From: Escherichia coli
Lineage (GTDB): Bacteria > Pseudomonadota > Gammaproteobacteria > Enterobacterales > Enterobacteriaceae
Length of the DNA stretch: 64,000 nucleotides
Strand: one strand, 5' to 3'
Assembly (NCBI RefSeq): GCF_050920415.1
Contig: NZ_CP169309.1
Shown: one piece after another, positions 1-64,000 of the stretch
Layout of the letters: each line of letters opens with the position of its first letter
Numbering within the stretch: position 1 is the first letter of the stretch
Notes under the pieces: model-generated
What the model saw: the letters and a program-made list of their open reading frames with translations, nothing else
Databases searched by the model: none
What the model was told of the DNA's origin: nothing
Position numbers and translations under genes: made by a program

Positions 1-377
1 GAGAAATCACGGGGCCGTGGCAGTCGCATCCCAAACGGATGTTACGTCATAAAGCCATGATTCAGTGTGCCCGTCTGGCCTTCGGATTTGCTGGTATCTA
101 TGACAAGGATGAAGCCGAGCGCATTGTCGAAAATACCGCATACACTGCAGAACGTCAGCCGGAACGCGACATCACTCCGGTTAACGATGAAACCATGCAG
201 GAGATTAACACTCTGCTGATTGCCCTGGATAAAACATGGGATGACGACTTATTGCCGCTCTGTTCCCAGATATTTCGCCGCGACATTCGCGCATCGTCAG
301 AACTGACACAGGCCGAAGCAGTGAAAGCTCTCGGATTCCTGAAACAGAAAGCCACTGAGCAGAAGGTGGCAGCATGA
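1..377 (+). CDS. bet: Bet-like single-strand annealing recombinase, C-terminal part (5' end lies outside the window)
   Basis: Frame is open from the window edge to the stop at 375-377; ATGA stop/start overlap with the downstream exo gene as in the lambda red operon; C-terminal sequence recognised from memory as lambda Bet-like. Confidence 0.6.
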
Positions 378-1054
378 CACCGGACATTATCCTGCAGCGT
401 ACCGGGATCGACGTGAGAGCTGTCGAACAGGGGGATGATGCATGGCACAAATTACGGCTCGGCGTCATCACCGCTTCAGAAGTTCACAACGTGATAGCAA
501 AGCCCCGCTCAGGAAAGAAGTGGCCTGACATGAAAATGTCCTACTTCCACACCCTGCTTGCCGAGGTTTGCACCGGTGTGGCTCCGGAAGTTAACGCTAA
601 AGCACTGGCCTGGGGAAAACAGTACGAGAACGACGCCAGAGCCCTGTTTGAGTTTACTTCCGGCGTGAATGTTACTGAATCCCCGATCATCTATCGCGAC
701 GAAAGTATGCGCACCGCCTGCTCTCCCGATGGTTTATGCAGTGACGGCAACGGCCTTGAACTGAAATGCCCGTTTACCTCCCGGGATTTCATGAAATTCC
801 GGCTCGGTGGTTTCGAGGCAATAAAATCGGCTTACATGGCCCAGGTGCAGTACAGCATGTGGGTGACGCGAAAAGATGCCTGGTACTTTGCCAACTATGA
901 CCCACGAATGAAGCGTGAAGGCCTGCATTATGTCGTGATTGAGCAGGATGAAAAGTACATGGCGAGTTTTGACGAGATGGTGCCGGAGTTCATCGAAAAA
1001 ATGGACGAGGCACTGGCTGAAATTGGTTTTGTATTTGGGGAGCAATGGCGATGA
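374..1054 (+). CDS. exo: Lambda-type 5'-3' exonuclease (YqaJ/lambda Exo family), 226 aa
   Basis: 226 aa ORF starting [40 protein letters not shown], recognised as near-identical to phage lambda Exo; position immediately after bet. Confidence 0.85.
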
Positions 1055-1233
1055 AGCATCCTCACGATAATATCCGGGTAGGCGCGATCACTTTCGTCTA
1101 CTCCGTTACAAAGCGAGGCTGGGTATTTCCCGGCCTTTCTGTTACCCGAAATCCCCTGAAAGCACAGCGGCTGGCTGAGGAGATAAATAATAAACGGGGA
1201 GCTGTATGCACAAAGCATCTCCTGTTGAGTTAA
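1045..1233 (+). CDS. Small lambdoid early-left protein (lambda Orf60a-like)
   Basis: 62 aa ORF overlapping the exo stop, same position as orf60a in lambda. Confidence 0.45.
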
Positions 1234-1397
1234 GAACGAGCATTGAGATGGCACATAGCCTCGCTCAAATTGGAGTCAGGTTTGTGCCAATACCAGTAGA
1301 AACAGACGAAGAATTTCATACGTTAGCCGCATCCCTTTCACAAAAGCTGGAAATGATGGTGGCGAAAGCAGAAGCAGATGAGAGAGACCAGGTATGA
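1206..1397 (+). CDS. Small lambdoid early-left protein (lambda Orf63-like)
   Basis: 63 aa ORF, same strand, positional equivalent in the lambda b-region. Confidence 0.4.
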   Translation: MHKASPVELRTSIEMAHSLAQIGVRFVPIPVETDEEFHTLAASLSQKLEMMVAKAEADERDQV

Positions 1398-1473
1398 CAA
1401 CCACTGAATGCATTTTTCTGGCAGCGGGCTTCATATTCTGTGTGCTTATGCTTGCCGACATGGGACTTGTTCA

Positions 1474-1689
1474 ATGACACATCAGCAAGAAAACGCCCTT
1501 CGCAGTATTGCCCGTCAGGCTAATTCTGAAATCAAAAAAGCCAGACAGCAGTTCCCGGATAAAAACGTCGATGATATTTGCCGTAGCGTACTGAAGAAGC
1601 ACCGCGAAACGGTAACGCTGATGGGATTCACACCGACTCATTTAAGCCTGGCGATCGGCATGTTAAACGGCGTCTTTAAGGAACGGTGA
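1474..1689 (+). CDS. Small lambdoid early-left protein (lambda Orf61-like)
   Basis: ORF 1408-1689; start placed at the internal Met (MTHQQENALRS...) by analogy with lambda. Confidence 0.4.
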   Translation: MTHQQENALRSIARQANSEIKKARQQFPDKNVDDICRSVLKKHRETVTLMGFTPTHLSLAIGMLNGVFKER

Positions 1690-1787
1690 GCATGAAAAAC
1701 AAAATCATCATGGAGCTACAGGCTCCTTTTTTATTATTCGCATTCACCCTCAAGCGTATTAACCAACAATTCAGGGATTAATGAAAG

Positions 1788-2006
1788 ATGGCAGACATCA
1801 TTGATTCAGCATCAGGAATTGAAGAATTACAGCGCAACACAGCAATAAAAATGCGCCGCCTGAACCACCAGGCTATATCTGCCACTCATTGTTGTGAGTG
1901 TGGCGATCCGATAGATGAACGAAGACGCCTGGCCGTTCAGGGTTGTCGGACTTGTGCAAGTTGCCAGGAGGAGATCGAACTTAAGAACAAACAATGGGGA
2001 CTGTGA
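1788..2006 (+). CDS. TraR/DksA-family C4 zinc-finger protein, phage-encoded
   Basis: 72 aa with CxxC(17)CxxC pattern (CCECGD...CRTCASC) typical of TraR/DksA-like proteins; good spacing from upstream genes. Confidence 0.6.
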   Translation: MADIIDSASGIEELQRNTAIKMRRLNHQAISATHCCECGDPIDERRRLAVQGCRTCASCQEEIELKNKQWGL

Positions 2007-2053
2007 TGGCCTCAAAGCAGCAAATTTCAACATCGTCCAACTGAGGTGTAAAA

Positions 2054-2332
2054 ATGTTCAGAATCATTTTTCCTAACACCTGGTACGTCGACCACCACGG
2101 CACTCCCTGCAAAATCCTGCGTTCTACCCACAACAAAGTTCACTACATCCGAAAAGGCAGAACATGTATCGCCAGCATGTTCCGCTTTAATCATGACTTT
2201 GAACCTGTGAATAAAGCTGATGCAGATCGGATAGCAGAAGAGATCGAAACGGCAGAACACATTAAGAAGTTACGTGACATGCGTTCAAAAAGCAGAGGTA
2301 ACCATGGAATCATACAGCCTCACACTCGATGA
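2054..2332 (+). CDS. Hypothetical prophage protein
   Basis: 92 aa ORF between the zinc-finger gene and xis; no recognisable motif. Confidence 0.3.
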   Translation: MFRIIFPNTWYVDHHGTPCKILRSTHNKVHYIRKGRTCIASMFRFNHDFEPVNKADADRIAEEIETAEHIKKLRDMRSKSRGNHGIIQPHTR

Positions 2333-2675
2333 GGCCTGTCAGTTTCTTAAGATATCCAGACCAACCGCCACCAACTGGATACGAACAGGCCGCCTACAGG
2401 CAACACGTAAAGATCCAACCAAGCCAAAATCTCCTTACCTCACAACACGGCAAGCCTGCATTGCGGCGCTTCAGTCTCCGCTGCATACTGTCCAGGTGAG
2501 CGCGGGTGATGGCATAACAGAGGAAAGAAAATGTCACTCTTCCGCAGAAATGAAATATGGTATGCCTCGTATTCGCTCCCGGGCGGGAAACGAATTAAGG
2601 AATCTCTTGGCACAAAGGACAAGCGGCAAGCTCAGGAGTTGCACGACAAGCGAAAAGCAGAACTCTGGCGAGTAG
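2304..2675 (+). CDS. xis: Putative excisionase (Xis); 3' end uncertain because the frame stays open into int
   Basis: Start ATG at 2304 preceded by GAGG; N-terminal 60 residues resemble a small DNA-binding excisionase; located directly upstream of and overlapping int as in lambdoid phages. Confidence 0.4.
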
Positions 2676-3694
2676 AAAAGCTAGGGGATTTACCTGATGT
2701 CACTTTTGAAGAGGCCTGCCTAAGATGGCTTGAGGAAAAAGCTGATAAAAAATCTCTCGATTCAGATAAAAGCCGGATTGAGTTCTGGCTTGAACATTTT
2801 GAGGGTATAAGGCTTAAAGATATCTCGGAGGCAAAGATTTACTCTGCTGTAAGCAGAATGCATAACAGAAAGACGAAAGAAATATGGAAACAGAAAGTTC
2901 AGGCCGCCATCAGGAAAGGTAAAGAACTGCCTGTTTATGAACCAAAGCCAGTATCAACTCAGACAAAGGCAAAGCATCTTGCCATGATAAAGGCCATTCT
3001 CCGTGCTGCAGAACGCGACTGGAAGTGGCTGGAAAAAGCGCCTGTCATCAAGATACCAGCGGTCAGAAACAAGCGAGTCAGATGGCTGGAAAAGGAGGAA
3101 GCAAAACGCCTTATTGATGAGTGCCCCGAACCACTGAAATCTGTCGTCAAGTTTGCGCTGGCAACTGGTCTGAGAAAGTCGAACATCATAAATCTGGAAT
3201 GGCAACAAATCGACATGCAGCGACGAGTTGCCTGGGTGAATCCAGAAGAGAGCAAATCAAACCGCGCCATTGGTGTGGCGCTAAACGATACCGCCTGTAA
3301 AGTGTTGCGTGATCAAATAGGCAAGCATCACAAATGGGTGTTTGTACATACCAAGGCGGCTAAGCGAGCAGATGGAACATCAACGCCTGCGGTCAGGAAG
3401 ATGCGCATCGACAGCAAGACATCATGGCTATCAGCTTGTCGTCGTGCAGGAATTGAAGATTTCCGTTTCCATGACCTCAGACACACCTGGGCAAGCTGGC
3501 TGATTCAGTCAGGCGTCCCATTATCAGTGCTTCAGGAAATGGGCGGATGGGAGTCCATAGAAATGGTTCGTAGGTATGCTCACCTTGCGCCTAATCATTT
3601 GACAGAGCATGCGAGGAAAATAGACGACATTTTTGGTGATAATGTCCCAAATATGTCCCACTCTGGAATTATGGAGGATATAAAGAAGGCGTAA
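2531..3694 (+). CDS. intD: Tyrosine site-specific integrase of an argU-integrating lambdoid prophage (DLP12 IntD type), 387 aa
   Basis: 387 aa; C-terminal catalytic region with [10 protein letters not shown] and RRYAHL motifs; ends 15 bp from the 3' end of tRNA-Arg. Confidence 0.9.
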
Positions 3695-3709
3695 CTGATT
3701 GAATTGTAA

Positions 3710-3786
3710 TGGCGCGCCCTGCAGGATTCGAACCTGCGGCCCACGACTTAGAAGGTCGTTGCTCTATCCAACTGAGCTAAGGGCGC
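3710..3786 (-). tRNA. argU: tRNA-Arg (anticodon UCU)
   Basis: 77 nt cloverleaf read on the minus strand: GCGCCCTTAGCTCAGTTGGATAGAGCAACGACCTTCTAAGTCGTGGGCCGCAGGTTCGAATCCTGCAGGGCGCGCCA; anticodon loop CT-TCT-AA; 3' CCA encoded. Confidence 0.9.
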
Positions 3787-4028
3787 GTTGATACCGCAAT
3801 GCAGTGTAATCGCGTGAATTATACGGTCAACCCTTGCTGAGTCAATGGCTTTTGATCTGGTTGCTGAACAAGTGAACGACCACGTCTGATTTTCTGATTT
3901 ATTTCGCTATAGCGGCAAACAAACGCACCCCGCTGCGCATCTGAATCAAGAAAACCCGTATTTTCATGTATCAAAGTACAATTTCCAGCCCTAACGGAAA
4001 ATTGTCCTACCCTGTGAGACTGGTAACT

Positions 4029-4661
4029 ATGAAACCAACGTCGGTGATCATTATGGATACCCATCCTATCATCAGAATGTCCATTGAAGTTCTGTTGCAA
4101 AAAAACAGTGAATTGCAGATTGTCCTGAAAACGGATGATTACCGCATAACCATCGATTATCTCCGAACCCGTCCTGTTGATTTAATCATTATGGATATAG
4201 ACTTGCCCGGTACAGACGGTTTTACCTTCCTGAAAAGAATCAAACAAATCCAGAGTACGGTGAAGGTATTATTTTTATCATCAAAATCAGAATGCTTTTA
4301 TGCGGGCAGAGCGATACAAGCGGGTGCTAACGGTTTTGTCAGTAAATGCAATGATCAGAATGATATTTTTCATGCCGTCCAGATGATTCTCTCTGGATAC
4401 ACTTTTTTTCCCAGTGAAACGCTCAACTATATAAAAAGTAATAAATGCAGCACCAATAATTCAACAGCTACGGTGCTATCTAATCGTGAAGTGACTATAT
4501 TACGCTATCTGGTTAGCGGATTATCTAATAAAGAAATTGCCGACAAACTATTACTTAGCAATAAAACAATTAGTGCGCATAAATCTAATATTTATGGCAA
4601 ACTCGGTTTGCATTCAATTGTAGAACTTATCGACTACGCCAAATTATATGAATTAATATAA
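4029..4661 (+). CDS. fimZ: LuxR-family response regulator FimZ (receiver domain plus C-terminal HTH), 210 aa
   Basis: ORF 3966-4661; start taken at MKPTSVIIMD; receiver motif DLIIMDIDLPGTDG and LuxR HTH (EIADKLLLSNKTISAHKSNIYGKLG). Confidence 0.9.
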   Translation: MKPTSVIIMDTHPIIRMSIEVLLQKNSELQIVLKTDDYRITIDYLRTRPVDLIIMDIDLPGTDGFTFLKRIKQIQSTVKVLFLSSKSECFYAGRAIQAGANGFVSKCNDQNDIFHAVQMILSGYTFFPSETLNYIKSNKCSTNNSTATVLSNREVTILRYLVSGLSNKEIADKLLLSNKTISAHKSNIYGKLGLHSIVELIDYAKLYELI

Positions 4662-4663
4662 TA

Positions 4664-5179
4664 TTAATTATAATTGATCATAAATATCGCATCCGCTTTC
4701 GCCACACCTGGTTGGACACCGCTGGCTAACGCTCGATAATTGGCAAAAAAGTTTAGCGTTACATTGCCATTTGCATCTACCTCCTCAGTCGGGCTCGCCT
4801 CGCCCAGCGCAAGCCGGGAGCGATCGCTCTTGCGTAATTCGATGGCGACGGTTTGTGCCATTGCGGGATCGTCCAGGGCCAGCAGGTTGGCATCGGATGC
4901 CGGCGTTCCCGTAAATAAAATCGCGACTGATCCCGGAGGACATCCTTCCAGGCGCAGACTAAAAGGAACAGGTGCCGTGGTATCGCCAGCGGTCAGTAGT
5001 TGTGTCGTAGGCCATCTGCCTAAATCTACCGTCTTATCAACATCCGCTGTGTTTACGGTACAGGAGAAATCAACAACGTTACCGTGCAAATTGATATTAA
5101 TCGTTCCTAAAGGGTCAGCTGCCCATCCACTGGAACTCCACAGTAGCCCGCAGAAACAGCTAAAGATTACTCTTCTCAT
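4664..5179 (-). CDS. sfmF: Minor fimbrial subunit, 171 aa
   Basis: ORF 4664-5374; start at MRRVIFSCF signal peptide; fimbrial subunit fold; last gene of the sfm operon. Confidence 0.85.
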   Translation of the reverse strand: MRRVIFSCFCGLLWSSSGWAADPLGTININLHGNVVDFSCTVNTADVDKTVDLGRWPTTQLLTAGDTTAPVPFSLRLEGCPPGSVAILFTGTPASDANLLALDDPAMAQTVAIELRKSDRSRLALGEASPTEEVDANGNVTLNFFANYRALASGVQPGVAKADAIFMINYN

Positions 5180-5189
5180 TCTCCGTACC

Positions 5190-6197
5190 TCATTGATAAT
5201 CGACGCGTAAATACCCCAGCGCGCTAAACGGCCCTTCGGTCGGTTTTTGACCGGTAATACTGATAGGCCAGGCGCGAAGTGTGACATTGGCTGCCGCAGC
5301 TGCATCCAGACGGAAAGGAATAACGCTATTGAGATCGTTAGGCGTGATCGGCGTATCGTTCTGATCGGCGACAATAAAACCTAAATCCTGATTGTCCGAC
5401 ACCATCGCCTGACCAGAAACGGCACTGGCTTCCAGACGCATTGTTAAATAAGCCTGCGCAGCAACATTCGTACATTTGATCGCAATATTCTTGGTTTGTG
5501 GCATGACACCATTAGGTCGATTCCCCGGCCCTGCCGCACTAAATAACGATGCACCGATATCACCAAAATCAAATTCAACAATTTGCCCGGCATTTAATTC
5601 GCAGTTTTGCGGTACTTCAACCCGGCCACCAAAACTAATGGTATAAACAGGTGTAACCAACGGATCGTAAGGCGTTGATGTCACATACACGGTAAACATC
5701 ACCTGTCTGGGGATCTCCACCATGTTAATAAAAGGACGAATAACCTTTAAACGAAATATCAAACGAGAATCCATCACCCCGAACGGAAGGTTTTGCGAAA
5801 CGTTAGGATCTGTTCCCATACGGATATAATTTTGCGGGGGAAACTGAATATCCATCACGCTATCAACCAGACTCATCGCACCTAATAGATAATCATTTAA
5901 TTGCATATATTTATAATTATCGATAGTTTCCTGAACAACAAAGTTGGTGACATAACTACGGTATGTATAATTCACCAGCGTACCGGGTGGGCAAATTGCT
6001 GACACACCTACCCAGCCGGATTTTTCCGGTAAAACAACAATCTGACCTGGCTGGTTATTGGTGCTATTAAAGACATTTGAGAGATCATAGTGTTCATCTT
6101 CTGCTACGCCAGTACTATTTGCACAAACAGTAGCCCACGATATGTTCGTTAACCACAAACATGCCATTGCCAATAATGACCTGCAGATTATCTTCAT
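5190..6197 (-). CDS. sfmH: Fimbrial tip adhesin-like subunit
   Basis: 335 aa with signal peptide; position between usher and sfmF. Confidence 0.8.
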   Translation of the reverse strand: MKIICRSLLAMACLWLTNISWATVCANSTGVAEDEHYDLSNVFNSTNNQPGQIVVLPEKSGWVGVSAICPPGTLVNYTYRSYVTNFVVQETIDNYKYMQLNDYLLGAMSLVDSVMDIQFPPQNYIRMGTDPNVSQNLPFGVMDSRLIFRLKVIRPFINMVEIPRQVMFTVYVTSTPYDPLVTPVYTISFGGRVEVPQNCELNAGQIVEFDFGDIGASLFSAAGPGNRPNGVMPQTKNIAIKCTNVAAQAYLTMRLEASAVSGQAMVSDNQDLGFIVADQNDTPITPNDLNSVIPFRLDAAAAANVTLRAWPISITGQKPTEGPFSALGYLRVDYQ

Positions 6198-6209
6198 TGA
6201 TAATTTCCT

Positions 6210-8819
6210 TTATGAGCCAGGATGTGTGCAAACTGCCGAAATAACAGTGACGGCTTGCTGTAAGCTTTGCTTCGGCAATACATAGTGCGCAATGCAGCGT
6301 GAGTTCGCGCCGTCTCCCCACTGAACCAGTAATTCACCAGACAATGGCGCACCACTTAAATAAACTTGCCCGTCATCACCCACCATACTGGTTATTCCGG
6401 TACTGTTTTCCCGTACCAGTGATCCAAACGGCACCGGTTTTCCGCCCTGGGTAACGGTAATGAGCGCCCGCACGCCTATGCGGGTATCAAAATTGGCACG
6501 AACCAACGCGCCTTGCGTCGGCACAACGCTGCTAATATTTTTTTCAACATCGATGGAATTCCCCATCGTATTGGTATCAAGCGCGATACGGTTATACCGA
6601 TAAACCGTGGCATACGGCATCACCGCATAGCCGCGCCAGTCGGTTAAAATTCCAGTTTGATTTTCAATGCGTACACCGCCTGCGCCAGGCGCTTTAATCA
6701 AAACATTGGTATCCCCTAAAGGCTGGCTCAGCGTTATACCATTTTCATGCCCGACCACACCGCCAGACAGCTGCCAGTTAACGTCATGTTGATCGCGGTC
6801 GTAGTTATACCCGACCCCCAGCGTACCGTAAGCGGCCTGCCAGTTTGCCGTGGCGCTGCCCGTGTACCCATTATTCGAGGTATCGCCCTGGCTTACGTGA
6901 TAACTCAGGTTGTGGCCTTCCAGTAAGGTCCCACCAACGCCTGCCAGCCAGCTATTTTGCCCGTTGCTGTTACGGTTGGCGTTAAAGGAGGCATAAGCGC
7001 GATCGAGCGCATTTTCCCGGGTGTAGCGACGTTTGGTCAGAACATTGAAAGGCACTGAAACATTAAGTCCGACAATACGTTCGTTATCGGGGATCCCTAC
7101 AGATTCATTCCACGAAAATGAGAGTGAATAACTGATGCCAACCCAGCTGCTGGTATACCCCACCTGATACCAGGTATCTGAATCCGAAGTATTCCAGTAT
7201 TTTTGATGGGTACCAGAAATATAAAGCGAGCCAAAGTCATTAAGTGATTGTGAAATATTTAACTGCAAACGGTCTTTACGACTAAAGCGTAAATTGTGGT
7301 AATTCACGATTATCGGTTCATCGCGATGCTCACCGTCATAATCGTAATCATATTCGTACCCCTCCATTCGACGATACGCAACATCATCAAGGGTATAAAA
7401 ACCTTGTGTCGAATAGCGGTAACCCATTAACTGAAAATTGGTGCCGAAAGTGTTCATTGATTTCGCATAGAGGAAGCGAATGGAATCCCCCTCATGACGA
7501 CTGTCGTCGGCTAACTGACTGCGCGCATGCGTTACATCCAGCGACACTGCGCCCCAGTTCCCGAGGTTGCGCCCCAGCCCTAACAAAAAGGCGGTGTAAT
7601 TTGCAGATAATTGCGTCCCGCCGTAGGCAGTAAATTCCTGTGGTAAACCGCCGAGTGCCGTGCCCTGAAAAAAGAAAGGCGACGATTGCTGACTATTACC
7701 GCTACGAAAATCGCCCGCCGTCAGGTCAAATTTGAAACGCCCTTCGCGTTGTAAAATTGGCACTGTTGAATACGGAATAGTGTAATTCTGCTGATTACCA
7801 TCGCGTTCGTCGATGGTGACGTCCAGATCGCCATTTGAAGATGTCGGGTGCAAATCTGTAATTTCGAAAGCGCCGGGGGAAACATAGCTTTGATAGATAA
7901 TAAAACCATTTTGCCGAATCGTTAGCTGGGCCGCCGTACGGGCAATCCCACGTACCGTTGGGGCAAACCCTTGCTGGCTATCTGGATACATATTATCAGA
8001 AGAATAAAGCCGTACACCTCGAAATCCGACGCCATCGAAAATATCACTCCCTGTATTACCGTCTCCCATTACCAGTTCACTTTTCAGCGGAATAATGGCG
8101 CGCTGTACCCAGGTGCCAATATTATTCCACTGTTCTGAATGATATCCATTTCCGCGAAAATAGTTCCAGGAACCATTGTTGCGTAAACGCCACGGGCCAA
8201 TATTAATCCCACTAAGTTCACTAAAAAAATAGCTATCGTTACCATTACCTCTGTTACCGGTGAAATTATAATTCAGGAGTAAAGCAGGAATACCTTCATC
8301 CCACTCTTCAGGCGGAATGTAACCGTGAGCGCTACTCAACAACGCTATCTGAGGAATAGTGATGTTCAGGCGCATCGCTGCAAAATCAAAGTTAATTGTG
8401 GCATCAGGTACAGCTTTCAGTAAATTAATGCATTTATTATTTTGCTGCTGGGCTAACTCGGGGAATGCACTGCTATTAAGGCCAATTCGTTCAAGGAGTG
8501 CCTGGTTAAAACAAGGCATTAACCCACCTGATTTATCACCTGTATTTACTGTCGTCGATTCAAATACGATATCCTGTGAACCAATGAACTCATCATTACG
8601 CCAGAGATCCACCCGATACACACCCGCAGGTTGATGATTACCTCTCTCAAAGCGCGATAAATCAGCAACGGATGTGCCATTCTCTAATAAAAATGCCGGG
8701 TTGAAATAACTTTCCGCATAACTTAAAAAGGAGGGTAAAATGGCAAGAGATGAATAACAAATTCCGGCCAGACACCAGGTATACCTCTGCGGAATATCCG
8801 TAGTAGTGGGTATTTTCAT
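6210..8819 (-). CDS. sfmD: Outer-membrane fimbrial usher
   Basis: 869 aa; usher size and sequence character (FimD-like); operon position. Confidence 0.9.
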
Positions 8820-8849
8820 AATTAGCTCTGATATTGTCAGATGATTCGG

Positions 8850-9542
8850 TTAGTTTAAGTTCACTTCTCTGACCGGAGTTACTGAACCATAATCATTAAC
8901 GGTCTGAAATTTCAGTTTTCCCCGCACTCCTGAGGGTAAGGGAATTTGTGAATTAACTCTGGGTGCAGCCATAGCATTCCCCAACTTTTGGCTGCCCACT
9001 TGCAGGTTAACCAGGGTGACATAAAAAGGTGATGGATTATGAACATTGATATAGTTACCGGATCGCGAAAACTTGAGTGTGTCCGGCGCTTCTGCGGGTA
9101 ATTCTTGTAGCTGAATTGGACGGAGAAATAACTTCATGCGCGATAAAATCGCCAGTTGCAAAACATTCCTGCCGTTCAATGCATTTTTATCTACCGAAGG
9201 GATCGTCTTAACATTCATCCAGAACAAAGACTCACGATCTGCCGCCAGCGGTGGACCGGTGTAAATAATACGCAAGGTATTTTCGCTTTTGGGTTCACTA
9301 ACAAACAGTGGCGGTGTAATGATGAATGACTTTTCTTTTACACCGCTACTGTTTTCAATCCACGAATTGACCAGAAAGCGCTCATTGGTATGGCTATTTC
9401 TAATCCATACCGCAGTCTGTTTAGCATCAGCGGGATAAATAATACGCGTGGCACCTAATGCGATCCCTCCGGCAGCATGGGCGCTGGCCGAAATGATTAA
9501 ATAAAATATAATGGGCATCAATAACTTTATTTTAGTCATCAT
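8850..9542 (-). CDS. sfmC: Periplasmic fimbrial chaperone
   Basis: 230 aa with signal peptide; PapD/FimC-like. Confidence 0.9.
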
Positions 9543-9761
9543 AGTTAATACGCCTTGTGTATTCCTGACGGCAAAAATAAGGAGTATAAAGAAATGATTG
9601 CTTTGGTTTATTACAACACATCATTCCCTTTTCATTTAATAAAGCGGCATGATACAAAGTGAGCGTGATTTCGATTTACATTGCCACCATACCGCTTCAG
9701 ACAACCGGTACATTACTTTGTTATAAGACGTGATATATAATTCAAAACTACGTAGTTTTGA

Positions 9762-10304
9762 TTATTCGTATCTCATAATAAAAGTCGCGTCAGCATTTGC
9801 TTGCCCTGCTGATGCACTTGTACCGGTGCCTTTATAACGCGCAGAAAAATGAAGAACGTTGGTCCCGGGGATCAAGTTCTGGTTGGTTGAGAAGCTATTC
9901 CCATCAGGTTTGAGAATTGCGGATGTATTATCAAGTATTTCAATACCGACACCCGTTGCTGTTGTTGTATTGGTACTGGATGCAATGGCCAATAAATTAT
10001 CATTGATTGCATCCGCCTGACCAGAAAATGCAACGGCAGCATTAGCGGCAACAACAGGATCGCAGTCGTTCAACTGTATAGTGAATGGAATTAATGCAGA
10101 GGTATTACCAACAGCATTGAAAATATCGGTACGATATTGACCGAGTGTGACAACCTGGTCTGCCGAGTCAGTATTCACTGAACAGGCAGCATTCACCAGT
10201 TCGCCTTCAAAGTGAATTGTACCGCCATCTACAACGGCAGCATAACTACCCGTAGCGGCGAATAGTGCGGCAGCCAGCGCAGACGAAATAAATCTTAATT
10301 TCAT
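9762..10304 (-). CDS. sfmA: Major type 1-like fimbrial subunit, 180 aa
   Basis: ORF 9762-10337; start at [22 protein letters not shown] signal peptide; FimA-like. Confidence 0.85.
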
Positions 10305-10775
10305 ATATATTCCTTCAATCTCATTTATCGACTCCACATCCGTATATAACCGATTACTTTATTTAAGACACTGATAGTAGTAAAATTCCTTTTTATCCTC
10401 TAAGAATGTCTTAATTGAAAATATGCACTCTATTCTAAAAAATAGAGAGCCCCGTTAGATGAATATTTCCGCGCAAAATATATTCAACACAAATATAGAC
10501 CTGAAGCGGTAAATTACCAGGCTGAAAATTCTTTTTATATTGTCAGGTATTTCTTAAATTATCTTAATCCTTAGACAAGGAAATAAATCAGTTCCAGATT
10601 TACAACGTCATCATGGACGAAAAATGAAGCTTTCAATCTCAGCGACGGTGCGCCTCACCTTCGCAAGAGGTCGCTTCACGCGATAAATCTGAAACGAAAC
10701 CTGACAGCGCGCCCCGCTTCTGACAAAATAGGCGCATCCCCTTCGACCTACGTAACAGATGGAATCCTCTCTCTG

Positions 10776-11642
10776 ATGGCAGCAAAGATTATTGACGGTA
10801 AAACGATTGCGCAGCAGGTGCGCTCTGAAGTTGCTCAAAAAGTTCAGGCACGTATTGCAGCTGGACTGCGGGCACCAGGACTGGCCGTAGTACTGGTGGG
10901 TAGCAACCCTGCATCGCAAATTTATGTCGCAAGCAAACGCAAAGCTTGTGAAGAAGTCGGGTTCGTCTCCCGTTCTTATGACCTCCCGGAAACCACCAGC
11001 GAAGCGGAGCTGCTGGAGCTTATCGATGCGCTGAATGCCGACAACACCATTGATGGCATTCTGGTCCAACTGCCGTTACCGGCGGGTATTGATAACGTCA
11101 AAGTGCTGGAACGAATTCACCCGGACAAAGACGTTGACGGTTTCCATCCTTATAACGTCGGTCGTCTATGCCAGCGCGCGCCGCGTCTACGTCCTTGCAC
11201 CCCGCGTGGTATCGTCACACTGCTTGAGCGATACAACATTGATACCTTCGGTCTTAACGCCGTGGTGATTGGCGCATCGAATATCGTCGGTCGCCCAATG
11301 AGCATGGAACTGCTGCTCGCAGGTTGCACCACCACCGTGACTCACCGCTTCACTAAAAATCTGCGTCATCACGTAGAAAATGCCGATCTACTGATCGTTG
11401 CCGTCGGTAAACCGGGCTTTATTCCTGGTGACTGGATCAAAGAAGGCGCGATTGTGATTGATGTTGGCATCAACCGTCTGGAAAATGGCAAAGTTGTGGG
11501 CGACGTGGTGTTTGAAGACGCGGCTAAACGCGCCTCATACATTACGCCTGTTCCGGGCGGCGTTGGCCCGATGACGGTTGCCACGCTGATCGAAAACACG
11601 CTACAGGCGTGCGTTGAATATCATGATCCACAGGGTGAGTAA
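10776..11642 (+). CDS. folD: Bifunctional methylenetetrahydrofolate dehydrogenase / methenyltetrahydrofolate cyclohydrolase
   Basis: 288 aa, recognised FolD sequence. Confidence 0.95.
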
Positions 11643-11643
11643 C

Positions 11644-11856
11644 ATGGCGACATTTTCTTTAGGTAAACATCCGCACGTTGAGCTGTGCGACTTGCTGAAA
11701 CTGGAAGGCTGGAGCGAAAGCGGTGCGCAGGCGAAAATCGCGATTGCCGAAGGCCAGGTGAAAGTCGACGGCGCGGTTGAAACGCGCAAACGCTGCAAAA
11801 TCGTCGCCGGTCAGACAGTGAGTTTTGCAGGTCACAGCGTACAGGTTGTTGCCTGA
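11644..11856 (+). CDS. ybcJ: S4-domain small RNA-binding protein, 70 aa
   Basis: ORF 11614-11856; start at MATFSLGKHPHVELCDLLK; followed by a terminator hairpin. Confidence 0.8.
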   Translation: MATFSLGKHPHVELCDLLKLEGWSESGAQAKIAIAEGQVKVDGAVETRKRCKIVAGQTVSFAGHSVQVVA

Positions 11857-11863
11857 TCCCTTT

Positions 11864-11896
11864 CCCGGCCTGTATCAACAGGCCGGTTCTCTTTTC
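11864..11896 (+). terminator. Rho-independent terminator after ybcJ
   Basis: GC stem cccggcctg / caggccgg with 6-nt loop followed by a T-rich tract. Confidence 0.5.
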
Positions 11897-11963
11897 AGAC
11901 TTTTGCCCTCTACGCCCCGTTCATCCATGCTGATAGCATCGACATTTTGCCGAAGCGACCATC

Positions 11964-12485
11964 ATGCCAACCGTTATTACGCACGCCGCCGTTCCCCTTT
12001 GCATTGGTTTAGGGTTGGGTTCGAAAGTCATCCCTCCGCGCCTGTTATTTGCCGGAATCATCCTGGCGATGCTGCCCGATGCTGATGTATTGACATTTAA
12101 ATTTGGCGTTGCTTACGGCAATGTTTTTGGTCATCGCGGGTTCACCCATTCGCTGGTGTTTGCGTTTGTTGTCCCGCTGTTATGTGTGCTGATTGGACGT
12201 CGATGGTTCAGGGCTGGGCTGATTCGCTGCTGGCTGTTTTTAACCGTTTCGTTGCTATCGCACAGCTTGCTGGATTCGGTAACCACTGGCGGTAAAGGCG
12301 TTGGCTGGCTGTGGCCGTGGTCAGATGAACGCTTTTTCGCTCCCTGGCAGGTGATTAAAGTCGCGCCGTTTGCATTGTCTCGTTACACCACGCCGTACGG
12401 GCATCAGGTGATTATTTCTGAATTGATGTGGGTGTGGTTGCCGGGGATGCTACTGATGGGAATGTTGTGGTGGCGCAGACGATAA
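11964..12485 (+). CDS. ybcI: Inner-membrane metal-dependent hydrolase family protein (DUF457)
   Basis: 173 aa hydrophobic ORF at the conserved position between ybcJ and cysS. Confidence 0.8.
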   Translation: MPTVITHAAVPLCIGLGLGSKVIPPRLLFAGIILAMLPDADVLTFKFGVAYGNVFGHRGFTHSLVFAFVVPLLCVLIGRRWFRAGLIRCWLFLTVSLLSHSLLDSVTTGGKGVGWLWPWSDERFFAPWQVIKVAPFALSRYTTPYGHQVIISELMWVWLPGMLLMGMLWWRRR

Positions 12486-12520
12486 CCGGATGCGAAAACT
12501 CGCATCCGGCAATAGCGCAA

Positions 12521-13906
12521 TTACTTACGACGCCAGGTGGTCCCTTGCGGGCCATCTTCCAGCACGATCCCCATCTCGTTAAGACGGTCACGCGCCGCAT
12601 CTGCCGCCGCCCAGTCTTTCGCTTTACGGGCATCCAGACGCTGTTGAATTAAGGCTTCAATCTCAGCCACTTCGCTGTCGTCTGCCTGCGCGCCGCTTTG
12701 CAGGAACGCTTCCGGTTCTTGCTCCAGCAGGCCCAGCACGGCTGAAAGTTTACGCAGATGAGACGCCATCGCGTTTGCCGCTGCCATATCTTCTGCTTTC
12801 AGACGGTTCACTTCACGCGCCATATCAAACAGCACGGAATAGGCTTCCGGGGTGTTGAAATCGTCGTCCATCGCTTCAATAAAGCGCGCTTCAAACGCTT
12901 CGCCACCGGCAGGCGCAACGGTTTTATCTGTGCCGCGCAGCGCAGTGTAGAGGCGCTCCAGCGCCGCACGCGCCTGCTTCAGATTCTCTTCGCTGTAGTT
13001 CAGCTGGCTGCGATAGTGGCCCGACATCAGGAAGTAACGCACGGTTTCCGCGTCGTAGTATTTCAGCACATCACGCACGGTAAAGAAGTTACCCAGCGAT
13101 TTGGACATCTTCTCTCGGTCAACCATTACCATCCCCGAGTGCATCCAGTAGTTCACATACTGACCATCATGGGCACAGGTGGACTGCGCGATTTCGTTCT
13201 CGTGGTGCGGGAACATCAGGTCTGAACCACCGCCGTGGATATCAAAGTGGTTACCCAACTGCTTGCAGTTCATTGCCGAACATTCAATGTGCCAGCCTGG
13301 ACGGCCTGCGCCCCACGGAGACGGCCAGCTCGGTTCGCCCTCTTTCGACATCTTCCACAGAACGAAGTCCATCGGGTTGCGTTTGTCGTCGACCACGTCA
13401 ACGCGCGCGCCTGCCTGCAGCTGGTCGAGATCCTGACGCGACAGCACGCCATAAGTTGGATCGGTCGGTACGTCGAACATCACGTCGCCGTTGTCCGCCA
13501 CATAAGCGTGACCTTTGGCGATCAGTTGTTCAGTGAGTTCAATGATTTCTGCGATATGGTGCGTCGCGCGCGGCTCCATATCCGGGCGCAGAATGTTCAA
13601 AGCATCAAAATCTTTGTGCATTTCGGCGATCATGCGATCCACCAGCGCTACAAAGCTTTCGCCATTTTCATTGGCACGCTTGATGATTTTGTCGTCGATA
13701 TCGGTAATGTTGCGCACATACTTCAGCTTATAGCCGAGGAAACGCAAATAGCGTGCAACCACGTCAAAGGCAACAAAGGTACGCCCGTGACCGATATGAC
13801 AGAGATCGTAAACGGTGATTCCACACACGTACATGCCGACTTCCCCGGCGTGAATAGGCTTAAATTCCTCTTTTTGGCGTGTCAGAGTATTGAAGATTTT
13901 TAGCAT
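12521..13906 (-). CDS. cysS: Cysteine--tRNA ligase
   Basis: 461 aa; class I synthetase HIGH motif ([15 protein letters not shown]) and KMSKS. Confidence 0.95.
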
Positions 13907-14079
13907 CGAAGATTCCGTTTAGACATGTGTGGGTAATTGAGTTGCGTATAATACCCATATTTCCCGCGCGAATCAGCATACATTGCGTGATGATCCGATC
14001 GTGCGGTTATGCTATAACACCACCCTATATATGACCCGAATCGGGTTGAAGCACCAATCAAACGGAACAGGATGCAAAA

Positions 14080-14574
14080 ATGGTTACTTTCCACACCAAT
14101 CACGGCGATATTGTCATCAAGACTTTTGACGATAAAGCACCTGAAACAGTTAAAAACTTCCTGAACTACTGCCGCGAAGGTTTTTACAACAACACTATTT
14201 TCCACCGTGTTATCAATGGTTTCATGATTCAGGGCGGCGGTTTTGAACCGGGCATGAAACAAAAAGCCACCAAAGAACCGATCAAAAACGAAGCCAACAA
14301 CGGTCTGAAAAATACCCGTGGTACGCTGGCAATGGCCCGTACTCAGGCACCGCACTCTGCAACTGCACAGTTCTTCATCAACGTGGTTGATAACGACTTC
14401 CTGAACTTCTCTGGCGAAAGCCTGCAAGGTTGGGGTTACTGCGTGTTTGCTGAAGTGGTTGAAGGCATGGACGTGGTAGACAAAATCAAAGGTGTAGCAA
14501 CCGGTCGTAGCGGTATGCACCAGGACGTGCCAAAAGAAGACGTTATCATTGAAAGCGTGACCGTTAGCGAGTAA
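14080..14574 (+). CDS. ppiB: Peptidyl-prolyl cis-trans isomerase B (cyclophilin)
   Basis: 164 aa cyclophilin sequence. Confidence 0.95.
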
Positions 14575-14576
14575 TC

Positions 14577-15299
14577 GTGGCGACACTCTTTATTGCAGAT
14601 CTTCATCTCTGCGTGGAAGAACCGGCGATCACCGCCGGTTTTCTGCGTTTTTTAGCGGGGGAAGCCCGCAAGGCCGACGCGCTGTATATTCTTGGCGATC
14701 TGTTTGAAGCATGGATTGGCGATGACGATCCCAACCCACTCCATCGCCAGATGGCCGCAGCGATCAAAGCGGTATCCGATTCCGGCGTTCCCTGTTATTT
14801 CATTCATGGCAACCGTGATTTTCTGCTCGGCAAACGCTTTGCCCGTGAAAGCGGGATGACGTTATTGCCGGAAGAAAAAGTGCTCGAACTTTATGGCCGT
14901 CGGGTGCTGATTATGCATGGCGACACGCTGTGCACCGATGACATCGGTTATCAGGCTTTTCGCGCCAAAGTCCACAAGCCGTGGCTGCAAACGCTATTCC
15001 TCGCCCTGCCGTTGTTTGTGCGCAAACGCATTGCCGCGCGAATGCGAGCGAACAGCAAAGAAGCCAACAGCAGTAAATCGCTGGCGATCATGGACGTTAA
15101 CCAAAACGCGGTGGTCAGTGCGATGGAAAAGCATCAGGTGCAATGGTTGATTCACGGGCATACGCATCGCCCGGCGGTGCATGAACTGATCGCCAATCAG
15201 CAACCTGCTTTTCGTGTCGTGTTGGGTGCCTGGCATACGGAAGGTTCGATGGTGAAAGTCACGGCAGATGACGTTGAGTTGATCCATTTTCCATTTTAA
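14577..15299 (+). CDS. lpxH: UDP-2,3-diacylglucosamine pyrophosphatase
   Basis: 240 aa calcineurin-like phosphoesterase; conserved position after ppiB. Confidence 0.9.
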
Positions 15300-15416
15300 A
15301 AAACGCGCAACTTTGCTGATTTCATAGCCGCGCAACCGTTTTCCTTGCTCTCTTTCCGTGCTATTCTCTGTGCCCTCTAAAGCCGAGAGTTGTGCACCAC
15401 AGGAGTTTTAAGACGC

Positions 15417-15926
15417 ATGTCTTCCCGCAATAATCCGGCGCGTGTCGCCATCGTGATGGGGTCCAAAAGCGACTGGGCTACCATGCAGTTCGCCGCCGAA
15501 ATCTTCGAAATCCTGAATGTCCCGCACCACGTTGAAGTGGTTTCTGCTCACCGCACCCCCGATAAACTGTTCAGCTTCGCCGAAAGTGCCGAAGAGAACG
15601 GTTATCAGGTAATTATTGCGGGCGCAGGCGGCGCAGCGCACCTGCCGGGCATGATTGCCGCCAAAACGCTGGTGCCAGTGCTGGGTGTGCCAGTACAGAG
15701 CGCCGCACTGAGCGGTGTCGATAGCCTCTACTCCATCGTACAAATGCCGCGCGGCATTCCGGTGGGTACGCTGGCGATTGGTAAAGCTGGCGCGGCAAAC
15801 GCGGCGTTACTGGCAGCACAAATTCTTGCGACTCATGATAAAGAACTGCACCAGCGTTTGAATGACTGGCGCAAAGCACAAACTGATGAAGTGCTGGAAA
15901 ACCCGGACCCGCGAGGTGCGGCATGA
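15417..15926 (+). CDS. purE: N5-carboxyaminoimidazole ribonucleotide mutase
   Basis: ORF 15390-15926; start at [20 protein letters not shown]; 169 aa. Confidence 0.9.
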
Positions 15927-16990
15927 AACAGGTTTGCGTCCTCGGTAACGGGCAGTTAGGCCGTATGTTGCGCCAGGCAGGCGAACCGTTAGGCATTGCT
16001 GTCTGGCCGGTCGGGCTGGACGCTGAACCGGCGGCGGTGCCCTTTCAACAAAGCGTGATTACCGCTGAGATCGAACGCTGGCCGGAAACCGCATTAACGC
16101 GCGAGCTGGCACGCCATCCGGCCTTTGTGAACCGCGATGTGTTCCCGATTATTGCCGACCGTCTGACTCAGAAGCAGCTTTTCGACAAGCTTCACCTGCC
16201 GACTGCACCGTGGCAGTTACTTGCCGATCGCAGTGAGTGGCCTGCGGTGTTTGATCGTTTAGGTGAACTGGCGATTGTTAAGCGTCGTATTGGTGGCTAT
16301 GACGGTCGCGGTCAATGGCGTTTACGCGCCGATGAAACCGCACAGTTACCAACTGAATGCTACGGCGAATGTATTGTCGAGCAGGGCATTAACTTCTCTG
16401 GCGAAGTATCGCTGGTTGGCGCGCGCGGCTTTGATGGCAGCACTGTGTTTTATCCGCTGACGCATAACCTGCATCAGGACGGTATTTTGCGCACCAGCGT
16501 CGCTTTCCCGCAGGCCAACGCACAGCAGCAGGCGCAGGCCGAAGAGATGCTGTCGGCGATTATGCAGGAGCTGGGCTATGTGGGCGTGATGGCGATGGAG
16601 TGTTTTGTCACGCCGCAAGGTCTGCTGATCAACGAACTGGCTCCGCGTGTGCATAACAGCGGTCACTGGACACAAAACGGTGCCAGCATCAGCCAGTTTG
16701 AGCTGCATCTGCGGGCGATTACCGATCTGCCGTTACCGCAACCGGTAGTGAATAGTCCGTCGGTGATGATCAACCTGATTGGTAGCGATGTGAATTATGA
16801 CTGGCTGAAACTGCCGCTGGTGCATCTGCACTGGTACGACAAAGAAGTGCGTCCGGGCCGTAAGGTGGGGCATCTGAATTTGACCGACAGCGACACATCG
16901 CGTCTGACCGCAACGCTGGAAGCCTTAATCCCGCTGCTGCCGCCAGAGTATGCCAGCGGCGTGATGTGGGCGCAGAGTAAGTTCAGTTAA
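15923..16990 (+). CDS. purK: N5-carboxyaminoimidazole ribonucleotide synthase
   Basis: 355 aa ATP-grasp protein; 4-nt overlap with purE. Confidence 0.9.
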
Positions 16991-17008
16991 CCTGGTGCTC
17001 AAATTCTT

Positions 17009-17206
17009 GCCGGATGCAGCGTGAACACCTTATCCGACCTACTAATCCGGTACCCATTGTAGGCCTGATAAGACGCGTCAAGCGTCGCATCAGGCATGGT
17101 GCGCCGATTACCGGATGCGGCGTGAACGCCTTATCCGACTACCAATCCGGTACCCATTGTAGGCCTGATAAGACGCGTCAAGCGTCGCATCAGGCATGGT
17201 GCGCCA
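17009..17206. repeat. Tandem REP/BIME-type intergenic repeats (two units of about 100 bp)
   Basis: Near-identical units containing gccggatgcggcgtgaacgccttatccg and taggcctgataagacgcgtcaagcgtcgcatcaggc, directly repeated. Confidence 0.7.
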
Positions 17207-17223
17207 TATGCTGGATGCTCCCA

Positions 17224-18120
17224 TCACGACAGCGAAATACAGGTCCCCGCTTCGCCCGCCAGCGTCTCTTCAATCCGCGATAAAGCCCCAATCCACGCAG
17301 GTTTACCACGGCTTCTGACATAGCCACTCACCGCCGTTACCTTCGGCCCCATCGCCCCATCGGCTTTGGCAAATGGCGCTAACTCATCCGGTGTGGCATG
17401 GCGAATGGCGCGTTGCTGCGGCGTTCCCCAGTTTTCATAAACCGCGTCAGCATCGGTGAGGATCACCAGTCCATCGGCATTAATCTGCTCGGCAAGCAAC
17501 GCCGCGGCGAGATCTTTATCAATCACCGCTTCACTCCCTGCTCCGTCATCCGTCACCGGAACACCGCCGCCGCCACTGCAAATCACCACATGCCCCTCTT
17601 TGAGCAACAACTCGATGGCTTCGCTGTCGAGAATTTTACGAGGCTGGGGAGATGCCACCACCCGGCGTAAATATTTGCCATCACGCTTCATTTTCCAGCC
17701 GTAAGCCGTTTCCAGTGCCTCTTGTTCTTCTGGCTGATAAACCGGGCCGATAAACTTCTCTGGCTGCAAAAACGCCGGATCATCAGACGAAACTTCAATG
17801 CGTGTCAGCACCGTCGTCACAGGCGGCATCTGCGGCTGTGCGCTCAAACTCTGCGCCAGCATATAGCCAATCATCCCCTGACTTTCCGCCACCAGCACAT
17901 CCAGTGGATACGGTTCGACCTCTTTCCACGCCAGATTCTGTAACGCCAACAACCCCACCTGCGGCCCGTTGCCGTGAACAATCGCCAGCCGATAAGCACG
18001 CGCCAGGCGCGCCAGCGCGGGAACAGCACTGGCAATATTGCGATATTGATTTTCTGCCGTCAGCGCCTCACCGCGCTGGAGTAAGGCATTGCCCCCAAGA
18101 GCTACAACCAGTGTTTTCAT
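17224..18120 (-). CDS. ybcF: Carbamate kinase-like protein
   Basis: 298 aa amino-acid-kinase family; N-terminal [13 protein letters not shown]. Confidence 0.85.
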
Positions 18121-18932
18121 GGTGTTCCTTGTAATAATTGTTGACCAAGCCAGAACCCCAGCAGCGTATCAGCCCCTGACGTATGCCCCAGCGCCAGCAG
18201 CGAATCAATCGCAACAGCGGTACGTTTCGGGCAACTCAGAGCATGAACAAAGTGCAGGAGTGGCGAGGCGAAGTATCCTTGCGCGGCATAACGTAAATAA
18301 TTAACGCTCACCGCTGTGGTAACGAGTTGAAGATTGTCGGAACAGGCAAAAAACGGGCGACCGGAGCGCGCATCTAAAGCGCCATAATACCAGGCTGCCA
18401 GCAGCATTCCCGTTAGCGTGTCATCATGACTCGGCGTTAATCCCGGCCCTTTACCCAGCCAGTGCCGCCAGTCGGTCTTAACGCCATTGAGCGCGGCCTG
18501 AAAACAGTGACGAAACTGGCGTAATTCAGCGGGAAGCGGATCGCCTGCCGCCAACGCCAGCGGCCCGAAAAGCCCGGTTTCCTCCGCGCGTTGCATCCAT
18601 GCCGCTGCAAGTGGTTGAGGATGCGCAGGCGGCGTAATACGCAGCAAACAATAACGCTGTGGCTGTTTAACCGTGAAACGCCCGAGGCGAATCCCTTGAG
18701 CCATAACCTGTGGTCGTTCATTGCCGCATAATCCACCGCATAACGCATCGAATTGCGCGCGGCGAAGCACCCATCCTCCGGGACCGAAACCACTTCCCTG
18801 ACGATGCAGCGTTAACAATTCACCGCTTTCCGTCATCAGGTTAATCGCCCGCCGCCACACGCCCGCTAACCGCCAGGACTGGCGATAATTCGGTGCACTA
18901 CGGCTGGCAAGCAGAGGATGGATGATCGTCAT
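18117..18932 (-). CDS. ylbF: DUF2877-family protein
   Basis: ORF 18117-19025; start at MTIIHPLL gives 271 aa and abuts ylbE without overlap. Confidence 0.7.
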
Positions 18933-18942
18933 TGCGCGTTCC

Positions 18943-20202
18943 TCAACCAATCCCCATGCTTTCAGCCAGAGCTTCCAGCGCCTGTTCAAAGCACGCCAGC
19001 GGTGCCCGCACAGTGCCTGCACCAATCTGCCCGATCCCCGCCTCTTTATGGGCGATACCCGTATTGATGAGTGGTGTAATGCCGGTTTCTACCACGCGAC
19101 GAATATCCAGCCCCAGGCACGCGCCCTGGAAATCCCAGCCAGGGATCTGCAACTGCATATTGCGCTCAAGGAAGATTTCTGCCATCTCTTCAGATACCGC
19201 TCTGGCTGCTTCCATGCCACCCGCACCGACAAAGCGCGTTACGCCAGGCGCTGCGATCATCGCGGCACCACCGATACCAAAGGTTTCGGTAATCGCGCTA
19301 TCGCCCATATCCGGGTTCGCCTGCTCCTGCGAGAAGCCGGTGAAAAACAGACCTTGCGGAGTGTTAACTGGCGCAGTAAACCAGCGCTCGCCCAGCCCGC
19401 TGACCCGAATCCCGAACATATTGCCGTTGCGGGTCATAGCCGTGACGATGCTGCCCGCGCGGATCATCGCGCCTGCATCCATCGCCGCCTTGCAATAGGC
19501 CATCGCGAGGTTGAGGAAGAACTGATCGGTCACGCTGAGGAAATCCATCACTTCCGCGATGTGCTGTTTATCGTGATTGAGGCGAGCAATTTGTGGGGCC
19601 AGCGCACGCATTAACAGTGCTGAGGAAGCAATATTGCGCTGATGGAATTCATCGCCCATCGTAATGCCCTGCGCCATCATCGCGGTGAGATCGATACCGC
19701 GCTCCATGCGCCCCAGCGCCGCGCTTAATACCGGCATTAACACATCACGCATCCAGCGATGGCGAGTCAGGACATCTTCGCCGTAAGCGCCAAAACGCAT
19801 CACTTTACCGATACCTTCATTGAGGTTGCAGTACGCCCGGTTACCGTCGGTCACGTTCTCGACCACCAGCATCGGCATACTGGCAGAAGTAATTCCGCCC
19901 ATTGGCCCGACGGCATTCACATGGTGACAAGGAATGAAGTTCACTTCCCCCTGCTCCAGCATCGCCAGTGCCTGCGCTTCATCTTTCGCCCAGCCTTCAA
20001 ACAGACACGCACCCACGCACGCCCCTTTCATGGGGCCGGTCATCTCCTGCCAGCGCATCGGCGGCCCGGCGTGAAGCAGTGTTTTACCCTGATTTAATTC
20101 ATTAATGAGTGAAGACGCCGGTTGCACATCCAGCCAGTGTGGACGAGCGCGACGAATTTGTTCGATAACCGCAGCATTGGCTTGCGCCACTGATGTAAAC
20201 AT
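18943..20202 (-). CDS. ylbE: DUF1116-family protein, intact 419 aa
   Basis: Single uninterrupted 419 aa ORF between fdrA and ylbF. Confidence 0.8.
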
Positions 20203-20211
20203 GGGAACCCC

Positions 20212-21879
20212 TTATTGCAAACATTCTAATAAACGAGCCAGTTTTTTATTGCCGCCAGCGACTGGTGACCATTGGTAATGCACAACCGGTTTGCTGGCGC
20301 TTTGTAGTTCCAGCGCAAAGCTGCGTAATCCGATGTTAATCACGGCGACGTTTTCCAGTAATGACGGTGTGTGTGGCTGTGTGGCAGGCGAGAGCGGATG
20401 AATTAACGCCGCCGCCAGCAAGGTGGCTTCCGGCAGCGAACTCACTACCGCGATCCCTGCATCTTCCAGCGTGGCGATTTGTTGCGAGCGGCATTGCGGG
20501 TCACGTTCAGTGCCTGTCACCGTGGCAATGGCATACAGTGGTTGATTGTCTGGACGCGCGGCACAGGCTTTTTGCCAGGCGCTTACCAGCGAGGCTGCAG
20601 GATCGGTGGTCGCACCGAAGCCAATCACCACATCAAGCAGCAATACGCGCACTTGCGGTTTAGCGCCGAGATCGGCAATTAACTGGTTGCGTAAGGTTGG
20701 GTCGATCATCGGATGGGGACGCCCGACGGTGTAAAAATCATCGCCGAGGTCAATAATCTGGTGACCATCGGCGTCGAGCATCATGCCGTGATGATGGGTA
20801 TCGTCGGCTACCACGCCAAGATGCGCGGCAAGTAATCCCGCCGCTTCGGCGGCTAACGTACCGCCGGTATACAAGCCGCAAATAAGTCCGCTGCTGACAG
20901 GTGCTATTGCGTTACGTCGCGCCGTAACGCGTGAAAGCAGGCAAGCCAGGCGTGCAGCCTCATCCAGCGAGGAGGCAAACCAGACATTCTCGTCGCGGGC
21001 CACCGCCGGGATATAACCTAAAAACAGCGCCACCGTTGGTTTGCCGGTTGCTTTCATGGCATTAACAATTTTCAGACGCACAGCTTCGGCAGGCGGTTTT
21101 GAAACAAACGCCAGCACTTCGCTTTTCTCATCTACACTGAGCATTTCCAGCGCCGTTAGCGCACTGATGCCGCCCACGTCACGGCTGAGGTCGCGCCCGC
21201 CAAGACCAATCGCGTGAGTAATTCCCTCACCTGCCAGTGCAATCTGCGAACACAGTTCCTGAATCCCGGTACCGGAAGCGCCAATGACGCCAATGTTGCC
21301 TTCCGGCATCACGTTAGCAAAAGCCAGCGGCGTGGCGGCAATCATCGATGTACCGCAGTCCGGCCCCATCACCAGCAAACCTTTTTCCCGCGCGTGGGTT
21401 TTAAGTTGGATTTCATCTTCCAGCGTGACGTTATCGGAGAACATCATCACGTTGAGGTTGCGATCCAGCGCCTGGTTCGCCAGTTCCGCCGCATACTCGC
21501 CAGCCACTGAAATCAGCGCCAGATTGGCATTGGGTAATTTCTGACAGGCACTGTCCCAGCGACGCACCAGCGTCAACGCCTGGCTGCTGCCCGTTCCCTG
21601 CGCCAGTTGCTTTAGCGCCTCTTCAAGCTGCTGCATAATCGCCTGCGCGATCCCCGCATCCGCCGCTTCGCTACGAATTGCCACGCAAATATCGTTCGGC
21701 GTGGCGTTATTAAAATCGTCATGCCAGAAACCTGTGGTATCTAATAACGCTTTATTGGCGGGCGTACCCATCATTACGGAAACATCATCAACATTTTCTG
21801 ATTCGCTGAGTTTTCGTGAAATAATCATTAAACTGACCGAATCCTGAAAACACCCTTTTTTAATAAAGGCGTGGATCAT
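20212..21879 (-). CDS. fdrA: FdrA (succinyl-CoA synthetase alpha-like CoA-binding protein)
   Basis: 555 aa, recognised FdrA sequence. Confidence 0.85.
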   Translation of the reverse strand: MIHAFIKKGCFQDSVSLMIISRKLSESENVDDVSVMMGTPANKALLDTTGFWHDDFNNATPNDICVAIRSEAADAGIAQAIMQQLEEALKQLAQGTGSSQALTLVRRWDSACQKLPNANLALISVAGEYAAELANQALDRNLNVMMFSDNVTLEDEIQLKTHAREKGLLVMGPDCGTSMIAATPLAFANVMPEGNIGVIGASGTGIQELCSQIALAGEGITHAIGLGGRDLSRDVGGISALTALEMLSVDEKSEVLAFVSKPPAEAVRLKIVNAMKATGKPTVALFLGYIPAVARDENVWFASSLDEAARLACLLSRVTARRNAIAPVSSGLICGLYTGGTLAAEAAGLLAAHLGVVADDTHHHGMMLDADGHQIIDLGDDFYTVGRPHPMIDPTLRNQLIADLGAKPQVRVLLLDVVIGFGATTDPAASLVSAWQKACAARPDNQPLYAIATVTGTERDPQCRSQQIATLEDAGIAVVSSLPEATLLAAALIHPLSPATQPHTPSLLENVAVINIGLRSFALELQSASKPVVHYQWSPVAGGNKKLARLLECLQ

Positions 21880-22195
21880 AACAACTCCTTAAAAATTGCA
21901 CCCATGGCAATTGCACGAGCAGTGTTAATGTGGCGATTACGGTATCGATGGATGGTGACAAATAAGGTGATGAATATCACACGGAGATTATTAGCAAAAG
22001 AATTCAAATAACCGCCAGACTATTACGCGTTATTTTTTAATAAGCATAGTTGTTTTAAAAACCAGGTTAAAAGCGAGCGGATTATCAAATAAATTCTAAC
22101 TATATTTTTTTGCCTGTCTGGATCACATAATCCAGATATTTTCCCTGTATGTTAATTGCAGTCATGCTTCACACCGTCGTTAAAAAGGAAGACAG

Positions 22196-23245
22196 ATGAA
22201 AATCAGTCGGGAAACACTCCACCAGCTAATCGAGAATAAACTCTGCCAGGCTGGGTTAAAACGTGAGCACGCTGCAACCGTGGCTGAAGTATTGGTTTAC
22301 GCCGATGCCAGAGGGATCCACTCTCATGGCGCGGTGCGCGTTGAATACTACGCAGAGCGCATATAAAAAGGCGGCACCAACCGCGAACCAGAGTTTCGTC
22401 TTGAAGAAACCGGACCGTGCTCGGCAATTTTACATGCCGACAATGCCGCCGGACAGGTCGCGGCAAAAATGGGTATGGAACATGCCATCAAAACCGCCCA
22501 GCAAAAAGGCGTTGCGGTGGTCGGTATCAGCCGGATGGGTCACAGCGGCGCAATCTCTTATTTTGTGCAGCAGGCAGCCCGCGCCGGATTGATTGGCATT
22601 TCGATGTGCCAGTCCGATCCAATGGTGGTGCCGTTTGGCGGCGCGGAAATTTACTACGGCACTAACCCACTGGCCTTTGCCGCGCCGGGAGAAGGCGACG
22701 AGATTCTTACTTTTGATATGGCGACTACCGTACAGGCGTGGGGGAAAGTTCTCGATGCACGCTCGCGCAATATGTCTATCCCGGATACTTGGGCGGTCGA
22801 TAAAAACGGTGCACCAACAACCGATCCCTTCGCGGTTAACGCCCTGCTCCCGGCTGCCGGACCGAAAGGTTATGGCCTGATGATGATGATCGACGTCCTC
22901 TCAGGCGTCTTACTCGGCTTACCGTTCGGGCGTCAGGTCAGTTCGATGTATGACGATTTACACGCCGGACGTAATTTGGGGCAATTACATGTAGTTATTA
23001 ATCCGAACTTTTTCTCCTCCAGCGAATTATTCCGTCAACATCTTAGCCAGACCATGCGCGAATTAAATGCCATTACCCCCGCGCCCGGTTTTAACCAGGT
23101 TTATTATCCCGGACAGGATCAGGATATTAAACAACACAAAACCGCCGTCGAAGGTATCGAAATTGTTGATGATATTTACCAGTATTTAATTTCCGACGCG
23201 CTTTATAACACGTCATACGAAACGAAAAATCCCTTTGCGCAATAA
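22196..23245 (+). pseudogene. allD: Ureidoglycolate dehydrogenase gene interrupted by an in-frame TAA at codon 57 (22364-22366)
   Basis: ATG at 22196 with AAGGAA RBS; MKISRETLHQLIENKLCQAGLKREHAATVAEVLVYADARGIHSHGAVRVEYYAERI then TAA; the same frame continues KGGTNREPEF... through the 258 aa ORF 22469-23245. Confidence 0.8.
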
Positions 23246-23266
23246 TTGTTGAGACAGGACTTTCTT

Positions 23267-24502
23267 ATGATTACACATTTCCGTCAAGCCATAGAAGAAA
23301 CGCTGCCCTGGCTTTCCTCTTTTGGCGCTGACCCAACGGGTGGAATGACCCGTTTACTTTATTCGCCGGAGTGGCTGGAAACCCAGCAGCAATTTAAAAA
23401 AAGAATGGCAGCAAGTGGGCTGGAAACACGTTTCGATGAAGTGGGGAATTTATACGGCCGCCTGAACGGCAGCGAATACCCCCAGGAAGTGATTCTGAGC
23501 GGTTCGCATATTGATACCGTGGTTAACGGCGGTAACCTCGACGGACAATTCGGCGCACTGGCGGCGTGGCTGGCGATTGACTGGCTGAAAACGCAATACG
23601 GCGCGCCGCTGCGAACGGTCGAAGTGGTGGCAATGGCGGAAGAAGAAGGCAGCCGCTTCCCGTATGTCTTCTGGGGCAGTAAAAATATCTTTGGGCTGGC
23701 GAATCCTGACGACGTGCGGAATATCTGTGATGCCAAAGGAAATAGTTTTGTCGATGCAATGAAGGCTTGCGGATTTACTCTGCCGAACGCCCCACTAACT
23801 CCGCGTCAGGATATTAAAGCCTTTGTCGAACTGCATATCGAACAGGGCTGTGTGCTGGAAAGTAATGGGCAGTCAATTGGCGTGGTGAATGCAATTGTCG
23901 GGCAACGTCGCTATACGGTGACGCTGAACGGCGAATCAAACCATGCAGGCACCACGCCGATGGGTTATCGTCGTGATACGGTTTACGCTTTCAGTCGCAT
24001 TTGCCATCAGTCAGTTGAGAAAGCGAAAAAGATGGGCGATCCGCTGGTGCTGACCTTTGGCAAGGTGGAGCCGCGCCCGAATACGGTGAATGTAGTGCCG
24101 GGTAAAACCACGTTCACCATTGATTGTCGTCATACCGACACTGCCATGTTGCGCGATTTTACCCAACAGTTAGAAAACGACATGCGGGCGATTTGCGATG
24201 AAATGGACATTGGTATTGATATCGATTTATGGATGGACGAAGAACCCGTGCCGATGAACAAGGAGCTTGTCGCCACCCTGACAGAATTGTGTGAAAGCGA
24301 AAAACTGAATTATCGGGTAATGCACAGTGGTGCCGGGCACGACGCACAAATTTTCGCGCCTCGCGTGCCGACCTGCATAATTTTCATTCCCAGCATCAAC
24401 GGGATCAGCCATAACCCGGCGGAACGCACCAATATTACCGACCTTGCCGAAGGGGTCAAAACGTTGGCACTCATGCTTTATCAACTTGCCTGGCAGAAAT
24501 AA
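23267..24502 (+). CDS. allC: Allantoate amidohydrolase
   Basis: ORF 23246-24502; start at MITHFRQAIE; M20 peptidase-family sequence. Confidence 0.9.
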   Translation: MITHFRQAIEETLPWLSSFGADPTGGMTRLLYSPEWLETQQQFKKRMAASGLETRFDEVGNLYGRLNGSEYPQEVILSGSHIDTVVNGGNLDGQFGALAAWLAIDWLKTQYGAPLRTVEVVAMAEEEGSRFPYVFWGSKNIFGLANPDDVRNICDAKGNSFVDAMKACGFTLPNAPLTPRQDIKAFVELHIEQGCVLESNGQSIGVVNAIVGQRRYTVTLNGESNHAGTTPMGYRRDTVYAFSRICHQSVEKAKKMGDPLVLTFGKVEPRPNTVNVVPGKTTFTIDCRHTDTAMLRDFTQQLENDMRAICDEMDIGIDIDLWMDEEPVPMNKELVATLTELCESEKLNYRVMHSGAGHDAQIFAPRVPTCIIFIPSINGISHNPAERTNITDLAEGVKTLALMLYQLAWQK

Positions 24503-24512
24503 GGAGTTATAA

Positions 24513-25298
24513 ATGGGATATTTAAATAACGTCACCGGTTACCGCGATGATTTACTGGCTAACCGTGCGATTGTTAAACACGGTAATTTCGCGCTGCTAA
24601 CCCCGGACGGTCTGGTAAAAAATATTATTCCGGGCTTTGAAAATTGTGACGCGACAATCCTCTCCACGCCAAAGCTGGGGGCCTCTTTTGTTGATTATCT
24701 GGTCACACTGCATCAAAACGGCGGCAACCAACAGGGCTTCGGTGGTGAAGGAATTGAAACGTTCCTGTATGTGATTTCTGGAAATATCACTGCCAAAGCC
24801 GAAGGGAAAACATTTACCTTAAGCGAAGGTGGCTATCTTTATTGCCCGCCGGGTTCCTTAATGACGTTTGTTAATGCTCAGGCCGAAGACAGCCAAATAT
24901 TCTTGTATAAGCGCCGCTATGTTCCGGTAGAAGGCCATGCGCCGTGGCTGGTTTCTGGCAATGCCAGCGAACTGGAACGCATTCACTATGAAGGTATGGA
25001 CGATGTGATCTTGCTGGACTTCCTGCCCAAAGAGTTAGGTTTTGATATGAACATGCATATCCTCTCTTTTGCGCCAGGTGCCAGCCACGGTTATATCGAA
25101 ACTCACGTCCAGGAACACGGTGCCTATATTCTTTCCGGTCAGGGGGTTTATAACCTCGACAATAACTGGATCCCGGTGAAAAAAGGCGATTACATCTTTA
25201 TGGGCGCTTATTCCTTACAGGCCGGTTATGGCGTAGGGCGTGGTGAAGCGTTTAGTTATATTTATTCGAAGGATTGTAACCGCGACGTTGAGATTTAA
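24513..25298 (+). CDS. allE: (S)-ureidoglycine aminohydrolase (bicupin)
   Basis: 261 aa cupin protein downstream of allC. Confidence 0.85.
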   Translation: MGYLNNVTGYRDDLLANRAIVKHGNFALLTPDGLVKNIIPGFENCDATILSTPKLGASFVDYLVTLHQNGGNQQGFGGEGIETFLYVISGNITAKAEGKTFTLSEGGYLYCPPGSLMTFVNAQAEDSQIFLYKRRYVPVEGHAPWLVSGNASELERIHYEGMDDVILLDFLPKELGFDMNMHILSFAPGASHGYIETHVQEHGAYILSGQGVYNLDNNWIPVKKGDYIFMGAYSLQAGYGVGRGEAFSYIYSKDCNRDVEI

Positions 25299-25340
25299 GT
25301 CATACCACACGCCTGATTATTTTTAGCTATGTTGGATTTT

Positions 25341-25367
25341 GCCACGGTTTATACCGTGGCTTTTTTT
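25341..25367 (+). terminator. Rho-independent terminator after allE
   Basis: Hairpin gccacggtttataccgtggc followed by T7. Confidence 0.6.
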
Positions 25368-25382
25368 GTAGTCAATTCAGGT

Positions 25383-25410
25383 AAAAAAAAGATGCGATAT
25401 AAATCGCATC
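25383..25410 (-). terminator. Rho-independent terminator after glxK
   Basis: Hairpin gatgcgatataaatcgcatc preceded on the plus strand by A8 (T8 on the minus strand). Confidence 0.55.
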
Positions 25411-25427
25411 CGCTTTAAAGGTAAGAG

Positions 25428-26573
25428 TCAGTTTTTAATTCCCTGACCTATTTTAATGGCGCAGGCAATATTTCGCGCACTGTTGAAGAGATTGGTTTCA
25501 CCGCTGGCGAGCACTTCGGCTAAAGGTGCCAGACGTGGCAAAATGCTGAATACCGCGTCAATGCCGTACTGGTGCACCACTTCCACGCCATCACCCAATA
25601 CACCAGCAATCCCAACCACCGGGACATTAAACTGCTTCGCCACCGACGCCACACCCAGCGGCGCTTTACCGCCTGCCGTTTGCGAGTCGATGCGCCCTTC
25701 CCCGGTGATCACCAGTGCTGCACCCTGCACCGCCTGCGCAAGATTGACCGCATTCAACACAATCTCAATACCCGGTTTAATATCCGCATTGAGGAATACC
25801 GCCGCCGCAATGCCCATACCGCCCGCCGCACCGCCGCCCGCCATCTGGCAGACGTTGATTTCAGTTAGCTGTTGTAAAACACGGGCGTAATTTTGCAGCC
25901 CCTGTTCCAGCTCTTCGACCATTTCTGGCGTTGCCCCTTTTTGCGGGCCAAACACCGCCGCCGCGCCGCGTGCCCCTACCAACGGATTATCTACATCGCA
26001 CGCTACTTCAATATGGCAGTTCGCCAGGCGCGGATCGCACTCCTCCATCTCAATGCTTGCCACGCGCGCTAAATTGCCACCGTTAGCCGCCAGCGCCTGA
26101 CCGTCGGCATCAAGGAAACTCGCACCAAGCGCCTGCGCCATGCCCATACCGCCGTCGACCGTCGCGCTACCACCAATGCCGAGAATAATATGGCGAATAT
26201 CGTTATCCAGCGCATGGCGAATTAACTCCCCCGTACCAAAACTGGAGGCCAGCAACGGATTACGCTTTTCAGGCTCGACCAGCATCAGGCCACTTGCCGC
26301 CGCCATCTCAATCACCGCCGTTTTCCCGTCGCCGGTAAGGCCATAAAAAGCATTCACTGTTTCCCCCGTCGGCCCACAGACTTCAAGCGTCACGATTTTG
26401 CCGCCCGTCGCTGCGACCATCGCATCCACCGTTCCTTCGCCGCCATCCGCTATCGGCAAACAGATATAGTGCGCATCGGGAAATATGGTCGAAAACCCGG
26501 CTTTAATTGCCTGACAACATTTTTCTGCACTTAAGCTCTCTTTAAACGAGTCTGGCGCAATGACAATCTTCAT
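25428..26573 (-). CDS. glxK: Glycerate 2-kinase
   Basis: ORF 25428-26579; start at [14 protein letters not shown]; glycerate kinase family. Confidence 0.9.
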
Positions 26574-26594
26574 TATCAATCCTTTTTCAACAAA

Positions 26595-27902
26595 TTATTC
26601 GATGCGTTCCCACGGAATAAGATTATCCATAAGAACAGCCAGTAAAATTCCGACCAGTAAGCCGTTACTGAGCAGAGGACGAAGCGTTAATGGAAGGTCT
26701 TGCAGATACACAGGCGGTAATGCCATTAAAAATATGCCGACAAATAACGGCAATGCGAGTCGATAAATATTGCGAGCGGTAAACGTTATTTGCTGACTAA
26801 ACACCAGCGCGGAAAAGAGTAAAGGCAGATAAGAAACCAGCATGACCGCGCTACTCACTGGTAAGGGGATACTGCAAAACAGTCGCGTGAATGCCGGAAC
26901 CAGTGCCACCAGCAGGCAAATAACGCTGCCATAAATAAACGAACGCCGCGTGTAATCGCCAGTCTGGGTTAATAAACCAATGGATGAAACGAACGGTGAA
27001 AATGGAATTACCGCCAACGGCACGGTTATCAGCGTCATAAATCCGGTCGCCACAAAGCTGCGCCGGTAACGCGAATTCCCCGCGCCCTGTTGCGGATAAA
27101 AAACATCCGTTCCGCGAATCGCACCGTAGGTATTACTGATATTTACCAGACCTGTAATCACCGCCGTCAGAATAATCCCCGGCGACAAAGCACCGCCACT
27201 GCCGAGCGGGAACCACTGCCAGTGCAACTCACCGGAGAGCGAATGCGAAGAAGGAAAGCAAAAGTACCACAACAACCAGCCGGTTATGGTACCGACCAGC
27301 AGGCCATAACGGGCAAAACGTTGCGGCAGGAAGATAATCATCGCCAGTACCAGGCACATCACCGCCACCGAGAGCGCGAACGGCGGTAACTGAATTTTAA
27401 AATTCGGGTCGGCTATGCCAAACGGCAGGCCGAGCATACCTTTGAAAAAGATAGTGGTCAGCTGCGCGCCCAGCATCAACATAAACAAGACCATCACAGA
27501 CGGCGTAAATAACCACGCCAGGCGATGACCTAATCCGCTAAAACCAATCAACATCGTCAGCACGCCAGAGAGCGCAATTCCCACCGCCAGGCTGGTAGCA
27601 ATATCGTTGATCGGTGTCCCGCGCGATGCTTCGCCAAGGGTGATAGTAAGGATGGTTCCCCACCACAGGCCACCCGGCCCTTCCATAATAGCGCGACGAT
27701 GACCGCAGAACGCCTGAGCGAAGCAGGCCAGTGCGGTAGCAAGAAAAGCATATTGCGTGAGCGTAAGCAGGCTACTTTGCGGCAACTGAAAAGCAGAAAG
27801 TAGCGTAGGAGGAACCACAACAGTGTTGCAAAAAATAAAGAAAAACCACTGAAATCCTGATAACAGGCTTTCGCGGCTGACTGCAAAATTGAACATAAAC
27901 AC
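26595..27902 (-). CDS. ybbY: Putative purine/uracil permease (NCS2 family)
   Basis: 435 aa polytopic membrane protein at the conserved position. Confidence 0.8.
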   Translation of the reverse strand: MFMFNFAVSRESLLSGFQWFFFIFCNTVVVPPTLLSAFQLPQSSLLTLTQYAFLATALACFAQAFCGHRRAIMEGPGGLWWGTILTITLGEASRGTPINDIATSLAVGIALSGVLTMLIGFSGLGHRLAWLFTPSVMVLFMLMLGAQLTTIFFKGMLGLPFGIADPNFKIQLPPFALSVAVMCLVLAMIIFLPQRFARYGLLVGTITGWLLWYFCFPSSHSLSGELHWQWFPLGSGGALSPGIILTAVITGLVNISNTYGAIRGTDVFYPQQGAGNSRYRRSFVATGFMTLITVPLAVIPFSPFVSSIGLLTQTGDYTRRSFIYGSVICLLVALVPAFTRLFCSIPLPVSSAVMLVSYLPLLFSALVFSQQITFTARNIYRLALPLFVGIFLMALPPVYLQDLPLTLRPLLSNGLLVGILLAVLMDNLIPWERIE

Positions 27903-27952
27903 ACCTTAACCGGAGAATGCCCGCCGCAAGGACGGGCATTGCAGGGGCCAGA

Positions 27953-29314
27953 TTACTGCTGATGTTTAAGGATAAATTGACCTTTCGGCGCAACAGGGAA
28001 GCCCTGTTCGATGTCGTAAATCACATCACCACGTAAGAGGGTTTTCGTGATACGCGCGCCAATGGTACGGCCAACATACGGGCTGACTTTGTGGCGATAT
28101 TCCAGATCGTCATTGGTAAGAACATAGCTGCTATTCGGCTGAATGAAGACGAAGTCGGCATCTTTTCCTGGGGCGATCCGGCCTTTTTGCTGCAAACCGA
28201 AAATATCTGCTGCGTTAGTTGCCATTAATTTGCCGAACATCGGCAGAGACATACCACGTTTCTGTACTGCTTCATCGAACATCACGTCCATGCAGCTTTG
28301 CAGACCGGCGATACCGCCCCATGCTTTCATGATGTTGCCTGCTTTCATTTCCGGCGGGCATGGAGAGTGGTCGGAAACCAGGCAGTCGATTTCACCGTTA
28401 AACAGTTTTTCCCACATGCCTTTCTGGTTTTCCAGATCGCGGATCGGTGGTGAACACTTCGCCAGAGTACCGATTTCTTCGAACTGATCGGTATCCAGTA
28501 CAAAGTAATGCGGGCAGGATTCACAGGTAACGTCCTGGCCTTCCTGACGCGCACGAGTCACCTCTTCAACACCTTCCGGGCTGCTGATGTGGCAAACGTG
28601 CAGACGGCAACCGGCGACTTTCGCCAGGTACAGTACGCGGCGAATCGCTTCCACTTCGGTAAACACCGGACGCGAAGCCACATAGTCATGAGCGGTTACG
28701 CGACCTTCGCGCTTCGCTTCTTCGCCCAGTTCGTCACAGATCAGCGCATTTTCGCAGTGCACCAGCACTGGCTGACCCAGTTCGCCCAGCTTCTGTGCGC
28801 CTTTGAAAAACTGCCAGTCGTTTACGTCACGGAAGTCGTTGTCGATACCGCGATCGCCACAGGTTGCAACGAAGCATTTGAAGCCGACAACGCCCACTTC
28901 ATCCAGCTCATGCAGACGGTCGATGTTGTAAGACACCAGGCCACCGAGTTGCGCCGCATCGATAGTCAGCTTGCCTTTAGCGGCATCAAACTTCAGTTCA
29001 ATCGATGCGCGGTCAACCGTTGCAGGCAGCTGGTTGAGCGGCATTTCGATCATGGTGGTGATACCCCCTTTTGCCGCTGCGCGAGTACCCGTTTCATAAC
29101 CTTCCCAGTGGCTACGACCCGGTTCAGAAATATGGGTGTGCGCATCAACCATGCCTGGCGAAACCACCAGACCAGACGCATCCATAACTTCTTTTGCATC
29201 GCCCAGATCCTGACCGATAGCAGCAATTTTTCCGCCTTTAACGGCGATATCTACAACGCGAGCTTCGTTTTCTAAAATAACGGTGCCGTTTTTAATGATT
29301 AAATCAAAAGACAT
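27953..29314 (-). CDS. allB: Allantoinase
   Basis: ORF 27953-29362; start at [14 protein letters not shown]; cyclic amidohydrolase with HxH metal site (DAHTHISEP). Confidence 0.9.
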
Positions 29315-29374
29315 AACAAACTCCTTGTAAAATACAGATTGGTTTTTTAACTCAATGTTCAATATCGGGATTAA

Positions 29375-30829
29375 TTAACCTGTGACTTTTTGTTCTCCTG
29401 TTTTTTCTGCTGCAGTACGTTTCTTTAATAAGGCGTAGGCCGCAAAGGCGACAATAACGCCGACAAACCATGAAATGCGTGATAAAGGCTCCATGAACGG
29501 AATAAATTTACCACCGAGAGATAAAATAACGGCGACCAAAGTTACTGAGAACGCGGTGAGGTTAAAGCCGTTATCATAATATTTATAATCGCCTGCTGCG
29601 GTGTACAGCTCATCAAGATTAATTTGCCCACGCATCACCACAAAATAATGCGCCATCATCACACCAATGACCGGACCAAGCATTCCGCCGATAATATCGA
29701 GGAACAGATAAATACTGTCCTGATTTTCCATTAACTTCCACGGGCAGATCAGCAGGCTAATAATACTGGCAATCAGTACGCCATTTTTATAAGTCAGTTT
29801 CGTCGGCGCAATAGCGGCAATCTGATATCCGGCTGGAATAATATTACCGGTGGCATTAGTGGAAATGGTCGTCATCAGAATAACCAGTACCGCAAAGAAC
29901 GAGGCAAACAGGCTATCCCAACGCTGAACAATATCCAGCACGTTCCAGGTGTCAGCGCCGTAGTGAATACTGGCTCCGGCAATAATACATACCCCGGCGA
30001 CCGCAAACAGAATATAGGCCACAACTAAACCCAGCGTTTGCCCCAGCGCCTGCTCACGAAACGAGTGGGCGTTTTGCGTAAAGTCGGATGCGCTCACCGC
30101 CGGTGCCGCCCAGACCGCAACCACCGCGTTGATCACCACCAAAAACAGGAAGCCACTGTTTTCTGCTTTCTGAATACCGCTCGGGATGTAGTCAAAGATG
30201 GGACCAATCCCGACGAGCGAAATCGCCCAAATTGCCATGCCGCCGAAAACGATATAGATACACGGATTAAGAATAGCGGTGAATTTATTTAAAACTTTGC
30301 CACCACCGAAACCGATTCCGACGTTCACCAGCCAGAAGAGTACGAAAGTGATTAAGCCCGGTAGAGAAAGCCCTAACAGGGTAAAATCACCACCGAGAGT
30401 TAAAAATCCCGGCCAGATTTTGCCAATCAGGATCAAGCAGGCCAGCGATCCGGCGTAACATTGCAGGCCAAACCACATAATGGCAGCAATCCCGCCTCTT
30501 AATAATCCGGGAAACAGTGCACCACGTACGCCGTAAGAAGCACGCAGGATCATGGCAAACGGTACGCCGTATTTACTGCCCGTAGCACCGTTTAATACCA
30601 TTACCGCGGCAATGAAAAAGGCACTGAGGATAATTGCCAGCATAATACTAAAGGTAGACAAGCCGAGAATAAAAAAGCCGCCAACCATCACATAATTGGG
30701 AACGTTATGAACCGAACCCATCCATAAGGTAAAATAGTTAAATGTTTTCCAGGTCCGCTGGCTTTGCGTTTTCGGCAATAGATCTTCGCTATAGCCGCGT
30801 TGCTGGAATAGTTTTCTCTGATGTTCCAT
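29375..30829 (-). CDS. ybbW: Allantoin permease (NCS1 family)
   Basis: 484 aa membrane transporter. Confidence 0.85.
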   Translation of the reverse strand: MEHQRKLFQQRGYSEDLLPKTQSQRTWKTFNYFTLWMGSVHNVPNYVMVGGFFILGLSTFSIMLAIILSAFFIAAVMVLNGATGSKYGVPFAMILRASYGVRGALFPGLLRGGIAAIMWFGLQCYAGSLACLILIGKIWPGFLTLGGDFTLLGLSLPGLITFVLFWLVNVGIGFGGGKVLNKFTAILNPCIYIVFGGMAIWAISLVGIGPIFDYIPSGIQKAENSGFLFLVVINAVVAVWAAPAVSASDFTQNAHSFREQALGQTLGLVVAYILFAVAGVCIIAGASIHYGADTWNVLDIVQRWDSLFASFFAVLVILMTTISTNATGNIIPAGYQIAAIAPTKLTYKNGVLIASIISLLICPWKLMENQDSIYLFLDIIGGMLGPVIGVMMAHYFVVMRGQINLDELYTAAGDYKYYDNGFNLTAFSVTLVAVILSLGGKFIPFMEPLSRISWFVGVIVAFAAYALLKKRTAAEKTGEQKVTG

Positions 30830-30998
30830 AAATCCCTCTTAATTTCACGTATCGAATAACGCTGTTTTTAATCTAGCTATGAGGAACAAATAAAAAACAA
30901 ATATTATTTTAAATACTGAAGCAACATCTTTGGCTGCTTTCTTTTTTAATATTGCTGGCCGATTCATTTTCTGATATCGGCCATTTTTATTGCGGGTA

Positions 30999-31877
30999 TC
31001 AGGCCAGTTTATGGTTAGCCATTAATTCCAGCGCCTGCACTAACGCAGAGTGATCCAACTGGCTGCCACCGTTTGCCGCACAGGTATTAAACAATTCCTG
31101 GCAGGTCGCGGTGTTTGGCAGGTTCAGCGCCAGTGCTTTCGCACTTTGCAGTGCCAGGTTGAGATCTTTCTGGTGCAGCGCAATTTTGAAACCTGGATTA
31201 AAGGTGCGTTTAATCATGCGCTCACCGTGAACTTCCAGAATACGTGAGGAAGCAAAGCCGCCCATCAGCGCCTGGCGCACACGTACCGGATCCGCTCCGG
31301 CTTTTGAAGCAAACAGCAGGGCTTCAGAAACCGCTTCAATATTGAGCGCCACGATAATCTGATTTGCCACTTTGCAGGTCTGGCCGTCGCCGTTACCGCC
31401 CACGAGGGTGATATTTTTACCGAGCAATTCAAACAGCGGTTTAACACGTTCAAATACCGCTTCGTCGCCGCCAACCATAATCGACAACGTCCCTTCACGC
31501 GCGCCGATTTCACCGCCGGAGACGGGCGCATCGAGATAATCGCCGCCCAGTTCATTCACCTGACGAGCGAAACGCTTAGTTTCAATCGGGGAAATGGAGC
31601 TCATATCAACAATGGTTTTGCCCTTCAGCGAGGCTTTGGTACAACCATTTTCACCAAACAGAACTTCTTCAACCTGTGGCGTATCCGGCACCATAATAAA
31701 AATGATGTCCGATGCTTCCGTTACCTGGCGCGCAGTTTCAACACTGACGGCACCCAGTGACAGTAATTCATCAACAACCGGACCAATGGTTGTGACATGC
31801 AGTTGATGACCGGCACGCGCCAGATTAATGGCCATCGGTGTACCCATAATGCCTAAGCCAATAAATCCCAGTTTCAT
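30999..31877 (-). CDS. glxR: Tartronate semialdehyde reductase
   Basis: 292 aa; NAD-binding N-terminus MKLGFIGLGIMGTPMA. Confidence 0.9.
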   Translation of the reverse strand: MKLGFIGLGIMGTPMAINLARAGHQLHVTTIGPVVDELLSLGAVSVETARQVTEASDIIFIMVPDTPQVEEVLFGENGCTKASLKGKTIVDMSSISPIETKRFARQVNELGGDYLDAPVSGGEIGAREGTLSIMVGGDEAVFERVKPLFELLGKNITLVGGNGDGQTCKVANQIIVALNIEAVSEALLFASKAGADPVRVRQALMGGFASSRILEVHGERMIKRTFNPGFKIALHQKDLNLALQSAKALALNLPNTATCQELFNTCAANGGSQLDHSALVQALELMANHKLA

Positions 31878-31976
31878 AATTAACCTCTTTTAAATTTCGA
31901 TTTTCCTGAATTCAGACAACACGATCCCCTGCCAACTTAGCGGCCTAAAAAAGCATTGCCTGAACAGCGTTACGTT

Positions 31977-32753
31977 TTAACGGTACGGATCCATCCAGCG
32001 TAAACCGGCTTCCGTGGTGGTTTGGGGTTTATATTCACACCCAACCCAACCGTTGTAGTCAGAATTTTCAATTACCGTAAAGAGATACTCATAATTAATT
32101 TCTCCGGTTCCCGGTTCGCCGCGATGCGGATTATCGGCAATTTGCAGGTGGCCAATTTTATCGGCCCATTGAGTCATAGTGTTGGTTAATTCACCTTCCA
32201 TCCGCTGCATATGATAAATGTCATACTGAATTTTCAAATTGCAGCAACCAACATCATCAATCAATTTCAGCGCCTGTTGAGTTCCGGTGAGATAGAAACC
32301 AGGAATATCAAAATGGTTAATAGGTTCAATCAGTAATAAAATATCTTCTTTCATCAGCATATTCGCGGCATAACGCAGGTTTTCTACAAGCGTTGCGTGA
32401 ATCTGTTCACTGCTGAAACCAGCCGGCGTTTTACCGACCAGACAGTTGATTTTTTTATTACCCAGCGCACGAGCATAACGAATCGCTGCTGCTACGCCAT
32501 CCCGAAACTCTTCTTCACGGCCAGGAATACAAGCAATACCGCGCTCCCCCGCCGCCCAGTCACCCGCCGGTAAATTGTGCAGAGTATGTTCGAGTTTATT
32601 ACTCGCCAGCACCTGTTTTAATTCTTCAATGTCGTAGTCATAAGGAAACATAAATTCAACGCCGCGAAAACCACACTGCGCTGCTTTCTCAAAACGGGCG
32701 AGAAAATCATATTCACCAAATAACATCGATAAATTCGCAGAGAAACGTAACAT
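31977..32753 (-). CDS. hyi: Hydroxypyruvate isomerase
   Basis: 258 aa TIM-barrel isomerase. Confidence 0.9.
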   Translation of the reverse strand: MLRFSANLSMLFGEYDFLARFEKAAQCGFRGVEFMFPYDYDIEELKQVLASNKLEHTLHNLPAGDWAAGERGIACIPGREEEFRDGVAAAIRYARALGNKKINCLVGKTPAGFSSEQIHATLVENLRYAANMLMKEDILLLIEPINHFDIPGFYLTGTQQALKLIDDVGCCNLKIQYDIYHMQRMEGELTNTMTQWADKIGHLQIADNPHRGEPGTGEINYEYLFTVIENSDYNGWVGCEYKPQTTTEAGLRWMDPYR

Positions 32754-32765
32754 TATTTATCTCCC

Positions 32766-34547
32766 TTATTCATAGTGCATGAAGCAGGTTTCAGTCGGTG
32801 CATCCACTGCGTTATCGGCGATATCTTCAAATTCCATGACATTATCCAGTTCGCTGCCCATCGAAATATTGGTCACACGTTCGAGAATAACTTCCACAAC
32901 TACCGGAACACGGTATTGATTCATTAATGCTTTCGCCTGTTCAAATGCCGGAGCAATATCTTCCGGTTTGAAAACACGAATCGCTTTACAACCTAAACCT
33001 TCCGCTACTTTTACGTGGTCTACGCCGTAACCGTTCACTTCGCTGGAGTTAATATTTTCGAATGCGAGCTGTACGCAGTAATCCATATCAAAGGCGCGTT
33101 GCGACTGACGAATCAGACCCAGATAGGCGTTATTCACCAGCACATGGATGTACGGAATGTTGAACTGTGCGCCAACGGCTAATTCTTCAATCAGGAACTG
33201 GAAGTCGAAGTCACCGGAAATCGCCACCACATTGCGCTCTGGATCAGCGGCACACACGCCCAGCGCTGCCGGAATGGTCCAGCCCAACGGGCCTGCCTGC
33301 CCACAGTTGATCCAGTGGCGGTCTTTAAAGACATGCAGCATTTGTGCCGCAGCGATTTGTGACAGACCAATGGTGGTGACATAACAAACATCGCGACCAA
33401 AGGCTTTGTTCATCTCTTCATACACGCGCTGCGGTTTCACCGGCACATTGTCGAAGTGGGTTTTGCGCAGCAAAGTGCGTTTGCGCTGCTGGCAGTCGGC
33501 GACCCATTCTTTACGACACGGCAGACGACCCGCTTTTTGCATCTCCTGCGCCACTTCAACCAGTAAAGTCAGGGCAGCTTTAGCATCAGAGACAATCCCC
33601 AGATCCGGGCACAGCACGCGGCCAATTTGCGTCGGCTCAATATCGATATGGACGATTTTGCGCCCTTCGGTGTATTTCTCTACCGAACCGGTATGACGAT
33701 TGGCGAAACGGTTACCGATACCAAACACCAGGTCGGACGCCAGCAGCGTTGCGTTACCGTAACGATGCGCGGTTTGCAGACCCACCATCCCGGCCATCAG
33801 TTCATGATCGTCCGGGATACAGCCCCAGCCCATCAGCGTTGGGATCACCGGAACGCTGGTCAGTTCAGCAAACTGTTGTAACAGTGCAGCTGCGTCAGCA
33901 TTGATGACCCCGCCCCCAGCAACAATCACCGGACGTTCAGCCTGGATTAACATTTCGACCGCTTTTTCAATCTGCATACGGCTGGCAGCAGGTTTATAGA
34001 CCGGCAGCGGTTCGTACATGTCAGGATCAAACTCGATTTCCGCCACCTGAACGTCGAACGGTAAATCCACCAGTACCGGACCCGGACGACCAGAACGCAT
34101 CAGGTGAAATGCCTGTTGCAGCACGCGAGGCACCAGCGCCGCTTCACGAACTGTAACCGCCATTTTGCTGACCGGTTTAGCGATAGCTTCGATATCTACG
34201 GCCTGAAAATCTTCTTTATGCAGACGGGCGCGCGGTGCCTGGCCGGTAATGCACAGAATAGGAATGGAATCAGCAGAAGCAGAATAGAGCGCGGTGATCA
34301 TGTCCGTGCCCGCAGGACCGGAAGTCCCCAGACATACGCCGATATTCCCTGCCGTTGCGCGGGTATAACCTTCCGCCATGTGCGAAGCACCTTCCACATG
34401 ACGCGCCAGAATGTGACGAATACCGCCGTGCTTACGCATCGCTGAGTAGAACGGATTGATTGCAGCCCCCGGAACGCCGAAGGCGGTGGTAATACCTTCT
34501 TTCTCCAGCACATACATTGCCGCGTCAACGGCTCTCATTTTTGCCAT
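32766..34547 (-). CDS. gcl: Glyoxylate carboligase (ThDP-dependent)
   Basis: ORF 32766-34637; start at [19 protein letters not shown]; 593 aa. Confidence 0.9.
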
Positions 34548-34592
34548 TTTATTCCTACCTCTATTAATTGGAAAAATTTTCCAACTTTCAAA

Positions 34593-34620
34593 TTTTGTCA
34601 AAAAAACCCGCTCCGCAGAG
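34593..34620 (-). terminator. Putative terminator after allR
   Basis: Hairpin cccgctccgcagagcggg with an adjacent A7 run on the plus strand. Confidence 0.4.
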
Positions 34621-34636
34621 CGGGATGCGACAGACA

Positions 34637-35452
34637 CTATGGATGTGCTTTCAGTCCCAACGCCGTGCTGATATCGCGGGCGGTGTCTCTGACCAGCTCA
34701 CCCTGACTGACAAAACGATCTTCTGTCAGTCTTGATGAAGGCCCGGAGATGGAGATAGCGGCAACAACGCTACCTACATCATCGTAAATTGCTGAAGCTA
34801 TGCAATTCAGACCTACAACATGCTCTTCTTTATCTACGGTATAGCCCAGTTCACGCGCTTGTTCCAGGTCCTTCAGCAAGGTGGGCATATCCACAAGCGT
34901 AGTTGGCGTAAACTGCTGCAAACCGGTTTGCAGAATGATGCTCATCAACTCCTCTTCCGCCAGCGGATAAAGCAGCGCTTTGCCCGCACCGGAAGCATGC
35001 AGCGGCAGACGACTGCCCAGCGGCGCACACATCCTGACCATCGATTTACACTCTAATTGACCAATTAATACTGCTTCATTGCCGTTACGAATCGCGACAT
35101 TGACCGTTTCGCCGGAAAGTAACATCAGGCGGCGCATAAATGGCCCAGCGACGGAGAGGACATCGCGGTTATGGATGTACGCCGCACCGACGTTAAAGAC
35201 ACCTAATCCTATATGCCACCAGCCTAACTGACTGTCCTGATAGACAAAATCCGCTGCCTGTAAAACCTTCAGCAAGCGAAAGGTCGTGGAGAGCGGCAAA
35301 TCCAGATTGAGAGAAATATCGCTAACCGACGAACTTCCCCCACTTTTTTCCAGATATTGCAGAATCGCAATTCCCCGCTCTAACGCCTGTGCGCCCTTTT
35401 GTGCCACAGGCTCCGCCTGTCCTGGCCTGCCGCGCCGTCTAACTTCCGTCAT
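34637..35452 (-). CDS. allR: IclR-family repressor of the allantoin regulon
   Basis: 271 aa IclR-family sequence. Confidence 0.9.
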
Positions 35453-35529
35453 ACCTACGTTAACTCCGACCTACAAGTGAGCATAAACAATGAACAATTA
35501 GTTTATCTTATGCAAGTCGGTTGCAGGCG

Positions 35530-36012
35530 TCACGCAAAACAGAGTTCCTGTTCAGGAATACTTTCAACATCACAGTTGTCACTGCCGCCGCGATCGATGG
35601 TCAGAAAATCGGTGACGCGCTGCCAGGCGAAAAGTGGGTGATGCCAGACGTTACGATGGTAATTCACTCCCTGTTCACCGTTGGTAATAAACGCCCGCAG
35701 GGTTGACAGGTCTGGTTTGTCGTCACCTAACGCCACGACCACCACAAACACTTCCCCTTTCATCGGAATAAAGGCCTGAGTGCCCAGCGGATGACGTTCG
35801 AGTTCGTGAATGGTCAGCGGCAGATTCGCCGGTTGCGCGCGGTTAATGCTGATAAGCGTACGGTCTTGCTCAAGAATCTCAACCAGCGCCAAATCGTGGT
35901 AACGCTCCACCAGGCCATTGTTAATATGGAAAAAATCCCGTTGCTGCGTTTCGATTACGTCGCCATAAGCACTAAAGGCTTCCTGACTTAACGGTAATAC
36001 CTGAAGTTTCAT
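35530..36012 (-). CDS. allA: Ureidoglycolate lyase
   Basis: 160 aa. Confidence 0.9.
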
Positions 36013-36240
36013 CTTTTTGTCCTTGTAACATAATTCCGTTCAACCACCGCCGACCGGTCAATGTGGTTCAATAACAGGCAATCTAAAACCTTAAGAGAAC
36101 AACATCAATACAAATGTTGGAATATTTTTCCAAAACTAGATTTAGTCCACAAATCACACAGGGTTATCATGTAAAAATACTGATAAATCAGAGGATAAGA
36201 AAATCACGCAACTTGCGGATTTAAAAGGGGATACCTGAAG
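36013..36240. promoter_or_regulatory. Divergent allA / allS control region (AllR operator expected here from established knowledge)
   Basis: 228 bp AT-rich intergenic region between divergent allA and allS; operator position inferred, not seen as a motif. Confidence 0.4.
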
Positions 36241-37167
36241 ATGTTCGATCCAGAAACCTTGCGGACTTTCATTGCGGTTGCTGAAACAGGAAGTTTTTCA
36301 AAAGCGGCAGAACGATTATGTAAAACCACGGCGACGATCAGTTATCGCATTAAACTTCTGGAAGAGAATACCGGAGTGGCGCTGTTTTTCCGCACGACTC
36401 GCAGCGTGACGTTGACAGCGGCTGGCGAGCATCTACTTTCTCAGGCCAGAGACTGGCTGAGCTGGCTGGAAAGTATGCCCAGCGAGCTGCAACAGGTGAA
36501 TGATGGCGTGGAACGCCAGGTGAATATTGTCATCAACAACCTGCTCTACAACCCCCAGGCCGTCGCCCAGCTGCTGGCGTGGCTGAATGAACGTTACCCC
36601 TTTACCCAGTTTCACATCTCCCGACAAATCTATATGGGCGTCTGGGACTCGCTATTGTACGAAGGTTTTTCACTGGCTATCGGCGTCACGGGAACCGAGG
36701 CGCTGGCAAATACCTTTAGTCTTGATCCCTTAGGATCGGTGCAATGGCGCTTTGTCATGGCGGCGGATCATCCGCTGGCGAAAGTTGAAGAGCCGCTAAC
36801 AGAAGCGCAGTTGCGGCGCTTTCCGGCGGTTAATATTGAAGACAGCGCCCGCACCTTAACCAAGCGCGTCGCCTGGCGTTTGCCGGGGCAAAAAGAGATT
36901 ATTGTTCCCGATATGGAAACGAAAATCGCCGCCCATCTGGCGGGCGTTGGCATTGGTTTTTTGCCAAAATCACTTTGCCAGTCAATGATCGATAATCAAC
37001 AATTGATCTGCCGGGTAATCCCAACGATGCGCCCTCCTTCGCCATTGAGTCTGGCATGGCGCAAATTTGGCAGCGGCAAAGCGGTAGAAGATATTGTGGC
37101 CTTGTTTACCCAGCGCAGGCCGGAAATCAGCGGATTTTTAGAAATTTTCGGCAACCCACGCAGTTAA
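36241..37167 (+). CDS. allS: LysR-family activator of allD
   Basis: 308 aa with N-terminal LysR HTH. Confidence 0.9.
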
Positions 37168-37220
37168 AAATCAAGTTTCCTTGCGCGTTGGCGCGTAAAA
37201 TAGCGTGCAAGCTGATTTGA

Positions 37221-38330
<1,110 letters not shown>

Positions 38331-38364
38331 TGAGGGACACGGTGCCTGTTTCATAAAGATCATT

Positions 38365-38782
38365 TATACCCGTCATACTTCAAGTTGCATATGCGTTGGC
38401 AAGTTATTCAGGGATAGCCGGATGAGTGACATCACCATCCGGCTTAAGATTCCATACTATAATAATTCGAGTTGCAGGACAAAACGCCAGTGGCGTTTTG
38501 AACAACGCTTGCGTTGACCCTGAAAGGGTGAGGCCTAAGGCCGAGTAACGCGACAGGCGAGTGACAAATTCGTCGGGAACGAATTTGACCAGCCTCTGGC
38601 TGGCCTTCGGTGAAAGGCATCCTGCCTTTCAGTCATCCCCAGTCACTTACTGGGGTGAGCGACAAATCCGCATGGAGCGGATTTGAACGCTGCTTGCAGC
38701 GGTCCCGTAAGGGGTGAGGCCCATGGATGGGCCGAATAACTCGCAGACGCAGCACATGCAACTTGAAGTATGATGGGTATAT
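38365..38782. repeat. ERIC/IRU-like composite intergenic element bounded by 30-bp inverted repeats
   Basis: Left arm tatacccgtcatacttcaagttgcatatgc, right arm gcacatgcaacttgaagtatgatgggtata; interior contains the ERIC core-like agtcacttactggggtgagcg and internally repeated ggtgaggcc...ggccga segments. Confidence 0.5.
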
Positions 38783-38939
38783 ACACAATGAACTTCAAGA
38801 CACTTGCTTCGGTATCTGGAAATTATCATTAATTCTGGATGCGACCAGCCTTGCTATATCTGGCAATGTTTCTTCAAAAACGTCGATATTGTATCCCAGA
38901 AATCTCACACACTGCTGAACCGGCATGTTCATTAATTAT

Positions 38940-39342
38940 TTATCCAGGCCATTTGCAATCAGTACCATCACTATTATATGCCTCAATATTTTCTTCAAAC
39001 TCAGTTATTTTTCCACTTTTCGATTTATAGTAAGAGCTATTAAATCTTGCACCCTGCGTAGCAACAACATACAATCCGTTGACTTTACATCCTATAACCT
39101 CACTCCATGTATATGTAAACTCTGAAGGTCTATCATCGAAAGTCACTTCCAATTTTTTCGTAAATGCAAGAGGTATGAAATTTGAGGATATTCCATAAAC
39201 CACATAACCTAAAACAACATCACCAGAAGATACTTCAACAAATTTTAAATTTATCTTCCCGAAACTAAAACAGCCAACCGTAGTTTGTTATTTAGCAAAT
39301 AAGAAAAAGGGCATCAAACAAAAAATTAAAACAAATAATTTA
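38940..39342 (-). pseudogene. Frameshifted remnant of a small exported protein
   Basis: ATG at 39342 opens a signal-peptide-like frame (MKVKLFVLIFCLMPFSYLL...) that stops after about 32 codons; a different frame continues as the 87 aa ORF 38940-39203. Confidence 0.3.
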
Positions 39343-40268
39343 ACTTTCATATCATTTACTCCAATTCAGTTATTCGCCTCTGTACAAAAGCACACACAGA
39401 TTTTGAATTAATGGCGTACAAAAACATAATCGGATGAAAATACCACACCGGAATATTACTGATATAGCGGGATCTTACTCATTCGCTAGACTGAAAATGC
39501 AATTGAACAGAAATTTCTTACTAGTGTTTTTATCAGATGATCGGAAAGGAAATCAACTCACTGGCAAGTATCATAAGCTCAAATTGGCATATTGTATATT
39601 CCCATAAATACTTTTATTTTTTGATTAACATACTCAATACTACACATCACTAATTGAGAGAAGATTAACTTCATCATCTTTGATTAGGTACGTTTTTTAA
39701 TTTTCAATGACGCATCATAAAAAAGGGCTTACCAAGTTTAACACTAATAACAGGATATAAAGAAAACATATTGCTATATGAATCCTTTGGCGATGTTTTG
39801 GTTATGGTAATCTTTCCTTCTTTCAAGTGCTCTGCTATTATATGAAATTGAATCGGTCTTGTTGCATCACTTACCCGCAATGGATTACCAGCGTAAGCTT
39901 CATATCCTCCACCATTATTCATATGTAAAATAGTGTATTCGTCATTTAAAAATGACTGCTTACTATCGTAGACTTGGTAGTATATATTACTTATATCAAG
40001 ATAAATTACTATAGAGATATACTTAATTTTTCATTTAGCATTAATGATGTATCCATGGAATCTATACATCTTTCAATATCAGTTATTTTTTCTTCTATAT
40101 ACGTAGCATAATTTTTTGGCACTGGCGTGTTTAGCCCTCATATACCCTCATTAACTAAGACACCATTTTGCTTGCTTTTTACATTGTAATAAAGACAATC
40201 AATATTGAATTTATTATTTTTATATTTCAGTGTTGTATATACAGTAAAATCATGCAGCGAACGCCCAT

Positions 40269-40544
40269 CTAAAACAATTGCGGGCGTGTCAGAAAAAAGT
40301 CAAATGAATAAGATGGATTATTTTCATAATCAGTCATAAATTTCATCTTTCTTATTTCATGATCAACGATCGCATAGATCTCATGATTAGATTCATCATA
40401 TCCATAAATGATTTCACCACCAGTACTGGCAGTAGCAGTAGCACTACTACAAATCAACATAATTACAAGTACATATCTAGTCAAGTTGAAAATCCTTAGG
40501 GGCAGATGATGTTTTTTCCAAGATGGATTGAAATTTTTCAACAT
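40269..40544 (-). CDS. Small hypothetical protein, possible orphan exported protein
   Basis: 91 aa ORF in an AT-rich decayed region; internal hydrophobic stretch. Confidence 0.25.
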   Translation of the reverse strand: MLKNFNPSWKKHHLPLRIFNLTRYVLVIMLICSSATATASTGGEIIYGYDESNHEIYAIVDHEIRKMKFMTDYENNPSYSFDFFLTRPQLF

Positions 40545-40854
40545 AAGAATCCATTAATTGCTTCTGATATTTTTCATTAATTATTTTTCGCGTATTATTA
40601 TATTAAATTTTATCACTGTTAATATATGTGGGGATTTTTACTCGTAAAAATCCCCGCCTCAATTCCCCAAATCATAATTGATACAGGACACAACTCTAGC
40701 AATGGTATCGTGAATAGTTTTCTTTAATAAGGCACGTCTCAATTCTTGAACATAAATTCGAATTATTTAGTAAAAAAACATCATCCCTGGGAGTATTACC
40801 TATTTTTGTATAATGCTATATTTATAGTAAACAATTCACAAGAAAATATTATTA

Positions 40855-41826
40855 CTAATATTTATATTCCTCCCACTGAGCACCGTATCGATGCTTTAAC
40901 AGTTTAACTTTAATTTCATCATATGTTTTAACTTTACTACCATCAATCTTAAGGCGAATTTTATTCGAGGTGATATCAACATAATTTCTATTTTCCCCAC
41001 CCGCAGGGAAAAAATCAAACATAAAATTAGACATGTTTTGTTCTTTTTTCATGAGAGCTCCATACTCACACATGTCATTTATATTTTGTATGTATGGAGT
41101 GCCCCCCTGACATGATGGATAATGAAAATCAATTATAGTAAAAAGCGATTTATTGACACTCCTCTGAAAGAACCACTTATTATTTACAATACGATAGGTT
41201 AAAGATTTAAATGTATACCAGTGACTTCCTGGAAGAAAAGAGTAAGCTTCATTAAGATTGACAGTAAATACCTTAGTTTCTCCAGAGGAAAGCTTTACCC
41301 ATTCTGATTTTATATCACAATTATCGCCCATACCAAAATAAAGCTCATCATTGGCATCATCCTCAACAAAATCACATATATTGGTTGCGGAAGGACGGAA
41401 TTTCAGATAGAAACCACTTGTGGATATTAAAAAAGAATCCTCACATAAAGGAGAAAAAAAATAAGGCTCCGATGTGTGTGAGGAGATAGGTAATAATCGT
41501 CTATGAATGAAATTTTCGCTACCCCCCAAATTTGTAAAACTTATTTTTGCTAACACACGAGAGTCAATTTGCTTAACGGTTAATCTAACATCAACATCAA
41601 ACATATTACGATTTGGCAATTTTTCCTCGACTCCGTCAGTGTAATGTGATAACTCAAGTATATTGTCCTCAAGAGTCATCGAATTTAATTTTTGTTCGGA
41701 AACATATTGTGCAATAACCTCATCATTGCAGTATCCATGAAATGAAATAAACATTAGCACTGCAATCTTAACTAATCTCAAAATACTTTTCAATATTGTA
41801 TGCATTATTAAAAACCAGCGGGTCAT
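40855..41826 (-). CDS. Putative immunity protein 2 (exported), paralogue of the 43491-44312 gene
   Basis: 323 aa; N-terminal hydrophobic signal-like segment; conserved segments shared with 43491-44312 (FTN...S, FxPG..Y, F.KS..Y+.VN+KWF); directly downstream of the HExxH gene. Confidence 0.6.
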   Translation of the reverse strand: MTRWFLIMHTILKSILRLVKIAVLMFISFHGYCNDEVIAQYVSEQKLNSMTLEDNILELSHYTDGVEEKLPNRNMFDVDVRLTVKQIDSRVLAKISFTNLGGSENFIHRRLLPISSHTSEPYFFSPLCEDSFLISTSGFYLKFRPSATNICDFVEDDANDELYFGMGDNCDIKSEWVKLSSGETKVFTVNLNEAYSFLPGSHWYTFKSLTYRIVNNKWFFQRSVNKSLFTIIDFHYPSCQGGTPYIQNINDMCEYGALMKKEQNMSNFMFDFFPAGGENRNYVDITSNKIRLKIDGSKVKTYDEIKVKLLKHRYGAQWEEYKY

Positions 41827-42582
41827 GTTTTGATTTTAATTCTTTTGCATTGGCAATTTCTCTTTTTTTTCCCAAATCGTTACTGCTTAATCCACCATAA
41901 TACTGTTCTCCATCCCAGATAATAAAAAGGTGAGATAACTCATGGCATAATGTGGAGACTCGAGAGTTTTCTCCCGTTGGATTTTTACATGTGAAATTTT
42001 GTAAGATATCTATAGATATTCTTTCTCGATACTCTAACTTTAAAAGTTCAGCCTTCGACTTATTTTTATACTCACTACTTTGGTATTGGGGCCGATTTAG
42101 ATCTATATGAGTCGTCTGAGCAGCCGGTATACGGGCTGAACCATTGACTAAATTGGTATAATTTTTAAAATTGCCATATATTAGTTGTACATTATCTTGC
42201 GTTCGAGTTTCAATGATCAAGCTATCACAAATCATGATCATTCTGTAAACCCCCTCTTTTATAAAAGTATGTGCGTCAATATTCTTGGTTTGTGGAGTGA
42301 AGTTCCCATTATTATCTGACTTTTGACAAGGAGCATAGTGTTCCATTGTTATAATAGCATCACCTGGTAATCCAAATATATCTTCAAAATTTTTCTGATC
42401 TGCTGGTGTCCATGCTTCCAGATTTTTGCTCTGATATTCAATACTCGCTTTGTTTCTTCCAAAGCAGGCGTTATCATGTTGTAAAATTGATCAGTAACCT
42501 TTGCTTCTTTTTTACATATATTGCCTTTTTGAGTTACCCCTTGTGAACTTCCTTTGTTATTATTCATAAACACCTCCCTCAA
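41768..42582 (-). pseudogene. HExxH-motif putative type VI effector, copy 2, disrupted by a -1 frameshift in an A5 run
   Basis: Two ORFs (42349-42582 and 41768-42346) in different frames both align to the intact paralogue at 44336-45127; HELSH at 41930-41944; frames switch at the T5/A5 run 42423-42427. Confidence 0.7.
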
Positions 42583-42975
42583 TCATATCTATACTTTGAT
42601 GCAATAGCCTGACTTTTATCGTCAGCTCACTGTCAGTGATAAATATTTCCGTATACCCATCCTTATCCGTTTCCCCTCGCGCTTGTGTGCCGTCCTCAAA
42701 AAAGGCAATGTAGCGTGTTTCTGAATACGGTATCCCGTCATCGTCTGTAAAATGAAACTGGAGGGTGTATTTCTCAGGTTCATCCTTATCTTCATTGTCG
42801 TTCCCAGAATCATTTCCATCGCCACCACCGACCCCGCCATTGCCTTGCCCGCCCTCTGCACCACCATCTTTATCACTACCTTCATCCGTCAGTGCCTCCA
42901 GCACGCCCGGTTGCAGTGTCGGTACCGGAGTCCCCGGACTACCCCCACCATTCAGATTTATCTTCGGCCCCCAGG
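42560..42975 (-). pseudogene. Orphan 3' fragment of a vgrG gene (last 140 codons or so)
   Basis: Translation GPKINLNGGGSPGTPVPTLQP...DEPEKYTLQFHFTDDDGIPYSETRYIAFFEDGTQ matches the C-terminal region of the full vgrG at 45117-47522; DNA 42897-42970 matches 45463-45536; no upstream vgrG body. Confidence 0.75.
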
Positions 42976-43335
42976 GAAAGATTACGAAAGCCCGCTCCCC
43001 GCAAGGACTGACGCCAGATACTTTCTGTCCATGGCTGCTTTTCGCATCTTACGTCTTAACCCTGCCTTGAATACCTTATCATTCGTCAAAATATTAATAG
43101 CGATGTGCCGTATCCCTGAAAATAATTCTGCTGCATTTCCTCTTCTTATTTTGCAGTCGTCTTCATTCATTACCACGTCCAGACGCCAGTGCAGCTTATT
43201 CTCCACGTGCCCGTGGTTTCGGATTGCTGTGGCGAACTTCTCTGCGGTTAAATCAGCAGAACTGATATAATATCTGACCGTCATTTCTGGCTCTTTCTTT
43301 TGTTCTGCTATTATGGACCGAAAGGAGACTGCCAC
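42972..43335 (-). mobile_element. H-repeat (ISAs1-family) transposase 3' remnant
   Basis: 117 aa ORF ending ...[28 protein letters not shown], recognised as the C-terminus of H-rpt/ISAs1-type transposases; no N-terminal part present. Confidence 0.65.
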
Positions 43336-43490
43336 GCATAATTTCTTCAGCCCTTTCCATTCAAACGTGAAATCAATAAGTTCATCAGGGACATCGCAAA
43401 CAATATGAAGACGGATTTCTTCTCTGCCGTGACTAAAATGCGAATTATTTAGTACAAAAAAAGCGGCGCACCTTGTTCTTTCCCAGATTC

Positions 43491-44312
43491 CTAATATGGC
43501 AACTTTAAGTTATCGCCGTCTATACTTATAGAAATTTCATCAGGGGTGACGTAAATAGAATTTTTTTCATCCTCAATTGCCCATAACTGATTAATAAAAA
43601 AGTGTTTTTTTTCATCTAATAACAAATTATCACATGTAGTAAAATTATTAATATCAAAAAGATCATCAGCACAATTAATTTTTAAATTTAAAAAATAAAG
43701 AAAAATATTATTGATTGATTTGAGTGTAAACCACTTGTCATTAACAAATTTATAGCCAGATGATTTTATAAAATAATAATTATCTCCTGGTATAAAGGCA
43801 TACATATCATTTAAGGTTATACTCAACAAAAAACTACGACCTGGTTTAATAGTATTCCACCGTTCAGGATTCGTATTAATTTCAAAAGGACATGAACCAC
43901 CTAAGTAGTCCAACGTGATATTCCCAGAGTTGATTCTGAATGGTTTTTTGCATATTGCATCATATTCATCTCCTTTTCCATCTTTTACTTTCATAGGTAG
44001 ATAATATTTAGAAAAAAAATACGTGGTAGAGCTTTTGTTAGTAAAGGTTATGTTAGCAAAAATCCTGTTATTTTTTTTACTCATAGCTAATTGAGCATTG
44101 ACATCCGCTATATAATTTATATGATTACATTTTTTCTTACACTCATCATAATTTTCGATAGGATAAATTAATGGCCTTCCTTTGATATCTCTCTCAAGCC
44201 CAAACCCGTATTTTTTTATTAAAACCATTTCATCTGCAGTCGATTGAAAGGAATAGAAAAATATAATATTTACGATTGTCATTATTATGATTTTTTTTAT
44301 AGCTTGCAGCAT
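43491..44312 (-). CDS. Putative immunity protein 1 (exported)
   Basis: 273 aa, hydrophobic N-terminus ([16 protein letters not shown]); immediately downstream of the HExxH gene; paralogue of 40855-41826. Confidence 0.6.
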
Positions 44313-44335
44313 TAATATATTTCTCGACTTATTAG

Positions 44336-45127
44336 TTAATGGAGAAGTGCTTTTTCTAATTCCGCTATTTTTTTCTTAACTAAATTGCTTAATATTTCAT
44401 CATTAATCGAGTCTATCTCACTTTCAATTAATCTTATTTCAAAATATCTTTCTATGTTATATGCATTCTCAAATATTTGATCTTTTTGTTTAGAGATCAG
44501 TTTAGTTGCAATACGGATATGTTCGTCATATGAAACTTCATCCTCTTTGCACGTTGAATATTTATCAGTAGTTGTATAATCCTGTGACCACATACCACCT
44601 TTTTTATTATCCCTATAATACCACTGAATATGAGACATTTCATGACATAAAGTAGCAACATGAGAATCCTTTCCCGTTACTGGATTTTTTTTGCCATCTC
44701 TATACTCAAATTTTGCGCCTATGTTAATTATATAGGGCATATCCTTACTTGGGCTGACGAATGCTGCAAATTCATTACAACCTGTATAATTTATAAAACT
44801 GCTCATTGTTAAATCATTAGCTATAATCATTAATCTTCTCACACCATCCATCATAAGAAATCTAGCATTCATGCGCCTGCCTGTATTATGTCCATATTTT
44901 CTTATATTAACTTCCTTATTTCCTTTAACACCAAAGATCTTACTGAAATCATATTCCTCCTGTGCTCCCCATCTCAAAAGATCATCTGCTCTTTTTATCA
45001 AAACCAACTTTTGTGCCTTACGAGCCTTATCAATCATTATTTTAAAATGATCAGTTATTTTTTGCTCTTTCACACATTCTTCTGGCTCTGGCTTTGGTTG
45101 TCCAGAAGTTTGATTATTATCGTCCAT
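44336..45127 (-). CDS. HExxH-motif putative zinc-metallopeptidase-like type VI effector, copy 1 (intact)
   Basis: Start ATG 45127 with AAGGA RBS, overlapping the vgrG stop; HEMSH at 44630-44644 (catgaaatgtctcat on the sense strand); no signal peptide; low GC. Confidence 0.7.
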   Translation of the reverse strand: MDDNNQTSGQPKPEPEECVKEQKITDHFKIMIDKARKAQKLVLIKRADDLLRWGAQEEYDFSKIFGVKGNKEVNIRKYGHNTGRRMNARFLMMDGVRRLMIIANDLTMSSFINYTGCNEFAAFVSPSKDMPYIINIGAKFEYRDGKKNPVTGKDSHVATLCHEMSHIQWYYRDNKKGGMWSQDYTTTDKYSTCKEDEVSYDEHIRIATKLISKQKDQIFENAYNIERYFEIRLIESEIDSINDEILSNLVKKKIAELEKALLH

Positions 45128-47522
45128 AGTGTCCTTCCATTGAGAGAAAATCATCATTCGCAAATAGCAACTTCACTTTAATTTCATGTTTGCTAGATAC
45201 AAAAAAACGCTCTGTATACCCCTCTTCATCCGTTTCTCCGCGGGTCTGCGTGCCATCCTCAAAGAAGGCAATGTAGCGGGTTTCTGAATACGGTATCCCG
45301 TCATCGTCTGTAAAATGGAACTGGAGAGTATATTTTTCAGGTTCATCCTCATCGTCACCTCGATCATCACCACCACTTCCGGTCACGCAGTTCCCTCCAG
45401 AGTTTTCATTTTCTTCTCCGGAATCACTGCCATCACCACTCTTCTCATCCCCCAGTGTCTTCAGCACCGCCGGTTGCAGCGTCGGTACAGGCGTCCCCGG
45501 ACTGCCTCCCCCGTTCAGATTTATCTTCGGCCCCACTATATCCACGCCCCCTGAATGGATGACCACAAACGAGCCACCCAACTTCAGGCTTATCCGGCTG
45601 CTGCTCTCCAGCACGATATCCCCGTCCACCTTTATCCCCAGCGCACCACTCACCTTCCTCGCCAGGTCGCCTTTCACCTCCAGGCTGTGTTTTCCCTCCA
45701 CCAGGCTGATGTGGTTTCCTGTCGTTTTGTGCTCCTGCTTCCCTTCCACCGTCACCTTTCGGTCGTTTCTGACGTACAGACCGTCATCGTGGCTGACGTT
45801 CACCCGCCGGTCGTTCGTCACCTTCAGCGTCTGGTCGTTGCGCACCGTGATGCTCCGGTCATGGGCCACCGTGATACTCTGGTCGTGGCCCCCTTCTTTT
45901 CTGGTGCCGACCTCAACCGTCTGCCCCTTCACCACCCTTATCTTCTGGTCGTTACCGATGGTCTCCGTATGGTCATGCTTCACGTCCGTCGTCCGGTCGT
46001 TAAGCACCTCCGTGTCCATGTTCTTCTGCGCGTGGATATACACCTGCTCACTGTCCGTCGCATCCTCGAAACGCAGTTCATTAAAGCCGCTTCCTTTATA
46101 GGTCTTCGAGCGGATGGTCATCTGCGTCCGCGTGCCCGGTAAATCCCCCGGTGAACGGTTATCTTCATGGTAGGTCCGCCCCGTCACAATGGGCTGGTCC
46201 GGGTCTCCGTTCAGAAAGTCCACTATCACTTCCTGACCCACACGCGGTATCGCCAGATTGCCGAACCCCGGTCCCGCCCATGCCTGCGACACCCGTATCC
46301 AGCATGAACTCTCCTCCGTCATCCCGTGATAACGGTCCCAGTGAAACTTCACCCGTACCCGGCCATGCTCGTCGCAGAATATCTCCTCGCCCTTCGGCCC
46401 GGTCACGATGGCACTCTGCGGGCCGTCCACCTTCGGCTTCGGCAGCGGCGCGTGACGCCACGTCCTGTCTGCCGGTATCACCTCAAACTGGTTACTCAGC
46501 GTCGTCCCTTCACCGTGACTGCCGTGCAGCGCCTGCGGCTGTTCTCCCCGCAGTGTGCTTCCCACAACCTGCCATTCCCGGTTCAGCGTATCCGACGGGT
46601 GACCCGACAGGGTAAACCGCGTTCCCGGCCACAGCCGCGCCGTGTTACACACCCCGCTCGCCGTCTCCGCCCCGTTCCGCCACCCTTCCGTCTGGTAACG
46701 CGCAAAATCCTGGCCATGCTGCTCATCCTTGAAACGCCCCGGATAATCAAATATCTCGTACTGCGTTCCCTGCCCGTTCAGGCTCTCCCCGTCATGGCTG
46801 TAGTACCCCGGCCACCCCGGCACTTTAAACGTATAATCCTGCGTCTCCACCGACGCCACGCTTATCTGCGCACGGTAACGAAACTCACTGATGTACTCCG
46901 TCGTTCCCCCGGTCGTCGTGTTCGGGTTAAACGCCAGCGCCCCCATTCCCGTCAGCCCCGCCACGTCATCACACACCGCCAGCTTCTGTTCCGGCCCGTC
47001 CTGACTGCAGCGTTCATAAAAGAAGATACCTTCCTCCGCCCACAGCCGGGTCAGGAACGCCAGGTCGCTCTCCCCGTACTGCACGCAGAACTCCCGCGCC
47101 GGATGGTCTTCATAAAACAGCGGCATCCACGCCGTCACCCCGTTCTCTCTCAGAAGCTGTGCTGATATCGTCCCGATGTCCTGCTGCTGGAAGATACGGA
47201 AGTTCTGCCGTAACCCTGCCCGCCACAGCGGCGGGCTGATGCTCAGGGAATAACGCATCTGCCAGTCGTTGTTCTCACCGAGCTGCACCTCCGTCACGAT
47301 ACCGCTGACGTAACGCTGTGCAGTGTCGCCCTGCCAGACCGTCAGCACCGCGCTTTTCTCCAGAAAATCCTCCGCCGTCAGGTCGGACAGCCCGCTGGCG
47401 ATATCCACATCCAGGATGAACGGTGTGCAGTGGTGCTGGTACAGACGGAAGCTCACCACCGCCGTCGCCATCTCCACGATGTCGTCCACCGACAGCGTGA
47501 AACGTAATCCTTCTGAGGACAT
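45117..47522 (-). CDS. vgrG: Type VI secretion spike protein VgrG with acidic Gly/Asp-rich linker and C-terminal extension domain
   Basis: 801 aa from MSSEGLRFTLSVDD; gp27-like N-terminal region, gp5-like repeats (VKHDHTETIGNDQKIRV...), then GGGSPGTPVPT, acidic linker and a C-terminal domain of about 60 aa. Confidence 0.9.
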   Translation of the reverse strand: MSSEGLRFTLSVDDIVEMATAVVSFRLYQHHCTPFILDVDIASGLSDLTAEDFLEKSAVLTVWQGDTAQRYVSGIVTEVQLGENNDWQMRYSLSISPPLWRAGLRQNFRIFQQQDIGTISAQLLRENGVTAWMPLFYEDHPAREFCVQYGESDLAFLTRLWAEEGIFFYERCSQDGPEQKLAVCDDVAGLTGMGALAFNPNTTTGGTTEYISEFRYRAQISVASVETQDYTFKVPGWPGYYSHDGESLNGQGTQYEIFDYPGRFKDEQHGQDFARYQTEGWRNGAETASGVCNTARLWPGTRFTLSGHPSDTLNREWQVVGSTLRGEQPQALHGSHGEGTTLSNQFEVIPADRTWRHAPLPKPKVDGPQSAIVTGPKGEEIFCDEHGRVRVKFHWDRYHGMTEESSCWIRVSQAWAGPGFGNLAIPRVGQEVIVDFLNGDPDQPIVTGRTYHEDNRSPGDLPGTRTQMTIRSKTYKGSGFNELRFEDATDSEQVYIHAQKNMDTEVLNDRTTDVKHDHTETIGNDQKIRVVKGQTVEVGTRKEGGHDQSITVAHDRSITVRNDQTLKVTNDRRVNVSHDDGLYVRNDRKVTVEGKQEHKTTGNHISLVEGKHSLEVKGDLARKVSGALGIKVDGDIVLESSSRISLKLGGSFVVIHSGGVDIVGPKINLNGGGSPGTPVPTLQPAVLKTLGDEKSGDGSDSGEENENSGGNCVTGSGGDDRGDDEDEPEKYTLQFHFTDDDGIPYSETRYIAFFEDGTQTRGETDEEGYTERFFVSSKHEIKVKLLFANDDFLSMEGHYGR

Positions 47523-47813
47523 ATAAACCCCATAGCTACCGCACTCATGGTGCAAACCCTACAGAATTATAAGAAAGACTTAAGTGAGATATCCGTCAGA
47601 TAGCAACTATTAGGAAAATATTTATATACATTTCATGAATACATTCATTAATACCGAGATGTTTTTGTCTATATAAACAGAGCAAGCTAACGTCCTCACT
47701 CCATGAAAGAAACTACGTAGGGGCCTTTCGGTCCATAACAACTTTTTCCCTGTTATATCCTGACGTTCTGGTCTACTGGTGTAGTCATGCATATTGCAAC
47801 GTTCTACCCATGG

Positions 47814-47900
47814 AAAGATAAATAAAGCCAGCTCTCCGCAAGGACTGAAGCGAGGTGCTTTCTGTCCATAGCTGCTTTTCGCAACTTACTCCTTAACCCA
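47814..47900 (-). mobile_element. Short H-repeat (ISAs1-family) 3' remnant, direct repeat of 42972-43060
   Basis: ctctccgcaaggactgaagcgaggtgctttctgtccatagctgcttttcgcaacttactccttaaccc aligns with the 3' end of the 42972-43335 remnant; encodes ...[19 protein letters not shown]. Confidence 0.55.
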
Positions 47901-48055
47901 ACACTGAATTTCTTATGATTTGTCACAGTATGAACTTTTAATTTCATACATTGCTCTTTAGTCAATAGAAGAAAAATAAGCACCCTCTCCCAAACGACAC
48001 AAATAACCTGCAAATGGGAAATGACTTATTACTTAGAAATTTGCAGAGATATAAA

Positions 48056-48337
48056 TCACGAGATATATCCACCTTTTGAGTTAACAGTTACAGACGTTAT
48101 AACATTATCTTTTATCCAGATATCAACAAAAAAGTCCTTACCACAATAAAGACATTCACAATATCCTTCAGAGATAAAGTTGTCCTTAAGTTTATTTCTG
48201 GTTATATTAATAAGTTTATCGCCAGGATTGTAATGTACTAAATTTCCAGATGGCACAAACATCTCAATTTCACACTGTCCTGACGTTCCACATCGAGGGC
48301 AAACGCACCATGCTTTCAATAAATCATAATTCGACAT
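48056..48337 (-). CDS. Small Cys-rich hypothetical protein (possible zinc ribbon)
   Basis: 93 aa with CPRCG and CECLYCG; AAGGT RBS upstream of the ATG at 48337; AT-rich. Confidence 0.5.
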   Translation of the reverse strand: MSNYDLLKAWCVCPRCGTSGQCEIEMFVPSGNLVHYNPGDKLINITRNKLKDNFISEGYCECLYCGKDFFVDIWIKDNVITSVTVNSKGGYIS

Positions 48338-48387
48338 TATATTACCTTAATTTATTTCACATCAGCATCCCCCCTTGCAAACCACAA

Positions 48388-48744
48388 CTAAACTATTCCC
48401 ATAAAATACAACGAGATAATTTTACTGTTAAACGTACATTCACAAAACTCAGGGGAAGAAAAATGACCATCAGTCAAAAATAAAGATAGTTTGCTTAGTG
48501 CGTAATCAATTGAATCAAGCGACAAGTATAATTTTATTACTAGTGAGTTCTGTATCAGGACATCATTTTCATTGGGGGATTGTAAAAGTAATAAATTTTT
48601 ATACGCTACAGGTGATCTGTTTTCCAGTCTAATAGGTTTGCTTGCTTCCGTCTCCAATAAACTATAAAGAGCACAAACCATCTCATGAGCATCATCTTTC
48701 TCAAAATGTAAATGAAACCCGCCCAGAGATTTATTAGCAATCAT
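48388..48744 (-). CDS. Hypothetical protein
   Basis: 118 aa ORF, weak RBS, AT-rich accessory context. Confidence 0.4.
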   Translation of the reverse strand: MIANKSLGGFHLHFEKDDAHEMVCALYSLLETEASKPIRLENRSPVAYKNLLLLQSPNENDVLIQNSLVIKLYLSLDSIDYALSKLSLFLTDGHFSSPEFCECTFNSKIISLYFMGIV

Positions 48745-48841
48745 AATACGTTTCTAAAGTTGATTTGAAATTTTGCATTTCATGCTCATCAAAAAAATAA
48801 ATATATTTTAACTACAAAGCAAACATCACAGCGCATAGCGG

Positions 48842-49057
48842 TTAATATTCTACCTTAACGACTTTCATTCCTCTTTCAATCATACCATTAATTAATTGAT
48901 AATACTCTTTATCCCCTACATCTACTATTAGAATATGTCCGGTAAGTTCATTGATGAATAAATACTCAGGTTCCTCATCTGTACCAGCATTTGAAATAAC
49001 CCAACCTGGATCAGTACCATCTATAAAAAACTCCCACTCTTTAAAATTAACACTCAT
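48842..49057 (-). CDS. Small acidic hypothetical protein (candidate orphan immunity protein)
   Basis: 71 aa; strong AAGGAGG RBS 6 nt upstream of the ATG. Confidence 0.5.
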   Translation of the reverse strand: MSVNFKEWEFFIDGTDPGWVISNAGTDEEPEYLFINELTGHILIVDVGDKEYYQLINGMIERGMKVVKVEY

Positions 49058-49169
49058 TTAATCCTCCTTTTTATACTCGCAAGAAAAGGAGAGTATCGTT
49101 TCTAACTCTGAAATAAAAGTATGATAAAAGACAGGACCTGGCCTCATTGAATGTTATTTCTCAATTCTT

Positions 49170-49275
49170 GATAGTTTTTGCCGGATGCGGCTTGAACGCT
49201 TATCTGGCCTACACAATCTTGCAAAATCAATATATTGCACGCTCTTCGTAGACCAGATAAGCGTAGCGCATCAGG
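49170..49275. repeat. REP-type palindromic repeat
   Basis: gccggatgcggc...gcttatctggcctac and its partner gtagaccagataagcgtagcgcatcaggc in inverted orientation. Confidence 0.5.
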
Positions 49276-49292
49276 CAATCTAACACCTGTCA

Positions 49293-51707
49293 TCACCCCG
49301 CAAACTGCCTGAACAGCGCCTTACCCTTAACCAGTCGCGCACCCAACCAGCCGCCGAAAAGCGACAGCAGCAGTGCACCGCTACAAGGCAGAACAATCCA
49401 CAATCGCCAGTCTGGCTCCCACGGGAAATCAAACACTTTTGATTGCAGTACCGCCAGTGCCGTTTCCGCACCAATTGCGGCCACCAGGCCGGAGACAAAC
49501 CCGAGCATGGCGAACTCACACCACAATGTCGTGCGCAGCAGTTTTTTGCCCGCACCGAGAGTGCGCCACACCACCAGCTCCTGATGACGCTGACGCATTC
49601 CCACCTGCACCTGTGCCAGCAACAGCAACATACCGCAGGCGGTGACCAGCACCACCATCACTTCCAGCGCCCGACTTACCTGCTCCAGCACCTGACCGAC
49701 CTGTTTTAAAATCGCGCCAATGTCTAACAGGCTAATGGTCGGGAACTGGCGGTTGAGTTGCGTCAACATGCCGTTGCCATTCTCCCAGCGGAAACTGGTA
49801 AGCCAGCTCTGCGGTTGCCCGTCTAATGCCCCTTCCGGGAAAATAAAATAGAAATTAGGCCGCAGACTTTCCCAGTCCACTTTGCGCAGGCTGGTCACTT
49901 TAGCGCGGAACTCCTGGGTATCGCCCATAAAGGTGACGGTATCGCCGAGGGTAACATTTAAGCGTTTCGCCAGCCCCTCTTCCATCGATACTTCATCGGC
50001 TTTTGGCGGCCAGTTACCAGCGACAATCGGATTATGATCGGGCCGCGTATTTTGCCAGGTGAGATTGAGTTCGCGGTTGAGCGCCTCATCTTCATTGCCT
50101 TCTGTCGGCTTGCCGTTAATCGCCGTCAGCCGCGCCCGCACCACCGGATAAAACGATTCCGGGACTATCTGATGTTCCGCGAGGAACGCTTTTAGCGGAG
50201 TAACCTGTTCTGTGGCGATGTTGATTAAAAAGTAGTTAGGACTTTCTGGCGGTAGCTGCTGTTGCCAGCGATCGAGCAGATCGCCACGCAACACCAGCAA
50301 CAGTGCCAGCAGCATAAAGGAGAGCGAAAATGCCGAAAGCTGGCTTAACGTTGACCACGGCTGACGTAACAGGCGGCTAACCGCCAGGCGCAGAGGCAGC
50401 GATTTCAGCGTCATGCGGCGAAGTACATTCAGCAGCATCCAGCCCAGGACACCGCACAGCAAAGCTAGTACTATCGCGCCCGCCAGCACCGCCCAGAGCA
50501 GCATACTGCCGCCCATCAGTCCGGCGAGCAGCAGCACAACCACCACACTGACAATCGGCAGATAAAACTTGAGCGGCCAGACGTTCGCTACCACATCATT
50601 ACGTAATACGCGTAAAGGCTGCGTTGCCAGCAACAAGCGGTACGGTCGTAGCCCCACCAGCAGCGAGATGACCGTCATGGTGCCAAGCGCCCACAGCCAT
50701 GGCCAGAGGCTGGCAGGCGGTAGTGCGGCAGGCAGAACGGGCTTGAGCAGTACCATCAACACGTTTTCGAACAACAGGCCTATCGCCCCGCCGGTAACGG
50801 CTGAAAGCGCCAGCACCATCAGCCACTGACCGACGATTAGCTTACGCAGTTGCGCTCGCCCAGCCCCCAGCGTTTTGAGGATCGCCACCAGATCGTAGCG
50901 ACTACGACAGTAATGATTCATCGCCACCGCCACCGCTGCCACTGCCAGCAGCAAGGTCAGAAGCGCCGAAAGCAGCAGAAACTGTTGCGAGCGTTCCATC
51001 GATCGCCCCAGCGCGCCTTCGTCCTGTTCCAGACCGTACCAGCGTTGTTCGGGTTTAAGCTGGGGTAACAACCATTTCTCATAGCCGTCGAGCTGGTTCT
51101 CGCTGCCGCCGAATTTATAGCGCCAGGTGACCCGACTCCCCGGCTGCACGGCTCCGGTTTTATCGACATCCGCCAGATTCATCATCAGACGCGGAGCCAT
51201 CTGGAAGGGGTTAAAACCGGAATCCGGTTCCTGAATCACTTCTCCGGCAATCCGCAAGGTGGCATCGCCCACGTCAATGGTGTCGCCTGTTTTCAGGTTA
51301 AGCAGTGCCATCAGGCGTGGGGCCAGCAATACGCTGCCCGCCTGCGGTTTCAGGCCAGGGGGATTGGTTTGCAGATCGCCATACATCGGGTAGATATCAT
51401 CCACCGCTTTAACATTCGCCAGCTGCGGCGTATCGCCCGCAAAAGTCATCGTGGCGAAAGTCAGCTGCTTGCCGACTTTCAGGCCGCGCTTTTGCGCTTC
51501 CTCCAGCCACGCTTGCGGCACTTCGCGTGAACTGCGCAACGCCCGATCGCCCGCCATAAACTCACGGCTTTGCTGGCTTAAGCCCTTCTCCATGCGATCG
51601 CTGATATTGCCCAGCGCCAGCACGCAGGCCACCGCCAGGCTTAGCGCCAGCCAGACAATTAATAGCGACGGCGAGCGCCATTCGCGCCAGAACCAACGTG
51701 CAATCAT
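49293..51707 (-). CDS. ybbP: ABC transporter permease (FtsX-like, duplicated)
   Basis: ORF 49293-51755; start at MIARWFWREW gives 804 aa and a 4-nt overlap with the ybbA stop. Confidence 0.9.
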   Translation of the reverse strand: MIARWFWREWRSPSLLIVWLALSLAVACVLALGNISDRMEKGLSQQSREFMAGDRALRSSREVPQAWLEEAQKRGLKVGKQLTFATMTFAGDTPQLANVKAVDDIYPMYGDLQTNPPGLKPQAGSVLLAPRLMALLNLKTGDTIDVGDATLRIAGEVIQEPDSGFNPFQMAPRLMMNLADVDKTGAVQPGSRVTWRYKFGGSENQLDGYEKWLLPQLKPEQRWYGLEQDEGALGRSMERSQQFLLLSALLTLLLAVAAVAVAMNHYCRSRYDLVAILKTLGAGRAQLRKLIVGQWLMVLALSAVTGGAIGLLFENVLMVLLKPVLPAALPPASLWPWLWALGTMTVISLLVGLRPYRLLLATQPLRVLRNDVVANVWPLKFYLPIVSVVVVLLLAGLMGGSMLLWAVLAGAIVLALLCGVLGWMLLNVLRRMTLKSLPLRLAVSRLLRQPWSTLSQLSAFSLSFMLLALLLVLRGDLLDRWQQQLPPESPNYFLINIATEQVTPLKAFLAEHQIVPESFYPVVRARLTAINGKPTEGNEDEALNRELNLTWQNTRPDHNPIVAGNWPPKADEVSMEEGLAKRLNVTLGDTVTFMGDTQEFRAKVTSLRKVDWESLRPNFYFIFPEGALDGQPQSWLTSFRWENGNGMLTQLNRQFPTISLLDIGAILKQVGQVLEQVSRALEVMVVLVTACGMLLLLAQVQVGMRQRHQELVVWRTLGAGKKLLRTTLWCEFAMLGFVSGLVAAIGAETALAVLQSKVFDFPWEPDWRLWIVLPCSGALLLSLFGGWLGARLVKGKALFRQFAG

Positions 51708-52390
51708 GCTTCCTCCTGCAACTGCCCGTTCACCAGCCGTAAGCAGCGGTCGCAACGTGCCGCCAGTTGAAGGTCGTGGGTCACCATAATCAACGTGGTG
51801 CCATGTTCACGGTTGAGAGAAAACAGCAGGTCGGCAATTTTATCGCCTGTCTGGCGGTCAAGGTTGCCGGTGGGTTCGTCGGCAAACAGCACATCAGGCC
51901 GACCGTTAAAGGCACGCGCCAGCGCCACTCGTTGCTGTTCGCCGCCGGAAAGCTGTGCCGGAAGATGATCAAGACGTTTACCCAGCCCTAACTGTTCGAG
52001 CAACGCTTTCGCCCCATTACGACTTTCCACGCTACTCTCACCGCGCAGCAGCGCCGGAAGCTCGACGTTTTCCAGCGCGTTAAGGGTAGGAATTAACATA
52101 AATGACTGAAAAACAAAGCCTACGTGCTTCGCGCGCAACTTTGCCCGCGCTTCTTCGTCCATATTATGTAGCGGTTGTCCCACCAGATTTACTTCGCCAC
52201 TGCTGCCGTCATCCAGTCCGGCGAGGATCGCCAGCAACGTTGACTTACCCGATCCCGACTCGCCTACCAGCGCGATGGTCTCGCCACGTTTGACAACCAG
52301 CTCAACTCCGGTGAGGATGGAGAGTTCATGCTCCCCCTGACCGACGGACTTCTTAAGATGATGAACTTCAACAATGTTTTCCGCTGGCAT
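51704..52390 (-). CDS. ybbA: ABC transporter ATP-binding protein
   Basis: 228 aa with Walker A GESGSGKST and signature LSGGEQQR. Confidence 0.9.
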   Translation of the reverse strand: MPAENIVEVHHLKKSVGQGEHELSILTGVELVVKRGETIALVGESGSGKSTLLAILAGLDDGSSGEVNLVGQPLHNMDEEARAKLRAKHVGFVFQSFMLIPTLNALENVELPALLRGESSVESRNGAKALLEQLGLGKRLDHLPAQLSGGEQQRVALARAFNGRPDVLFADEPTGNLDRQTGDKIADLLFSLNREHGTTLIMVTHDLQLAARCDRCLRLVNGQLQEEA

Positions 52391-52984
52391 TTGCCCTTCC
52401 TGTTCCTGGTCCTGTTAACCTTCCGTGCCGCCGCAGCGGACACGTTATTGATTCTGGGTGATAGCCTGAGCGCCGGGTATCGAATGTCTGCCAGCGCGGC
52501 CTGGCCTGCCTTGTTGAATGATAAGTGGCAGAGTAAAACGTCGGTAGTCAATGCCAGCATCAGCGGCGACACCTCGCAACAAGGGCTGGCGCGCCTTCCG
52601 GCTCTGCTGAAACAGCATCAGCCGCGCTGGGTGCTGGTAGAACTGGGCGGCAATGACGGTTTGCGTGGTTTTCAGCCACAGCAAACCGAGCAAACGCTGC
52701 GCCAGATTTTGCAGGATGTCAAAGCCGCCAACGCTGAACCATTGTTAATGCAAATACGTCTGCCTGCAAACTATGGTCGCCGTTATAATGAAGCCTTTAG
52801 CGCCATTTACCCCAAACTCGCCAAAGAGTTTGATGTTCCGCTGCTGCCCTTTTTTATGGAAGAGGTCTACCTCAAGCCACAATGGATGCAGGATGACGGT
52901 ATTCATCCCAACCGCGACGCCCAGCCGTTTATTGCCGACTGGATGGCGAAGCAGTTGCAGCCTTTAGTAAATCATGACTCATAA
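52358..52984 (+). CDS. tesA: Acyl-CoA thioesterase I / lysophospholipase L1 (SGNH hydrolase)
   Basis: ORF 52328-52984; start at MMNFNNVFRW; GDSLSAGY catalytic block. Confidence 0.9.
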   Translation: MMNFNNVFRWHLPFLFLVLLTFRAAAADTLLILGDSLSAGYRMSASAAWPALLNDKWQSKTSVVNASISGDTSQQGLARLPALLKQHQPRWVLVELGGNDGLRGFQPQQTEQTLRQILQDVKAANAEPLLMQIRLPANYGRRYNEAFSAIYPKLAKEFDVPLLPFFMEEVYLKPQWMQDDGIHPNRDAQPFIADWMAKQLQPLVNHDS

Positions 52985-53783
52985 AGCAACGGAGATCCTG
53001 ACAGGTAAAGTTATGCAAAAATCGGTCTTAATTACCGGATGTTCCAGTGGAATTGGCCTGGAAAGCGCGCTCGAATTAAAACGCCAGGGTTTTCATGTGC
53101 TGGCAGGTTGCCGGAAACCGGATGATGTTGAGCGCATGAACAGCATGGGATTTACCGGCGTGTTGATCGATCTGGATTCGCCAGAAAGTGTTGATCGCGC
53201 AGCCGATGAAGTGATCGCCCTGACCGATAATTGTCTGTATGGGATCTTTAACAATGCCGGCTTCGGCATGTATGGCCCCCTTTCCACCATCAGCCGCGCG
53301 CAGATGGAACAGCAGTTTTCTGCCAACTTTTTCGGCGCACACCAACTCACCATGCGCCTGTTACCCGCGATGTTACCGCACGGTGAAGGGCGTATTGTGA
53401 TGACCTCATCGGTGATGGGATTAATCTCCACGCCGGGTCGCGGCGCTTACGCAGCCAGTAAATATGCGCTGGAGGCGTGGTCGGATGCGCTGCGCATGGA
53501 GCTGCGCCACAGCGGAATTAAAGTTAGCCTGATCGAACCCGGTCCCATTCGTACTCGCTTCACCGACAACGTCAACCAGACACAAAGCGATAAACCGGTC
53601 GAAAATCCCGGCATCGCCGCCCGCTTTACGTTGGGGCCGGAAGCGGTGGTCGACAAAGTGCGCCATGCTTTTATTAGCGAGAAACCGAAGATGCGCTATC
53701 CGGTAACGCTGGTGACCTGGGCGGTAATGGTGCTCAAGCGCCTGCTGCCGGGGCGCGTGATGGACAAAATATTGCAGGGGTGA
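52974..53783 (+). CDS. ybbO: Short-chain dehydrogenase/reductase
   Basis: 269 aa; TGCSSGIG cofactor motif and YAASK active site. Confidence 0.85.
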   Translation: MTHKATEILTGKVMQKSVLITGCSSGIGLESALELKRQGFHVLAGCRKPDDVERMNSMGFTGVLIDLDSPESVDRAADEVIALTDNCLYGIFNNAGFGMYGPLSTISRAQMEQQFSANFFGAHQLTMRLLPAMLPHGEGRIVMTSSVMGLISTPGRGAYAASKYALEAWSDALRMELRHSGIKVSLIEPGPIRTRFTDNVNQTQSDKPVENPGIAARFTLGPEAVVDKVRHAFISEKPKMRYPVTLVTWAVMVLKRLLPGRVMDKILQG

Positions 53784-53801
53784 GTTGAAGCGCGCGCTTA
53801 A

Positions 53802-54698
<897 letters not shown>

Positions 54699-54729
54699 TT
54701 TTCCGTTGAAATGCGATGCTGTGCTGGTT

Positions 54730-54875
54730 TGTAGGCCTGATAAGACGCGCCAGCGTCGCATCAGGCATCCGCGCATAGCCGCCGGATGCGGCGTGAACGC
54801 CTTATCCGGCCTACCAAACCGTGCTAATTCAATACATTGCAGGTGCCATGTAGGTCTGATAAGACGCATCAGGCA
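54730..54875. repeat. REP/BIME-type intergenic repeats
   Basis: Multiple gcctgataagacgc...gcatcaggc and gccggatgcggcgtgaacgccttatccgg units. Confidence 0.6.
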
Positions 54876-54880
54876 TCGCA

Positions 54881-55660
54881 TTATTTCTTCTTCAATTGCG
54901 TCACCACCAACTGGTGGCGCGAATTATAAAACTTACGATAGGTTAAATAGCAGGCAATAATGGTCGACAAGCTGGCGGTGGAGAGCAGCATAAAGGTCAC
55001 CATAATCTGATATTTAATCGCCTTCACCGGATCAATCCCGGCAAATATCAGCCCGGACATCATTCCCGGTAAACTCACTAAGCCAACCGTTTTTGCTGAA
55101 TCGACCGTCGGAATTAAAGCCGCGCGAATACTGTCGCGAATCAATATCGCTGAAGCCTGTTTCGGCGTCGCGCCAAGACTCAGTTTCTCCTGAATCTGTT
55201 GTTGTTCGCTAATGACCCGTTGCCCTAAATTGTTGTAACACAGCCCTACCGCGACCATCGCGTTACCGGCAATCATCCCGGCAATAGGAATCACTTGCAT
55301 CGGGATAAACTCAATCGACCCTGAGAGTATCAGCACCGCCAGGGTAATTCCCGCCCCGACCGTAATAGCAATAAACGATGAAACAAAGGCTTTAGCAATA
55401 TATTTACTGCGTTTTTGCGCATTCCACGCCGCATTAAAGCAGATAAATAACACCATCAATAATGTCAGGCTGGCATCATCCACGCTGAAAATATACTTCA
55501 GCACATAGCCGACAATAATCAGCTGAATTATCGCCCGCCCGACGCTCCAGAGAATATCTTTCTCCAGCGCCAGTTTTTCTTTATGGCTAATTAAGATTGC
55601 TACCACCACCAGCATTAATGCCAGTGCCAATGATTCGTTAGTAATATTATGCGAGTTCAT
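54881..55660 (-). CDS. fetB: Iron export ABC transporter permease
   Basis: ORF 54881-55687; start at MNSHNITNESLA gives 259 aa. Confidence 0.85.
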   Translation of the reverse strand: MNSHNITNESLALALMLVVVAILISHKEKLALEKDILWSVGRAIIQLIIVGYVLKYIFSVDDASLTLLMVLFICFNAAWNAQKRSKYIAKAFVSSFIAITVGAGITLAVLILSGSIEFIPMQVIPIAGMIAGNAMVAVGLCYNNLGQRVISEQQQIQEKLSLGATPKQASAILIRDSIRAALIPTVDSAKTVGLVSLPGMMSGLIFAGIDPVKAIKYQIMVTFMLLSTASLSTIIACYLTYRKFYNSRHQLVVTQLKKK

Positions 55661-56324
55661 AGCGTGCTTCCTGCATTTCTCCGGCATGCGGTTGCAGTGT
55701 AATCACTTTATCCGCATGATTAATTTCGTCTTTATCGTGTGTCACCCACAGCACGGCAATATTTTGCTCGCGCACATAACGGTGGATCATCTCATTAACG
55801 TTATGTTTATTACTTTCATCCAGTGCACTGGTGATTTCATCCAGCAATAATACCTTTGGCATAAATTGCAGGTTACGAATCAATGAGATGCGTTGTTTTT
55901 CACCACCAGATAGCTCGGCGATATTCTTTGTCAAAATGCTGTCCGGCAAAGCGAAGCGTTCGAGAAAATCGAGAAAAATGGCTGGGTCAGGCTGCTGGTT
56001 ACGGATCTGCCAGGGAAAGATCAGATTATCGTATACCGTATCGCCAAACAGCGTCGGCGTCTGGGCGCAGTAAGATACTTGCTGGCGGTAGATTTCTGGC
56101 TTGAGTGTACTGACATCCTCACCTTCAAACAGCAACGTTCCGCTGGTTGGGCTGATTAATGAAGCAACAATTTTCAGCAGCGTACTTTTGCCACAACCGG
56201 AAGGGCCGGTAATTAACTTAAATTCGCCAGCACGTAGCGAAAAATTGATGTTATTAAGAATCTTCGTATCACCCGCCAGATATCCTACGTTTTGTAGCTG
56301 AAGCAAAGGACTATTTTCCTGCAT
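55647..56324 (-). CDS. fetA: Iron export ABC transporter ATP-binding protein
   Basis: 225 aa; Walker A GPSGCGKST, signature LSGGEKQR. Confidence 0.9.
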   Translation of the reverse strand: MQENSPLLQLQNVGYLAGDTKILNNINFSLRAGEFKLITGPSGCGKSTLLKIVASLISPTSGTLLFEGEDVSTLKPEIYRQQVSYCAQTPTLFGDTVYDNLIFPWQIRNQQPDPAIFLDFLERFALPDSILTKNIAELSGGEKQRISLIRNLQFMPKVLLLDEITSALDESNKHNVNEMIHRYVREQNIAVLWVTHDKDEINHADKVITLQPHAGEMQEARYELA

Positions 56325-56469
56325 CGCTGTTCCCTTTTTCTGATTTTTACTAAAAACAGTTTATCCTTCGCAGGAATAAGGGGGAACTCTCTTTCAGTAA
56401 TCAGGTATAATTTGTTTAATCAAGCAGCAATTTTGCTGATTATGGACGGTACAACAGGAGGTTTTTCCG

Positions 56470-57387
56470 ATGCTTATCTTTATCCCGATTCTCATTTTTG
56501 TCGCGCTGGTCATTGTTGGCGCGGGCGTCAAAATCGTGCCGCAGGGCTATCAGTGGACAGTAGAACGTTTTGGTCGCTATACCAAAACGTTACAGCCAGG
56601 GCTAAGTCTGGTGGTGCCGTTTATGGATCGCATTGGTCGCAAGATCAATATGATGGAGCAAGTGCTCGATATCCCTTCCCAGGAAGTTATCTCGAAAGAT
56701 AACGCCAACGTTACCATCGACGCCGTGTGCTTTATTCAGGTGATTGATGCCCCGCGCGCGGCTTATGAAGTCAGCAATCTGGAGCTGGCGATCATCAATC
56801 TGACCATGACTAACATCCGTACCGTACTGGGTTCAATGGAACTTGACGAAATGCTCTCCCAGCGCGACAGCATCAACTCACGCCTGCTGCGTATTGTCGA
56901 TGAGGCCACCAACCCGTGGGGGATTAAAGTCACCCGTATTGAAATTCGCGACGTGCGCCCACCGGCAGAGCTTATCTCTTCAATGAACGCGCAGATGAAA
57001 GCGGAACGTACCAAACGCGCTTACATCCTTGAAGCGGAAGGGATCCGTCAGGCGGAAATCCTCAAAGCCGAAGGTGAAAAACAGTCGCAAATCCTGAAAG
57101 CGGAAGGTGAGCGTCAGTCGGCATTTTTGCAAGCTGAAGCGCGTGAACGTTCCGCCGAAGCAGAAGCCCGTGCCACTAAAATGGTGTCGGAAGCCATCGC
57201 CTCTGGTGATATTCAGGCAGTGAACTACTTCGTCGCACAGAAATACACCGAAGCGTTACAGCAGATCGGTTCATCCAGTAACAGCAAAGTAGTGATGATG
57301 CCATTAGAGGCCAGCAGCCTGATGGGGTCGATTGCCGGGATTGCCGAGCTGGTGAAAGACAGCGCCAACAAACGGACTCAGCCATGA
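56470..57387 (+). CDS. qmcA: SPFH/band-7 (stomatin-like) membrane protein
   Basis: 305 aa with N-terminal TM segment and SPFH domain. Confidence 0.9.
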
Positions 57388-57842
57388 TGGAGTTAATGGT
57401 CGTTCATCCACATATTTTCTGGCTCAGTCTCGGCGGGTTGTTGCTGGCAGCCGAGATGTTGGGCGGAAATGGTTATCTGTTGTGGAGCGGCGTGGCAGCG
57501 GTGATTACCGGCCTGGTGGTCTGGCTGGTGCCGCTGGGTTGGGAGTGGCAAGGGGTGATGTTTGCCGTCCTGACGCTGCTCGCCGCCTGGTTGTGGTGGA
57601 AATGGCTGGCACGAGGCGTGCGCGAACAAAAGCACAGTGACAGTCATTTAAACCAGCGCGGGCAGCAGCTTATTGGCCGACGTTTTGTGCTGGAATCTCC
57701 GCTGGTCAACGGGCGCGGTCATATGCGCGTCGGTGACAGTTCATGGCCTGTCAGCGCCAGCGAGGATCTCGGCGCAGGTACGCATGTTGAGGTGATTGCG
57801 ATAGAAGGGATAACGCTGATTATCCGTGCGGTCATCGCCTGA
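57384..57842 (+). CDS. ybbJ: NfeD-like membrane protein partner of QmcA
   Basis: 152 aa; 4-nt overlap with qmcA. Confidence 0.85.
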
Positions 57843-57920
57843 CGCGTCTTATCACACCCGGAAATCTGTACTAAAAATCATGCCGGATAAGGCGTTTACG
57901 CCGCATCCGGCATATAGCCG
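57843..57920. repeat. REP-type palindromic repeat
   Basis: gccggataaggcgtttacgccgcatccggc palindromic unit. Confidence 0.5.
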
Positions 57921-57933
57921 AGTAGTGGCAAAA

Positions 57934-58296
57934 TTACTCTTCCCGGCCTTTCCCCATACTTTTTTGGTCTTCATCCGGATAGTGTTTTTTTAGATATTCC
58001 AGGACGTTTTTATTGACCTTGTGTTGCGTATACACCCACCCTTTCCAGTAATCAGGCTGGTCCAGATAAACTTCTGGCGGAATGGTGAAATCAGAAAGCG
58101 TTAACCATTCGGCTAACAGATCGGGGTTTCGCTTCTGGATCAACTGCAACAGCATGATCAGCGACATGGCAGAGGCAGGAGCCGTACTATCGCCACTTAA
58201 ATATTTCCACACCGTTGATCGGTTCGAACGAAAAAGGATGGGAAGCAGCGCCCGGTCCAGATTCATTTCATTAAAAATCTTCTCAAATTCATTCAT
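57934..58296 (-). CDS. Hypothetical protein, 120 aa
   Basis: ORF divergent from the adhesin-like gene, with a 365 bp AT-rich shared upstream region. Confidence 0.5.
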   Translation of the reverse strand: MNEFEKIFNEMNLDRALLPILFRSNRSTVWKYLSGDSTAPASAMSLIMLLQLIQKRNPDLLAEWLTLSDFTIPPEVYLDQPDYWKGWVYTQHKVNKNVLEYLKKHYPDEDQKSMGKGREE

Positions 58297-58661
58297 TTAA
58301 TTTTCCTGCCTGGCGTAAACCTCTTAAAAATTGAGATTTATCAAAGAAACGCATTTTAGCACACATCAGGAACTGCTTCACGTTTAGTCCAGAAACAGAA
58401 TTTATTTCGCTTATCAAAACAAGTCTTTACTCTTTTTTACATTGAAAGAGCACGAAATGATTTCCTTTTTTATTTATATGAGAAACCATTTTTGTTTCTT
58501 ATTGATGGCGTTTACGCTTACACCAGACAAAAATGCGCTTTACATCACACAAATGGCGGCGTAGATTTCGATTAAATTGCAACGTAGTTTATTTCTTAAA
58601 ACAATATTATTTGTTTCTTATAGAAACATTAATGCGACTTATTTTGAACAAGAGAAAATGA

Positions 58662-59678
58662 ATGAAAACTGTAAACGTAGCTTTACTGGCACTCATAATT
58701 TCAGCAACATCCAGCCCTATTGTTTTAGCTGGTGATACCATTGAAGCGGCGGCAACAGAGCTTTCAGCCATTAACTCTGGCATGTCGCAATCGGAGATTG
58801 AGCAGAAGATTACCCGCTTTTTAGAACGCACCGACAACAGCCCCGCTGCATATACCTATTTGACTGAACATCACTACATCCCTTCTGAAACACCTGATAC
58901 CACTCTGACTCCCCCTGTCCAGACAGATCCTGACGCAGGACAAAAAACCGTTGCCGCTACAGGTGATGTACAGACAACCGCCCGTTATCAGAGCATGATC
59001 AACGCCCGACAGTCTGCGGTAACTGATGCCCAGCAAACGCAAATTACAGAGCAACAGGCGCAGATCGTAGCCACACAAAAAACGCTCGCCGCGACTGGAG
59101 ATACGCAAAATACCGCGCATTATCAGGAGATGATTAATGCCAGGCTGGCGGCTCAAAATGAGGCTAATCAGCGCACTACCACTGAACAAGGGCAGAAAAT
59201 GAATGCGCTGACAACCGATGTGGCAGCACAACAGCAATATGAAAGGACTCAATACGATAAACAAATGCAAAGTCTGGCGCAGAAGTCTGTCCAGGCACAT
59301 GAGCAAATTGAAAGTCTGAGACAAGATTCCGCACAAACGCAGCAACAGTTAACCAACACCCAAAACCGGGTCGCTGATAACAGCCAGCAAATTAACACGC
59401 TCAATAACCATTTCGATTCGCTGAAAAACGAAGTTGAGGACAATCGTAAAGAAGCCAATGCGGGAACTGCATCTGCCATCGCTATCGCCTCACAACCACA
59501 GGTGAAAACCGGTGACTTGATGATGGTGTCAGCGGGAGCGGGAACGTTCAACGGTGAATCTGCGGTGTCTGTAGGAACATCTTTTAATGCCGGAACGCAT
59601 ACGGTACTTAAAGCAGGTATTTCTGCGGATACACAATCTGATTTCGGTACGGGTGTCGGCGTGGGATATTCGTTCTAA
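58662..59678 (+). CDS. Small trimeric-autotransporter-like protein (signal peptide, Q-rich coiled-coil stalk, YadA-type C-terminal anchor)
   Basis: Signal peptide MKTVNVALLALIISATSSPIVLA; internal tandem motif KT(V/L)AATGD.Q.TA.YQ.MINAR twice; C-terminus ...EANAGTASAIAIASQPQ...MVSAGAGTF.GESAVSVGTSF...GVGVGYSF matches the YadA anchor pattern. Confidence 0.7.
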   Translation: MKTVNVALLALIISATSSPIVLAGDTIEAAATELSAINSGMSQSEIEQKITRFLERTDNSPAAYTYLTEHHYIPSETPDTTLTPPVQTDPDAGQKTVAATGDVQTTARYQSMINARQSAVTDAQQTQITEQQAQIVATQKTLAATGDTQNTAHYQEMINARLAAQNEANQRTTTEQGQKMNALTTDVAAQQQYERTQYDKQMQSLAQKSVQAHEQIESLRQDSAQTQQQLTNTQNRVADNSQQINTLNNHFDSLKNEVEDNRKEANAGTASAIAIASQPQVKTGDLMMVSAGAGTFNGESAVSVGTSFNAGTHTVLKAGISADTQSDFGTGVGVGYSF

Positions 59679-59731
59679 TTTTAACAGCAATTTCTTATTC
59701 GCAATTTTCCGTACATTATTTAAGGTTAACA

Positions 59732-60154
59732 ATGATGAATAGCTCCATTAAATCGTTTTCCCTGCTGGCGGTTATATTACTGGCTGGCTGTAGTTCACCC
59801 ACTTCCCGCATCGCAGATTGCCAGGCGCAGGGCGTCAGTCATGATACCTGTTATCTCGCAGAACAACAGCGTCAGACGGCTATTTTAAGTGCATCCGAGG
59901 CGCAGGCATTTAAAAATGCAGAAGCCGCACAACATGCCCAGGCGGCAAAGAAAGCCATTTATAAAGGATTTGGCATGACCTTTAGAATGAGCAGTAAGAA
60001 CTTTGCTTATCTCAATGATTCATTATGTGCAATTGATGAAGACAATAAAGATGCCACTGTTTATCAGTCAGGTCTTTATAACGTCATTGTTTATCACCAC
60101 ACGGGAAAAGTCGCCTTAATGAAGGAAGGTCAGTTTGTGGGTTATTTAAAATGA
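59732..60154 (+). CDS. Lipoprotein, 140 aa
   Basis: Signal peptide with lipobox LLAGC; AAGG RBS. Confidence 0.65.
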   Translation: MMNSSIKSFSLLAVILLAGCSSPTSRIADCQAQGVSHDTCYLAEQQRQTAILSASEAQAFKNAEAAQHAQAAKKAIYKGFGMTFRMSSKNFAYLNDSLCAIDEDNKDATVYQSGLYNVIVYHHTGKVALMKEGQFVGYLK

Positions 60155-60357
60155 AGGAGCAAAGGAAAATCCCCCTGACGCATATTATGATTATCGGTGC
60201 GTTTATTTTTGCCTTCTTACAAGTGGTGTTATTAGCCTCCCTGGTTCACGCTGTGAATGTTAACAACGAAATCCAGGAAGGCTTATTTCAGTCGGGGCGC
60301 ATTATGGTAGAAAGTTTGCAGCATATTCTGTCTGTGCAACCGGTGATTAACGGGTAA
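60151..60357 (+). CDS. Small membrane protein, 68 aa
   Basis: ATGA overlap with the lipoprotein gene; single hydrophobic helix IMIIGAFIFAFLQVVLLASLV. Confidence 0.45.
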   Translation: MKEQRKIPLTHIMIIGAFIFAFLQVVLLASLVHAVNVNNEIQEGLFQSGRIMVESLQHILSVQPVING

Positions 60358-60445
60358 GAGCACCGCTTCCATTTATAGAGCAATAGTCACCAGCGTAATT
60401 TTCTGGCACAGTTCAGGGAACTGAAATTTTGGCTAAGGAGTGGCC

Positions 60446-61669
60446 ATGCTTTTTCCCTTTCGAAAACCTGAAGTACGTCTGCTGAAAAATACCGCTGCGG
60501 GCGTCATTTTTTCGGTGAAGTCAGGTAAAGGATTTCTGCGTCAATGTGTGATTTACGATCCGCACCCTTATGGGCTTATCCGTTCGCTCTGCTGGCAGGA
60601 TGTCCCGTTAATACGTTTCTGGTCCGAGGCTGGCTGCCCCACCTGTGCGGAATTTGTCTACAGCGGTTTTGCGGATGATGAACAGGGAGCCGCCCGGTTT
60701 TTGTCTGCTCTCGAAAACTGGAATCGCCCGTGGTCTGGCATGACGGACGCTTTTGCCGCGCTGACACCGCTGTTCTCATGCATGGCTGATGGCTATTATC
60801 TGCTCGAAGATCGTGAACTTTACCCGACGGATGGCAACGGGCATTTCTTTTGGGCGGCAACGGACCATAGCGCCAGTAATCCGGCGACCGTTGCCGTCTG
60901 GGATCCTGAATATTGCTATTTCAGTGACACCGCCCCCTGTTTTCTTCTACCCGGCCAGCCGCCATCACATTTTAATCCTGAGCGTGCGACGTTTTATCGC
61001 GATAAACCGGACGCCCGCGCTCTGGCCTGGTATCTCCCTGATTCCTATCTCTGCGTTCTGCTCGACGGACACCATAAAGCAACAGCCGCCGCGCTGGAAG
61101 GGCGACCGCTCAAAACACTGGTGCTCAGCACGGCAACCCATTTTAATGATGAGCAACAAACCCTGGTATTTCCGGGCGGAGAATGTCTGCACAAAACAGA
61201 GCTACTGTGCCAGGTTCCCAAACTCACTGAGTGGAAAACATTACCGCCCGGCGCATGGGAGAGTTTCGGCCCTGATAAGCACATCAGCCCATCCGAAACC
61301 TGGTCAGAAGAGTTGCAGCAGAGCGTCAGTCGGTACCCTTCACTGGATCAAGCCTGGCAAATTGTTGAGGCCGGGAATTTGAGCGAAGCTCGTATTAAGC
61401 GCATGATCCAACAAGGTTTGGAGGGGGATGAAAAGGCTGATGTTATTTTGCAGGCACTGTTTTCCACATACTCGCCGCTTTTTGTTGACTTTGCTCGATT
61501 CGTTATCAGCCATCCGGCATACGCCATTTATCGCCCTCTCACCTTCCGGTTGATGGCGCAAAACCGAACGCCGCAAGCAGATGCTTTTTTTCTGGATTTT
61601 GCCATCAATGATGACGGCGAACGTCCGGAGTTGACGAAAATAATGGACGACTATTTTCGCAAGCCTTAA
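60446..61669 (+). CDS. Hypothetical protein, about 407 aa
   Basis: AAGGAG RBS 7 nt upstream of the ATG at 60446 (the ORF track starts at GTG 60440); no recognisable domain; host-like GC. Confidence 0.6.
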   Translation: MLFPFRKPEVRLLKNTAAGVIFSVKSGKGFLRQCVIYDPHPYGLIRSLCWQDVPLIRFWSEAGCPTCAEFVYSGFADDEQGAARFLSALENWNRPWSGMTDAFAALTPLFSCMADGYYLLEDRELYPTDGNGHFFWAATDHSASNPATVAVWDPEYCYFSDTAPCFLLPGQPPSHFNPERATFYRDKPDARALAWYLPDSYLCVLLDGHHKATAAALEGRPLKTLVLSTATHFNDEQQTLVFPGGECLHKTELLCQVPKLTEWKTLPPGAWESFGPDKHISPSETWSEELQQSVSRYPSLDQAWQIVEAGNLSEARIKRMIQQGLEGDEKADVILQALFSTYSPLFVDFARFVISHPAYAIYRPLTFRLMAQNRTPQADAFFLDFAINDDGERPELTKIMDDYFRKP

Positions 61670-62077
61670 TCACCCCGCTCGATGATGACAGCAGCCGGAG
61701 AGATTTTCGATAATTGGGCAGTCGGCGCTGTCATCACCGGGGCAGGCATTCGCCAGCGCCAGTAGCTGGTCGCGCATGGATTGCAGCTCCTCAATGTGCC
61801 GTTCGATCTCCGCTACCTTCTCCAGCGTACGACGTTTGACGTCGGCACTGTGACGCTGCGGATCGTTAAACAGATTCACCAGTTCGCCGCTCTCTTCCAG
61901 GTTAAAGCCCACCTGGCGCGCCTGGCGCAGTAAGGTCAGTTCGTTGAGATGCTGCTGCGTGTAGGTTCGATAACCATTTTCGCTGCGCATCGGCGGCGTC
62001 ACTAGCCCCTTTTCTTCATAGAAGCGAATGGCTTTGCTGGTCAGGCCGGTAATTTTTGCTACATCGCTAATGTTCAT
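61670..62077 (-). CDS. cueR: MerR-family copper-responsive regulator
   Basis: 135 aa starting [26 protein letters not shown] and ending CCHHRAG, recognised CueR sequence. Confidence 0.95.
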
Positions 62078-63249
62078 CGTTCGCGCAACGCCTCCTGTGC
62101 TTTGTTAAAGGGTTTCAACAGATAATCCAGCACGCTTTTTTTGCCGGTGCGGATATCGACCGTCGCCACCATGCCGGGAAATATCGGAAACTGCTGTTTA
62201 TGTTTATTTTCCAGATGGTTGCTGAAAGTGCGAATGTACACCCGATAGTAATAAACATCGCGTCGCACTTCATCCTGCACGGTGTCTGGTGATATCACCG
62301 CCACTTCCCCCGGCAGGCCGCCGTAGATGGAGTAGTCGTAAGCGGTTATTTTCACCAGCGATTTTTGCCCCGGATGGATAAACGCCACATCGCGGGGGGA
62401 GATTTTTGCCTCGATCAACAGTTGCTCATCCAGCGGCACGATAGTCATAAGTTTACCACCGGGGGCGATGACGCCGCCAACCGTGGTGACGTCAATGTCC
62501 TGAACAATGCCTCGCACCGGCGCAGTAAAGTTGAGCCGGGTGAGAGAATCTTCCCGCCCGCGGATCACCGAACGCTGGGTTTCCACTTCCGCATTGGCTT
62601 TCGCTAACTCTTCCCGCGCCTGTACGTAGTATTGCGTACGCACGTCGCTAAGTTTGTTTTCCAGTTCATTGGCCTGGCGTTGCAGGCGCAGCACTTCAAC
62701 GCTGCTCGCCGCCCCCTGTTTCACCAGCGGCTGGGTCATCGCCAGTTCGCGGTTGACCAGGCTGATCCCCTGCGTCAGCCCGGTGGTGGCTTTGTTCAAC
62801 CCGTCGCGGCGAGTGTTATATAACGCCGTTTCCGACTCGATAAGTTCGGGGAATTTATTCAGTTCGTCAGGAAAGACCAGCGGTTTATTGCTCACTTCTG
62901 CCCGCAGCCGCGCCGAGGTTGCCAGCGCCGCATACAGCCGCGACATCGCTTCCTGGACGTCGGATTCCGTTTTGGTGCGGTTAAGCTGCGCCAGCGGCTG
63001 CCCCTGTTCGACAATATCGCCAACCTTCACGTCGAGATGATACAAAATCCCGCCTTCCAGCGACTGCACCACCTGTTCGCGTCCAGAAGGTTCTACCGTG
63101 CCGCTGCCGGTGGTGACTTCATCAAGCTGGAAGTACCACGCCCAGCCGAGAAAACAGAGCAGCATCACAGCGGTAACGCGCACCGCCAGCGCCGAACGTG
63201 GCAGGCGGGGTTCAGTCAGGCCACGGTTGTATTGCAGTTGTCCGTTCAT
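62074..63249 (-). CDS. Type I secretion membrane fusion protein (HlyD family)
   Basis: 391 aa; N-terminal TM segment, long coiled-coil region, C-terminal [23 protein letters not shown] typical of HlyD-family T1SS adaptors. Confidence 0.8.
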
Positions 63250-64000
63250 GCGGCAGACCCCTTATTCTTCTCCTGCAACACCACGCGTCGCGTCGTGGGT
63301 TCGCCCTGTTCACGCAAAATGGTCTCTTTCGCGCCGTCCATCACAATGCGCCCCTGATCCATCACAATTATCCTGTCCACCAGTTGCAGCATTGCCGTGC
63401 GGTGAGTAGCGATGACCAGCGTGCGATGCCCAATCCACTGTTTTAGTTGTTCAATTAAATACGCTTCCGCCATTTCATCCAGCGAGGCACTGGGTTCATC
63501 GAGCAGGACGATATTGGGTTGAGAGATGAGCAGCCGCGCCAGCAGCAGCGTTTGCCGCTGGCCGCCAGAAAGACCAAATCCCCCTTCCTGAATCATGTAG
63601 TTAAGGCCGTTTTTCTGCTTCTGCACAAACGGCAGCGCCCCGCTGAGGGTCAACGCGCGTTCGATATCTTCATCGCTGGCTTCTGGCATCCCCATGGTGA
63701 GATTTTCCCGCAGCGAACCGAAGAACAGTCGCCCAGTCTGGCTCAGCAGCCCCATGTCGCGGCGCAGATCCGCCGGATCAAGTTGCCCGATGCTGATGTT
63801 ATCCAGCAGCACCTGCCCCTGCTGGGCGATACGCATTCCGGCGAGCATTTGCAGTAGCGTTGATTTACCCGCGCCGTTGCGCCCGAGAATGGCGATTTTC
63901 TCTCCGGCCTGAATGTTGAGTTTGCCGATCGCCACATCGGCAATCTTCTCTTCTTCGTCGTAATAAAACACCGCGTTGCTGAACTGATAATTTCCGTGCA
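63246..64000 (-). CDS. Type I secretion ABC transporter, C-terminal ATPase part (5' end outside the window)
   Basis: Walker A GRNGAGKST, signature LSGGQRQ, Walker B LLDEPSASLD; 4-nt overlap with the MFP gene start. Confidence 0.8.
   Translation of the reverse strand, partial: HGNYQFSNAVFYYDEEEKIADVAIGKLNIQAGEKIAILGRNGAGKSTLLQMLAGMRIAQQGQVLLDNISIGQLDPADLRRDMGLLSQTGRLFFGSLRENLTMGMPEASDEDIERALTLSGALPFVQKQKNGLNYMIQEGGFGLSGGQRQTLLLARLLISQPNIVLLDEPSASLDEMAEAYLIEQLKQWIGHRTLVIATHRTAMLQLVDRIIVMDQGRIVMDGAKETILREQGEPTTRRVVLQEKNKGSAA

Follow-up and report, generated by a model that had tools for sequence, protein, structure and literature searches.

The argU end of a probable PhiR26_1-type prophage in Escherichia coli carries lambda-type bet and exo genes

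The stretch of DNA analyzed here (64,000 nucleotides of Escherichia coli contig NZ_CP169309.1, hereafter the window) opens inside a bet gene and passes through phage-like genes into argU, the tRNA gene at which the DLP12 prophage of K-12 is integrated. The locus raises the question of whether this edge belongs to a complete temperate phage or to one of the decayed prophages found at the same site. The first-pass annotation had read it as the end of a lambdoid prophage at argU whose lambda-type bet-exo module is apparently intact, and every element that it listed was recovered at or near the position it gave. The features of the region are as follows.

1-377, plus strand: 3′ part of bet (Red-beta), read in frame 3 from position 3; residues 138-261 are encoded, among them the Exo-binding C-terminal domain
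374-1054, plus strand: exo, full-length lambda exonuclease (PD-(D/E)XK, YqaJ-type), 226 aa
1051-1233, plus strand: orf60a (DUF1317), which opens the exo-xis region, with 58/60 residues as in lambda orf60a; phrog_1998
1206-1397, plus strand: orf63 (DUF1382), 60/63 identical to lambda orf63; phrog_292
1408-1689, plus strand: orf61-like ORF, which runs for 93 aa when read from the ATG at 1408, whereas the annotated gene starts at 1474 (71 aa); phrog_303, positions 23-93 of 101
1712-1735, plus strand: putative terminator-like hairpin with a T-run after it, lying between the orf61-like ORF and the TraR gene (consensus scan only)
1788-2006, plus strand: TraR/DksA-type C4 zinc-finger gene, orthologue of lambda orf73; phrog_54, E 5e-25
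2054-2332, plus strand: DUF4222 gene, annotated without a function, at the start of the non-lambda segment; phrog_285, PGAP annotation in identical genomes
2304-2675, plus strand: xis, coding for a full-length P22-type excisionase of 123 aa; its last 145 nt overlap int, in a different frame
2531-3694, plus strand: int, tyrosine integrase of the IntD (DLP12) type, 387 aa, 386/387 identical to K-12 IntD
3708-3754, no strand assigned: att core, attR copy, an exact 47 bp made up of the 45 3′-terminal argU bases and 2 bases downstream
3710-3786, minus strand: argU, tRNA-Arg(UCU) (ARAGORN; Rfam tRNA, 72 bits)
3818-3845, minus strand: promoter-like site upstream of argU, in host DNA outside the prophage (TTGACT-16-TATAAT, 11/12 matches, consensus only)

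Window positions 1-3711, from bet to int, are 100% identical to the genome of PhiR26_1 (PV340555.1, 48,207 bp), with zero differences. Because 3,711 consecutive bases match a deposited phage genome, the resemblance lies far above chance. PhiR26_1 shows no difference anywhere in the shared part, and at the end of its record lies the attL copy of the 47-bp core, followed by host flank. Prophages in five complete E. coli genomes are also 100% identical to window 1-3711, and the deposited phage genomes 2G7b, ev243, Turner, and PhiR68_2 are 98.2 to 98.5% identical; for 2G7b (Nesevirus nv2G7b) and ev243, this value refers to window 1-3757 and corresponds to a nucleotide divergence of ∼1.5%. We consider it highly probable that window 1-3754 is the attR end, on the integrase side, of a temperate, lambda-like prophage belonging to the PhiR26_1/2G7b (Nesevirus) type, integrated at the 3′ end of argU in the manner described by Campbell, and that this prophage is most likely complete and recently acquired.

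The window begins within bet, and completeness in this genome was judged from the identical relatives. Upstream of the part equivalent to the window, PhiR26_1 encodes an S24-type CI together with cro, and its gene content includes gam, kil, cI, cro, O, P, ren, Q, S/R/Rz, Nu1 through J, and stf. The extension upstream that the first-pass annotation had proposed could thus be followed in relatives: PhiR26_1 has gam, kil, cI/cro, O/P, Q, and the lysis, head, and tail genes, and in all five of the complete genomes with the identical argU end the next 25 kb of phage is contiguous, from gam through the immunity, replication, and lysis genes to the head genes. Tail genes were found only in PhiR26_1 and, up to J, in one of the five genomes; the portal gene is split by a satellite insert in three of the five. 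The viability of PhiR26_1 is taken solely from its deposited record (complete genome, host MG1655), and a literature search for PhiR26_1 found no paper describing it. Among the lysogenic-conversion genes of the identical phage are bor, ompT, and a PD-lambda-1/SNIPE defence gene, whose PD-lambda-1 label is explained by the SNIPE paper (Nature 2026).

Similarity to lambda itself is confined to part of this region. Window 1-1983 is collinear with lambda (NC_001416) at 97.2% nucleotide identity, and the homology stops at 1983, inside the TraR/orf73 gene. At the protein level, identity is 99% for Bet, 98% for Exo, 97% for orf60a, 95% for orf63, and 90% for orf73/TraR. Past 1983, DUF4222 and an argU-targeting xis/int pair of the P22 type stand in place of the lambda genes ea22, ea8.5, xis, and int and of lambda attP (bio-gal site). 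Judged from these alignments, only window 1-1983 is lambda-like, whereas xis, int, and att form a P22/DLP12-type module distinct from lambda's. The phage as compared here is a mosaic, with an early-left arm (gam, bet, exo, orf60a, orf63, orf61, and orf73) that is essentially that of lambda and a module of DUF4222, xis, int, and attP that is of the P22/DLP12 type.

Bet is a single-strand annealing protein that binds Exo via its C-terminal domain, and Gam is an inhibitor of RecBCD. The visible part of Bet is identical to lambda Bet residues 138-261 at 123 of 124 positions and matches PDB 8tfu, 6m9k_D, and 7ujl, so that the Exo-binding C-terminal domain is present (123/124 identity; PDB 6m9k_D and 8tfu); the 100% identical PhiR26_1 holds the full 261-aa Bet with the N-terminal annealing domain intact. 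As in lambda, the bet stop codon overlaps the exo start (ATGA). The exo product had been described as a full-length protein of 226 aa nearly identical to lambda Exo, and alignment bears this out at 222/226 identities, the substitutions being T90A, N168D, R191Q, and I202M. Exo aligns over residues 1-226 with PDB 6m9k_A, 1avq, and 3sm4, and exo matches phrog_149. From the lambda Exo structures, we take Asp119, Glu129, and Lys131 to be catalytic and Arg28 to bind the 5′-phosphate; R28, D119, E129, and K131 are all unchanged in the alignment to lambda Exo. Inactivating changes in exo had been named at the outset as evidence that would count against an intact module, and the alignment to lambda Exo contained no frameshift, no stop, and no inactivating change in the reading frame, with the catalytic residues kept.

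The small lambda-like early-left ORFs reported in the first-pass annotation are all present (orf60a, orf63, and the orf61-like ORF), and orf60a is annotated as DUF1317 in identical genomes. The orf61-like ORF exceeds lambda orf61 in length owing to a frameshift in the lambda reference at this point, the C-terminal part lying in another lambda frame. The gene that follows, earlier called a TraR/DksA-type zinc-finger gene, has the expected CxxC-x17-CxxC arrangement (cysteines C35, C38, C56, and C59) and shares 90% identity with lambda orf73, an ORF that the lambda record leaves unannotated. It scored 52.4 bits against TIGR02419, under the curated cut-off of 59.7; membership in the TraR/DksA family therefore rests on the motif, the match to PHROGs (phrog_54), and the identity to lambda orf73.

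The integrase is full length, retains the catalytic Arg...His-x-x-Arg...Tyr motifs (TGLR at 212, HDLRH at 314, and RRYAH at 347), matches phrog_1 and phrog_10426, and is only 27% identical to lambda Int. Upstream of it, xis matches the excisionase family phrog_2907 at positions 2-117 of 117 (E 6e-46), scores 27.7 bits against the TIGR01764 domain, just under its cut-off of 28.8, and encodes a protein 76% identical to P22 Xis. The family match is end to end, includes the N-terminal helix-turn-helix, and belongs to an ORF located directly upstream of int and overlapping it. The geometry is that of P22, in which int also starts 227 nt past the xis start, xis also overlaps int, and Int is also 387 aa; Xis here is 7 codons longer than in P22, so the overlap is 145 nt rather than 124 nt. 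P22 integrates at thrW, not argU (PMC2629481). In the two identical records examined, PGAP reduces xis to a 66-bp pseudogene fragment. That xis is a pseudogene, as suggested by this call and by K-12 xisD, was rejected given the end-to-end excisionase-family match and the P22 geometry, and we interpret the 66-bp call as a probable annotation artefact.

The first-pass annotation had also assigned to this end an argU-specific integrase abutting tRNA-Arg(UCU) and had predicted an attachment core overlapping the 3′ end of argU. Both assignments stand: the integrase differs from IntD at a single position of 387, argU integration is shown by comparison of the att sites, and the core is the exact 47 bp at 3708-3754, with the sequence AATGGCGCGCCCTGCAGGATTCGAACCTGCGGCCCACGACTTAGAAG. 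A length of 47 bp has been reported for the DLP12 core (PMC6379469). The core is exact in attR (the window), attP (2G7b), attB (the empty sites of MFDS1022581 and L009), and attL (the end of PhiR26_1 and the far prophage end of K-12), the last two supplying the second att repeat for which a search had been suggested. The free phage genome of 2G7b contains int, attP, and ompT, and its core and P′ arm are the same as in the attL of PhiR26_1 and K-12. Comparison of the four sites shows the exchange of arms that Campbell integration produces (attP x attB yielding attL and attR). On this sequence evidence Int, a tyrosine recombinase, exchanged the 47-bp core common to attP and argU, the phage copy restoring a complete tRNA gene. 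The argU gene in the window is identical to the empty-site allele and, by this comparison, the phage-borne core regenerates an intact argU. No structured RNA other than the tRNA was found in 1-3786 by an Rfam scan at gathering thresholds.

The K-12 prophage DLP12 shares the integration site and the 47-bp core, and the int-argU-fimZ junction is 97% identical. It differs in what remains of the adjoining genes. As the first-pass annotation had claimed, DLP12 has only a truncated exo remnant: exoD is a 264-bp pseudogene comprising the 3′ end, and window 775-1080 (the last ∼93 exo codons and 26 bp past the stop) aligns to exoD and its flank. Window 1081-2435 is deleted from DLP12, in which xisD is 5′-truncated, bet and gam are missing, and IS3 and IS5 are inserted; the corresponding window genes are intact. 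The prophage in the window was accordingly described at the outset as more complete than DLP12, and it does keep the bet part, the full exo, positions 1081-2435, and the full xis.

Host sequences bear on how recently the prophage arrived. Window 3801-28800 is matched at 100% identity by MFDS1022581, in which the order is envY-argU-fimZ without a prophage. Since argU is unoccupied in this genome of identical backbone, the gain or loss of the prophage was recent. The prophage-bearing MS 85-1 is 100% identical to the window up to 3802 and about 93 to 98% identical past it, a sharp change at the left edge that arises because the phage DNA ends and the host chromosome begins after the 47-bp core at 3754. 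A divergent Escherichia host, suggested by 97.1% identity over window 1-25000, was rejected when a host-only query gave MFDS1022581 at 100%; the 97.1% match came from ranking by coverage x identity, which hid backbones without the prophage. The FimZ allele is present in 1,429 blocks by exact-protein look-up, and the window backbone was combined with this prophage in none of the 18 FimZ/Int loci among the matches listed.

The same sequence could instead be the end left over from a defective (grounded) prophage, with the Red-int end intact and the upstream part truncated or disrupted; there would then be no induction and no Red expression from pL. Remnants at argU are very frequent, the exact integrase being present in 18,147 index blocks by exact-protein look-up, and K-12 DLP12 is the classic example. 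Several of the sampled contexts with the same integrase (L016, L019, L020, L022, and L023) are decayed, one of them (L020) having IS1 directly upstream of bet with gam lost, and even among the identical relatives a satellite insert splits portal in three of five. All genes in the visible part of the window are intact, however, unlike in the decayed examples, and zero differences separate it from PhiR26_1 across 3,711 bp. The contiguous upstream 25 kb in 5/5 genomes with the identical end and the empty site on an identical backbone, which implies recent gain or loss, also speak against this reading, and we regard a defective prophage as unlikely. It is probable that the strain harbors a lambda-like phage that can be induced and whose Red system is functional. 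For excision and virion production, the vacant site on the identical backbone and the deposited phage genome with its laboratory host offer indirect support.

When such a system would be active is a separate matter. In lambda, bet and exo are read from pL, which CI represses in lysogens. The consensus scan found four promoter-like sites in 1-4100, a number equal to the shuffle expectation and all on the non-coding strand, and no promoter-like site on the coding strand of this interval. Because that strand lacks such a site, we expect no expression of bet-exo in a lysogen before induction. The first-pass suggestion that the prophage may provide native Red functions stands in that exo is intact and is narrowed in that it holds only after prophage derepression. 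In its stronger form, an internal promoter or read-through would drive bet-exo even without induction, giving the host a constitutive Red-type recombination capacity. Spontaneous induction in some cells, as known from lambdoid lysogens, would yield some Red activity at the population level. Constitutive expression is nevertheless very improbable given the empty coding strand (for which an internal Red promoter was dropped as a candidate) and the chance-level number of sites opposite, the gene order and ATGA coupling that match the CI-repressed lambda pL operon, and the S24-type CI and cro upstream in PhiR26_1. From knowledge of the family, SOS induction would lead to cleavage of the S24-type CI and to leftward early transcription through gam-bet-exo to xis-int. 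Xis and Int would then excise the prophage, and Exo (a trimeric 5′-3′ dsDNA exonuclease), Bet, and Gam would carry out Red recombination.

Prophage ends of this kind at argU, with intact lambda-type recombination genes, are frequent in E. coli and already known. Zero differences extend over 3.7 kb in hosts whose chromosomes are ∼3% apart, and the site is empty on an identical backbone, both of which would fit circulation between lineages. We lean toward the joint proposal that the phage is now circulating among distant E. coli lineages, its induced Red system recombining with DLP12-type remnants and driving argU mosaicism, and that the int-overlapping P22-type xis is functional and mis-annotated as a 66-bp pseudogene fragment. 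If true, both parts would be refinements of known biology rather than new biology. For xis, a likely annotation error is flagged, a full-length ORF standing against a 66-bp pseudogene in two PGAP-annotated records. The left edge of the window is mobile phage DNA, and the value of recognizing it lies mostly in correct annotation; for geneticists using the strain, Red activity, phage release, and lysogenic-conversion genes would be relevant.

The window opens in the 3′ part of a bet gene and, at its left end, carries the following features.

Features of window positions 1 to 3786, with strand and basis.
Stop at 377, + strand: bet 3′ part, frame open off the left edge (ORF listing, direct reading)
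374-1054, + strand: exo, 226 aa; its ATG overlaps the bet stop (ATGA)
1051-1233, + strand: orf60a (ORF listing, lambda comparison)
1206-1397, + strand: orf63 (ORF listing, lambda comparison)
1408/1474-1689, + strand: orf61-like (ORF listing)
1712-1735: terminator-like hairpin (consensus scan only)
1788-2006, + strand: TraR/DksA-type gene, 72 aa (motif, phrog_54, lambda orf73 orthology)
2054-2332, + strand: 92-aa ORF (ORF listing)
2304-2675, + strand: xis, overlapping int (phrog_2907, P22 Xis)
2531-3694, + strand: int, 387 aa (comparison with K-12 IntD)
3708-3754: att core, 47 bp (attP/attB/attL/attR comparison)
3710-3786, - strand: tRNA-Arg(tct) (tRNA search)

The tRNA-Arg(tct) gene, the only tRNA found in the window by the tRNA search, lies 15 nt past the integrase stop codon and is followed by fimZ and then the sfm fimbrial operon. 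K-12 has the same argU-intD gene order, with the window reading from the opposite side. Overall, the analysis confirms what the first-pass annotation had observed from the sequence and supports its interpretation as the end of a lambdoid prophage at argU.

Window positions 1 to 1983 are collinear with phage lambda DNA (NC_001416) at 97.2% identity. The frame at the left edge corresponds to Bet residues 138 to 261 (123/124 identical to lambda Bet) and aligns with structures 8tfu, 6m9k chain D, and 7ujl, while Exo residues 1 to 226 align with 6m9k, 1avq, 3slp, and 3sm4. Exo is identical to its lambda counterpart at 222 of 226 positions (the changes are T90A, N168D, R191Q, and I202M), and the PD-(D/E)XK residues D119, E129, and K131, as well as R28, whose functional roles are known from lambda Exo structures, are all unchanged. 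The alignment therefore reveals no inactivating changes, and the claim of an intact exo holds. The lambda counterparts of orf60a and orf63 are matched at 58/60 and 60/63 residues, respectively. The TraR/DksA-type protein (CxxC-x17-CxxC motif; phrog_54, E 5e-25) scores 52.4 bits against NCBIfam TraR, just under the cut-off of 59.7; its gene is orthologous (90% protein identity) to the ORF of the lambda exo-xis region called orf73, an ORF left unannotated in NC_001416. The orf61 of the lambda reference (61 aa; lambda 30839-31024) is frameshifted relative to the window ORF at 1408-1689, which extends over 93 aa (annotated length, 71 aa; the phrog_303 profile has 101 positions); lambda retains the C-terminal coding sequence in another frame.

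Lambda homology stops at 1983, and the genes beyond that point are not lambda’s. The integrase shares just 27% identity with lambda Int but matches K-12 IntD at 386/387 positions. For the ORF at 2304-2675, the match to the excisionase family phrog_2907 covers 116/117 positions (E 6e-46), and identity to P22 Xis is 76%; in both P22 and the window, the start of int lies 227 nt beyond that of xis, with an overlap of 124 nt in P22 and 145 nt in the window. Where this ORF lies, PGAP gives identical genomes no more than an “incomplete helix-turn-helix” pseudogene of 66 bp. That annotation was set aside, given the intact ORF, the phrog_2907 match, and the P22-like geometry, and is regarded as an artefact of the overlap with int. 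The record of Escherichia phage PhiR26_1 leaves xis without any annotation; the window ORF is intact and overlaps int as in P22.

The truncated exo remnant that had been ascribed to the K-12 DLP12 prophage was found as exoD, a 264-bp pseudogene. With its flank, exoD aligns to window 775-1080 (the exo 3′ end plus 26 bp past the stop) at 98.4% identity, and the K-12 deletion corresponds to window 1081-2435, from orf60a through the first 44 codons of xis. K-12 also lacks bet and gam, and IS3 and IS5 insertions disrupt its DLP12 element.

To define the attachment site, the window (attR) was compared with two empty argU sites (L009 and E. coli strain MFDS1022581), the attP of free phage 2G7b, which sits between int and ompT, and the far ends (attL) of PhiR26_1 and K-12 DLP12. 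All share an exact 47-bp core, at window 3708-3754, made up of the 45 3′-terminal argU bases and 2 downstream bases, in agreement with the predicted overlap with the argU 3′ end. The exchange of arms around the core is exactly the one that the Campbell model demands, and argU is regenerated intact by the phage copy. At the level of sequence, the comparison demonstrates that Int-mediated exchange took place at this core. The second copy anticipated at the far prophage end is present in the PhiR26_1 record and K-12 DLP12. The same 47 bp have been given for DLP12 (PMC6379469), and the attP of the related phage epsilon34 is also argU derived (PMC2629481). At window 3803, in the stretch that separates a promoter-like site from the tRNA and 17 nt before mature argU, there is a single A/G difference (A in the window and MFDS1022581, G in L009); MS 85-1 departs from the window here as well.

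Window 1-3711 is 100% identical to PhiR26_1 (PV340555.1; 48,207 bp; MG1655 listed as host), and the deposited phage genomes 2G7b (genus Nesevirus), ev243, Turner, and PhiR68_2 are 98.2 to 98.5% identical. The PhiR26_1 gene set is complete for a lambdoid phage: gam (98-aa form), kil, an S24-type cI, cro, a gene at the cII position, O, P, and ren; the PD-lambda-1 (DUF4041, SNIPE) defence gene, rusA, Q, a porin gene, S, R, Rz, and bor; and Nu1 through J, lom, stf, tfa, and ompT. PD-lambda-1 lies outside the window (PhiR26_1 locus L002, 9690-11192; E. coli locus L001, 38243-39745) and is described as a membrane-bound nuclease cutting incoming phage DNA (PMC13190303, 2026). Between cI and kil of PhiR26_1 (L002 4498-5795, minus strand), the annotation includes no N-like antiterminator; a lipoprotein (BamE-like) gene occupies the lambda rex/N position, and the kil-containing ORF has an arginine-rich N terminus (KRTRERR) that recalls the RNA-binding motifs of N proteins.

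Window 1-3800 is matched at 100% by five complete E. coli genomes, and in all five, the next 25 kb of PhiR26_1 is directly contiguous with the identical argU end. In these relatives, the 25 kb contains the upstream genes from gam to the head genes; the window itself starts inside bet. A prophage truncated just upstream of bet is improbable here, although such truncation is real in a different strain (GCA_052260915.1; L020 5729-6697), where the same integrase and bet-exo are kept but an IS1 abuts bet on its upstream side, with loss of gam and the immunity region. The exact integrase protein occurs in 18,147 index blocks, and what adjoins it varies from whole prophages down to stumps. In three of the five genomes (L001 13568-26068 of NZ_CP098192.1, MS 85-1, and 20KM2222), the portal gene is split by an insert of ∼10.9 kb coding for an integrase, a Bro-N protein, a primase, a major capsid and a decoration protein, and a small terminase. 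The insert fits the pattern of helper-embedded PICI satellites, which target prophage late genes (PMC10111431).

Prophage-bearing MS 85-1 is 100% identical to the window up to 3802 and about 93 to 98% identical thereafter. MFDS1022581 is 100% identical over 3801-28800 and nearly identical onward to 64000, and its argU site is empty (envY, argU, fimZ). One phage occurring in different backbones, and one backbone occurring both with and without it, show recent integration or precise excision. These patterns favour, short of proof, a complete prophage copy in this genome. Apart from the prophage, which MFDS1022581 lacks, and a 1.33-kb IS2 that it carries and the window lacks (window ∼39594-39599; L027 13456-14785), the two sequences show no difference over 26145-39599 and 29 differing positions in 39594-64000. 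Elsewhere in the window, a direct repeat of ∼330 bp (42648-42971 and 45211-45534; copies about 77% identical) is located inside an island; in the related strain, this island comprises vgrG/tssI, hypothetical genes, and a partial ISAs1 transposase. Rfam gathering-score matches to naRNA4 (two copies) and STnc480 lie at 17062-17140, 25305-25371, and 54734-54811 (all minus strand), the first two coinciding with MS 85-1 alignment breaks (17106-17118 and 25370-25392).

Of 5,426 complete E. coli genomes, 623 contain at least 80% of window 1-3800 in one place, so this arrangement is a common one. Temperate phages of this type are likewise common and have been sequenced before, and the site occupied here is a classic one for integration. 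By sequence, exo, the C-terminal part of Bet, xis, and int are intact, and bet and exo are coupled through the ATGA overlap. A consensus scan found no coding-strand promoter-like site in 1-4100, which, with the terminator-like hairpin, fits reliance on an upstream promoter and antitermination. By analogy with lambda and P22, CI would repress leftward early transcription in the lysogen, leaving Red, Xis, and Int silent; SOS-induced CI cleavage would let transcription of the operon extend through gam-bet-exo and the exo-xis region as far as xis-int. Xis and Int would then excise the prophage, Exo would resect 5′ ends, Bet, bound to Exo via its C-terminal domain, would anneal the 3′ tails, and Gam would block RecBCD. 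With the operon expected to be CI repressed and no internal promoter-like site, the idea put forward in the first-pass annotation, that native Red-type recombination functions may come from this prophage, is a reasonable one for induced cells but not for others.

What the first reader, a model, noticed from the sequence alone, without database searches (positions are those of the whole stretch)
4659..4666. fimZ and sfmF converge with stop codons two bases apart
The fimZ stop (4659-4661) and the sfmF stop (4664-4666) on opposite strands leave no room for separate terminators, so transcription of the regulator and of the fimbrial operon must terminate within or read into each other. This could produce antisense interference between fimZ and the sfm operon.
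Basis: seen in the sequence. Interest (0 to 1): 0.2.

Follow-up and report, generated by a model that had tools for sequence, protein, structure and literature searches.

The report
fimZ–sfmF tail-to-tail junction, terminator lost
In this E. coli locus a fimbrial regulator gene and the last gene of a silent fimbrial operon end only two bases apart because Escherichia lost the small terminator hairpin that related bacteria keep there; such tight junctions are common in E. coli, so the finding is real but ordinary.

Summary
fimZ (4029-4661, +) ends with TAA at 4659-4661. sfmF (4664-5179, -) ends with TAA, read as TTA at 4664-4666. Two bases (TA) lie between them. The same spacing is annotated in E. 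coli K-12 and occurs without indels in every E. coli record checked; 4170 of 5426 complete genomes carry the junction. E. albertii has it too.

It is not unusual. In a 200-kb sample of K-12, 6 of 35 convergent gene pairs had a gap of 2 bp or less, or overlapped.

Comparison adds one point. Salmonella, Citrobacter, Kosakonia, Cedecea, an Enterobacter-type contig and Buttiauxella all have a 45-85 bp spacer with a GC-rich hairpin at this position. In some it is a textbook bidirectional terminator. Both proteins end at the same residues, so Escherichia deleted the spacer.

No intrinsic-terminator candidate lies within about 570 nt (+) or 725 nt (-). Any polymerase reaching the junction must therefore enter the opposing gene.

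Published K-12 data show no mapped 3' ends here. They also show early Rho-dependent termination of both transcription units, and sfm is a cryptic, H-NS-repressed operon. Regulatory antisense interference remains untested speculation. Low interest.

The parts
4029..4661 (+). fimZ CDS (210 aa, response-regulator receiver + LuxR/GerE HTH); stop TAA at 4659-4661
   Evidence: RefSeq annotation of a 100% identical record mapped to the window; translation; Pfam PF00072 + PF00196
4662..4663 (.). The whole intergenic gap: TA
   Evidence: Sequence. Same TA in K-12 and other E. coli contigs; AC in E. albertii
4664..5179 (-). sfmF CDS (171 aa, fimbrial minor subunit, last gene of sfmACDHF); stop TAA read as TTA at 4664-4666
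   Evidence: Annotation; translation; Pfam PF00419
4651..4669 (.). Perfect AT-only palindrome AATTAATAT-A-ATATTAATT spanning both stops. Its RNA hairpin is very weak (-2.2/-1.6 kcal/mol)
   Evidence: the repeat finder I5; folding. It is one of 6 distinct perfect inverted repeats (arms of at least 9) in the 64 kb and appears in 0.3-2% of local shuffles. It is not kept in E. albertii
4662..4841 (+). First 180 nt of fimZ read-through RNA (antisense to the sfmF 3' end). It is moderately C>G (C/G 1.2-1.5, 70th-86th percentile of the window), so it is a possible Rho loading region. A stronger C>G peak lies at 5102-5241
   Evidence: 80-nt sliding C/G profile against the window background; inference only
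5229..5252 (+). First terminator-like hairpin plus T-run met by fimZ read-through (CGGCC-CTTC-GGTCG GTTTTTGACC), 568 nt past the fimZ stop, inside sfmH antisense
   Evidence: Consensus scan; relaxed RNAfold scan
4264..4383 (-). Best C>G (rut-like) stretch on sfm read-through RNA (C/G 1.4-1.8, about 84th-94th percentile). The first 260 nt after the sfmF stop are C-poor (11-16% C). Rho release would therefore be expected only after the 3' half of fimZ has been transcribed in antisense
   Evidence: inference only
3923..3938 (-). First terminator-like hairpin plus T-rich tail on the sfm strand, about 725 nt past the sfmF stop, upstream of fimZ and just before the argU promoter-like site (3845-3818)
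   Evidence: Consensus scan; relaxed scan
3710..3786 (-). argU (tRNA-Arg UCU; fimU in Salmonella), co-oriented with the sfm operon. fimY and fimW, which lie between fimZ and this tRNA in Salmonella, are absent here
   Evidence: ARAGORN; Rfam; gene maps of the orthologous loci; PMC3604780
4713..4740 (+). Promoter-like site TGGACA-16-GATAAT (10/12) inside sfmF, pointing antisense to sfmF. It lies close to a published RpoS-holoenzyme SELEX peak assigned to sfmF
   Evidence: Scan; PMC5493296 peak 562966. The mapping to about window 4766 assumes older K-12 coordinates (offset from memory)

Best explanation
The 2-bp junction is a derived, passively tolerated state of a decaying locus, not a regulatory device. 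The ancestor of the Salmonella-type fim cluster had a 45-85 bp spacer between fimZ and fimF carrying a GC-rich hairpin that served as a bidirectional terminator. In the Escherichia lineage, before E. coli and E. albertii split, the spacer was deleted down to 2 bp while both stop codons and both C-termini were kept. The same lineage also lost fimY and fimW, and the operon became cryptic. The junction now has no intrinsic terminator. Polymerases that reach it run into the opposing gene and are most likely released by Rho on the untranslated antisense RNA, probably helped by H-NS on this AT-rich DNA (29% GC at 4500-4699). In ordinary growth few polymerases arrive, because both units are weakly transcribed and already stopped by Rho upstream. 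Shown here: the anatomy, the conservation within Escherichia, the spacer and hairpin in relatives, and the absence of terminator motifs. Shown in published K-12 data: silence and early Rho termination. Inferred: the direction of the deletion, and Rho/H-NS as the present means of termination.
For: (1) The 2-bp gap is present in the window, K-12, E. coli contigs L089 and L096, and three E. albertii loci. 4170 of 5426 complete E. coli genomes carry the junction, and the 29 full-length rows of a spread sample across the ranking show no indels.
(2) Seven orthologous loci outside Escherichia have spacers of 45-85 bp: Salmonella 45, Kosakonia 49, Citrobacter 55 (two loci), Cedecea 75, an Enterobacter-type contig 75, Buttiauxella 85. 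Each has a GC-rich hairpin, and the fold of the spacer region is -18 to -34 kcal/mol against -2.2/-1.6 in E. coli.
(3) Kosakonia (AAAATACTCCCGG...CCGGGAGTATTTTTT) and Buttiauxella (AAAAAAACCGG...CCGGTTTTTTT) carry canonical A-tract/stem/T-tract bidirectional terminators. Salmonella and Citrobacter keep the same ACTCCCG...CGGGAGT stem as Kosakonia.
(4) FimZ and SfmF/FimF end at homologous residues in all taxa, so the difference is a spacer deletion, not gene extension.
(5) No terminator candidates lie near the junction, and no Rfam family matches there.
(6) In K-12 there are no Term-seq 3' ends near the junction. Rho termination regions lie at 564445(-) inside fimZ and 562226(+) inside sfmD, with low read counts.
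(7) sfm is cryptic, H-NS-repressed, absent from phylogroup B2 and partly decayed.
(8) Tight or overlapping convergent pairs are common in K-12, 6 of 35.
Against: The direction of change rests on outgroup comparison of seven loci without a formal tree. The expression data are from K-12 in LB and M63 only; where fimZ or sfm are induced, for example by SlyA overproduction, which raises sfmHF 2.6-fold, polymerases may reach the junction often. The sfm read-through RNA is C-poor for its first 260 nt, so Rho may act late and the antisense overlap with fimZ could be long. The AT-only palindrome across the stops arises in only 0.3-2% of local shuffles and is unexplained. Rho and H-NS action at this site was not tested directly.
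Confidence: 0.7

Rival explanations
1. One reading: the abutting stops form a regulatory convergent-transcription module. sfm operon read-through makes antisense RNA to fimZ, and fimZ read-through does the same to sfm. This gives mutual interference by polymerase collision or RNase III cleavage of duplex RNA, for example negative feedback on the activator FimZ.
For: Overlap is geometrically unavoidable and no terminator lies near the junction. sfm read-through RNA is C-poor at first, so it could cover the fimZ HTH-coding half before Rho acts. In Salmonella, FimZ activates fimA and itself (PMC2527010), so a feedback loop is conceivable. The junction is fixed across E. coli and E. albertii despite about 25% nucleotide divergence of the locus.
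Against: No overlapping transcripts or 3' ends have been reported at the junction. Both units are near-silent and stopped by Rho upstream in K-12. The locus is cryptic, lacks fimY and fimW, is missing from B2 strains and is often disrupted: truncated fimZ in L089 and L096, and an sfmF pseudogene in one E. albertii strain. About 17% of K-12 convergent pairs are equally tight. I found no paper linking FimZ to sfm control in E. coli.
Confidence: 0.1
2. The AT-only palindrome and surrounding AT-rich DNA (29% GC) act as a protein-mediated stop. An H-NS (or other nucleoid protein) filament nucleated at the junction pauses polymerases from both sides and hands them to Rho, functionally replacing the lost hairpin.
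For: The local GC minimum lies exactly at the junction. The perfect 19-bp palindrome is locally improbable. sfm is H-NS-repressed, and sfmHF is flagged as H-NS-bound in the table of PMC5797941. That bridged H-NS filaments promote pausing and Rho termination is established knowledge, cited from memory and not checked here.
Against: fimZ is AT-rich in all genera, including those that keep the hairpin. The palindrome is not conserved in E. albertii and follows largely from AT-rich terminal codons. No binding or termination data exist for this site. The Rho regions mapped in K-12 are elsewhere.
Confidence: 0.15
3. Annotation artefact: one of the two reading frames really ends elsewhere, so the stops are not truly 2 bp apart.
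For: None beyond the general possibility. The mechanical ORF list gives over-long starts for both genes.
Against: Stop positions do not depend on the choice of start. Both C-termini align residue for residue with orthologues in six other genera. Independent RefSeq annotations agree. Pfam domains run to the ends: GerE to residue 204 of 210 and Fimbrial to 171 of 171.
Confidence: 0.01

Closest known systems
Tightly abutting or overlapping convergent gene pairs of E. coli K-12 (ypdC/fryA gap 2, ydhK/sodC gap 0, purR/punR, yfeH/ypeB and yrbL/mtgA overlap 4, yhbQ/yhbS overlap 14)
   Same: Two convergent CDSs with no intergenic room for a terminator. This is the same class of layout and it is frequent: 6 of 35 sampled pairs.
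   Different: Here the comparative record shows that the tight form arose by loss of an ancestral terminator-bearing spacer. I did not examine the history of the other pairs.
Bidirectional intrinsic terminators between convergent genes, including the orthologous fimZ-fimF spacer of Kosakonia, Buttiauxella, Cedecea, Salmonella and Citrobacter
   Same: Same genomic position between the same two genes. In relatives one GC-rich hairpin, with A- and T-tracts in some, serves both strands. Such elements are reported between hundreds of E. coli convergent pairs (cited in bioRxiv 10.1101/2022.10.23.513370 and 10.64898/2026.03.23.713779).
   Different: The Escherichia junction has no GC-rich hairpin and no U-tract, only an AT palindrome of -2 kcal/mol. 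It is the absence of this element.
Salmonella enterica fimAICDHF-fimZYW type 1 fimbrial cluster
   Same: Orthologous, syntenic locus next to tRNA-Arg(UCU). fimZ converges on the last structural gene, and FimZ is 73% identical.
   Different: Salmonella keeps a 45-bp spacer with a hairpin, and has fimY, fimW and a functional, regulated operon. E. coli sfm lacks these and is cryptic.
Excludon or convergent transcriptional interference loci (long antisense overlaps giving reciprocal expression)
   Same: Convergent units whose transcripts must overlap if both are made.
   Different: No long overlapping transcript, reciprocal expression or RNase III dependence has been shown here, and public K-12 data show near silence.

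Membership tests
Bidirectional intrinsic terminator between convergent genes | Stable GC-rich stem-loop located between the two stop codons | tested here: not met
   The gap is 2 bp. The best fold across the junction is -2.2 (+) and -1.6 (-) kcal/mol and is AT-only, against -18 to -34 kcal/mol in seven orthologous loci.
Bidirectional intrinsic terminator between convergent genes | U-rich tract 3' of the stem on each strand (A-tract/stem/T-tract in the DNA) | tested here: not met
   No hairpin plus T-run lies within 568 nt (+) or about 725 nt (-) of the stops. It is present in Kosakonia, Buttiauxella and Cedecea orthologues.
Overlapping bidirectional termination site of the SEnd-seq type (collision-driven) | Mapped, overlapping 3' ends of the two convergent transcripts with a hairpin-forming overlap region | not testable with these tools
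   No 3' ends are reported near K-12 563846/7 in the Term-seq tables of PMC7815308. The hairpin potential of the overlap is negligible.
Rho-dependent terminator downstream of a stop codon | C-rich, G-poor untranslated RNA (rut-like) after the stop | tested here: inconclusive
   On the + strand RNA, C/G is 1.2-1.5 for 180 nt, with a 99th-percentile peak at 5122-5201. The - strand RNA is C-poor for 260 nt, with its best stretch at 4383-4264.
Rho-dependent terminator downstream of a stop codon | Bicyclomycin-sensitive read-through at the site | tested here: inconclusive
   Published K-12 Rho regions in this locus lie at 564445(-), 562226(+), 561669(-) and 559169(-), not at the junction. Read counts there are too low to judge.
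Excludon / antisense-interference module | Long transcript from one unit covering the opposing gene, with reciprocal expression | not testable with these tools
   This needs strand-specific RNA-seq under inducing conditions. I found no such report.
Salmonella-type (gamma-1) fim/sfm chaperone-usher cluster | Synteny folD - major subunit - chaperone - usher - adhesin - minor subunit, then convergent fimZ and tRNA-Arg(UCU) | tested here: met
   Annotation of the identical record and of K-12; ARAGORN; orthologous gene maps.
Salmonella-type (gamma-1) fim/sfm chaperone-usher cluster | Full regulatory set fimZ + fimY + fimW | tested here: not met
   Only about 240 bp separate argU (3710-3786) from fimZ (4029). 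The 240-aa and 198-aa genes upstream of fimZ in Salmonella and Citrobacter are absent.

The most novel reading that the evidence does not exclude
Deletion of the ancestral bidirectional terminator in Escherichia created an obligatory convergent overlap that couples the sfm operon to its own activator gene. Once sfm is switched on, read-through across the 2-bp junction produces antisense RNA over the fimZ HTH-coding half (and possibly the whole gene and its promoter) and shuts FimZ down. This would give a lineage-specific negative-feedback or pulse circuit that Salmonella, insulated by its hairpin, lacks.
Probability: 0.06. Interest if true: 0.4.

Novelty: already known. Interest (0 to 1): 0.12.

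Why it matters
It matters little. The junction is in the reference annotation of E. coli K-12 and belongs to a common class: about one in six convergent pairs sampled are this tight. The modest added value is evolutionary. This is a clean example in which a conserved bidirectional terminator hairpin was excised down to 2 bp in one genus, along with other signs of decay of a fimbrial locus (loss of fimY and fimW, cryptic expression, patchy presence). It could serve as a natural test case for how E. coli copes with convergent units that lack an intergenic terminator, by swapping in the Salmonella or Kosakonia spacer. There is no indication of new biology.

Tried and rejected
(1) A genome-contig scan with FimZ was swamped by generic LuxR-type response regulators and gave only one true orthologue, E. 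albertii. I recovered orthologous loci through protein search plus exact-protein look-ups instead.
(2) I searched for hidden intrinsic terminators inside the opposing coding regions with a consensus scan and a relaxed RNAfold scan (hairpin of -6 kcal/mol or better plus at least 4 U in 8). Nothing convincing lies near the junction. The GCAAAC-N3-GTTTGC hairpin in the fimZ 3' coding region (4584-4624) is weak (-6.8) and has a poor tail.
(3) The AT palindrome 4651-4669 as a conserved element: it is kept in E. coli but not in E. albertii, its RNA hairpin is negligible, and I left it unexplained.
(4) Known RNA families at the junction: none; only argU matched.
(5) Literature on fimZ/sfmF antisense transcription, terminators, or FimZ control of sfm in E. 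coli: nothing found. Thomason 2015 and Ju 2019 were not held in the library.
(6) L089 and L096, with 83-87% FimZ identity, looked like divergent Escherichia species. They turned out to be ordinary E. coli (95% nucleotide identity) with truncated fimZ.

Full report
**Observation.** The window around 4650-4679 reads GAATTAATAT AATATTAATT ATAATTGATC. The + strand ORF ends with TAA at 4659-4661. The - strand ORF ends with TAA, seen as TTA at 4664-4666, leaving the dinucleotide TA (4662-4663) between them. A complete E. coli genome 100% identical over 3708-5400 annotates fimZ at positions equal to window 4029-4661 and sfmF at 4664-5179. E. coli K-12 MG1655 has exactly the same layout: sfmF 563330-563845 and fimZ 563848-564480. 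Pfam confirms a receiver + GerE/LuxR regulator and a Fimbrial-domain subunit, with domains running to the protein ends.

**How unusual is it?** I read the annotation of four evenly spaced 50-kb stretches of K-12. They hold 35 convergent CDS pairs with a median gap of 42 bp. Six pairs have a gap of 2 bp or less, or overlap:
- ypdC/fryA, gap 2
- ydhK/sodC, gap 0
- purR/punR, yfeH/ypeB and yrbL/mtgA, each overlapping by 4
- yhbQ/yhbS, overlapping by 14

That is 17% (Clopper-Pearson 95% CI 7-34%). A recent preprint counts 704 convergent pairs in K-12, so roughly a hundred such junctions would be expected genome-wide. A 2-bp tail-to-tail junction is ordinary in E. coli.

**Conservation within Escherichia.** A 251-bp query centred on the junction matches 4170 of 5426 complete E. 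coli genomes over at least 80% of its length. In a 30-row sample spread over the whole ranking, 29 rows cover at least 96% of the query and have record spans equal to the query span, so they contain no indels; the last row matches only the first 84 bases, within fimZ. The remaining genomes lack the region, which agrees with the reported absence of sfm from phylogroup B2 (PMC3604780). Three E. albertii loci, only about 75% identical in nucleotides across the region, also have a 2-bp gap, but with different bases (TAA-AC-CTA).

**Comparison with other genera.** I located orthologous fimZ genes and fetched their contigs. The gap between fimZ and the fimF/sfmF orthologue is:

| Taxon | Gap (bp) |
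|---|---|
| Salmonella enterica | 45 |
| Kosakonia | 49 |
| Citrobacter (two loci) | 55 |
| Cedecea | 75 |
| Enterobacter-type contig | 75 |
| Buttiauxella | 85 |

 Every spacer carries a GC-rich hairpin:
- Kosakonia has AAAATACTCCCGG-N9-CCGGGAGTATTTTTT and Buttiauxella has AAAAAAACCGG-N9-CCGGTTTTTTT. Both are textbook bidirectional intrinsic terminators.
- Cedecea and the Enterobacter-type contig have ACCGGGA...TCCCGGT followed by TATTTTCT.
- Salmonella and Citrobacter keep the same ACTCCCG...CGGGAGT stem as Kosakonia but without clear U-tracts.

The minimum free energy of the spacer region with 15 nt of flank on each side is -18 to -34 kcal/mol in these taxa, against -2.2/-1.6 in E. coli and -0.8/-1.5 in E. 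albertii. FimZ ends ...ELI* or ...ELL*, and SfmF/FimF ends ...FMINYN* (…INYY* in two genera), at homologous positions throughout. The difference is therefore a spacer deletion, not gene extension. Since all six outgroup genera have the spacer, and three of them share a homologous stem, the parsimonious reading is that Escherichia deleted about 43 bp or more, including the terminator, before E. coli and E. albertii diverged. This direction is inferred, not shown with a tree.

**What is left at the junction.** The consensus scan finds no terminator-like site near the junction. The first site on the fimZ strand is at 5229-5242, 568 nt downstream and inside sfmH antisense. The first on the sfm strand is at 3938-3923, about 725 nt downstream, beyond the fimZ start and just before the argU promoter-like site. 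A relaxed RNAfold-based scan adds nothing convincing, and Rfam finds only argU. A perfect AT-only palindrome (AATTAATAT-A-ATATTAATT, 4651-4669) spans both stops. It arises in only 0.3-2% of local shuffles and is kept in E. coli, but it is broken in E. albertii and is thermodynamically negligible as RNA. I regard it as a by-product of AT-rich terminal codons, and I cannot exclude a protein-binding role.

The junction sits in the local GC minimum (29% at 4500-4699), though fimZ is AT-rich in all genera.

The C/G profiles of the read-through RNAs differ between the strands:
- After the fimZ stop, the RNA is moderately C>G for about 180 nt, with a strong C>G peak at 5102-5241.
- After the sfmF stop, the RNA is C-poor for about 260 nt, with its best rut-like stretch at 4383-4264.

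If Rho is the terminating factor, sfm read-through would cover at least the HTH-coding half of fimZ before release. This is inference from composition only.

**Published expression evidence (K-12).** In the Term-seq tables of Adams et al. 2021 (PMC7815308; LB OD 0.4 and 2.0, M63) no curated 3' end is assigned to fimZ, sfmF or sfmH, and none has a coordinate of 5636xx-5641xx. Their bicyclomycin experiment lists four Rho termination regions in this locus:

| K-12 coordinate (strand) | Location | Reads per 800-nt window |
|---|---|---|
| 564445 (-) | inside fimZ, 35 nt after its start (about window 4064) | 55/27 without BCM; 24/65 with BCM |
| 562226 (+) | near the end of sfmD (about window 6283) | 35/11 without BCM; 93/133 with BCM |
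| 561669 (-) | antisense to sfmD | 427/13 without BCM |
| 559169 (-) | antisense to sfmC | 40/20 without BCM |

Both units are therefore barely transcribed and are stopped by Rho well before the junction under these conditions. The literature describes sfm as cryptic, poorly expressed and H-NS-repressed, with SlyA overproduction raising sfmHF 2.6-fold (PMC5797941). It also describes sfm as the degenerate orthologue of the Salmonella fim cluster (PMC3604780). In Salmonella, FimZ activates fimA and itself, and fimZ is H-NS-repressed (PMC2527010). I found no paper on FimZ control of sfm in E. coli, or on antisense transcription at this junction.

**Interpretation.** The step to antisense interference is possible but unsupported. 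The genes are near-silent. The locus shows multiple signs of decay: no fimY or fimW, truncated fimZ alleles in L089 and L096, an sfmF pseudogene in E. albertii NBRC 107761, and absence from B2. The same geometry is also common elsewhere in the genome.

My best explanation (confidence about 0.7) is a neutral or tolerated loss of an ancestral bidirectional terminator in a silenced locus, with Rho, probably aided by H-NS, handling the rare read-through. The rivals are a functional convergent-interference circuit (about 0.1), a protein-mediated stop at the AT palindrome (about 0.15) and an annotation artefact (refuted).

**Comparison with known systems.** The junction belongs to the class of abutting or overlapping convergent gene pairs. 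It is the negative image of a bidirectional intrinsic terminator, since both defining features, the GC-rich stem and the U-tracts, were tested and not met. It fails the test for a complete Salmonella-type fim regulatory set. Whether it behaves like an excludon or a collision-type termination site cannot be tested here.

**Novelty and score.** The fact itself is already in the K-12 annotation, and I did not find the comparative note (terminator deletion in Escherichia) in the searchable literature, though it is minor. Interest 0.12.

Noticed in passing
window 374-3694 (integrase 2531-3694, HTH_17 excisionase-like 2274-2675, YqaJ-type exonuclease 374-1054): The end of a lambdoid (DLP12-like) prophage is integrated at argU. 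The otherwise 100%-identical genome NZ_CP169399.1 lacks it and has envY next to the tRNA instead, so the insertion is strain-variable.
   Followed up: partly
window 4377-4398 plus T-run to 4409, + strand, inside fimZ: A terminator-like hairpin (GTCCAGA...TCTGGAT, -8.8 kcal/mol) followed by T7 lies in the sense strand of fimZ at codons about 117-127. The stem is specific to E. coli (-3.1 kcal/mol in Salmonella, disrupted in E. albertii), while the T-run comes from conserved Phe-Phe codons. It could cause premature termination of fimZ mRNA.
   Followed up: partly
window about 4064 (K-12 564445, - strand): Published bicyclomycin data place a Rho termination region only 35 nt into the fimZ ORF in K-12. 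This suggests fimZ is mostly silenced by premature termination in LB (PMC7815308, supplementary file 2).
   Followed up: partly
window 6149-6204 (+), with RNA running to about 6840: Three overlapping promoter-like sites sit at the sfmH/sfmD boundary and point antisense to sfmD. They fit a published antisense RNA with a Rho stop at K-12 561669(-) and 427 reads upstream against 13 downstream. That coverage is far above fimZ coverage, so the RNA is independent of fimZ read-through.
   Followed up: partly
window about 4713-4770, inside sfmF: An RpoS-holoenzyme genomic SELEX peak is assigned to the interior of sfmF (PMC5493296, position 562966 in older K-12 coordinates). It lies near a 10/12 promoter-like site on the + strand (4713-4740) that would give RNA antisense to sfmF.
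   Followed up: no
window 9742-9761: A perfect 20-bp palindrome TCAAAACTACGTAGTTTTGA lies immediately 3' of the sfmA stop (sfmA is about 9762-10304, - strand), in the sfmA-sfmC intergenic region. It may be an attenuator or stabiliser hairpin after the major-subunit gene, as in other fimbrial operons.
   Followed up: no
window 3700-5400: This strain's fimZ-sfmF allele is rare. Only 5 of 5426 complete E. coli genomes are at least 99% identical, most are 95-99% or 90-95%, and K-12 is about 95.7%. E. albertii is only about 75% identical across the locus, which seems well below what I would expect for these two species (from memory).
   Followed up: no
L003 3636-4154 (E. albertii NBRC 107761); L089 204-764 and L096 2501-3034 (E. 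coli contigs): There are signs of ongoing decay of the locus. One E. albertii strain has an in-frame stop (W to *) in sfmF, although the gene is intact in two others. Some E. coli contigs carry truncated fimZ genes (186 and 177 aa).
   Followed up: partly

What the first reader, a model, noticed from the sequence alone, without database searches (positions are those of the whole stretch)
17009..17206. Tandem duplicated 100 bp REP/BIME unit after purK
Two nearly identical 100 bp units, each carrying two REP-like palindromes, are directly repeated. This is ordinary for E. coli intergenic DNA but is a potential site of copy-number variation.
Basis: seen in the sequence. Interest (0 to 1): 0.15.

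Follow-up and report, generated by a model that had tools for sequence, protein, structure and literature searches.

The report
Tandem REP (BIME-2) repeat after purK
This is an ordinary E. coli BIME-2 element, two tandem 100-bp units each made of two inverted REP hairpins, lying between the convergent genes purK and ybcF, and its unit number varies from 0 to 5 among sequenced strains as is already known for this repeat class.

Summary
Window 17007-17218 holds 2.1 head-to-tail copies of a 100-nt unit at 92% identity. Each unit is a y-type REP, a 16-nt linker, an inverted z2-type REP and a 14-nt linker. The array sits in the 233-bp spacer between convergent purK and ybcF.

Its suggested check now has an answer from 5,426 complete E. 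coli genomes:
- In an even sample of 59 genomes, 21 carry one unit and 19 carry the K-12 form (one full unit plus a 70-nt truncated unit).
- 3 carry two units, 3 carry three and 7 carry five.
- 238 of the 5,426 genomes carry a REP-free 152-nt spacer instead.
- One strain has IS1397 inserted in the first REP loop.

The window's own haplotype occurs in 16 genomes: 7 with exactly two units and 9 with more (two read, both four units, the extra units exact copies of unit 2).

The window's first y REP carries three private G-to-A changes that weaken its hairpin. An Rfam naRNA4 match only reflects that this model is itself a BIME-2 unit. Function was not tested here. The probable roles are 3'-end RNA hairpins and a gyrase site.

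Already known and low interest.

The parts
15923..16990 (+). purK coding sequence (context); stop codon TAA at 16988-16990
   Evidence: ORF of 355 aa; annotated purK in the 100%-identical record NZ_CP169399.1
16991..17008 (.). 18-nt leader between the purK stop codon and the first REP
   Evidence: Sequence; unit dissection
17009..17042 (-). y-type REP of unit 1 (its GTAG is on the - strand; the + strand reads GCCGGATGCAGCGTGAACACCTTATCCGACCTAC). Partly decayed: private G-to-A changes at 17018, 17027 and 17037
   Evidence: 3 mismatches to the y consensus. The nearest relative N96 has the canonical sequence. RNA hairpin on the purK-sense strand is -7.7 kcal/mol against -21.3 for the canonical form
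17043..17058 (.). 16-nt tail-to-tail linker of unit 1 (TAATCCGGTACCCATT), in the position of the short 'S' linker
   Evidence: Sequence. No IHF consensus here, unlike the long linker of the BIME-1 at 49180-49268
17059..17095 (+). z2-type REP of unit 1 (GTAGGCCTGATAAGACGCGTCAAGCGTCGCATCAGGC)
   Evidence: Inverted-repeat arms 17063-17076/17082-17095; 0 mismatches to the z2 pattern; hairpin -20.4/-21.3 kcal/mol as RNA
17096..17109 (.). 14-nt head-to-head linker (ATGGTGCGCCGATT)
   Evidence: Sequence; aligned to the linker of the naRNA4 model
17110..17142 (-). y-type REP of unit 2 (33 nt; first base G-to-A, stem foot G-to-A and a 1-nt deletion before CTAC)
   Evidence: hairpin -15.3/-14.4 kcal/mol as RNA
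17143..17158 (.). 16-nt tail-to-tail linker of unit 2 (CAATCCGGTACCCATT)
   Evidence: Sequence
17159..17195 (+). z2-type REP of unit 2, identical to that of unit 1
   Evidence: Inverted-repeat arms 17163-17176/17182-17195
17196..17218 (.). Terminal head-to-head linker (ATGGTGCGCCATAT) plus the first 9 nt of a third y REP (GCTGGATGC); this is the 0.1 extra copy
   Evidence: Tandem Repeats Finder extends the array to 17218; direct-repeat family D1 runs to 17218
17062..17140 (-). Stretch that matches Rfam RF02564 (naRNA4), i.e. y REP of unit 2 + head-to-head linker + z2 REP of unit 1 read on the ybcF-sense strand
   Evidence: 73.1 bits against a gathering score of 59.5
17224..18120 (-). ybcF (carbamate kinase) coding sequence (context), convergent with purK; stop codon TGA = 17224-17226 on the + strand
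   Evidence: ORF of 298 aa; annotated ybcF

Best explanation
The feature is a BIME-2 (bacterial interspersed mosaic element, type 2). It is a cluster of REP hairpin sequences in which a y-type REP and an inverted z2-type REP, joined by short linkers, form a 100-bp unit. That unit has been duplicated in tandem in the 233-bp spacer between the convergent genes purK and ybcF. Shown here: the anatomy, the extragenic position, and gain and loss of whole units at this locus among E. coli strains. Inferred: unit number changes by misaligned pairing between neighbouring repeats during replication or recombination. One-unit alleles already carry the 13-nt direct repeat GATTGCCGGATGC at both ends of the unit, 100 nt apart. 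The REP-associated transposase TnpA-REP/RayT, which cuts and rejoins BIME strands in vitro, may contribute. Inferred from the family, not tested at this locus: (a) both convergent transcripts run into the array, and the G+C-rich REP hairpins form 3'-end structures that slow 3'-to-5' exonucleases and may assist Rho-dependent stopping, since no intrinsic terminator is present; (b) as double-stranded DNA the array is a preferred DNA gyrase binding and cleavage site, which suits a spot where convergent transcription builds up positive supercoils. The element is dispensable here: 238 of 5,426 genomes carry a REP-free spacer.
For: Anatomy: period 100, 2.1 copies, 92%; palindrome arms; y and z2 types in alternating orientation. 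[quoted passage not shown] The Rfam model built on the y-linker-z2 unit of REP325 is matched above its gathering score. No IHF consensus lies in the linkers, and the position is extragenic between convergent genes. Copy-number variation: the spacer is 126-138 nt (1 unit), 194-204 (1 + truncated unit), 232-233 (2), 332 (3), 433 (4) and 533 (5), with frequencies from an even sample of 59 genomes. Local origin of the copies: both window units share locus-specific linkers. In four-unit alleles of the same haplotype, units 2 to 4 are identical apart from the terminal linker of unit 4, which matches the terminal linker of unit 2 in the two-unit alleles. Two different unit sequence families, A and B, both vary in number. 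The RNA folds better than shuffled sequence on both strands (z = -4.25 and -3.93), and there are no terminator-like sites in 16700-17500. Gyrase preference for BIME-2 is reported in PMC6379681. IS1397 lies in the loop of the first y REP of this very locus in strain SK0189, the known REP-specific behaviour of that insertion sequence (my own knowledge of Bachellier et al. 1997).
Against: Nothing contradicts the identification. The functional statements are family-level inferences. No transcript ends, RNA half-lives, gyrase cleavage or recombination rates were measured for this locus, and purK and ybcF do not appear in the gyrase-site supplementary text that could be searched. The first y REP of the window is badly weakened (-7.7 kcal/mol), and both y REPs deviate at the stem foot, so this copy may be decaying. 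The REP-free allele in 4.4% of genomes shows that any function is not essential.
Confidence: 0.93

Rival explanations
1. The array is a gene for a nucleoid-associated small RNA of the naRNA4 type, which with protein HU bridges cruciform DNA and condenses the nucleoid.
For: Rfam RF02564 (naRNA4) matches 17062-17140 on the - strand at 73.1 bits, above the gathering score of 59.5. That strand is the ybcF-sense strand, so it could be transcribed by read-through. PMC4550694 reports that most REP elements are transcribed and that an RNA with two hairpins (y and z2) is what HU-dependent condensation needs.
Against: The Rfam model is simply one y-linker-z2 unit of the BIME-2 called REP325 (yjdM-yjdN), so it should match any BIME-2. 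It also hits the unrelated BIME at window 54734-54811 with a higher score of 83.6 bits. The locus and linker sequences differ from REP325. No promoter-like site lies in the spacer. Unit number varies from 0 to 5, and 238 genomes lack the element, which argues against a required RNA gene.
Confidence: 0.06
2. The two units are two independent insertions of a mobile REP doublet (a REPIN-like element moved by the RayT transposase) rather than a local tandem duplication.
For: REP/BIME sequences are substrates of TnpA-REP, which cleaves and recombines them in vitro and can assemble multiple REPs (PMC3333891). REPs are dispersed at many sites per genome (median 9 megablast places per genome for a query containing this array).
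Against: The copies are exactly in register (period 100-101) and share linker sequences specific to this locus. The other BIME-2 in the window has a different head-to-head linker. In four-unit alleles the added units are exact copies of the neighbouring unit. In the K-12 lineage a 70-nt truncated unit is what was duplicated (L009). All of this points to in-place amplification.
Confidence: 0.05
3. The array is the intrinsic (Rho-independent) bidirectional terminator of purEK and of the ybcF operon.
For: It lies between convergent genes and forms strong G+C-rich hairpins on both strands.
Against: No hairpin is followed by a T-run, and the terminator scan finds 0 sites in 16700-17500. REPs are described as facilitating Rho-dependent termination, not intrinsic termination (PMC2817692).
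Confidence: 0.03
4. The region encodes a small protein (the 89-aa ORF at 17014-17283 on the + strand).
For: An ATG-started ORF of 89 aa spans the array.
Against: The ORF is made of REP sequence and overlaps the 3' end of ybcF. Alleles differ by 100-nt or 70-nt steps, which are not multiples of 3, so the frame is not conserved. No CDS is annotated there in any of the RefSeq records read at this spacer.
Confidence: 0.01
5. The duplication is an assembly artefact of the source genome.
For: Repeats of this length can be mis-assembled from short reads.
Against: Exactly the same two-unit structure occurs in six other complete genomes from different laboratories and countries.
Confidence: 0.01

Closest known systems
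BIME-2 (bacterial interspersed mosaic element type 2; Gilson, Bachellier, Hofnung and co-workers; summarised in PMC3333891 and PMC1187871)
   Same: Made of y and z2 REPs in alternating orientation with short linkers, repeated in tandem, strictly extragenic, and with unit number polymorphic between strains.
   Different: Nothing in kind. This copy is small (2.1 units; published range 2-12) and its two y REPs are partly degraded in the window strain.
REP325 / naRNA4 (Rfam RF02564; PMC4550694)
   Same: The same y-linker-z2 unit; the window sequence scores above the Rfam gathering threshold.
   Different: REP325 lies between yjdM and yjdN and has six 77-nt units separated by identical 'U' spacers. 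Its linker sequences differ, and HU binding and nucleoid effects were shown only for REP325.
BIME-1 / IHF-binding REP pair (example in this window at 49180-49268)
   Same: A y REP and an inverted z-type REP placed tail to tail.
   Different: BIME-1 uses z1 rather than z2, has a long linker carrying an IHF consensus (AATCAATATATTG at 49225-49237), and occurs as a single unit. The element under study has 16-nt linkers without an IHF site and is tandemly repeated.
REPIN / RAYT system (REP doublets mobilised by REP-associated tyrosine transposases; PMC2817692; REPIN concept from my own knowledge of Bertels and Rainey 2011)
   Same: Inverted REP pairs with a conserved GTAG; probable substrate of RayT/TnpA-REP.
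   Different: Here the pair is made of two different REP types, and the copies arose by amplification in place rather than by dispersal.
E. coli/Shigella VNTR typing loci with units of about 100 bp (e.g. ms32, 101-bp unit, alleles 1-5.5; PMC8215070)
   Same: The same period and the same range of unit numbers; used as a length-polymorphic marker.
   Different: A different locus: none of the seven MLVA primer pairs is found in the window, even allowing 3 mismatches.

Membership tests
REP (repetitive extragenic palindrome) of E. coli | Imperfect palindrome of 30-40 nt able to form a hairpin, with an internal mismatch or bulge | tested here: met
   Four elements of 33-37 nt. Predicted hairpins have an internal unpaired position and energies of -7.7 to -21.3 kcal/mol as RNA; arms reported.
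REP (repetitive extragenic palindrome) of E. coli | Conserved GTAG tetranucleotide next to the foot of the stem | tested here: met
   GTAG at 17059-17062 and 17159-17162 (+ strand). CTAC at 17039-17042 and CTAC at 17139-17142 (its G is shared with the shortened stem foot) mark the y REPs on the - strand. Feature as defined in PMC3333891.
REP (repetitive extragenic palindrome) of E. coli | Many dispersed copies per genome, outside genes | tested here: met
   22 REP-core matches in the 64-kb window against 3.8 expected. Median of 9 megablast places per genome for a query containing the array. The array lies between annotated genes.
BIME-2 | Composed of y and z2 REPs (not z1) | tested here: met
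   GCCGGATGCGGCG... type (y) and the long GCCTGATGCGACGC...GCGTCTTATCAGGC type (z2). Both align to the y and z2 hairpins of the REP325-derived Rfam model. The z1 form seen at 49249-49268 is shorter.
BIME-2 | REPs in alternating orientation separated by short linkers without the IHF site of BIME-1 | tested here: met
   Orientation y(-) z2(+) y(-) z2(+); linkers of 16 and 14 nt; no WATCAANNNNTTR match in 16991-17223.
BIME-2 | Units repeated in tandem | tested here: met
   2.1 copies of a 100-nt unit.
BIME-2 | Unit number at a locus varies between strains | tested here: met
   0, 1, about 1.6, 2, 3, 4 and 5 units at purK-ybcF in complete genomes.
BIME-2 | Preferential binding and cleavage by DNA gyrase | not testable with these tools
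   Family-level property (PMC6379681). purK and ybcF were not found in the supplementary text held for that paper.
naRNA4 (Rfam RF02564) | Score at or above the Rfam gathering threshold | tested here: met
   73.1 bits against 59.5. The model also hits another BIME-2 in the window, so this criterion only identifies a y-linker-z2 unit.
naRNA4 (Rfam RF02564) | Encoded by REP325 between yjdM and yjdN; a discrete HU-bound RNA | tested here: not met
   The locus here is purK-ybcF, not yjdM-yjdN. RNA production and HU binding cannot be tested with these tools.

The most novel reading that the evidence does not exclude
The number of y-z2 units between purK and ybcF might act as a heritable, reversible tuner, like a contingency locus. 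It would change the 3'-end stability of the purEK and ybcF transcripts, or the amount of gyrase recruited between two convergent operons. The recurrent expansions seen in three unrelated unit lineages would then be selected rather than neutral. A related reading is that the cluster of three private G-to-A changes within the 34-nt first y REP reflects hairpin-targeted mutagenesis.
Probability: 0.06. Interest if true: 0.35.

Novelty: already known. Interest (0 to 1): 0.1.

Why it matters
It matters little beyond correct annotation. REP/BIME arrays are a long-described class, and their length polymorphism has been known since the 1990s. The practical points are:
- The spacer should not be annotated as a gene or as 'naRNA4' on the strength of the Rfam hit.
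- purK-ybcF is a usable length-polymorphic marker, with spacers of about 126 to 533 bp across E. coli.
- The allele series offers a natural set of 0-, 1-, 2-, 3-, 4- and 5-unit strains for anyone who wants to test what BIME-2 copy number does to neighbouring transcripts or to local supercoiling.

Tried and rejected
- **y REPs evolving faster than z2 REPs.** In the window the differences between the two units fall in the y REP and the terminal head-to-head linker, while the z2 REPs are identical. The idea is rejected as a general rule. In the second unit family (B) the y REP is the conserved part and z2 varies more.
- **The shared foot change.** I first read CCGAC, present in both window units, as proof that it predated the duplication. 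This was corrected: the nearest relative N96 has CCGGCC in unit 1, so the change in unit 1 is private to the window strain.
- **Link to the MLVA marker ms32.** I tested whether the locus is the published 101-bp marker ms32 or any of the other six panel loci. No primer matches the window, so it is a different locus.
- **REP annotation of the K-12 locus.** The copy of NC_000913.3 held here lists no repeat features at purK-ybcF. It lists none at REP325 either, so the absence is uninformative.
- **Supplementary tables.** I looked for purK/ybcF in the supplements of the gyrase-site paper (none found), the TnpA-REP paper (no files held) and the naRNA4 paper (no files held).
- **Papers not reached.** Bachellier et al. 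1997 (PMC1207841) is not held. A search for purK together with REP found nothing relevant. A search for the paper on REPs close to stop codons (Liang, Rudd and Deutscher 2015, cited from my own knowledge) did not find it. By that paper's 15-nt criterion, as I recall it, the 18-nt gap after the purK stop codon would fall just outside.
- **Script limitation.** My regex REP scan missed some copies because of non-overlapping matching. I replaced it with direct cutting of units and the pattern search.
- **Scans not run.** No scan of metagenome or other-species collections was made. The question did not justify the cost.

Full report
**1. The observation**

Tandem Repeats Finder reports a single array at window 17007-17218 with period 100, 2.1 copies, 92% matches and score 366. 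The repeat finder shows the same thing as two direct-repeat families 100-101 nt apart. Inside each copy it finds an inverted repeat with 14-nt arms and a 5-nt loop.

Reading the sequence gives this layout:
- purK stop codon TAA at 16988-16990, then an 18-nt leader.
- Unit 1, 17009-17109: a 34-nt palindrome GCCGGATGCAGCGTGAACACCTTATCCGACCTAC, a 16-nt linker, a 37-nt palindrome GTAGGCCTGATAAGACGCGTCAAGCGTCGCATCAGGC, and a 14-nt linker.
- Unit 2, 17110-17209: the same four parts.
- 17210-17218: the first 9 nt of a third unit.
- 17224-17226: the stop codon of ybcF on the minus strand.

**2. What it is**

The first palindrome is the y type of E. coli REP. The second is the z2 type. They face opposite ways: the conserved GTAG of z2 is on the plus strand and that of y on the minus strand.

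[quoted passage not shown] PMC1187871 states the same, citing Bachellier et al. [quoted passage not shown]

Several further checks agree:
- The linkers are 16 and 14 nt and contain no IHF consensus.
- A true BIME-1 in the same window (49180-49268) has y, a 34-nt linker with AATCAATATATTG, and a short z1 REP.
- Rfam's naRNA4 model (RF02564) is one y-linker-z2 unit of the BIME-2 called REP325 (PMC4550694). It matches 17062-17140 on the minus strand at 73.1 bits against a threshold of 59.5.
- The same model matches another BIME at 54734-54811 even better. The hit therefore marks the repeat class, not a specific RNA gene.
- REP cores are enriched in the window, with 22 matches against 3.8 expected.

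The window is E. coli. It is 100% identical to the chromosome of strain MFDS1022581 (NZ_CP169399.1), with lpxH-purE-purK on one side and ybcF-ylbF-ylbE converging from the other.

**3.

A query made only of the purK and ybcF flanks found the locus in 5,425 of 5,426 complete E. coli genomes. I listed 59 other genomes at even steps down the ranking. Allele classes in that sample were assigned from the spacer length (span in the record minus the 800 flank bases). The structure of each class comes from representative alleles that I read out; of the sampled hits themselves only four were fetched.

| Allele class | Genomes of 59 |
|---|---|
| One unit (spacer 126-138 nt) | 21 |
| K-12 form: one full unit plus a 70-nt unit with an internal 31-nt deletion (194-198 nt) | 19 |
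| The same with a different right end (204 nt) | 2 |
| Two units of a second sequence family (232 nt) | 3 |
| Three units (332 nt) | 3 |
| Five units (533 nt) | 7 |
| REP-free 152-nt spacer | 3 |
| IS1397 in the loop of the first y REP | 1 |

A direct search shows the REP-free spacer in full in 238 genomes, or 4.4%.

Unit sequences fall into two families:
- Family A: linker TCCGGTACCCATT, z2 loop region GCGTCAAGCG. Found in K-12, the window and others.
- Family B: linker TTCCGACACCGCC, GTAGACCTG. Both vary in number.

In the K-12 lineage the truncated 70-nt unit itself is duplicated in strain FLI21 (L009). Amplification has therefore happened repeatedly and on different templates.

**4. The window's own allele**

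A 166-nt diagnostic query spanning linker, z2, linker, y, linker and z2 gave single-piece, near-identical matches in 16 genomes.
- Seven match end to end, which requires exactly two units: MFDS1022581, N96, RMDEC465, 2013C-4282, WL297, 2017-02-2CC and EC42405.
- Nine match only positions 2-166 or 1-163, which requires more than two units.
- The two of these that I read (E200086 and Z0117EC0005) have four units, with units 2 to 4 identical in their cores.

The exact allele in the window is therefore rare, and its haplotype varies between two and four units. One-unit alleles carry the 13-nt direct repeat GATTGCCGGATGC at both ends of the unit. That is a ready substrate for slipped mispairing or unequal exchange.

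In strain RMDEC465 the same C-to-G change is present in both z2 REPs. This indicates homogenisation between units, or a cycle of loss and re-duplication.

**5. State of the copy in the window**

The nearest relative is N96, 99.2% identical over the adjacent 4.9 kb. Compared with N96, the window's first y REP has three private G-to-A changes at 17018, 17027 and 17037. They lower the predicted RNA hairpin on the purK-sense strand from -21.3 to -7.7 kcal/mol.

The second y REP has a changed first base and a shortened stem foot (-15.3 kcal/mol). Both z2 REPs are canonical (about -20 to -21 kcal/mol). The whole spacer still folds better than shuffled controls on both strands, with z-scores of -4.25 and -3.93.

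**6. How it most likely works**

Shown here:
- The architecture and the extragenic position between convergent genes.
- Dispensability of the element at this locus.
- Recurrent in-place amplification and contraction.
- Use of the REP loop as an IS1397 target.

Inferred from the family:
- There is no promoter-like site in the spacer and no terminator-like site in 16700-17500. Both transcripts probably run into the array.
- The REP hairpins would then act as barriers to 3' exonucleases and as aids to Rho-dependent termination (roles listed in PMC2817692, and PMC1187871).
- BIME-2 elements are preferred gyrase sites, cut more often in y than in z2 REPs and independently of transcription (PMC6379681). 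A site between convergent operons is a plausible place for this.
- TnpA-REP can cleave and recombine BIME strands in vitro and was proposed to drive 'BIME variability, multiplication and amplification' (PMC3333891).

None of these functions was or could be tested here.

**7. Rivals**

- A dedicated naRNA4-like RNA gene is unlikely, because the Rfam model is generic for BIME-2 and the element is absent from 4.4% of genomes.
- Independent insertions of a mobile doublet are unlikely, because the copies are in register, share locus-specific linkers and, where recent, are exact copies of their neighbour.
- An intrinsic terminator is excluded by the lack of T-runs.
- The 89-aa ORF across the array is not conserved in frame among alleles.
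- An assembly artefact is excluded by the six other genomes carrying the same structure.

**8. Verdict**

This is a confirmed, correctly interpreted and ordinary feature of a well-described class. Its predicted copy-number variation is now documented at this locus. Novelty: already known. Interest: low.

Noticed in passing
L015 (NZ_AP046539.1, strain SK0189) 3401-4950: IS1397 (an IS3-family element) sits exactly in the loop of the first y REP after purK (GCCGGATGCGGCGTGA|TGAACTGCACC...). On its far side is the right half of a z2 REP followed by gsk, so ybcF and the neighbouring region are missing or moved in this strain.
   Followed up: partly
L011 (NZ_CM183923.1) 392-543; same locus as window 16991-17223: 238 of 5,426 genomes carry, in place of the BIME, a 152-nt REP-free spacer. 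It contains a G+C-rich palindromic element (CCCCTCACCCTAACCCTCTCCCCACAGGGGCGAGGGGAC) whose central 50 nt also occurs at one other place in a further 245 genomes. It resembles the 'box C' repeats (my recollection, not tested).
   Followed up: partly
window 11000-17623: The source strain belongs to a sparsely sampled lineage. Over the purK/ybcF flanks the best other genome is 97.1% identical. Over 11000-15900 only strain N96 (Tibetan pig) reaches 99.2% and all others are at or below 98.4%.
   Followed up: partly
window 17224-17232: ybcF is 298 aa here against 297 aa in K-12. The usual stop codon TAG is TCG (Ser) in this haplotype, and translation ends one codon later at TGA, 5 nt from the partial third y REP.
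   Followed up: partly
window 54731-54874: A second BIME-2-like cluster: z2 REP, a 14-nt linker, y REP, then a truncated z2-like REP. It is the best Rfam naRNA4 match in the window (83.6 bits).
   Followed up: partly
window 49180-49268: A BIME-1 / IHF-site REP pair: y REP, a 34-nt linker with the IHF consensus AATCAATATATTG, then a short z1 REP. A further single y REP lies at 57877-57911.
   Followed up: partly
window 25305-25371 (- strand) and 3713-3786 (- strand): Rfam matches above the gathering score to the enterobacterial sRNA STnc480 (85.5 bits) and to a tRNA (72.1 bits).
   Followed up: no
L009 (NZ_CP139808.1, strain FLI21) 392-1029: This strain has the 70-nt truncated unit of the K-12 allele duplicated (spacer 264 nt). 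Its ybcF is annotated as a pseudogene with an internal stop.
   Followed up: no
window 17096-17109 and 17196-17209: The head-to-head linkers contain GGUGCGCC, which is self-complementary with two G-U pairs. In the predicted RNA fold of the + strand the two linker copies pair with each other and enclose unit 2. This may be incidental.
   Followed up: no
L019 (NZ_CM177019.1, strain RMDEC465) 449-681: Both z2 REPs of this two-unit allele carry the same private C-to-G change (AAGAGGCG). This suggests gene conversion between units, or loss and re-duplication.
   Followed up: no
L015 (NZ_AP046539.1) 1402-1731: An extra 330-nt 'hypothetical protein' CDS is annotated between lpxH and purE in strain SK0189. 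It is not annotated in K-12 or in the window strain.
   Followed up: no

Follow-up and report, generated by a model that had tools for sequence, protein, structure and literature searches.

Two enzyme systems resemble the oxamic transcarbamylase operon of Escherichia coli from different sides. In the arginine deiminase pathway (arcABC, which includes a catabolic ornithine transcarbamylase and a carbamate kinase), a phosphorolytic transcarbamylase frees carbamoyl phosphate, from which the kinase generates ATP and NH3; this pathway has been likened to the oxamate branch through which allantoin is used anaerobically (PMC9843812). The final part of that branch consists of two steps: AllFGH converts oxalurate and phosphate to oxamate and carbamoyl phosphate, and AllK (YbcF) transfers the phosphate onto ADP, yielding ATP, NH3, and CO2. 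AllK belongs to the same family as the arcABC carbamate kinase (TIGR00746 arcC, 421 bits). AllFGH, unlike its arcABC counterpart, does not have the ATCase/OTCase fold; it has three subunits, the largest resembling the succinyl-CoA synthetase alpha chain, and its substrate is oxalurate rather than citrulline. A lack of similarity to known transcarbamylases has been reported (PMC11326118). The second relative, the succinyl-CoA synthetase alpha/ATP-citrate lyase family, shares the CoA_binding and Ligase_CoA Pfam domains with FdrA (AllF), whose residues ~114–290 match SCS-alpha chains with E-values down to 6.7e-12; however, FdrA falls far below the SCS-alpha family cut-offs (51.6 bits vs. 336), and what has been demonstrated for AllFGH is carbamoyl transfer rather than CoA ligation.

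Work published between 2021 and 2025 has already described the operon together with its enzymes and regulators. OXTCase activity has been shown with purified K-12 AllF, AllG, and AllH, and in MG1655 oxamate production is abolished by single deletion of allF or allG and nearly abolished by deletion of allH (PMC11326118). YbcF has been identified as a catabolic carbamate kinase, and a four-gene transcript has been detected in K-12 by RT-PCR (PMC9843812). A K-12 allF'-'lacZ fusion is induced >38-fold by allantoin under anaerobiosis, with both AllS and ArcA needed for expression and binding the promoter region (PMC12535856). One promoter drives all four genes; it lies in the 316 nt that separate them from the divergent allD, and AllS and ArcA act as activators.

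The window examined here is a 64,000-nt stretch of an E. coli genome, and its positions 17224..21879 (minus strand) very probably represent the allFGHK operon in its ordinary intact form. Three of the genes encode oxamic transcarbamylase subunits: allF (fdrA, 20212..21879, a 555-aa ORF), allG (ylbE, 18943..20202, an uninterrupted 419-aa ORF), and allH (ylbF, 18117..18932, 271 aa). The fourth, allK (ybcF, 17224..18120, a 298-aa ORF), encodes the catabolic carbamate kinase. The K-12 operon (b0518, b4572, b0520, b0521; Kim & Kim 2022, 2024, 2025) matches the window's operon in its four genes, their order, and their spacing, and also in its neighbors, divergent allD and convergent purK. Synteny is exact (purK, the operon, then allD-allC-allE), and the two sequences are colinear from purK to allS. 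The locus itself was found in 5,423 of 5,426 complete genomes; the haplotype in the window is rare, with identity of at least 99% in only one of the 5,426. It differs from the K-12 operon in its nucleotide sequence (~4–5% divergence), a longer AllK, substitutions in the control region, and a nonsense codon in allD.

All four products cover their families at full length (NCBIfam, Pfam). AllF matches the NCBIfam FdrA model NF004760 over positions 1–555 of 555 (1026.7 bits, cut-off 433), Pfam PF02629 and PF00549 (the CoA_binding and Ligase_CoA domains, succinyl-CoA-synthetase-alpha-like), and the PDB entry 3dmy, “Protein fdrA” (E = 9.5e-296). AllG matches Pfam PF06545 “AllG” (formerly DUF1116; E = 1.7e-97) and, over residues 2–414, a 421-residue homologue in the PDB (3clq, E = 1.3e-110). 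For AllH there is a match to Pfam PF11392 “AllH” (formerly DUF2877; E = 2.5e-29) and no meaningful match in the PDB, and for AllK to the NCBIfam carbamate kinase equivalog NF006926 (617 bits, cut-off 416) and to Pfam AA_kinase. The curated models and published experiments settle family and function.

Amino acid identity to the K-12 proteins is 96.8% for AllF, 98.6% for AllG, and 97.8% for AllH, with no gaps in any of the three genes; AllK is one residue longer than in K-12 because its stop codon is replaced by Ser. Synonymous codon differences far outnumber non-synonymous ones in allF (42:18), allG (53:6), and allH (24:6). The substitutions relative to K-12 number 18 in AllF and six each in AllG, AllH, and AllK. 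By orthology, the operon would be functional in this strain.

The genes lie in the order F-G-H-K on a single strand, divergent from allD and inside the allantoin cluster. By coordinates the fdrA-ylbE and ylbE-ylbF spacers are 9 and 10 nt, and ylbF and ybcF overlap by 4 nt (ATGA), the ybcF start lying on the ylbF stop. The initial annotation had described the packing as tight, with 10-bp gaps and this overlap, which is right except for the fdrA-ylbE gap, shorter by one. An ORF check found no internal stop in fdrA, ylbE, ylbF, or ybcF. The ylbF region appears in the ORF list as a 302-aa ORF with a TTG start; the annotated form has 271 aa and starts at 18932, as it does in the identical public record NZ_CP169399.1. 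Every start codon of the four genes is preceded by a Shine-Dalgarno-like sequence, for example AAGGAG 6 nt ahead of the allF ATG and GAGGA 7 nt ahead of that of allH. The allD start is 316 nt away from the operon on the opposite strand.

The operon's 3' end is marked by a spacer (16991..17223) that separates allK from the convergent purK and is built of REP-type palindromic repeats. It is 233 nt long, vs. 194 nt in K-12, with a repeated GCCTGATGCGACGCTTGACGCGTCTTATCAGGCCTAC motif, and includes a match to the REP-derived Rfam family naRNA4 (RF02564; 17062..17140, minus strand, 73 bits). This was the sole match in the Rfam scan, which returned none in the control region. A simple scan called no intrinsic terminator in the spacer. 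Over 16900..22300, a promoter and terminator scan gave three promoter-like and three terminator-like sites, vs. 4.0 and 6.0 expected by chance; the operon interior has no predicted terminator or promoter above chance. Tight spacing, gene overlap, and the lack of above-chance internal signals are consistent with co-transcription of the four genes in the window. The proposal first made for this stretch, a single operon that points away from allD and is linked to allantoin, agrees with the K-12 RT-PCR transcript and the allantoin-induced reporter fusion. Those two K-12 experiments in effect already cover the expression check under anaerobic allantoin conditions that had been suggested.

The divergent allD/allF control region (21880..22195) corresponds to a K-12 region with an AllS-binding fragment at -203/-144 and an ArcA-binding fragment at -142/-83 (PMC12535856). 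The two versions are equal in length (316 nt) and have no indels and 21 substitutions, all within -195 to -72 of the allF ATG (window 21951..22074); the flanks on both sides of this segment are identical in six strains. Between 8 and 11 of the differences are within the fragments used for K-12 EMSA: those in the AllS fragment are at -183, -169, -167, -150, and -148, and those in or near the ArcA fragment at -140, -135, -115, -107, -106, and -104. A further difference from K-12 is a 9-nt block at -80..-72, in a form common to only 10 of the 5,426 genomes; the scan described above could not position the allF -35 and -10 elements relative to it. The control region in the window is a rare, mosaic variant. 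With 21 differences in the regulator-binding part, regulation of the operon could differ from that in K-12.

Only one feature of the locus is unusual: the neighboring gene carries a strain-specific stop codon. The ureidoglycolate dehydrogenase gene allD (22196..23245, plus strand), whose product makes oxalurate, is a pseudogene here: over its 1050 nt it runs colinear with the K-12 gene, and a single internal stop interrupts it, a TAA replacing Ser57 (TCA) at 22364..22366. In NZ_CP169399.1 the gene is likewise annotated with an internal stop. Direct inspection shows TCA at this codon in K-12, H2, H3, H8, and H19. Allele frequencies were obtained with 41-mer probes centered on the variant, such that each 28-nt megablast seed must contain it. 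With window-type flanks, TAA was found in one of 5,426 genomes, that of the strain identical to the window (MFDS1022581), and TCA in 17. The single-genome count from this probe alone is weak because its flanks are a rare haplotype, so a probe with K-12-type flanks was added, which found TAA in none of the 5,426; the allD counts cover these two flank haplotypes. The TAA codon was read from a single assembly.

Two AllD residues, Arg48 and His116, are essential (PMC3527362). The 56-residue product ending at the stop would not include His116, and a restart at Met92 (a 258-aa ORF) would leave out Arg48, His44, and Tyr52, so that the essential residues are divided between the two possible fragments. 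The strain-specific nonsense codon makes it probable, as judged from the sequence, that oxalurate is not produced and that AllFGH is without substrate, the oxamate branch being blocked though its operon is intact. The complete branch (AllD, AllFGH, AllK) is not present here, for want of an intact AllD. The remaining allantoin-regulon genes are all intact, and ureidoglycolate would instead pass via AllA into the intact glyoxylate/glycerate branch.

Should the stop codon be an assembly or sequencing error, allD and with it the allFGHK oxamate branch would be functional in this strain. The allele is indeed seen in one assembly only, the C-to-A change lengthens an A run (TCAAAAGG to TAAAAAGG), an error-prone context on some platforms, and the other differences in allD are mostly synonymous, as in a well-conserved gene. 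However, the change is a substitution rather than a homopolymer-length error, and the internal stop is independently flagged by the NCBI annotation. Nor does the assembly appear rich in errors, since the other pseudogene flags in 50 kb of the record are IS or partial fragments only. An error is thus unlikely, though it deserves more credit than the alternatives that follow.

If the nonsense codon is real, allFGHK could be under relaxed selection and starting to decay, or could be kept for a job that does not depend on AllD, such as the use of external oxalurate. This is suggested by the truncation of allD beside a still intact operon, and by the codon changes in allFGHK unique to the window, six non-synonymous and 10 synonymous, a ratio above that of the whole-gene comparison with K-12. 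But these counts are tiny, too few to interpret as relaxed selection, and singletons are normally rich in non-synonymous changes. The restriction of TAA to one genome means that it is very recent, leaving no time for decay or for visible selection; allFGHK has no lesion, and no evidence was found for an oxalurate importer or another oxalurate source. Such a shift in selection is accordingly given very little credence. The same low standing applies to a more specific proposal in two parts, taken jointly: that the intact operon beside a dead allD reflects AllD-independent use, producing ATP and NH3 for example from oxalurate supplied by other gut microbes, or that the control-region variant retunes AllS/ArcA control.

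The feature that first drew attention to the locus was ylbE. The initial annotation read it as one 419-aa ORF, which the ORF list and the absence of any internal stop bear out, and contrasted it with a K-12 copy described as split by a frameshift. This contrast does not hold for the current MG1655 sequence: in NC_000913.3, ylbE (b4572) is one CDS of 1260 nt, which aligns to the window copy at 95.2% nucleotide and 98.6% amino acid identity without gaps. The alignment with the K-12 region, proposed at the outset as a check, reveals no indel and no stop in the window copy; the possibility that it carries the same frameshift, put forward as what would overturn the reading, was not borne out. As in NC_000913.3, there is a run of five Gs at nt 252–256, and the frame reads to codon 420; the four-G allele and its stop at codon 87 are absent.

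The split gene comes from older records. In W3110 (NC_007779.1) ylbE is 1259 nt long, flagged “frameshifted,” and still annotated as split; relative to NC_000913.3 it has just a silent G114A and one G lost at nt 252. In this record and the pre-2013 MG1655 sequence (U00096.2), the gene, its position, and its flanking genes are the same as in the window, but their GGGG, in place of the GGGGG of the window, NC_000913.3, and 4,942 genomes, brings in a stop at codon 87. Only four of the 5,426 genomes have the four-G allele: W3110 and three records derived from MG1655. G114A and the missing G have both been reported against the old reference (PMC5460176; PMC4404585) and called variations in common MG1655 stock cultures (PMC4404585), and the MG1655 reference was revised in 2013, from U00096.2 to U00096.3 (PMC3531124; PMC5210515). 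The “split ylbE” of K-12 traces to a one-base discrepancy (G4 for G5) in the W3110 record and the MG1655 sequence current before 2013. A real frameshift in MG1655 is refuted by the intact CDS of NC_000913.3 and by the ΔallG phenotype: ylbE works in K-12, because its deletion from MG1655 abolishes oxamate production.

Least credible of all is that the intact ylbE is a noteworthy ancestral functional state from which K-12 has truly decayed to a frameshifted pseudogene: a 1259-nt ylbE is really present in the W3110 and three MG1655-derived records, several papers treat the gene as a pseudogene (PMC5460176 among them), and sporadic lesions exist in wild strains, such as the 1-nt deletion that arose independently at nt 493 in strain 2017-02-2CC, but current MG1655 ylbE is intact, independent laboratories found the G114A and missing-G differences in MG1655-derived strains, the reference was revised in 2013, ΔallG strains of MG1655 make no oxamate, and the four-G allele is confined to four of the 5,426 genomes. 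In E. coli, ylbE as a rule encodes 419 aa without interruption, and this state is presumably ancestral. To this extent the “functional ancestral state” first suggested for the pathway stands; that the pathway functions here is doubtful, given the stop at allD codon 57.

As a discovery the finding is of little weight, the operon being published and an intact ylbE the norm. The “ylbE pseudogene” of K-12 is a relic of superseded records that still misleads: ylbE has served for integration on the view that the site is “neutral,” and a peak of NtrC binding within it was scored as intergenic. A one-gene view of a pathway can also mislead, since here the flagged ylbE is fine and the neighbor that supplies the substrate, allD, is broken. 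MFDS1022581 is a natural allD-null, usable to test how flux is split between the oxamate and glyoxylate branches.

The allFGHK operon lies at 17224..21879 on the minus strand, and the ORF list for 14000..25000 resolves it into fdrA (allF; 21879..20212, 555 aa), ylbE (allG; 20202..18943, 419 aa), ylbF (allH; 19025..18117, 302 aa from a TTG, with the annotated form of 271 aa starting from an ATG at 18932), and ybcF (allK; 18120..17224, 298 aa), all in minus orientation. A script check of these four genes found no internal stops. The genes are separated by 9 nt (fdrA-ylbE) and 10 nt (ylbE-ylbF) or overlap through an ATGA (ylbF/ybcF), and each of the four start codons has a Shine-Dalgarno-like sequence upstream. 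The initial annotation had described these ORFs and their tight packing correctly in general, but not the strand or the length of the 9 nt fdrA-ylbE spacer. At the 3′ end of ybcF (17224..17229) a Ser codon replaces the K-12 stop codon, so that AllK is 298 aa rather than 297 aa; the allK-purK spacer beyond it (16991..17223) consists of REP-type palindromic repeats, is 233 nt long vs. 194 nt in K-12, and contains a 73-bit match to Rfam naRNA4 (RF02564) at 17062..17140 on the minus strand.

Family assignments are clear for all four products. That of fdrA matches the NCBIfam FdrA model over its full length (1027 bits), with CoA_binding and Ligase_CoA domains through which it is related to the succinyl-CoA synthetase alpha chain; that of ybcF matches the carbamate kinase equivalog (617 bits); and those of ylbE and ylbF match Pfam PF06545 and PF11392, now named “Oxamate carbamoyltransferase subunit AllG” and “AllH”. 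Every feature of an allFGHK operon that can be tested on sequence is present at the locus. The 4656-nt operon segment is matched in 5423 of 5426 complete E. coli genomes, with fdrA, ylbE, ylbF, and ybcF as the underlying annotations. This particular haplotype is rare, with ≥99% identity in only one genome, NZ_CP169399.1, which matches at 100% and shares its gene coordinates with the window across 50 kb; it comes from strain MFDS1022581, isolated from animal-source food in South Korea. In NZ_CP062910.1 (an O112ab:H8 strain), an IS66-like ISEc8 element splits the operon match into two pieces, and “carbamate kinase (x2)” is among the annotations beneath it, which suggests insertion in ybcF/allK. 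The window as a whole is colinear with K-12 at merely ~95–97% identity. In region 1..3800, envY, ybcH, and nfrA directly adjoin tRNA-Arg (3710..3786), a position taken by the DLP12 prophage in K-12; at 38331..49290, IS2, hypothetical genes, and a type VI secretion tssI/vgrG gene stand in place of the rhsD region of K-12; and ~3.8 kb at 57840..61665 have no K-12 counterpart.

The initial annotation contrasted an uninterrupted 419 aa ylbE here with a copy split by a frameshift in the K-12 reference. The first half of this is borne out by the ORF list and the absence of internal stops; the second applies only to older records. In the current MG1655 reference (NC_000913.3), ylbE (b4572) is a single 1260-nt CDS, to which the window gene aligns without gaps at 95.2% nucleotide and 98.6% amino acid identity. 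The W3110 gene (NC_007779.1) is 1259 nt, is flagged “frameshifted”, and has exactly two differences to NC_000913.3: nt 114 carries a silent G→A change, and the G5 run at nt 252–256 is one G short, which leads to a stop at codon 87. Both have been cited as earlier-described variations of common MG1655 stock cultures (PMC4404585), and EcoGene 3.0 and EcoCyc record that U00096.2 was corrected to U00096.3 in 2013 (PMC3531124; PMC5210515). With megablast probes for which every seed was made to span the G run, the 4-G allele was found in four of the 5426 genomes, namely W3110 and three MG1655-derived records (CIT, LIM, and CAR) whose coordinates agree with the old MG1655 reference, and the 5-G allele in 4942. 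Since the window has G5, its ylbE is not of the old K-12 frameshifted type.

The gene is moreover functional in K-12, since deletion of allG in MG1655 abolishes oxamate production (PMC11326118), and the alignment of a 421-residue AllG homologue (PDB 3clq) over residues 2–414 shows that a single chain of ~420 aa is the normal architecture of the family. Given these two results and the predominance of the 5-G allele, intact ylbE is the normal state and no distinguishing mark of the window. In the second-closest genome, NZ_AP027764.1 (strain 2017-02-2CC), ylbE lacks one nucleotide, the C at gene nt 493, through an independent deletion and is annotated “frameshifted”; in the recorded assembly its reading frame ends with a stop at codon 175. 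A published NtrC genomic-SELEX peak is assigned to an fdrA–ylbF “spacer” (PMC8743547). Its old K-12 coordinate, 547,672, corresponds to window ~20111, inside ylbE (nt ~92), which apparently did not count as a gene while it was annotated as a pseudogene; this putative nitrogen-regulator site within the operon could be real and relevant.

In K-12, co-purified AllF-AllG-AllH has oxamic transcarbamylase activity; formation of oxamate from allantoin is abolished by single deletion of allF or allG and nearly abolished by that of allH, oxalate is raised in these mutants, and complete complementation requires all three genes together (PMC11326118). YbcF (AllK) acts as a catabolic carbamate kinase, and RT-PCR picked up transcripts spanning two, three, and four of the genes (PMC9843812). 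Expression requires anaerobiosis and allantoin and is AllS- and ArcA-dependent, with AllS binding a fragment at −203/−144 and ArcA one at −142/−83 upstream of allF (PMC12535856). Co-transcription, enzyme activity, and regulator binding are K-12 results; orthology and synteny suggest that the operon of the window would have the same function and mechanism. The mainly synonymous differences from K-12 (synonymous:non-synonymous 42:18 for allF, 53:6 for allG, and 24:6 for allH) are consistent with maintained function.

Between the fdrA start and that of the divergent allD (22196, plus strand) lies a control region of 316 nt, and this spacer has no indels relative to K-12. The 121 nt adjoining allD and the 71 nt adjoining allF are identical to K-12; all 21 differences fall between −195 and −72 of the allF ATG (window 21951..22074), clustering in the AllS/ArcA-binding part as placed in K-12. 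The six strains compared have invariant flanks and a centre in which variants are combined as a mosaic. The region has the appearance of a recombination mosaic. A 9-nt block at −80..−72 (window 21951..21959) has two forms, of which that of the window, GTCACCATC, occurs in 10 of the 5426 genomes and that of K-12, ACTCGTTGT, in 3765; a consensus promoter scan across the region with this block gave nothing beyond chance level.

The allD gene itself (22196..23245, plus strand) is colinear with its K-12 counterpart, but TAA replaces the Ser57 codon TCA at 22364..22366, and the identical record NZ_CP169399.1 carries an “internal stop” flag on allD. Codon 57 is TCA in K-12 and four related strains. 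Within window-type flanks, TAA occurs in one of the 5426 genomes, the strain identical to the window, and TCA in 17; within K-12-type flanks, TAA was found in none of the 5426. Apart from IS or partial fragments, the 50-kb stretch of NZ_CP169399.1 is free of other pseudogenes, an argument against the assembly being error-prone in general. AllD converts ureidoglycolate by oxidation into oxalurate, on which AllFGH acts (PMC12535856). Termination leaves a 56-residue product, and a potential restart at Met92 a 258-aa ORF; judging from sequence, neither fragment could be active, because Arg48 and His116 are both essential (PMC3527362).

With allD broken, the locus is ruled out as a complete oxamate branch. 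We infer that in this strain the first step of the branch is blocked, with allFGHK still intact; ureidoglycolate would be rerouted through AllA. The other allantoin regulon genes are intact (allS, allA, allR, gcl, hyi, glxR, allW, allB, ybbY, glxK, allE, and allC), and the early nonsense codon may have polar effects on allC and allE downstream. The allD mutation is too recent to show consequences in allFGHK.

The allFGHK operon is already known biology, and the premise that its ylbE is unusual depended on a superseded annotation. The one mildly interesting point is the allD nonsense allele, confined to a single isolate, in the gene whose product provides the substrate for the operon's enzymes.

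What the first reader, a model, noticed from the sequence alone, without database searches (positions are those of the whole stretch)
22196..22468. In-frame TAA nonsense codon at codon 57 of allD
The allD frame begins at ATG 22196 with a good RBS and reads 56 codons before TAA at 22364-22366. The same frame then continues without further interruption for 293 codons to the normal stop at 23243-23245. One substitution therefore truncates ureidoglycolate dehydrogenase, while allC and allE downstream are intact. If real, this strain would lack the AllD branch that converts ureidoglycolate to oxalurate in anaerobic allantoin use, and may show polarity on allC. TAA cannot encode selenocysteine.
Basis: seen in the sequence. 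Interest (0 to 1): 0.55.

Follow-up and report, generated by a model that had tools for sequence, protein, structure and literature searches.

The report
Inherited nonsense mutation inactivating allD
A single C-to-A change turns serine codon 57 of the allantoin-pathway gene allD into a stop codon; it is a real, clonally inherited pseudogene already flagged in public annotation, so it is an ordinary finding.

Summary
The allD frame (22196-23245) carries TAA at 22364-22366. Every close relative examined has TCA (Ser57) there, so the lesion is one C-to-A transversion at 22365.

It is not a sequencing error:
- The identical allele is in RefSeq NZ_CP169399.1, a different isolate, where PGAP marks allD as a pseudogene with an internal stop.
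- It is also in GCA_001650555.1, E. coli M863 (Escherichia cryptic clade I), strain 1.2741 and two DDBJ genomes.
- The 56-aa stop fragment is on 73 contigs. This haplotype's exact allC and allF alleles are on about 90. The intact Ser57 protein is on 4-8.
- Two intact-allele contigs differ from the window only at 22365 (1 base in 8,171 bp and in 2,133 bp), so the pseudogene is young.

Neither product can be active. The essential residues Arg48 and His116 fall on separate fragments (1-56 and a possible Met92 restart). The oxamate branch should therefore be blocked, while allC, allE, allA and allFGHK stay intact. Polarity on allC/allE is plausible but untested.

The same mutation arose independently on a phylogroup-A haplotype, and many other allD lesions exist in nature. 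Recurrent allD loss is already documented (Shigella). Interest is low.

The parts
22196..23245 (+). allD pseudogene (ureidoglycolate dehydrogenase frame, 349 codons plus stop, interrupted at codon 57)
   Evidence: Translation. PDB 4fjs match at E=1e-232. Pfam Ldh_2 over residues 3-331. PGAP 'internal stop' pseudogene in the identical allele of NZ_CP169399.1.
22364..22366 (+). Premature TAA stop at codon 57. The mutated base is 22365 (ancestral C, TCA = Ser).
   Evidence: TCA in L002-L004. L009 and L010 differ from the window only at 22365.
22186..22191 (+). Shine-Dalgarno-like AGGAAG upstream of the allD ATG
   Evidence: Read directly from the sequence.
22196..22366 (+). Residual 56-aa N-terminal ORF. 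It holds Ser43, His44, Arg48 and Tyr52 but nothing else of the enzyme.
   Evidence: The exact peptide P0031 is on 73 contigs. Residue roles from PMC3527362.
22469..23245 (+). Residual 258-aa ORF from Met92, the first in-frame start after the stop (102 nt downstream). It lacks Ser43, His44, Arg48 and Tyr52.
   Evidence: The exact protein P0016 is on 39 contigs, including M863 and 1.2741. It scores 483 bits, below the TIGR03175 cut-off of 496.
23267..24502 (+). allC (allantoate deiminase), intact, downstream in the same operon
   Evidence: The exact protein P0046 is on 90 contigs.
24513..25298 (+). allE ((S)-ureidoglycine aminohydrolase), intact, last gene of the operon
25341..25360 (+). Terminator-like hairpin followed by a T-run after allE, the likely end of the allDCE operon
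   Evidence: consensus scan only.
17224..21879 (-). allF (fdrA) 20212-21879, allG (ylbE) 18943-20202, allH (ylbF) 18117-18932 and allK (ybcF) 17224-18120. These encode oxamic transcarbamylase and carbamate kinase. All are intact, but they lose their substrate supply if AllD is null.
   Evidence: Annotation. Function from PMC11326118. The exact AllF protein is on 89 contigs.
35530..36012 (-). allA (ureidoglycolate lyase), intact. This is the alternative branch expected to take the ureidoglycolate flux.
   Evidence: Annotation. Pathway from PMC12535856.
36241..37167 (+). allS, the intact activator of the allD and allF promoters
   Evidence: Annotation. PMC12535856.

Best explanation
A genuine, vertically inherited nonsense mutation makes allD a young pseudogene. 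The change is Ser57 TCA to TAA, from one C-to-A transversion at window 22365.

Translation from the normal start ends after 56 residues. The only possible second product starts at Met92. The active site needs Arg48 (with His44, Ser43 and Tyr52) and also His116, Ser140, Asp141 and Arg259 in one chain, so neither fragment can oxidise ureidoglycolate.

Inferred consequence: the oxamate branch is closed at its first step. That branch runs ureidoglycolate to oxalurate, then to oxamate plus carbamoyl phosphate, then to ATP plus NH3. The intact AllFGH and AllK enzymes receive no substrate. Ureidoglycolate is diverted through the intact AllA to glyoxylate plus urea. This costs part of the nitrogen and the ATP yield of anaerobic allantoin use.

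The allele is carried by most sampled members of one clone that shares this haplotype with the cryptic clade I strain M863. Drift or hitch-hiking is the simplest reason for its spread.

What is shown: the mutation, its ancestry, its presence in independent assemblies, and the separation of the catalytic residues. What is inferred: the loss of activity in vivo, the rerouting of flux, and any polarity on allC/allE.
For: The lesion:
- TAA in frame.
- TCA in the closest complete genomes.
- Two contigs differ from the window only at 22365, over 8,171 bp and 2,133 bp.

Independent carriers:
- NZ_CP169399.1 is a different isolate. Against the window it shows 4 isolated SNPs, 1 indel, a 26-substitution patch, an IS2 insertion and a prophage difference. 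PGAP marks its allD 'internal stop'.
- GCA_001650555.1 is 100% identical over 8,171 bp.
- The exact fragments are recorded from M863, 1.2741, BDI35118/9 and BDI45040/1.

Assembly quality: no gene in the 64 kb is marked as frameshifted in the sister record, so the assembly is not noisy.

Frequencies: 73 contigs with the 56-aa fragment, 90 and 89 with the haplotype's exact allC and allF proteins, and 4-8 with the intact protein.

Catalytic residues: Arg48 and His116 are essential, His44 stacks on the nicotinamide ring, and the functional unit is a dimer (PMC3527362).

Pathway: wild type converts 17.7 of 19.5 mM allantoin to oxamate. Mutants blocked downstream divert the flux to the glyoxylate side (PMC11326118; PMC12535856).
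Against: - There is no expression, enzyme or growth data for any carrier.
- A low level of ochre read-through or a suppressor tRNA elsewhere in the genome cannot be excluded from a 64 kb window. The only tRNA in it is tRNA-Arg(TCT).
- The rest of the oxamate branch is fully intact. That fits a very recent loss, but it would also fit residual function.
- Contig counts are not a clean sample of independent isolates. The same sample can appear in NCBI, ENA and Logan.
Confidence: 0.9

Rival explanations
1. Loss of allD is adaptive. The stop allele rose in this clone because closing the oxamate branch is beneficial, for example by sending ureidoglycolate carbon to glyoxylate/glycerate and avoiding dead-end oxamate. 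allD would then be a recurrent target of selected inactivation. The molecular event is the same as in the best explanation. Only the evolutionary cause differs.
For: - The identical TCA-to-TAA change arose on an unrelated phylogroup-A haplotype. L008 is 99.9% identical to ATCC 8739 and HS. It has different synonymous bases 2, 8 and 11 nt upstream and 25 nt downstream of the mutated base.
- Other natural lesions exist: C75*, S76*, L79*, +A190, delT199, delC215 and a 20-bp insertion.
- IS1A is inserted in allD in three complete genomes.
- 99 of 5,426 complete genomes have no allD match.
- allD is listed among functions specifically absent in Shigella (PMC2617782) and is missing from a Salmonella Montevideo clade (PMC13269107).
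- The stop allele is the majority within its haplotype.
Against: - allD has 125 possible single-base nonsense changes, and an enormous number of genomes was searched. One coincidence is expected without selection.
- My sample of lesions was ascertained through the 258-aa ORF, so it only sees hits upstream of Met92.
- Some Logan or metagenome lesions are probably assembly errors. L013 also has allC and allE called in two pieces each and a shortened glxK call.
- About 98% of complete E. coli genomes keep a full-length match.
- The clone is so young (4 isolated SNPs in about 59 kb between two carriers) that hitch-hiking explains the frequency.
Confidence: 0.15
2. Sequencing or assembly error: the true genome has TCA at codon 57.
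For: The change lies next to a short A-run (TCAAAA to TAAAAA), and no reads were available to me.
Against: - It is a substitution, not a homopolymer-length error.
- The same base is present in assemblies made by different groups and years: M863, 1.2741, GCA_001650555.1, two DDBJ genomes and MFDS1022581.
- Sister contigs with C also exist.
- No annotated gene in the 64 kb is marked as frameshifted in the sister record.
Confidence: 0.02
3. The gene still yields active enzyme. This could happen through ochre read-through or suppression, or through a Met92-initiated fragment that works alone or together with the 56-aa peptide.
For: - An in-frame ATG at 22469 has a weak purine-rich stretch upstream (GGACAGG). 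It opens a 258-aa ORF that still scores 528 bits against NF011599.
- All other pathway genes remain intact.
Against: - Residues 57-91 would be missing from both pieces.
- Arg48 is essential, and the S43A substitution reduces kcat/Km from 54.3 to 0.13 mM-1 s-1 (about 400-fold). His44 and Tyr52 lie in the same hydrogen-bond network (PMC3527362). These residues are absent from the Met92 product.
- The 258-aa piece falls below the TIGR03175 cut-off (483 against 496).
- TAA is not a known recoding signal, and the stop is absent from all other backgrounds examined except L008.
- No suppressor tRNA lies in the window.
Confidence: 0.03

Closest known systems
E. coli AllD, (S)-ureidoglycolate dehydrogenase (PDB 4FJS/4FJU/4H8A/1XRH; TIGR03175; Pfam Ldh_2)
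   Same: With codon 57 restored, the protein aligns end to end with 7 differences in 349 residues. It sits in the canonical allD-allC-allE operon, divergent from allFGHK.
   Different: The window's copy has a stop at codon 57. No single product contains both Arg48 and His116.
PGAP-annotated allD pseudogene ACE00D_RS18080 of E. coli MFDS1022581 (NZ_CP169399.1)
   Same: The allD allele is identical, and the surrounding 35.9 kb (window 3708-39599) differs by a single SNP.
   Different: It is a different isolate. The window carries a lambdoid prophage end at argU that the record lacks. It lacks the record's IS2 insertion. It also differs by a few SNPs.
Recurrent loss of allD and allantoin genes in host-restricted enterobacteria (Shigella, Touchon et al. 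2009; Salmonella Montevideo clade 10)
   Same: The same pathway step is lost in natural lineages.
   Different: Here the loss is a single very recent point mutation, with all 16 other ALL-cluster genes intact. It is not part of a broad deletion or multi-gene decay.
Other natural allD null alleles in E. coli (C75*, S76*, L79*, frameshifts, IS1A insertions)
   Same: They interrupt the same gene in the same region and leave the same 258-aa Met92 ORF.
   Different: They are different lesions on different haplotypes. Only L008 shares the exact S57* change, and it acquired it independently.

Membership tests
AllD ureidoglycolate dehydrogenase (TIGR03175 / NF011599 equivalogs) | Full-length protein scoring above the curated equivalog cut-off | tested here: not met
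   The ancestral (Ser57) sequence scores 656 bits against a cut-off of 496. The actual products score 91 bits (56 aa) and 483 bits (258 aa), both below the TIGR03175 cut-off. The 258-aa piece does pass NF011599 (528 against 356). So this is AllD by descent but not an intact member.
AllD ureidoglycolate dehydrogenase (TIGR03175 / NF011599 equivalogs) | Arg48 and His116, with His44, Ser140, Asp141 and Arg259, present in one polypeptide | tested here: not met
   The stop at codon 57 separates residues 43-52 from residues 116-259. Residue roles come from PMC3527362.
AllD ureidoglycolate dehydrogenase (TIGR03175 / NF011599 equivalogs) | Genomic context: first gene of allD-allC-allE, divergent from allFGHK, within the ALL cluster | tested here: met
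   Operon description in PMC12535856.
Pseudogene by nonsense mutation | In-frame stop inside a frame that is otherwise conserved full-length | tested here: met
Pseudogene by nonsense mutation | Sense codon at that position in the closest relatives, so the stop is derived | tested here: met
   TCA in L002-L004 and in L009-L021. The exact 61-mer with TAA is in 1 of 5,426 complete genomes.
Pseudogene by nonsense mutation | Not an assembly artefact: reproduced in independent assemblies | tested here: met
Pseudogene by nonsense mutation | Loss of enzyme activity or phenotype | not testable with these tools
   This needs an enzyme assay, or an anaerobic allantoin growth and oxamate measurement.
Programmed recoding (selenocysteine or conserved read-through stop) | UGA codon with a SECIS element, or a stop conserved across orthologues | tested here: not met
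   The codon is TAA. Orthologues carry TCA.

The most novel reading that the evidence does not exclude
allD is a recurrent target of selected inactivation in Escherichia. On this reading, the S57* allele swept through a cryptic clade I clone because closing the oxamate branch of anaerobic allantoin catabolism is advantageous in its niche. The same nucleotide change on a phylogroup-A background would be a convergent hit.
Probability: 0.12. Interest if true: 0.35.

Novelty: already known. Interest (0 to 1): 0.12.

Why it matters
The finding matters little beyond strain bookkeeping. It predicts that this clone makes no oxamate from allantoin and gains less nitrogen and ATP from it under anaerobiosis. 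If polarity is strong, the clone may use allantoin poorly altogether.

It does provide a natural isogenic pair: Ser57 and stop strains that differ by one base in 8 kb. That pair could be used to measure the in vivo contribution of the AllD branch. It could also test Rho polarity on allC/allE. The finding adds one more case to the known pattern of allantoin-pathway decay in enterobacterial lineages.

Tried and rejected
- Assumed the 100% BLAST hit (NZ_CP169399.1) was the source of the window. Rejected: the concatenated record is not collinear with the window. This turned the hit into an independent confirmation.
- Sequencing error. Rejected on multi-assembly evidence.
- Selenocysteine or recoding. 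Rejected: TAA, not conserved.
- Suppressor tRNA nearby. None found, only tRNA-Arg(TCT).
- Import of the stop into L008 by recombination. Unlikely, because the differing synonymous sites leave at most about 26 bp of shared sequence around the base.
- Mutational hotspot or selection inferred from the homoplasy. Not supported statistically, given 125 possible nonsense changes and the biased way lesions were found.
- Internal promoter that would protect allC from polarity. No + strand promoter-like site inside allD, and the number of sites in the region equals the shuffle expectation.
- A composition scan for rut-like sequence found a C>G stretch at 22965-23095. This is suggestive only.
- Literature search for 'M863' with 'cryptic clade' found nothing. 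A second wording found the clade I assignment.

Full report
**Observation**

The window has ATG at 22196, preceded by AGGAAG at 22186-22191. Fifty-six sense codons follow, then TAA at 22364-22366. The same frame continues for 292 sense codons to the stop at 23243-23245.

With codon 57 restored, the protein aligns end to end with solved E. coli AllD (4fjs/4fju, E=1e-232, 7 differences in 349 residues). It covers Pfam Ldh_2 over residues 3-331. It exceeds both NCBIfam AllD equivalog cut-offs.

**Ancestral state**

The three closest complete genomes (RMDEC465, N96, EC42405) are 98.0-98.8% identical over 1.2 kb. All read TCA (Ser) at codon 57.

Two contigs are more telling. L009 is a Logan assembly of ERR10017571, and L010 is an ENA metagenome contig. 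They differ from the window at exactly one position, 22365 (C instead of A), over 8,171 bp and 2,133 bp respectively. The lesion is therefore a single C-to-A transversion. The pseudogene is young: no second lesion has accumulated.

**Is it real?**

- A 1.2 kb query found one 100% match among 5,426 complete E. coli genomes. It is NZ_CP169399.1, strain MFDS1022581, from animal-source food in Korea. PGAP already marks its allD as a pseudogene with an 'internal stop'.
- I first took that record for the source, but it is not. The window's first 3,707 bases are a lambdoid prophage end, where the record has nfrA-ybcH-envY.
- The record also has an IS2 insertion that the window lacks.
- The two further differ by 4 isolated SNPs, one 1-bp indel and a 26-substitution patch in vgrG. 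The record is thus a second, independent isolate with the same stop.
- Exact-sequence look-ups found the 56-aa N-terminal peptide on 73 contigs and the 258-aa Met92 ORF on 39.
- GenBank entries for these come from E. coli M863, 1.2741 and two DDBJ genomes. Their accession numbers run consecutively across allC, the two allD pieces and fdrA.
- GCA_001650555.1 is 100% identical over 8,171 bp.
- No gene in the sister record's annotation of this 64 kb is marked as frameshifted.

Sequencing error is excluded for practical purposes.

**Population status**

The haplotype's exact AllC and AllF proteins are on 90 and 89 contigs. The intact Ser57 AllD is on 4 contigs (8 were read). Most sampled members of this clone therefore carry the stop.

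M863 is the reference strain of Escherichia cryptic clade I (PMC4182557). The window's cysS is at least 99% identical to only 2 of 5,424 complete E. coli genomes. That fits a rare, divergent lineage. The clade assignment of the window itself rests on this shared haplotype and was not tested by phylogeny.

**Consequence for the protein**

Kim et al. 2012 (PMC3527362) show the following:
- AllD works as a dimer.
- Arg48 and His116 are essential.
- His44 stacks on the nicotinamide ring.
- Ser43, Tyr52, Ser140, Asp141, Met251 and Arg259 complete the site.

The 56-aa product keeps only residues 43-52. The first in-frame start after the stop is ATG 22469 (Met92), 102 nt downstream with a poor Shine-Dalgarno sequence. 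Its product would lack residues 43-52, and residues 57-91 would be absent from both pieces. I infer a null allele.

**Consequence for the pathway (inference from the literature)**

- AllD opens the oxamate branch.
- Wild-type cells convert 17.7 of 19.5 mM allantoin to oxamate. Mutants blocked further down divert the flux to the glyoxylate side (PMC11326118; PMC12535856).
- In this window allS, allA, allR, gcl, hyi, glxR, allW, allB, ybbY, glxK, allE, allC, allF, allG, allH and allK are all intact.
- The expected phenotype is no oxamate, no ATP from carbamoyl phosphate, and ureidoglycolate going through AllA to glyoxylate plus urea.
- allC and allE lie downstream of allD in the AllS-dependent operon, so 900 nt of untranslated mRNA could expose them to Rho polarity.
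- I found a C-rich, G-poor stretch at 22965-23095. There is no + strand promoter-like site inside allD. Neither result settles the question.

**Recurrence**

L008 (GCA_965254525.1) has the same TAA at codon 57 on a haplotype with 40 differences in 1,050 bp. These include synonymous differences 2, 8 and 11 bases upstream and 25 bases downstream of the mutated base. Its background is the common phylogroup-A allele, 99.9% identical to ATCC 8739 and HS. This is an independent occurrence.

Other 258-aa ORF variants led to further lesions: C75* (TGA), S76* (TAG), L79* (TGA), +A190, delT199, delC215 and a 20-bp insertion. Three complete genomes have IS1A in allD, and 99 of 5,426 lack the gene.

allD has 125 possible single-base nonsense changes, and the collection is huge. 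My ascertainment only sees lesions upstream of Met92, and some Logan assemblies are visibly noisy (L013). One coincidence is therefore expected without invoking a hotspot or selection. Loss of allD is documented in Shigella (PMC2617782) and in a Salmonella Montevideo clade (PMC13269107).

**Verdict**

The feature is an ordinary, recent, clonally inherited nonsense pseudogene that public annotation already flags.

The only mildly interesting angles are the natural one-base isogenic pair and the possibility of recurrent selected loss. I rate that possibility at about 0.12-0.15.

Noticed in passing
window 1-3707 and tRNA-Arg(TCT) at 3710-3786: The left end of the window is the end of a lambdoid prophage (intD integrase, exo, bet, TraR/DksA-like) abutting tRNA-Arg(TCT). 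It is 100% identical to prophages in several unrelated E. coli. The sister strain MFDS1022581 lacks it and has nfrA-ybcH-envY there instead.
   Followed up: partly
window ~39594-39599: MFDS1022581 carries an IS2 insertion here, downstream of mnmH (about 1.3 kb of extra sequence). The window has the empty site.
   Followed up: partly
window 42428 (ORF 41768-42346, minus strand): The window lacks one C after a T5 run relative to MFDS1022581. This cuts a hypothetical gene of the vgrG-linked island from 266 aa to a 192-aa ORF. It is either a second strain-specific frameshift or a homopolymer-adjacent sequencing error.
   Followed up: partly
window 45669-45864: 26 substitutions are clustered in about 200 bp near the 3' end of tssI/vgrG. 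The flanking tens of kilobases differ from MFDS1022581 by only 4 SNPs. This looks like a gene-conversion patch from another vgrG copy.
   Followed up: no
window 42648-42971 and 45211-45534: Two segments of about 330 bp are 77% identical. One lies in the vgrG C-terminal region. The other lies downstream, next to an ISAs1 transposase remnant, and may be an orphan vgrG fragment.
   Followed up: no
window 17007-17218: An imperfect tandem repeat of about 101-111 bp (92% identity) lies in the purK-allK (ybcF) intergenic region.
   Followed up: no
L008 5072-6262 (GCA_965254525.1): The independent phylogroup-A carrier of S57* also has a shortened allC (396 aa against 411, an in-frame loss of about 45 bp). 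This hints at further decay of the operon in that strain.
   Followed up: no
H66-H68 (NZ_CP023377.1, NZ_CP147125.1, NZ_CP116976.1) and L004 1114-2780: Three complete E. coli genomes have IS1A inserted in allD. Strain EC42405 has a frameshifted fdrA (allF). The oxamate branch is broken in several different ways in nature.
   Followed up: no
window 18943-20202: ylbE (allG) is an intact 419-aa gene here. If so, the laboratory reference would be defective in a different step of the same branch.
   Followed up: no
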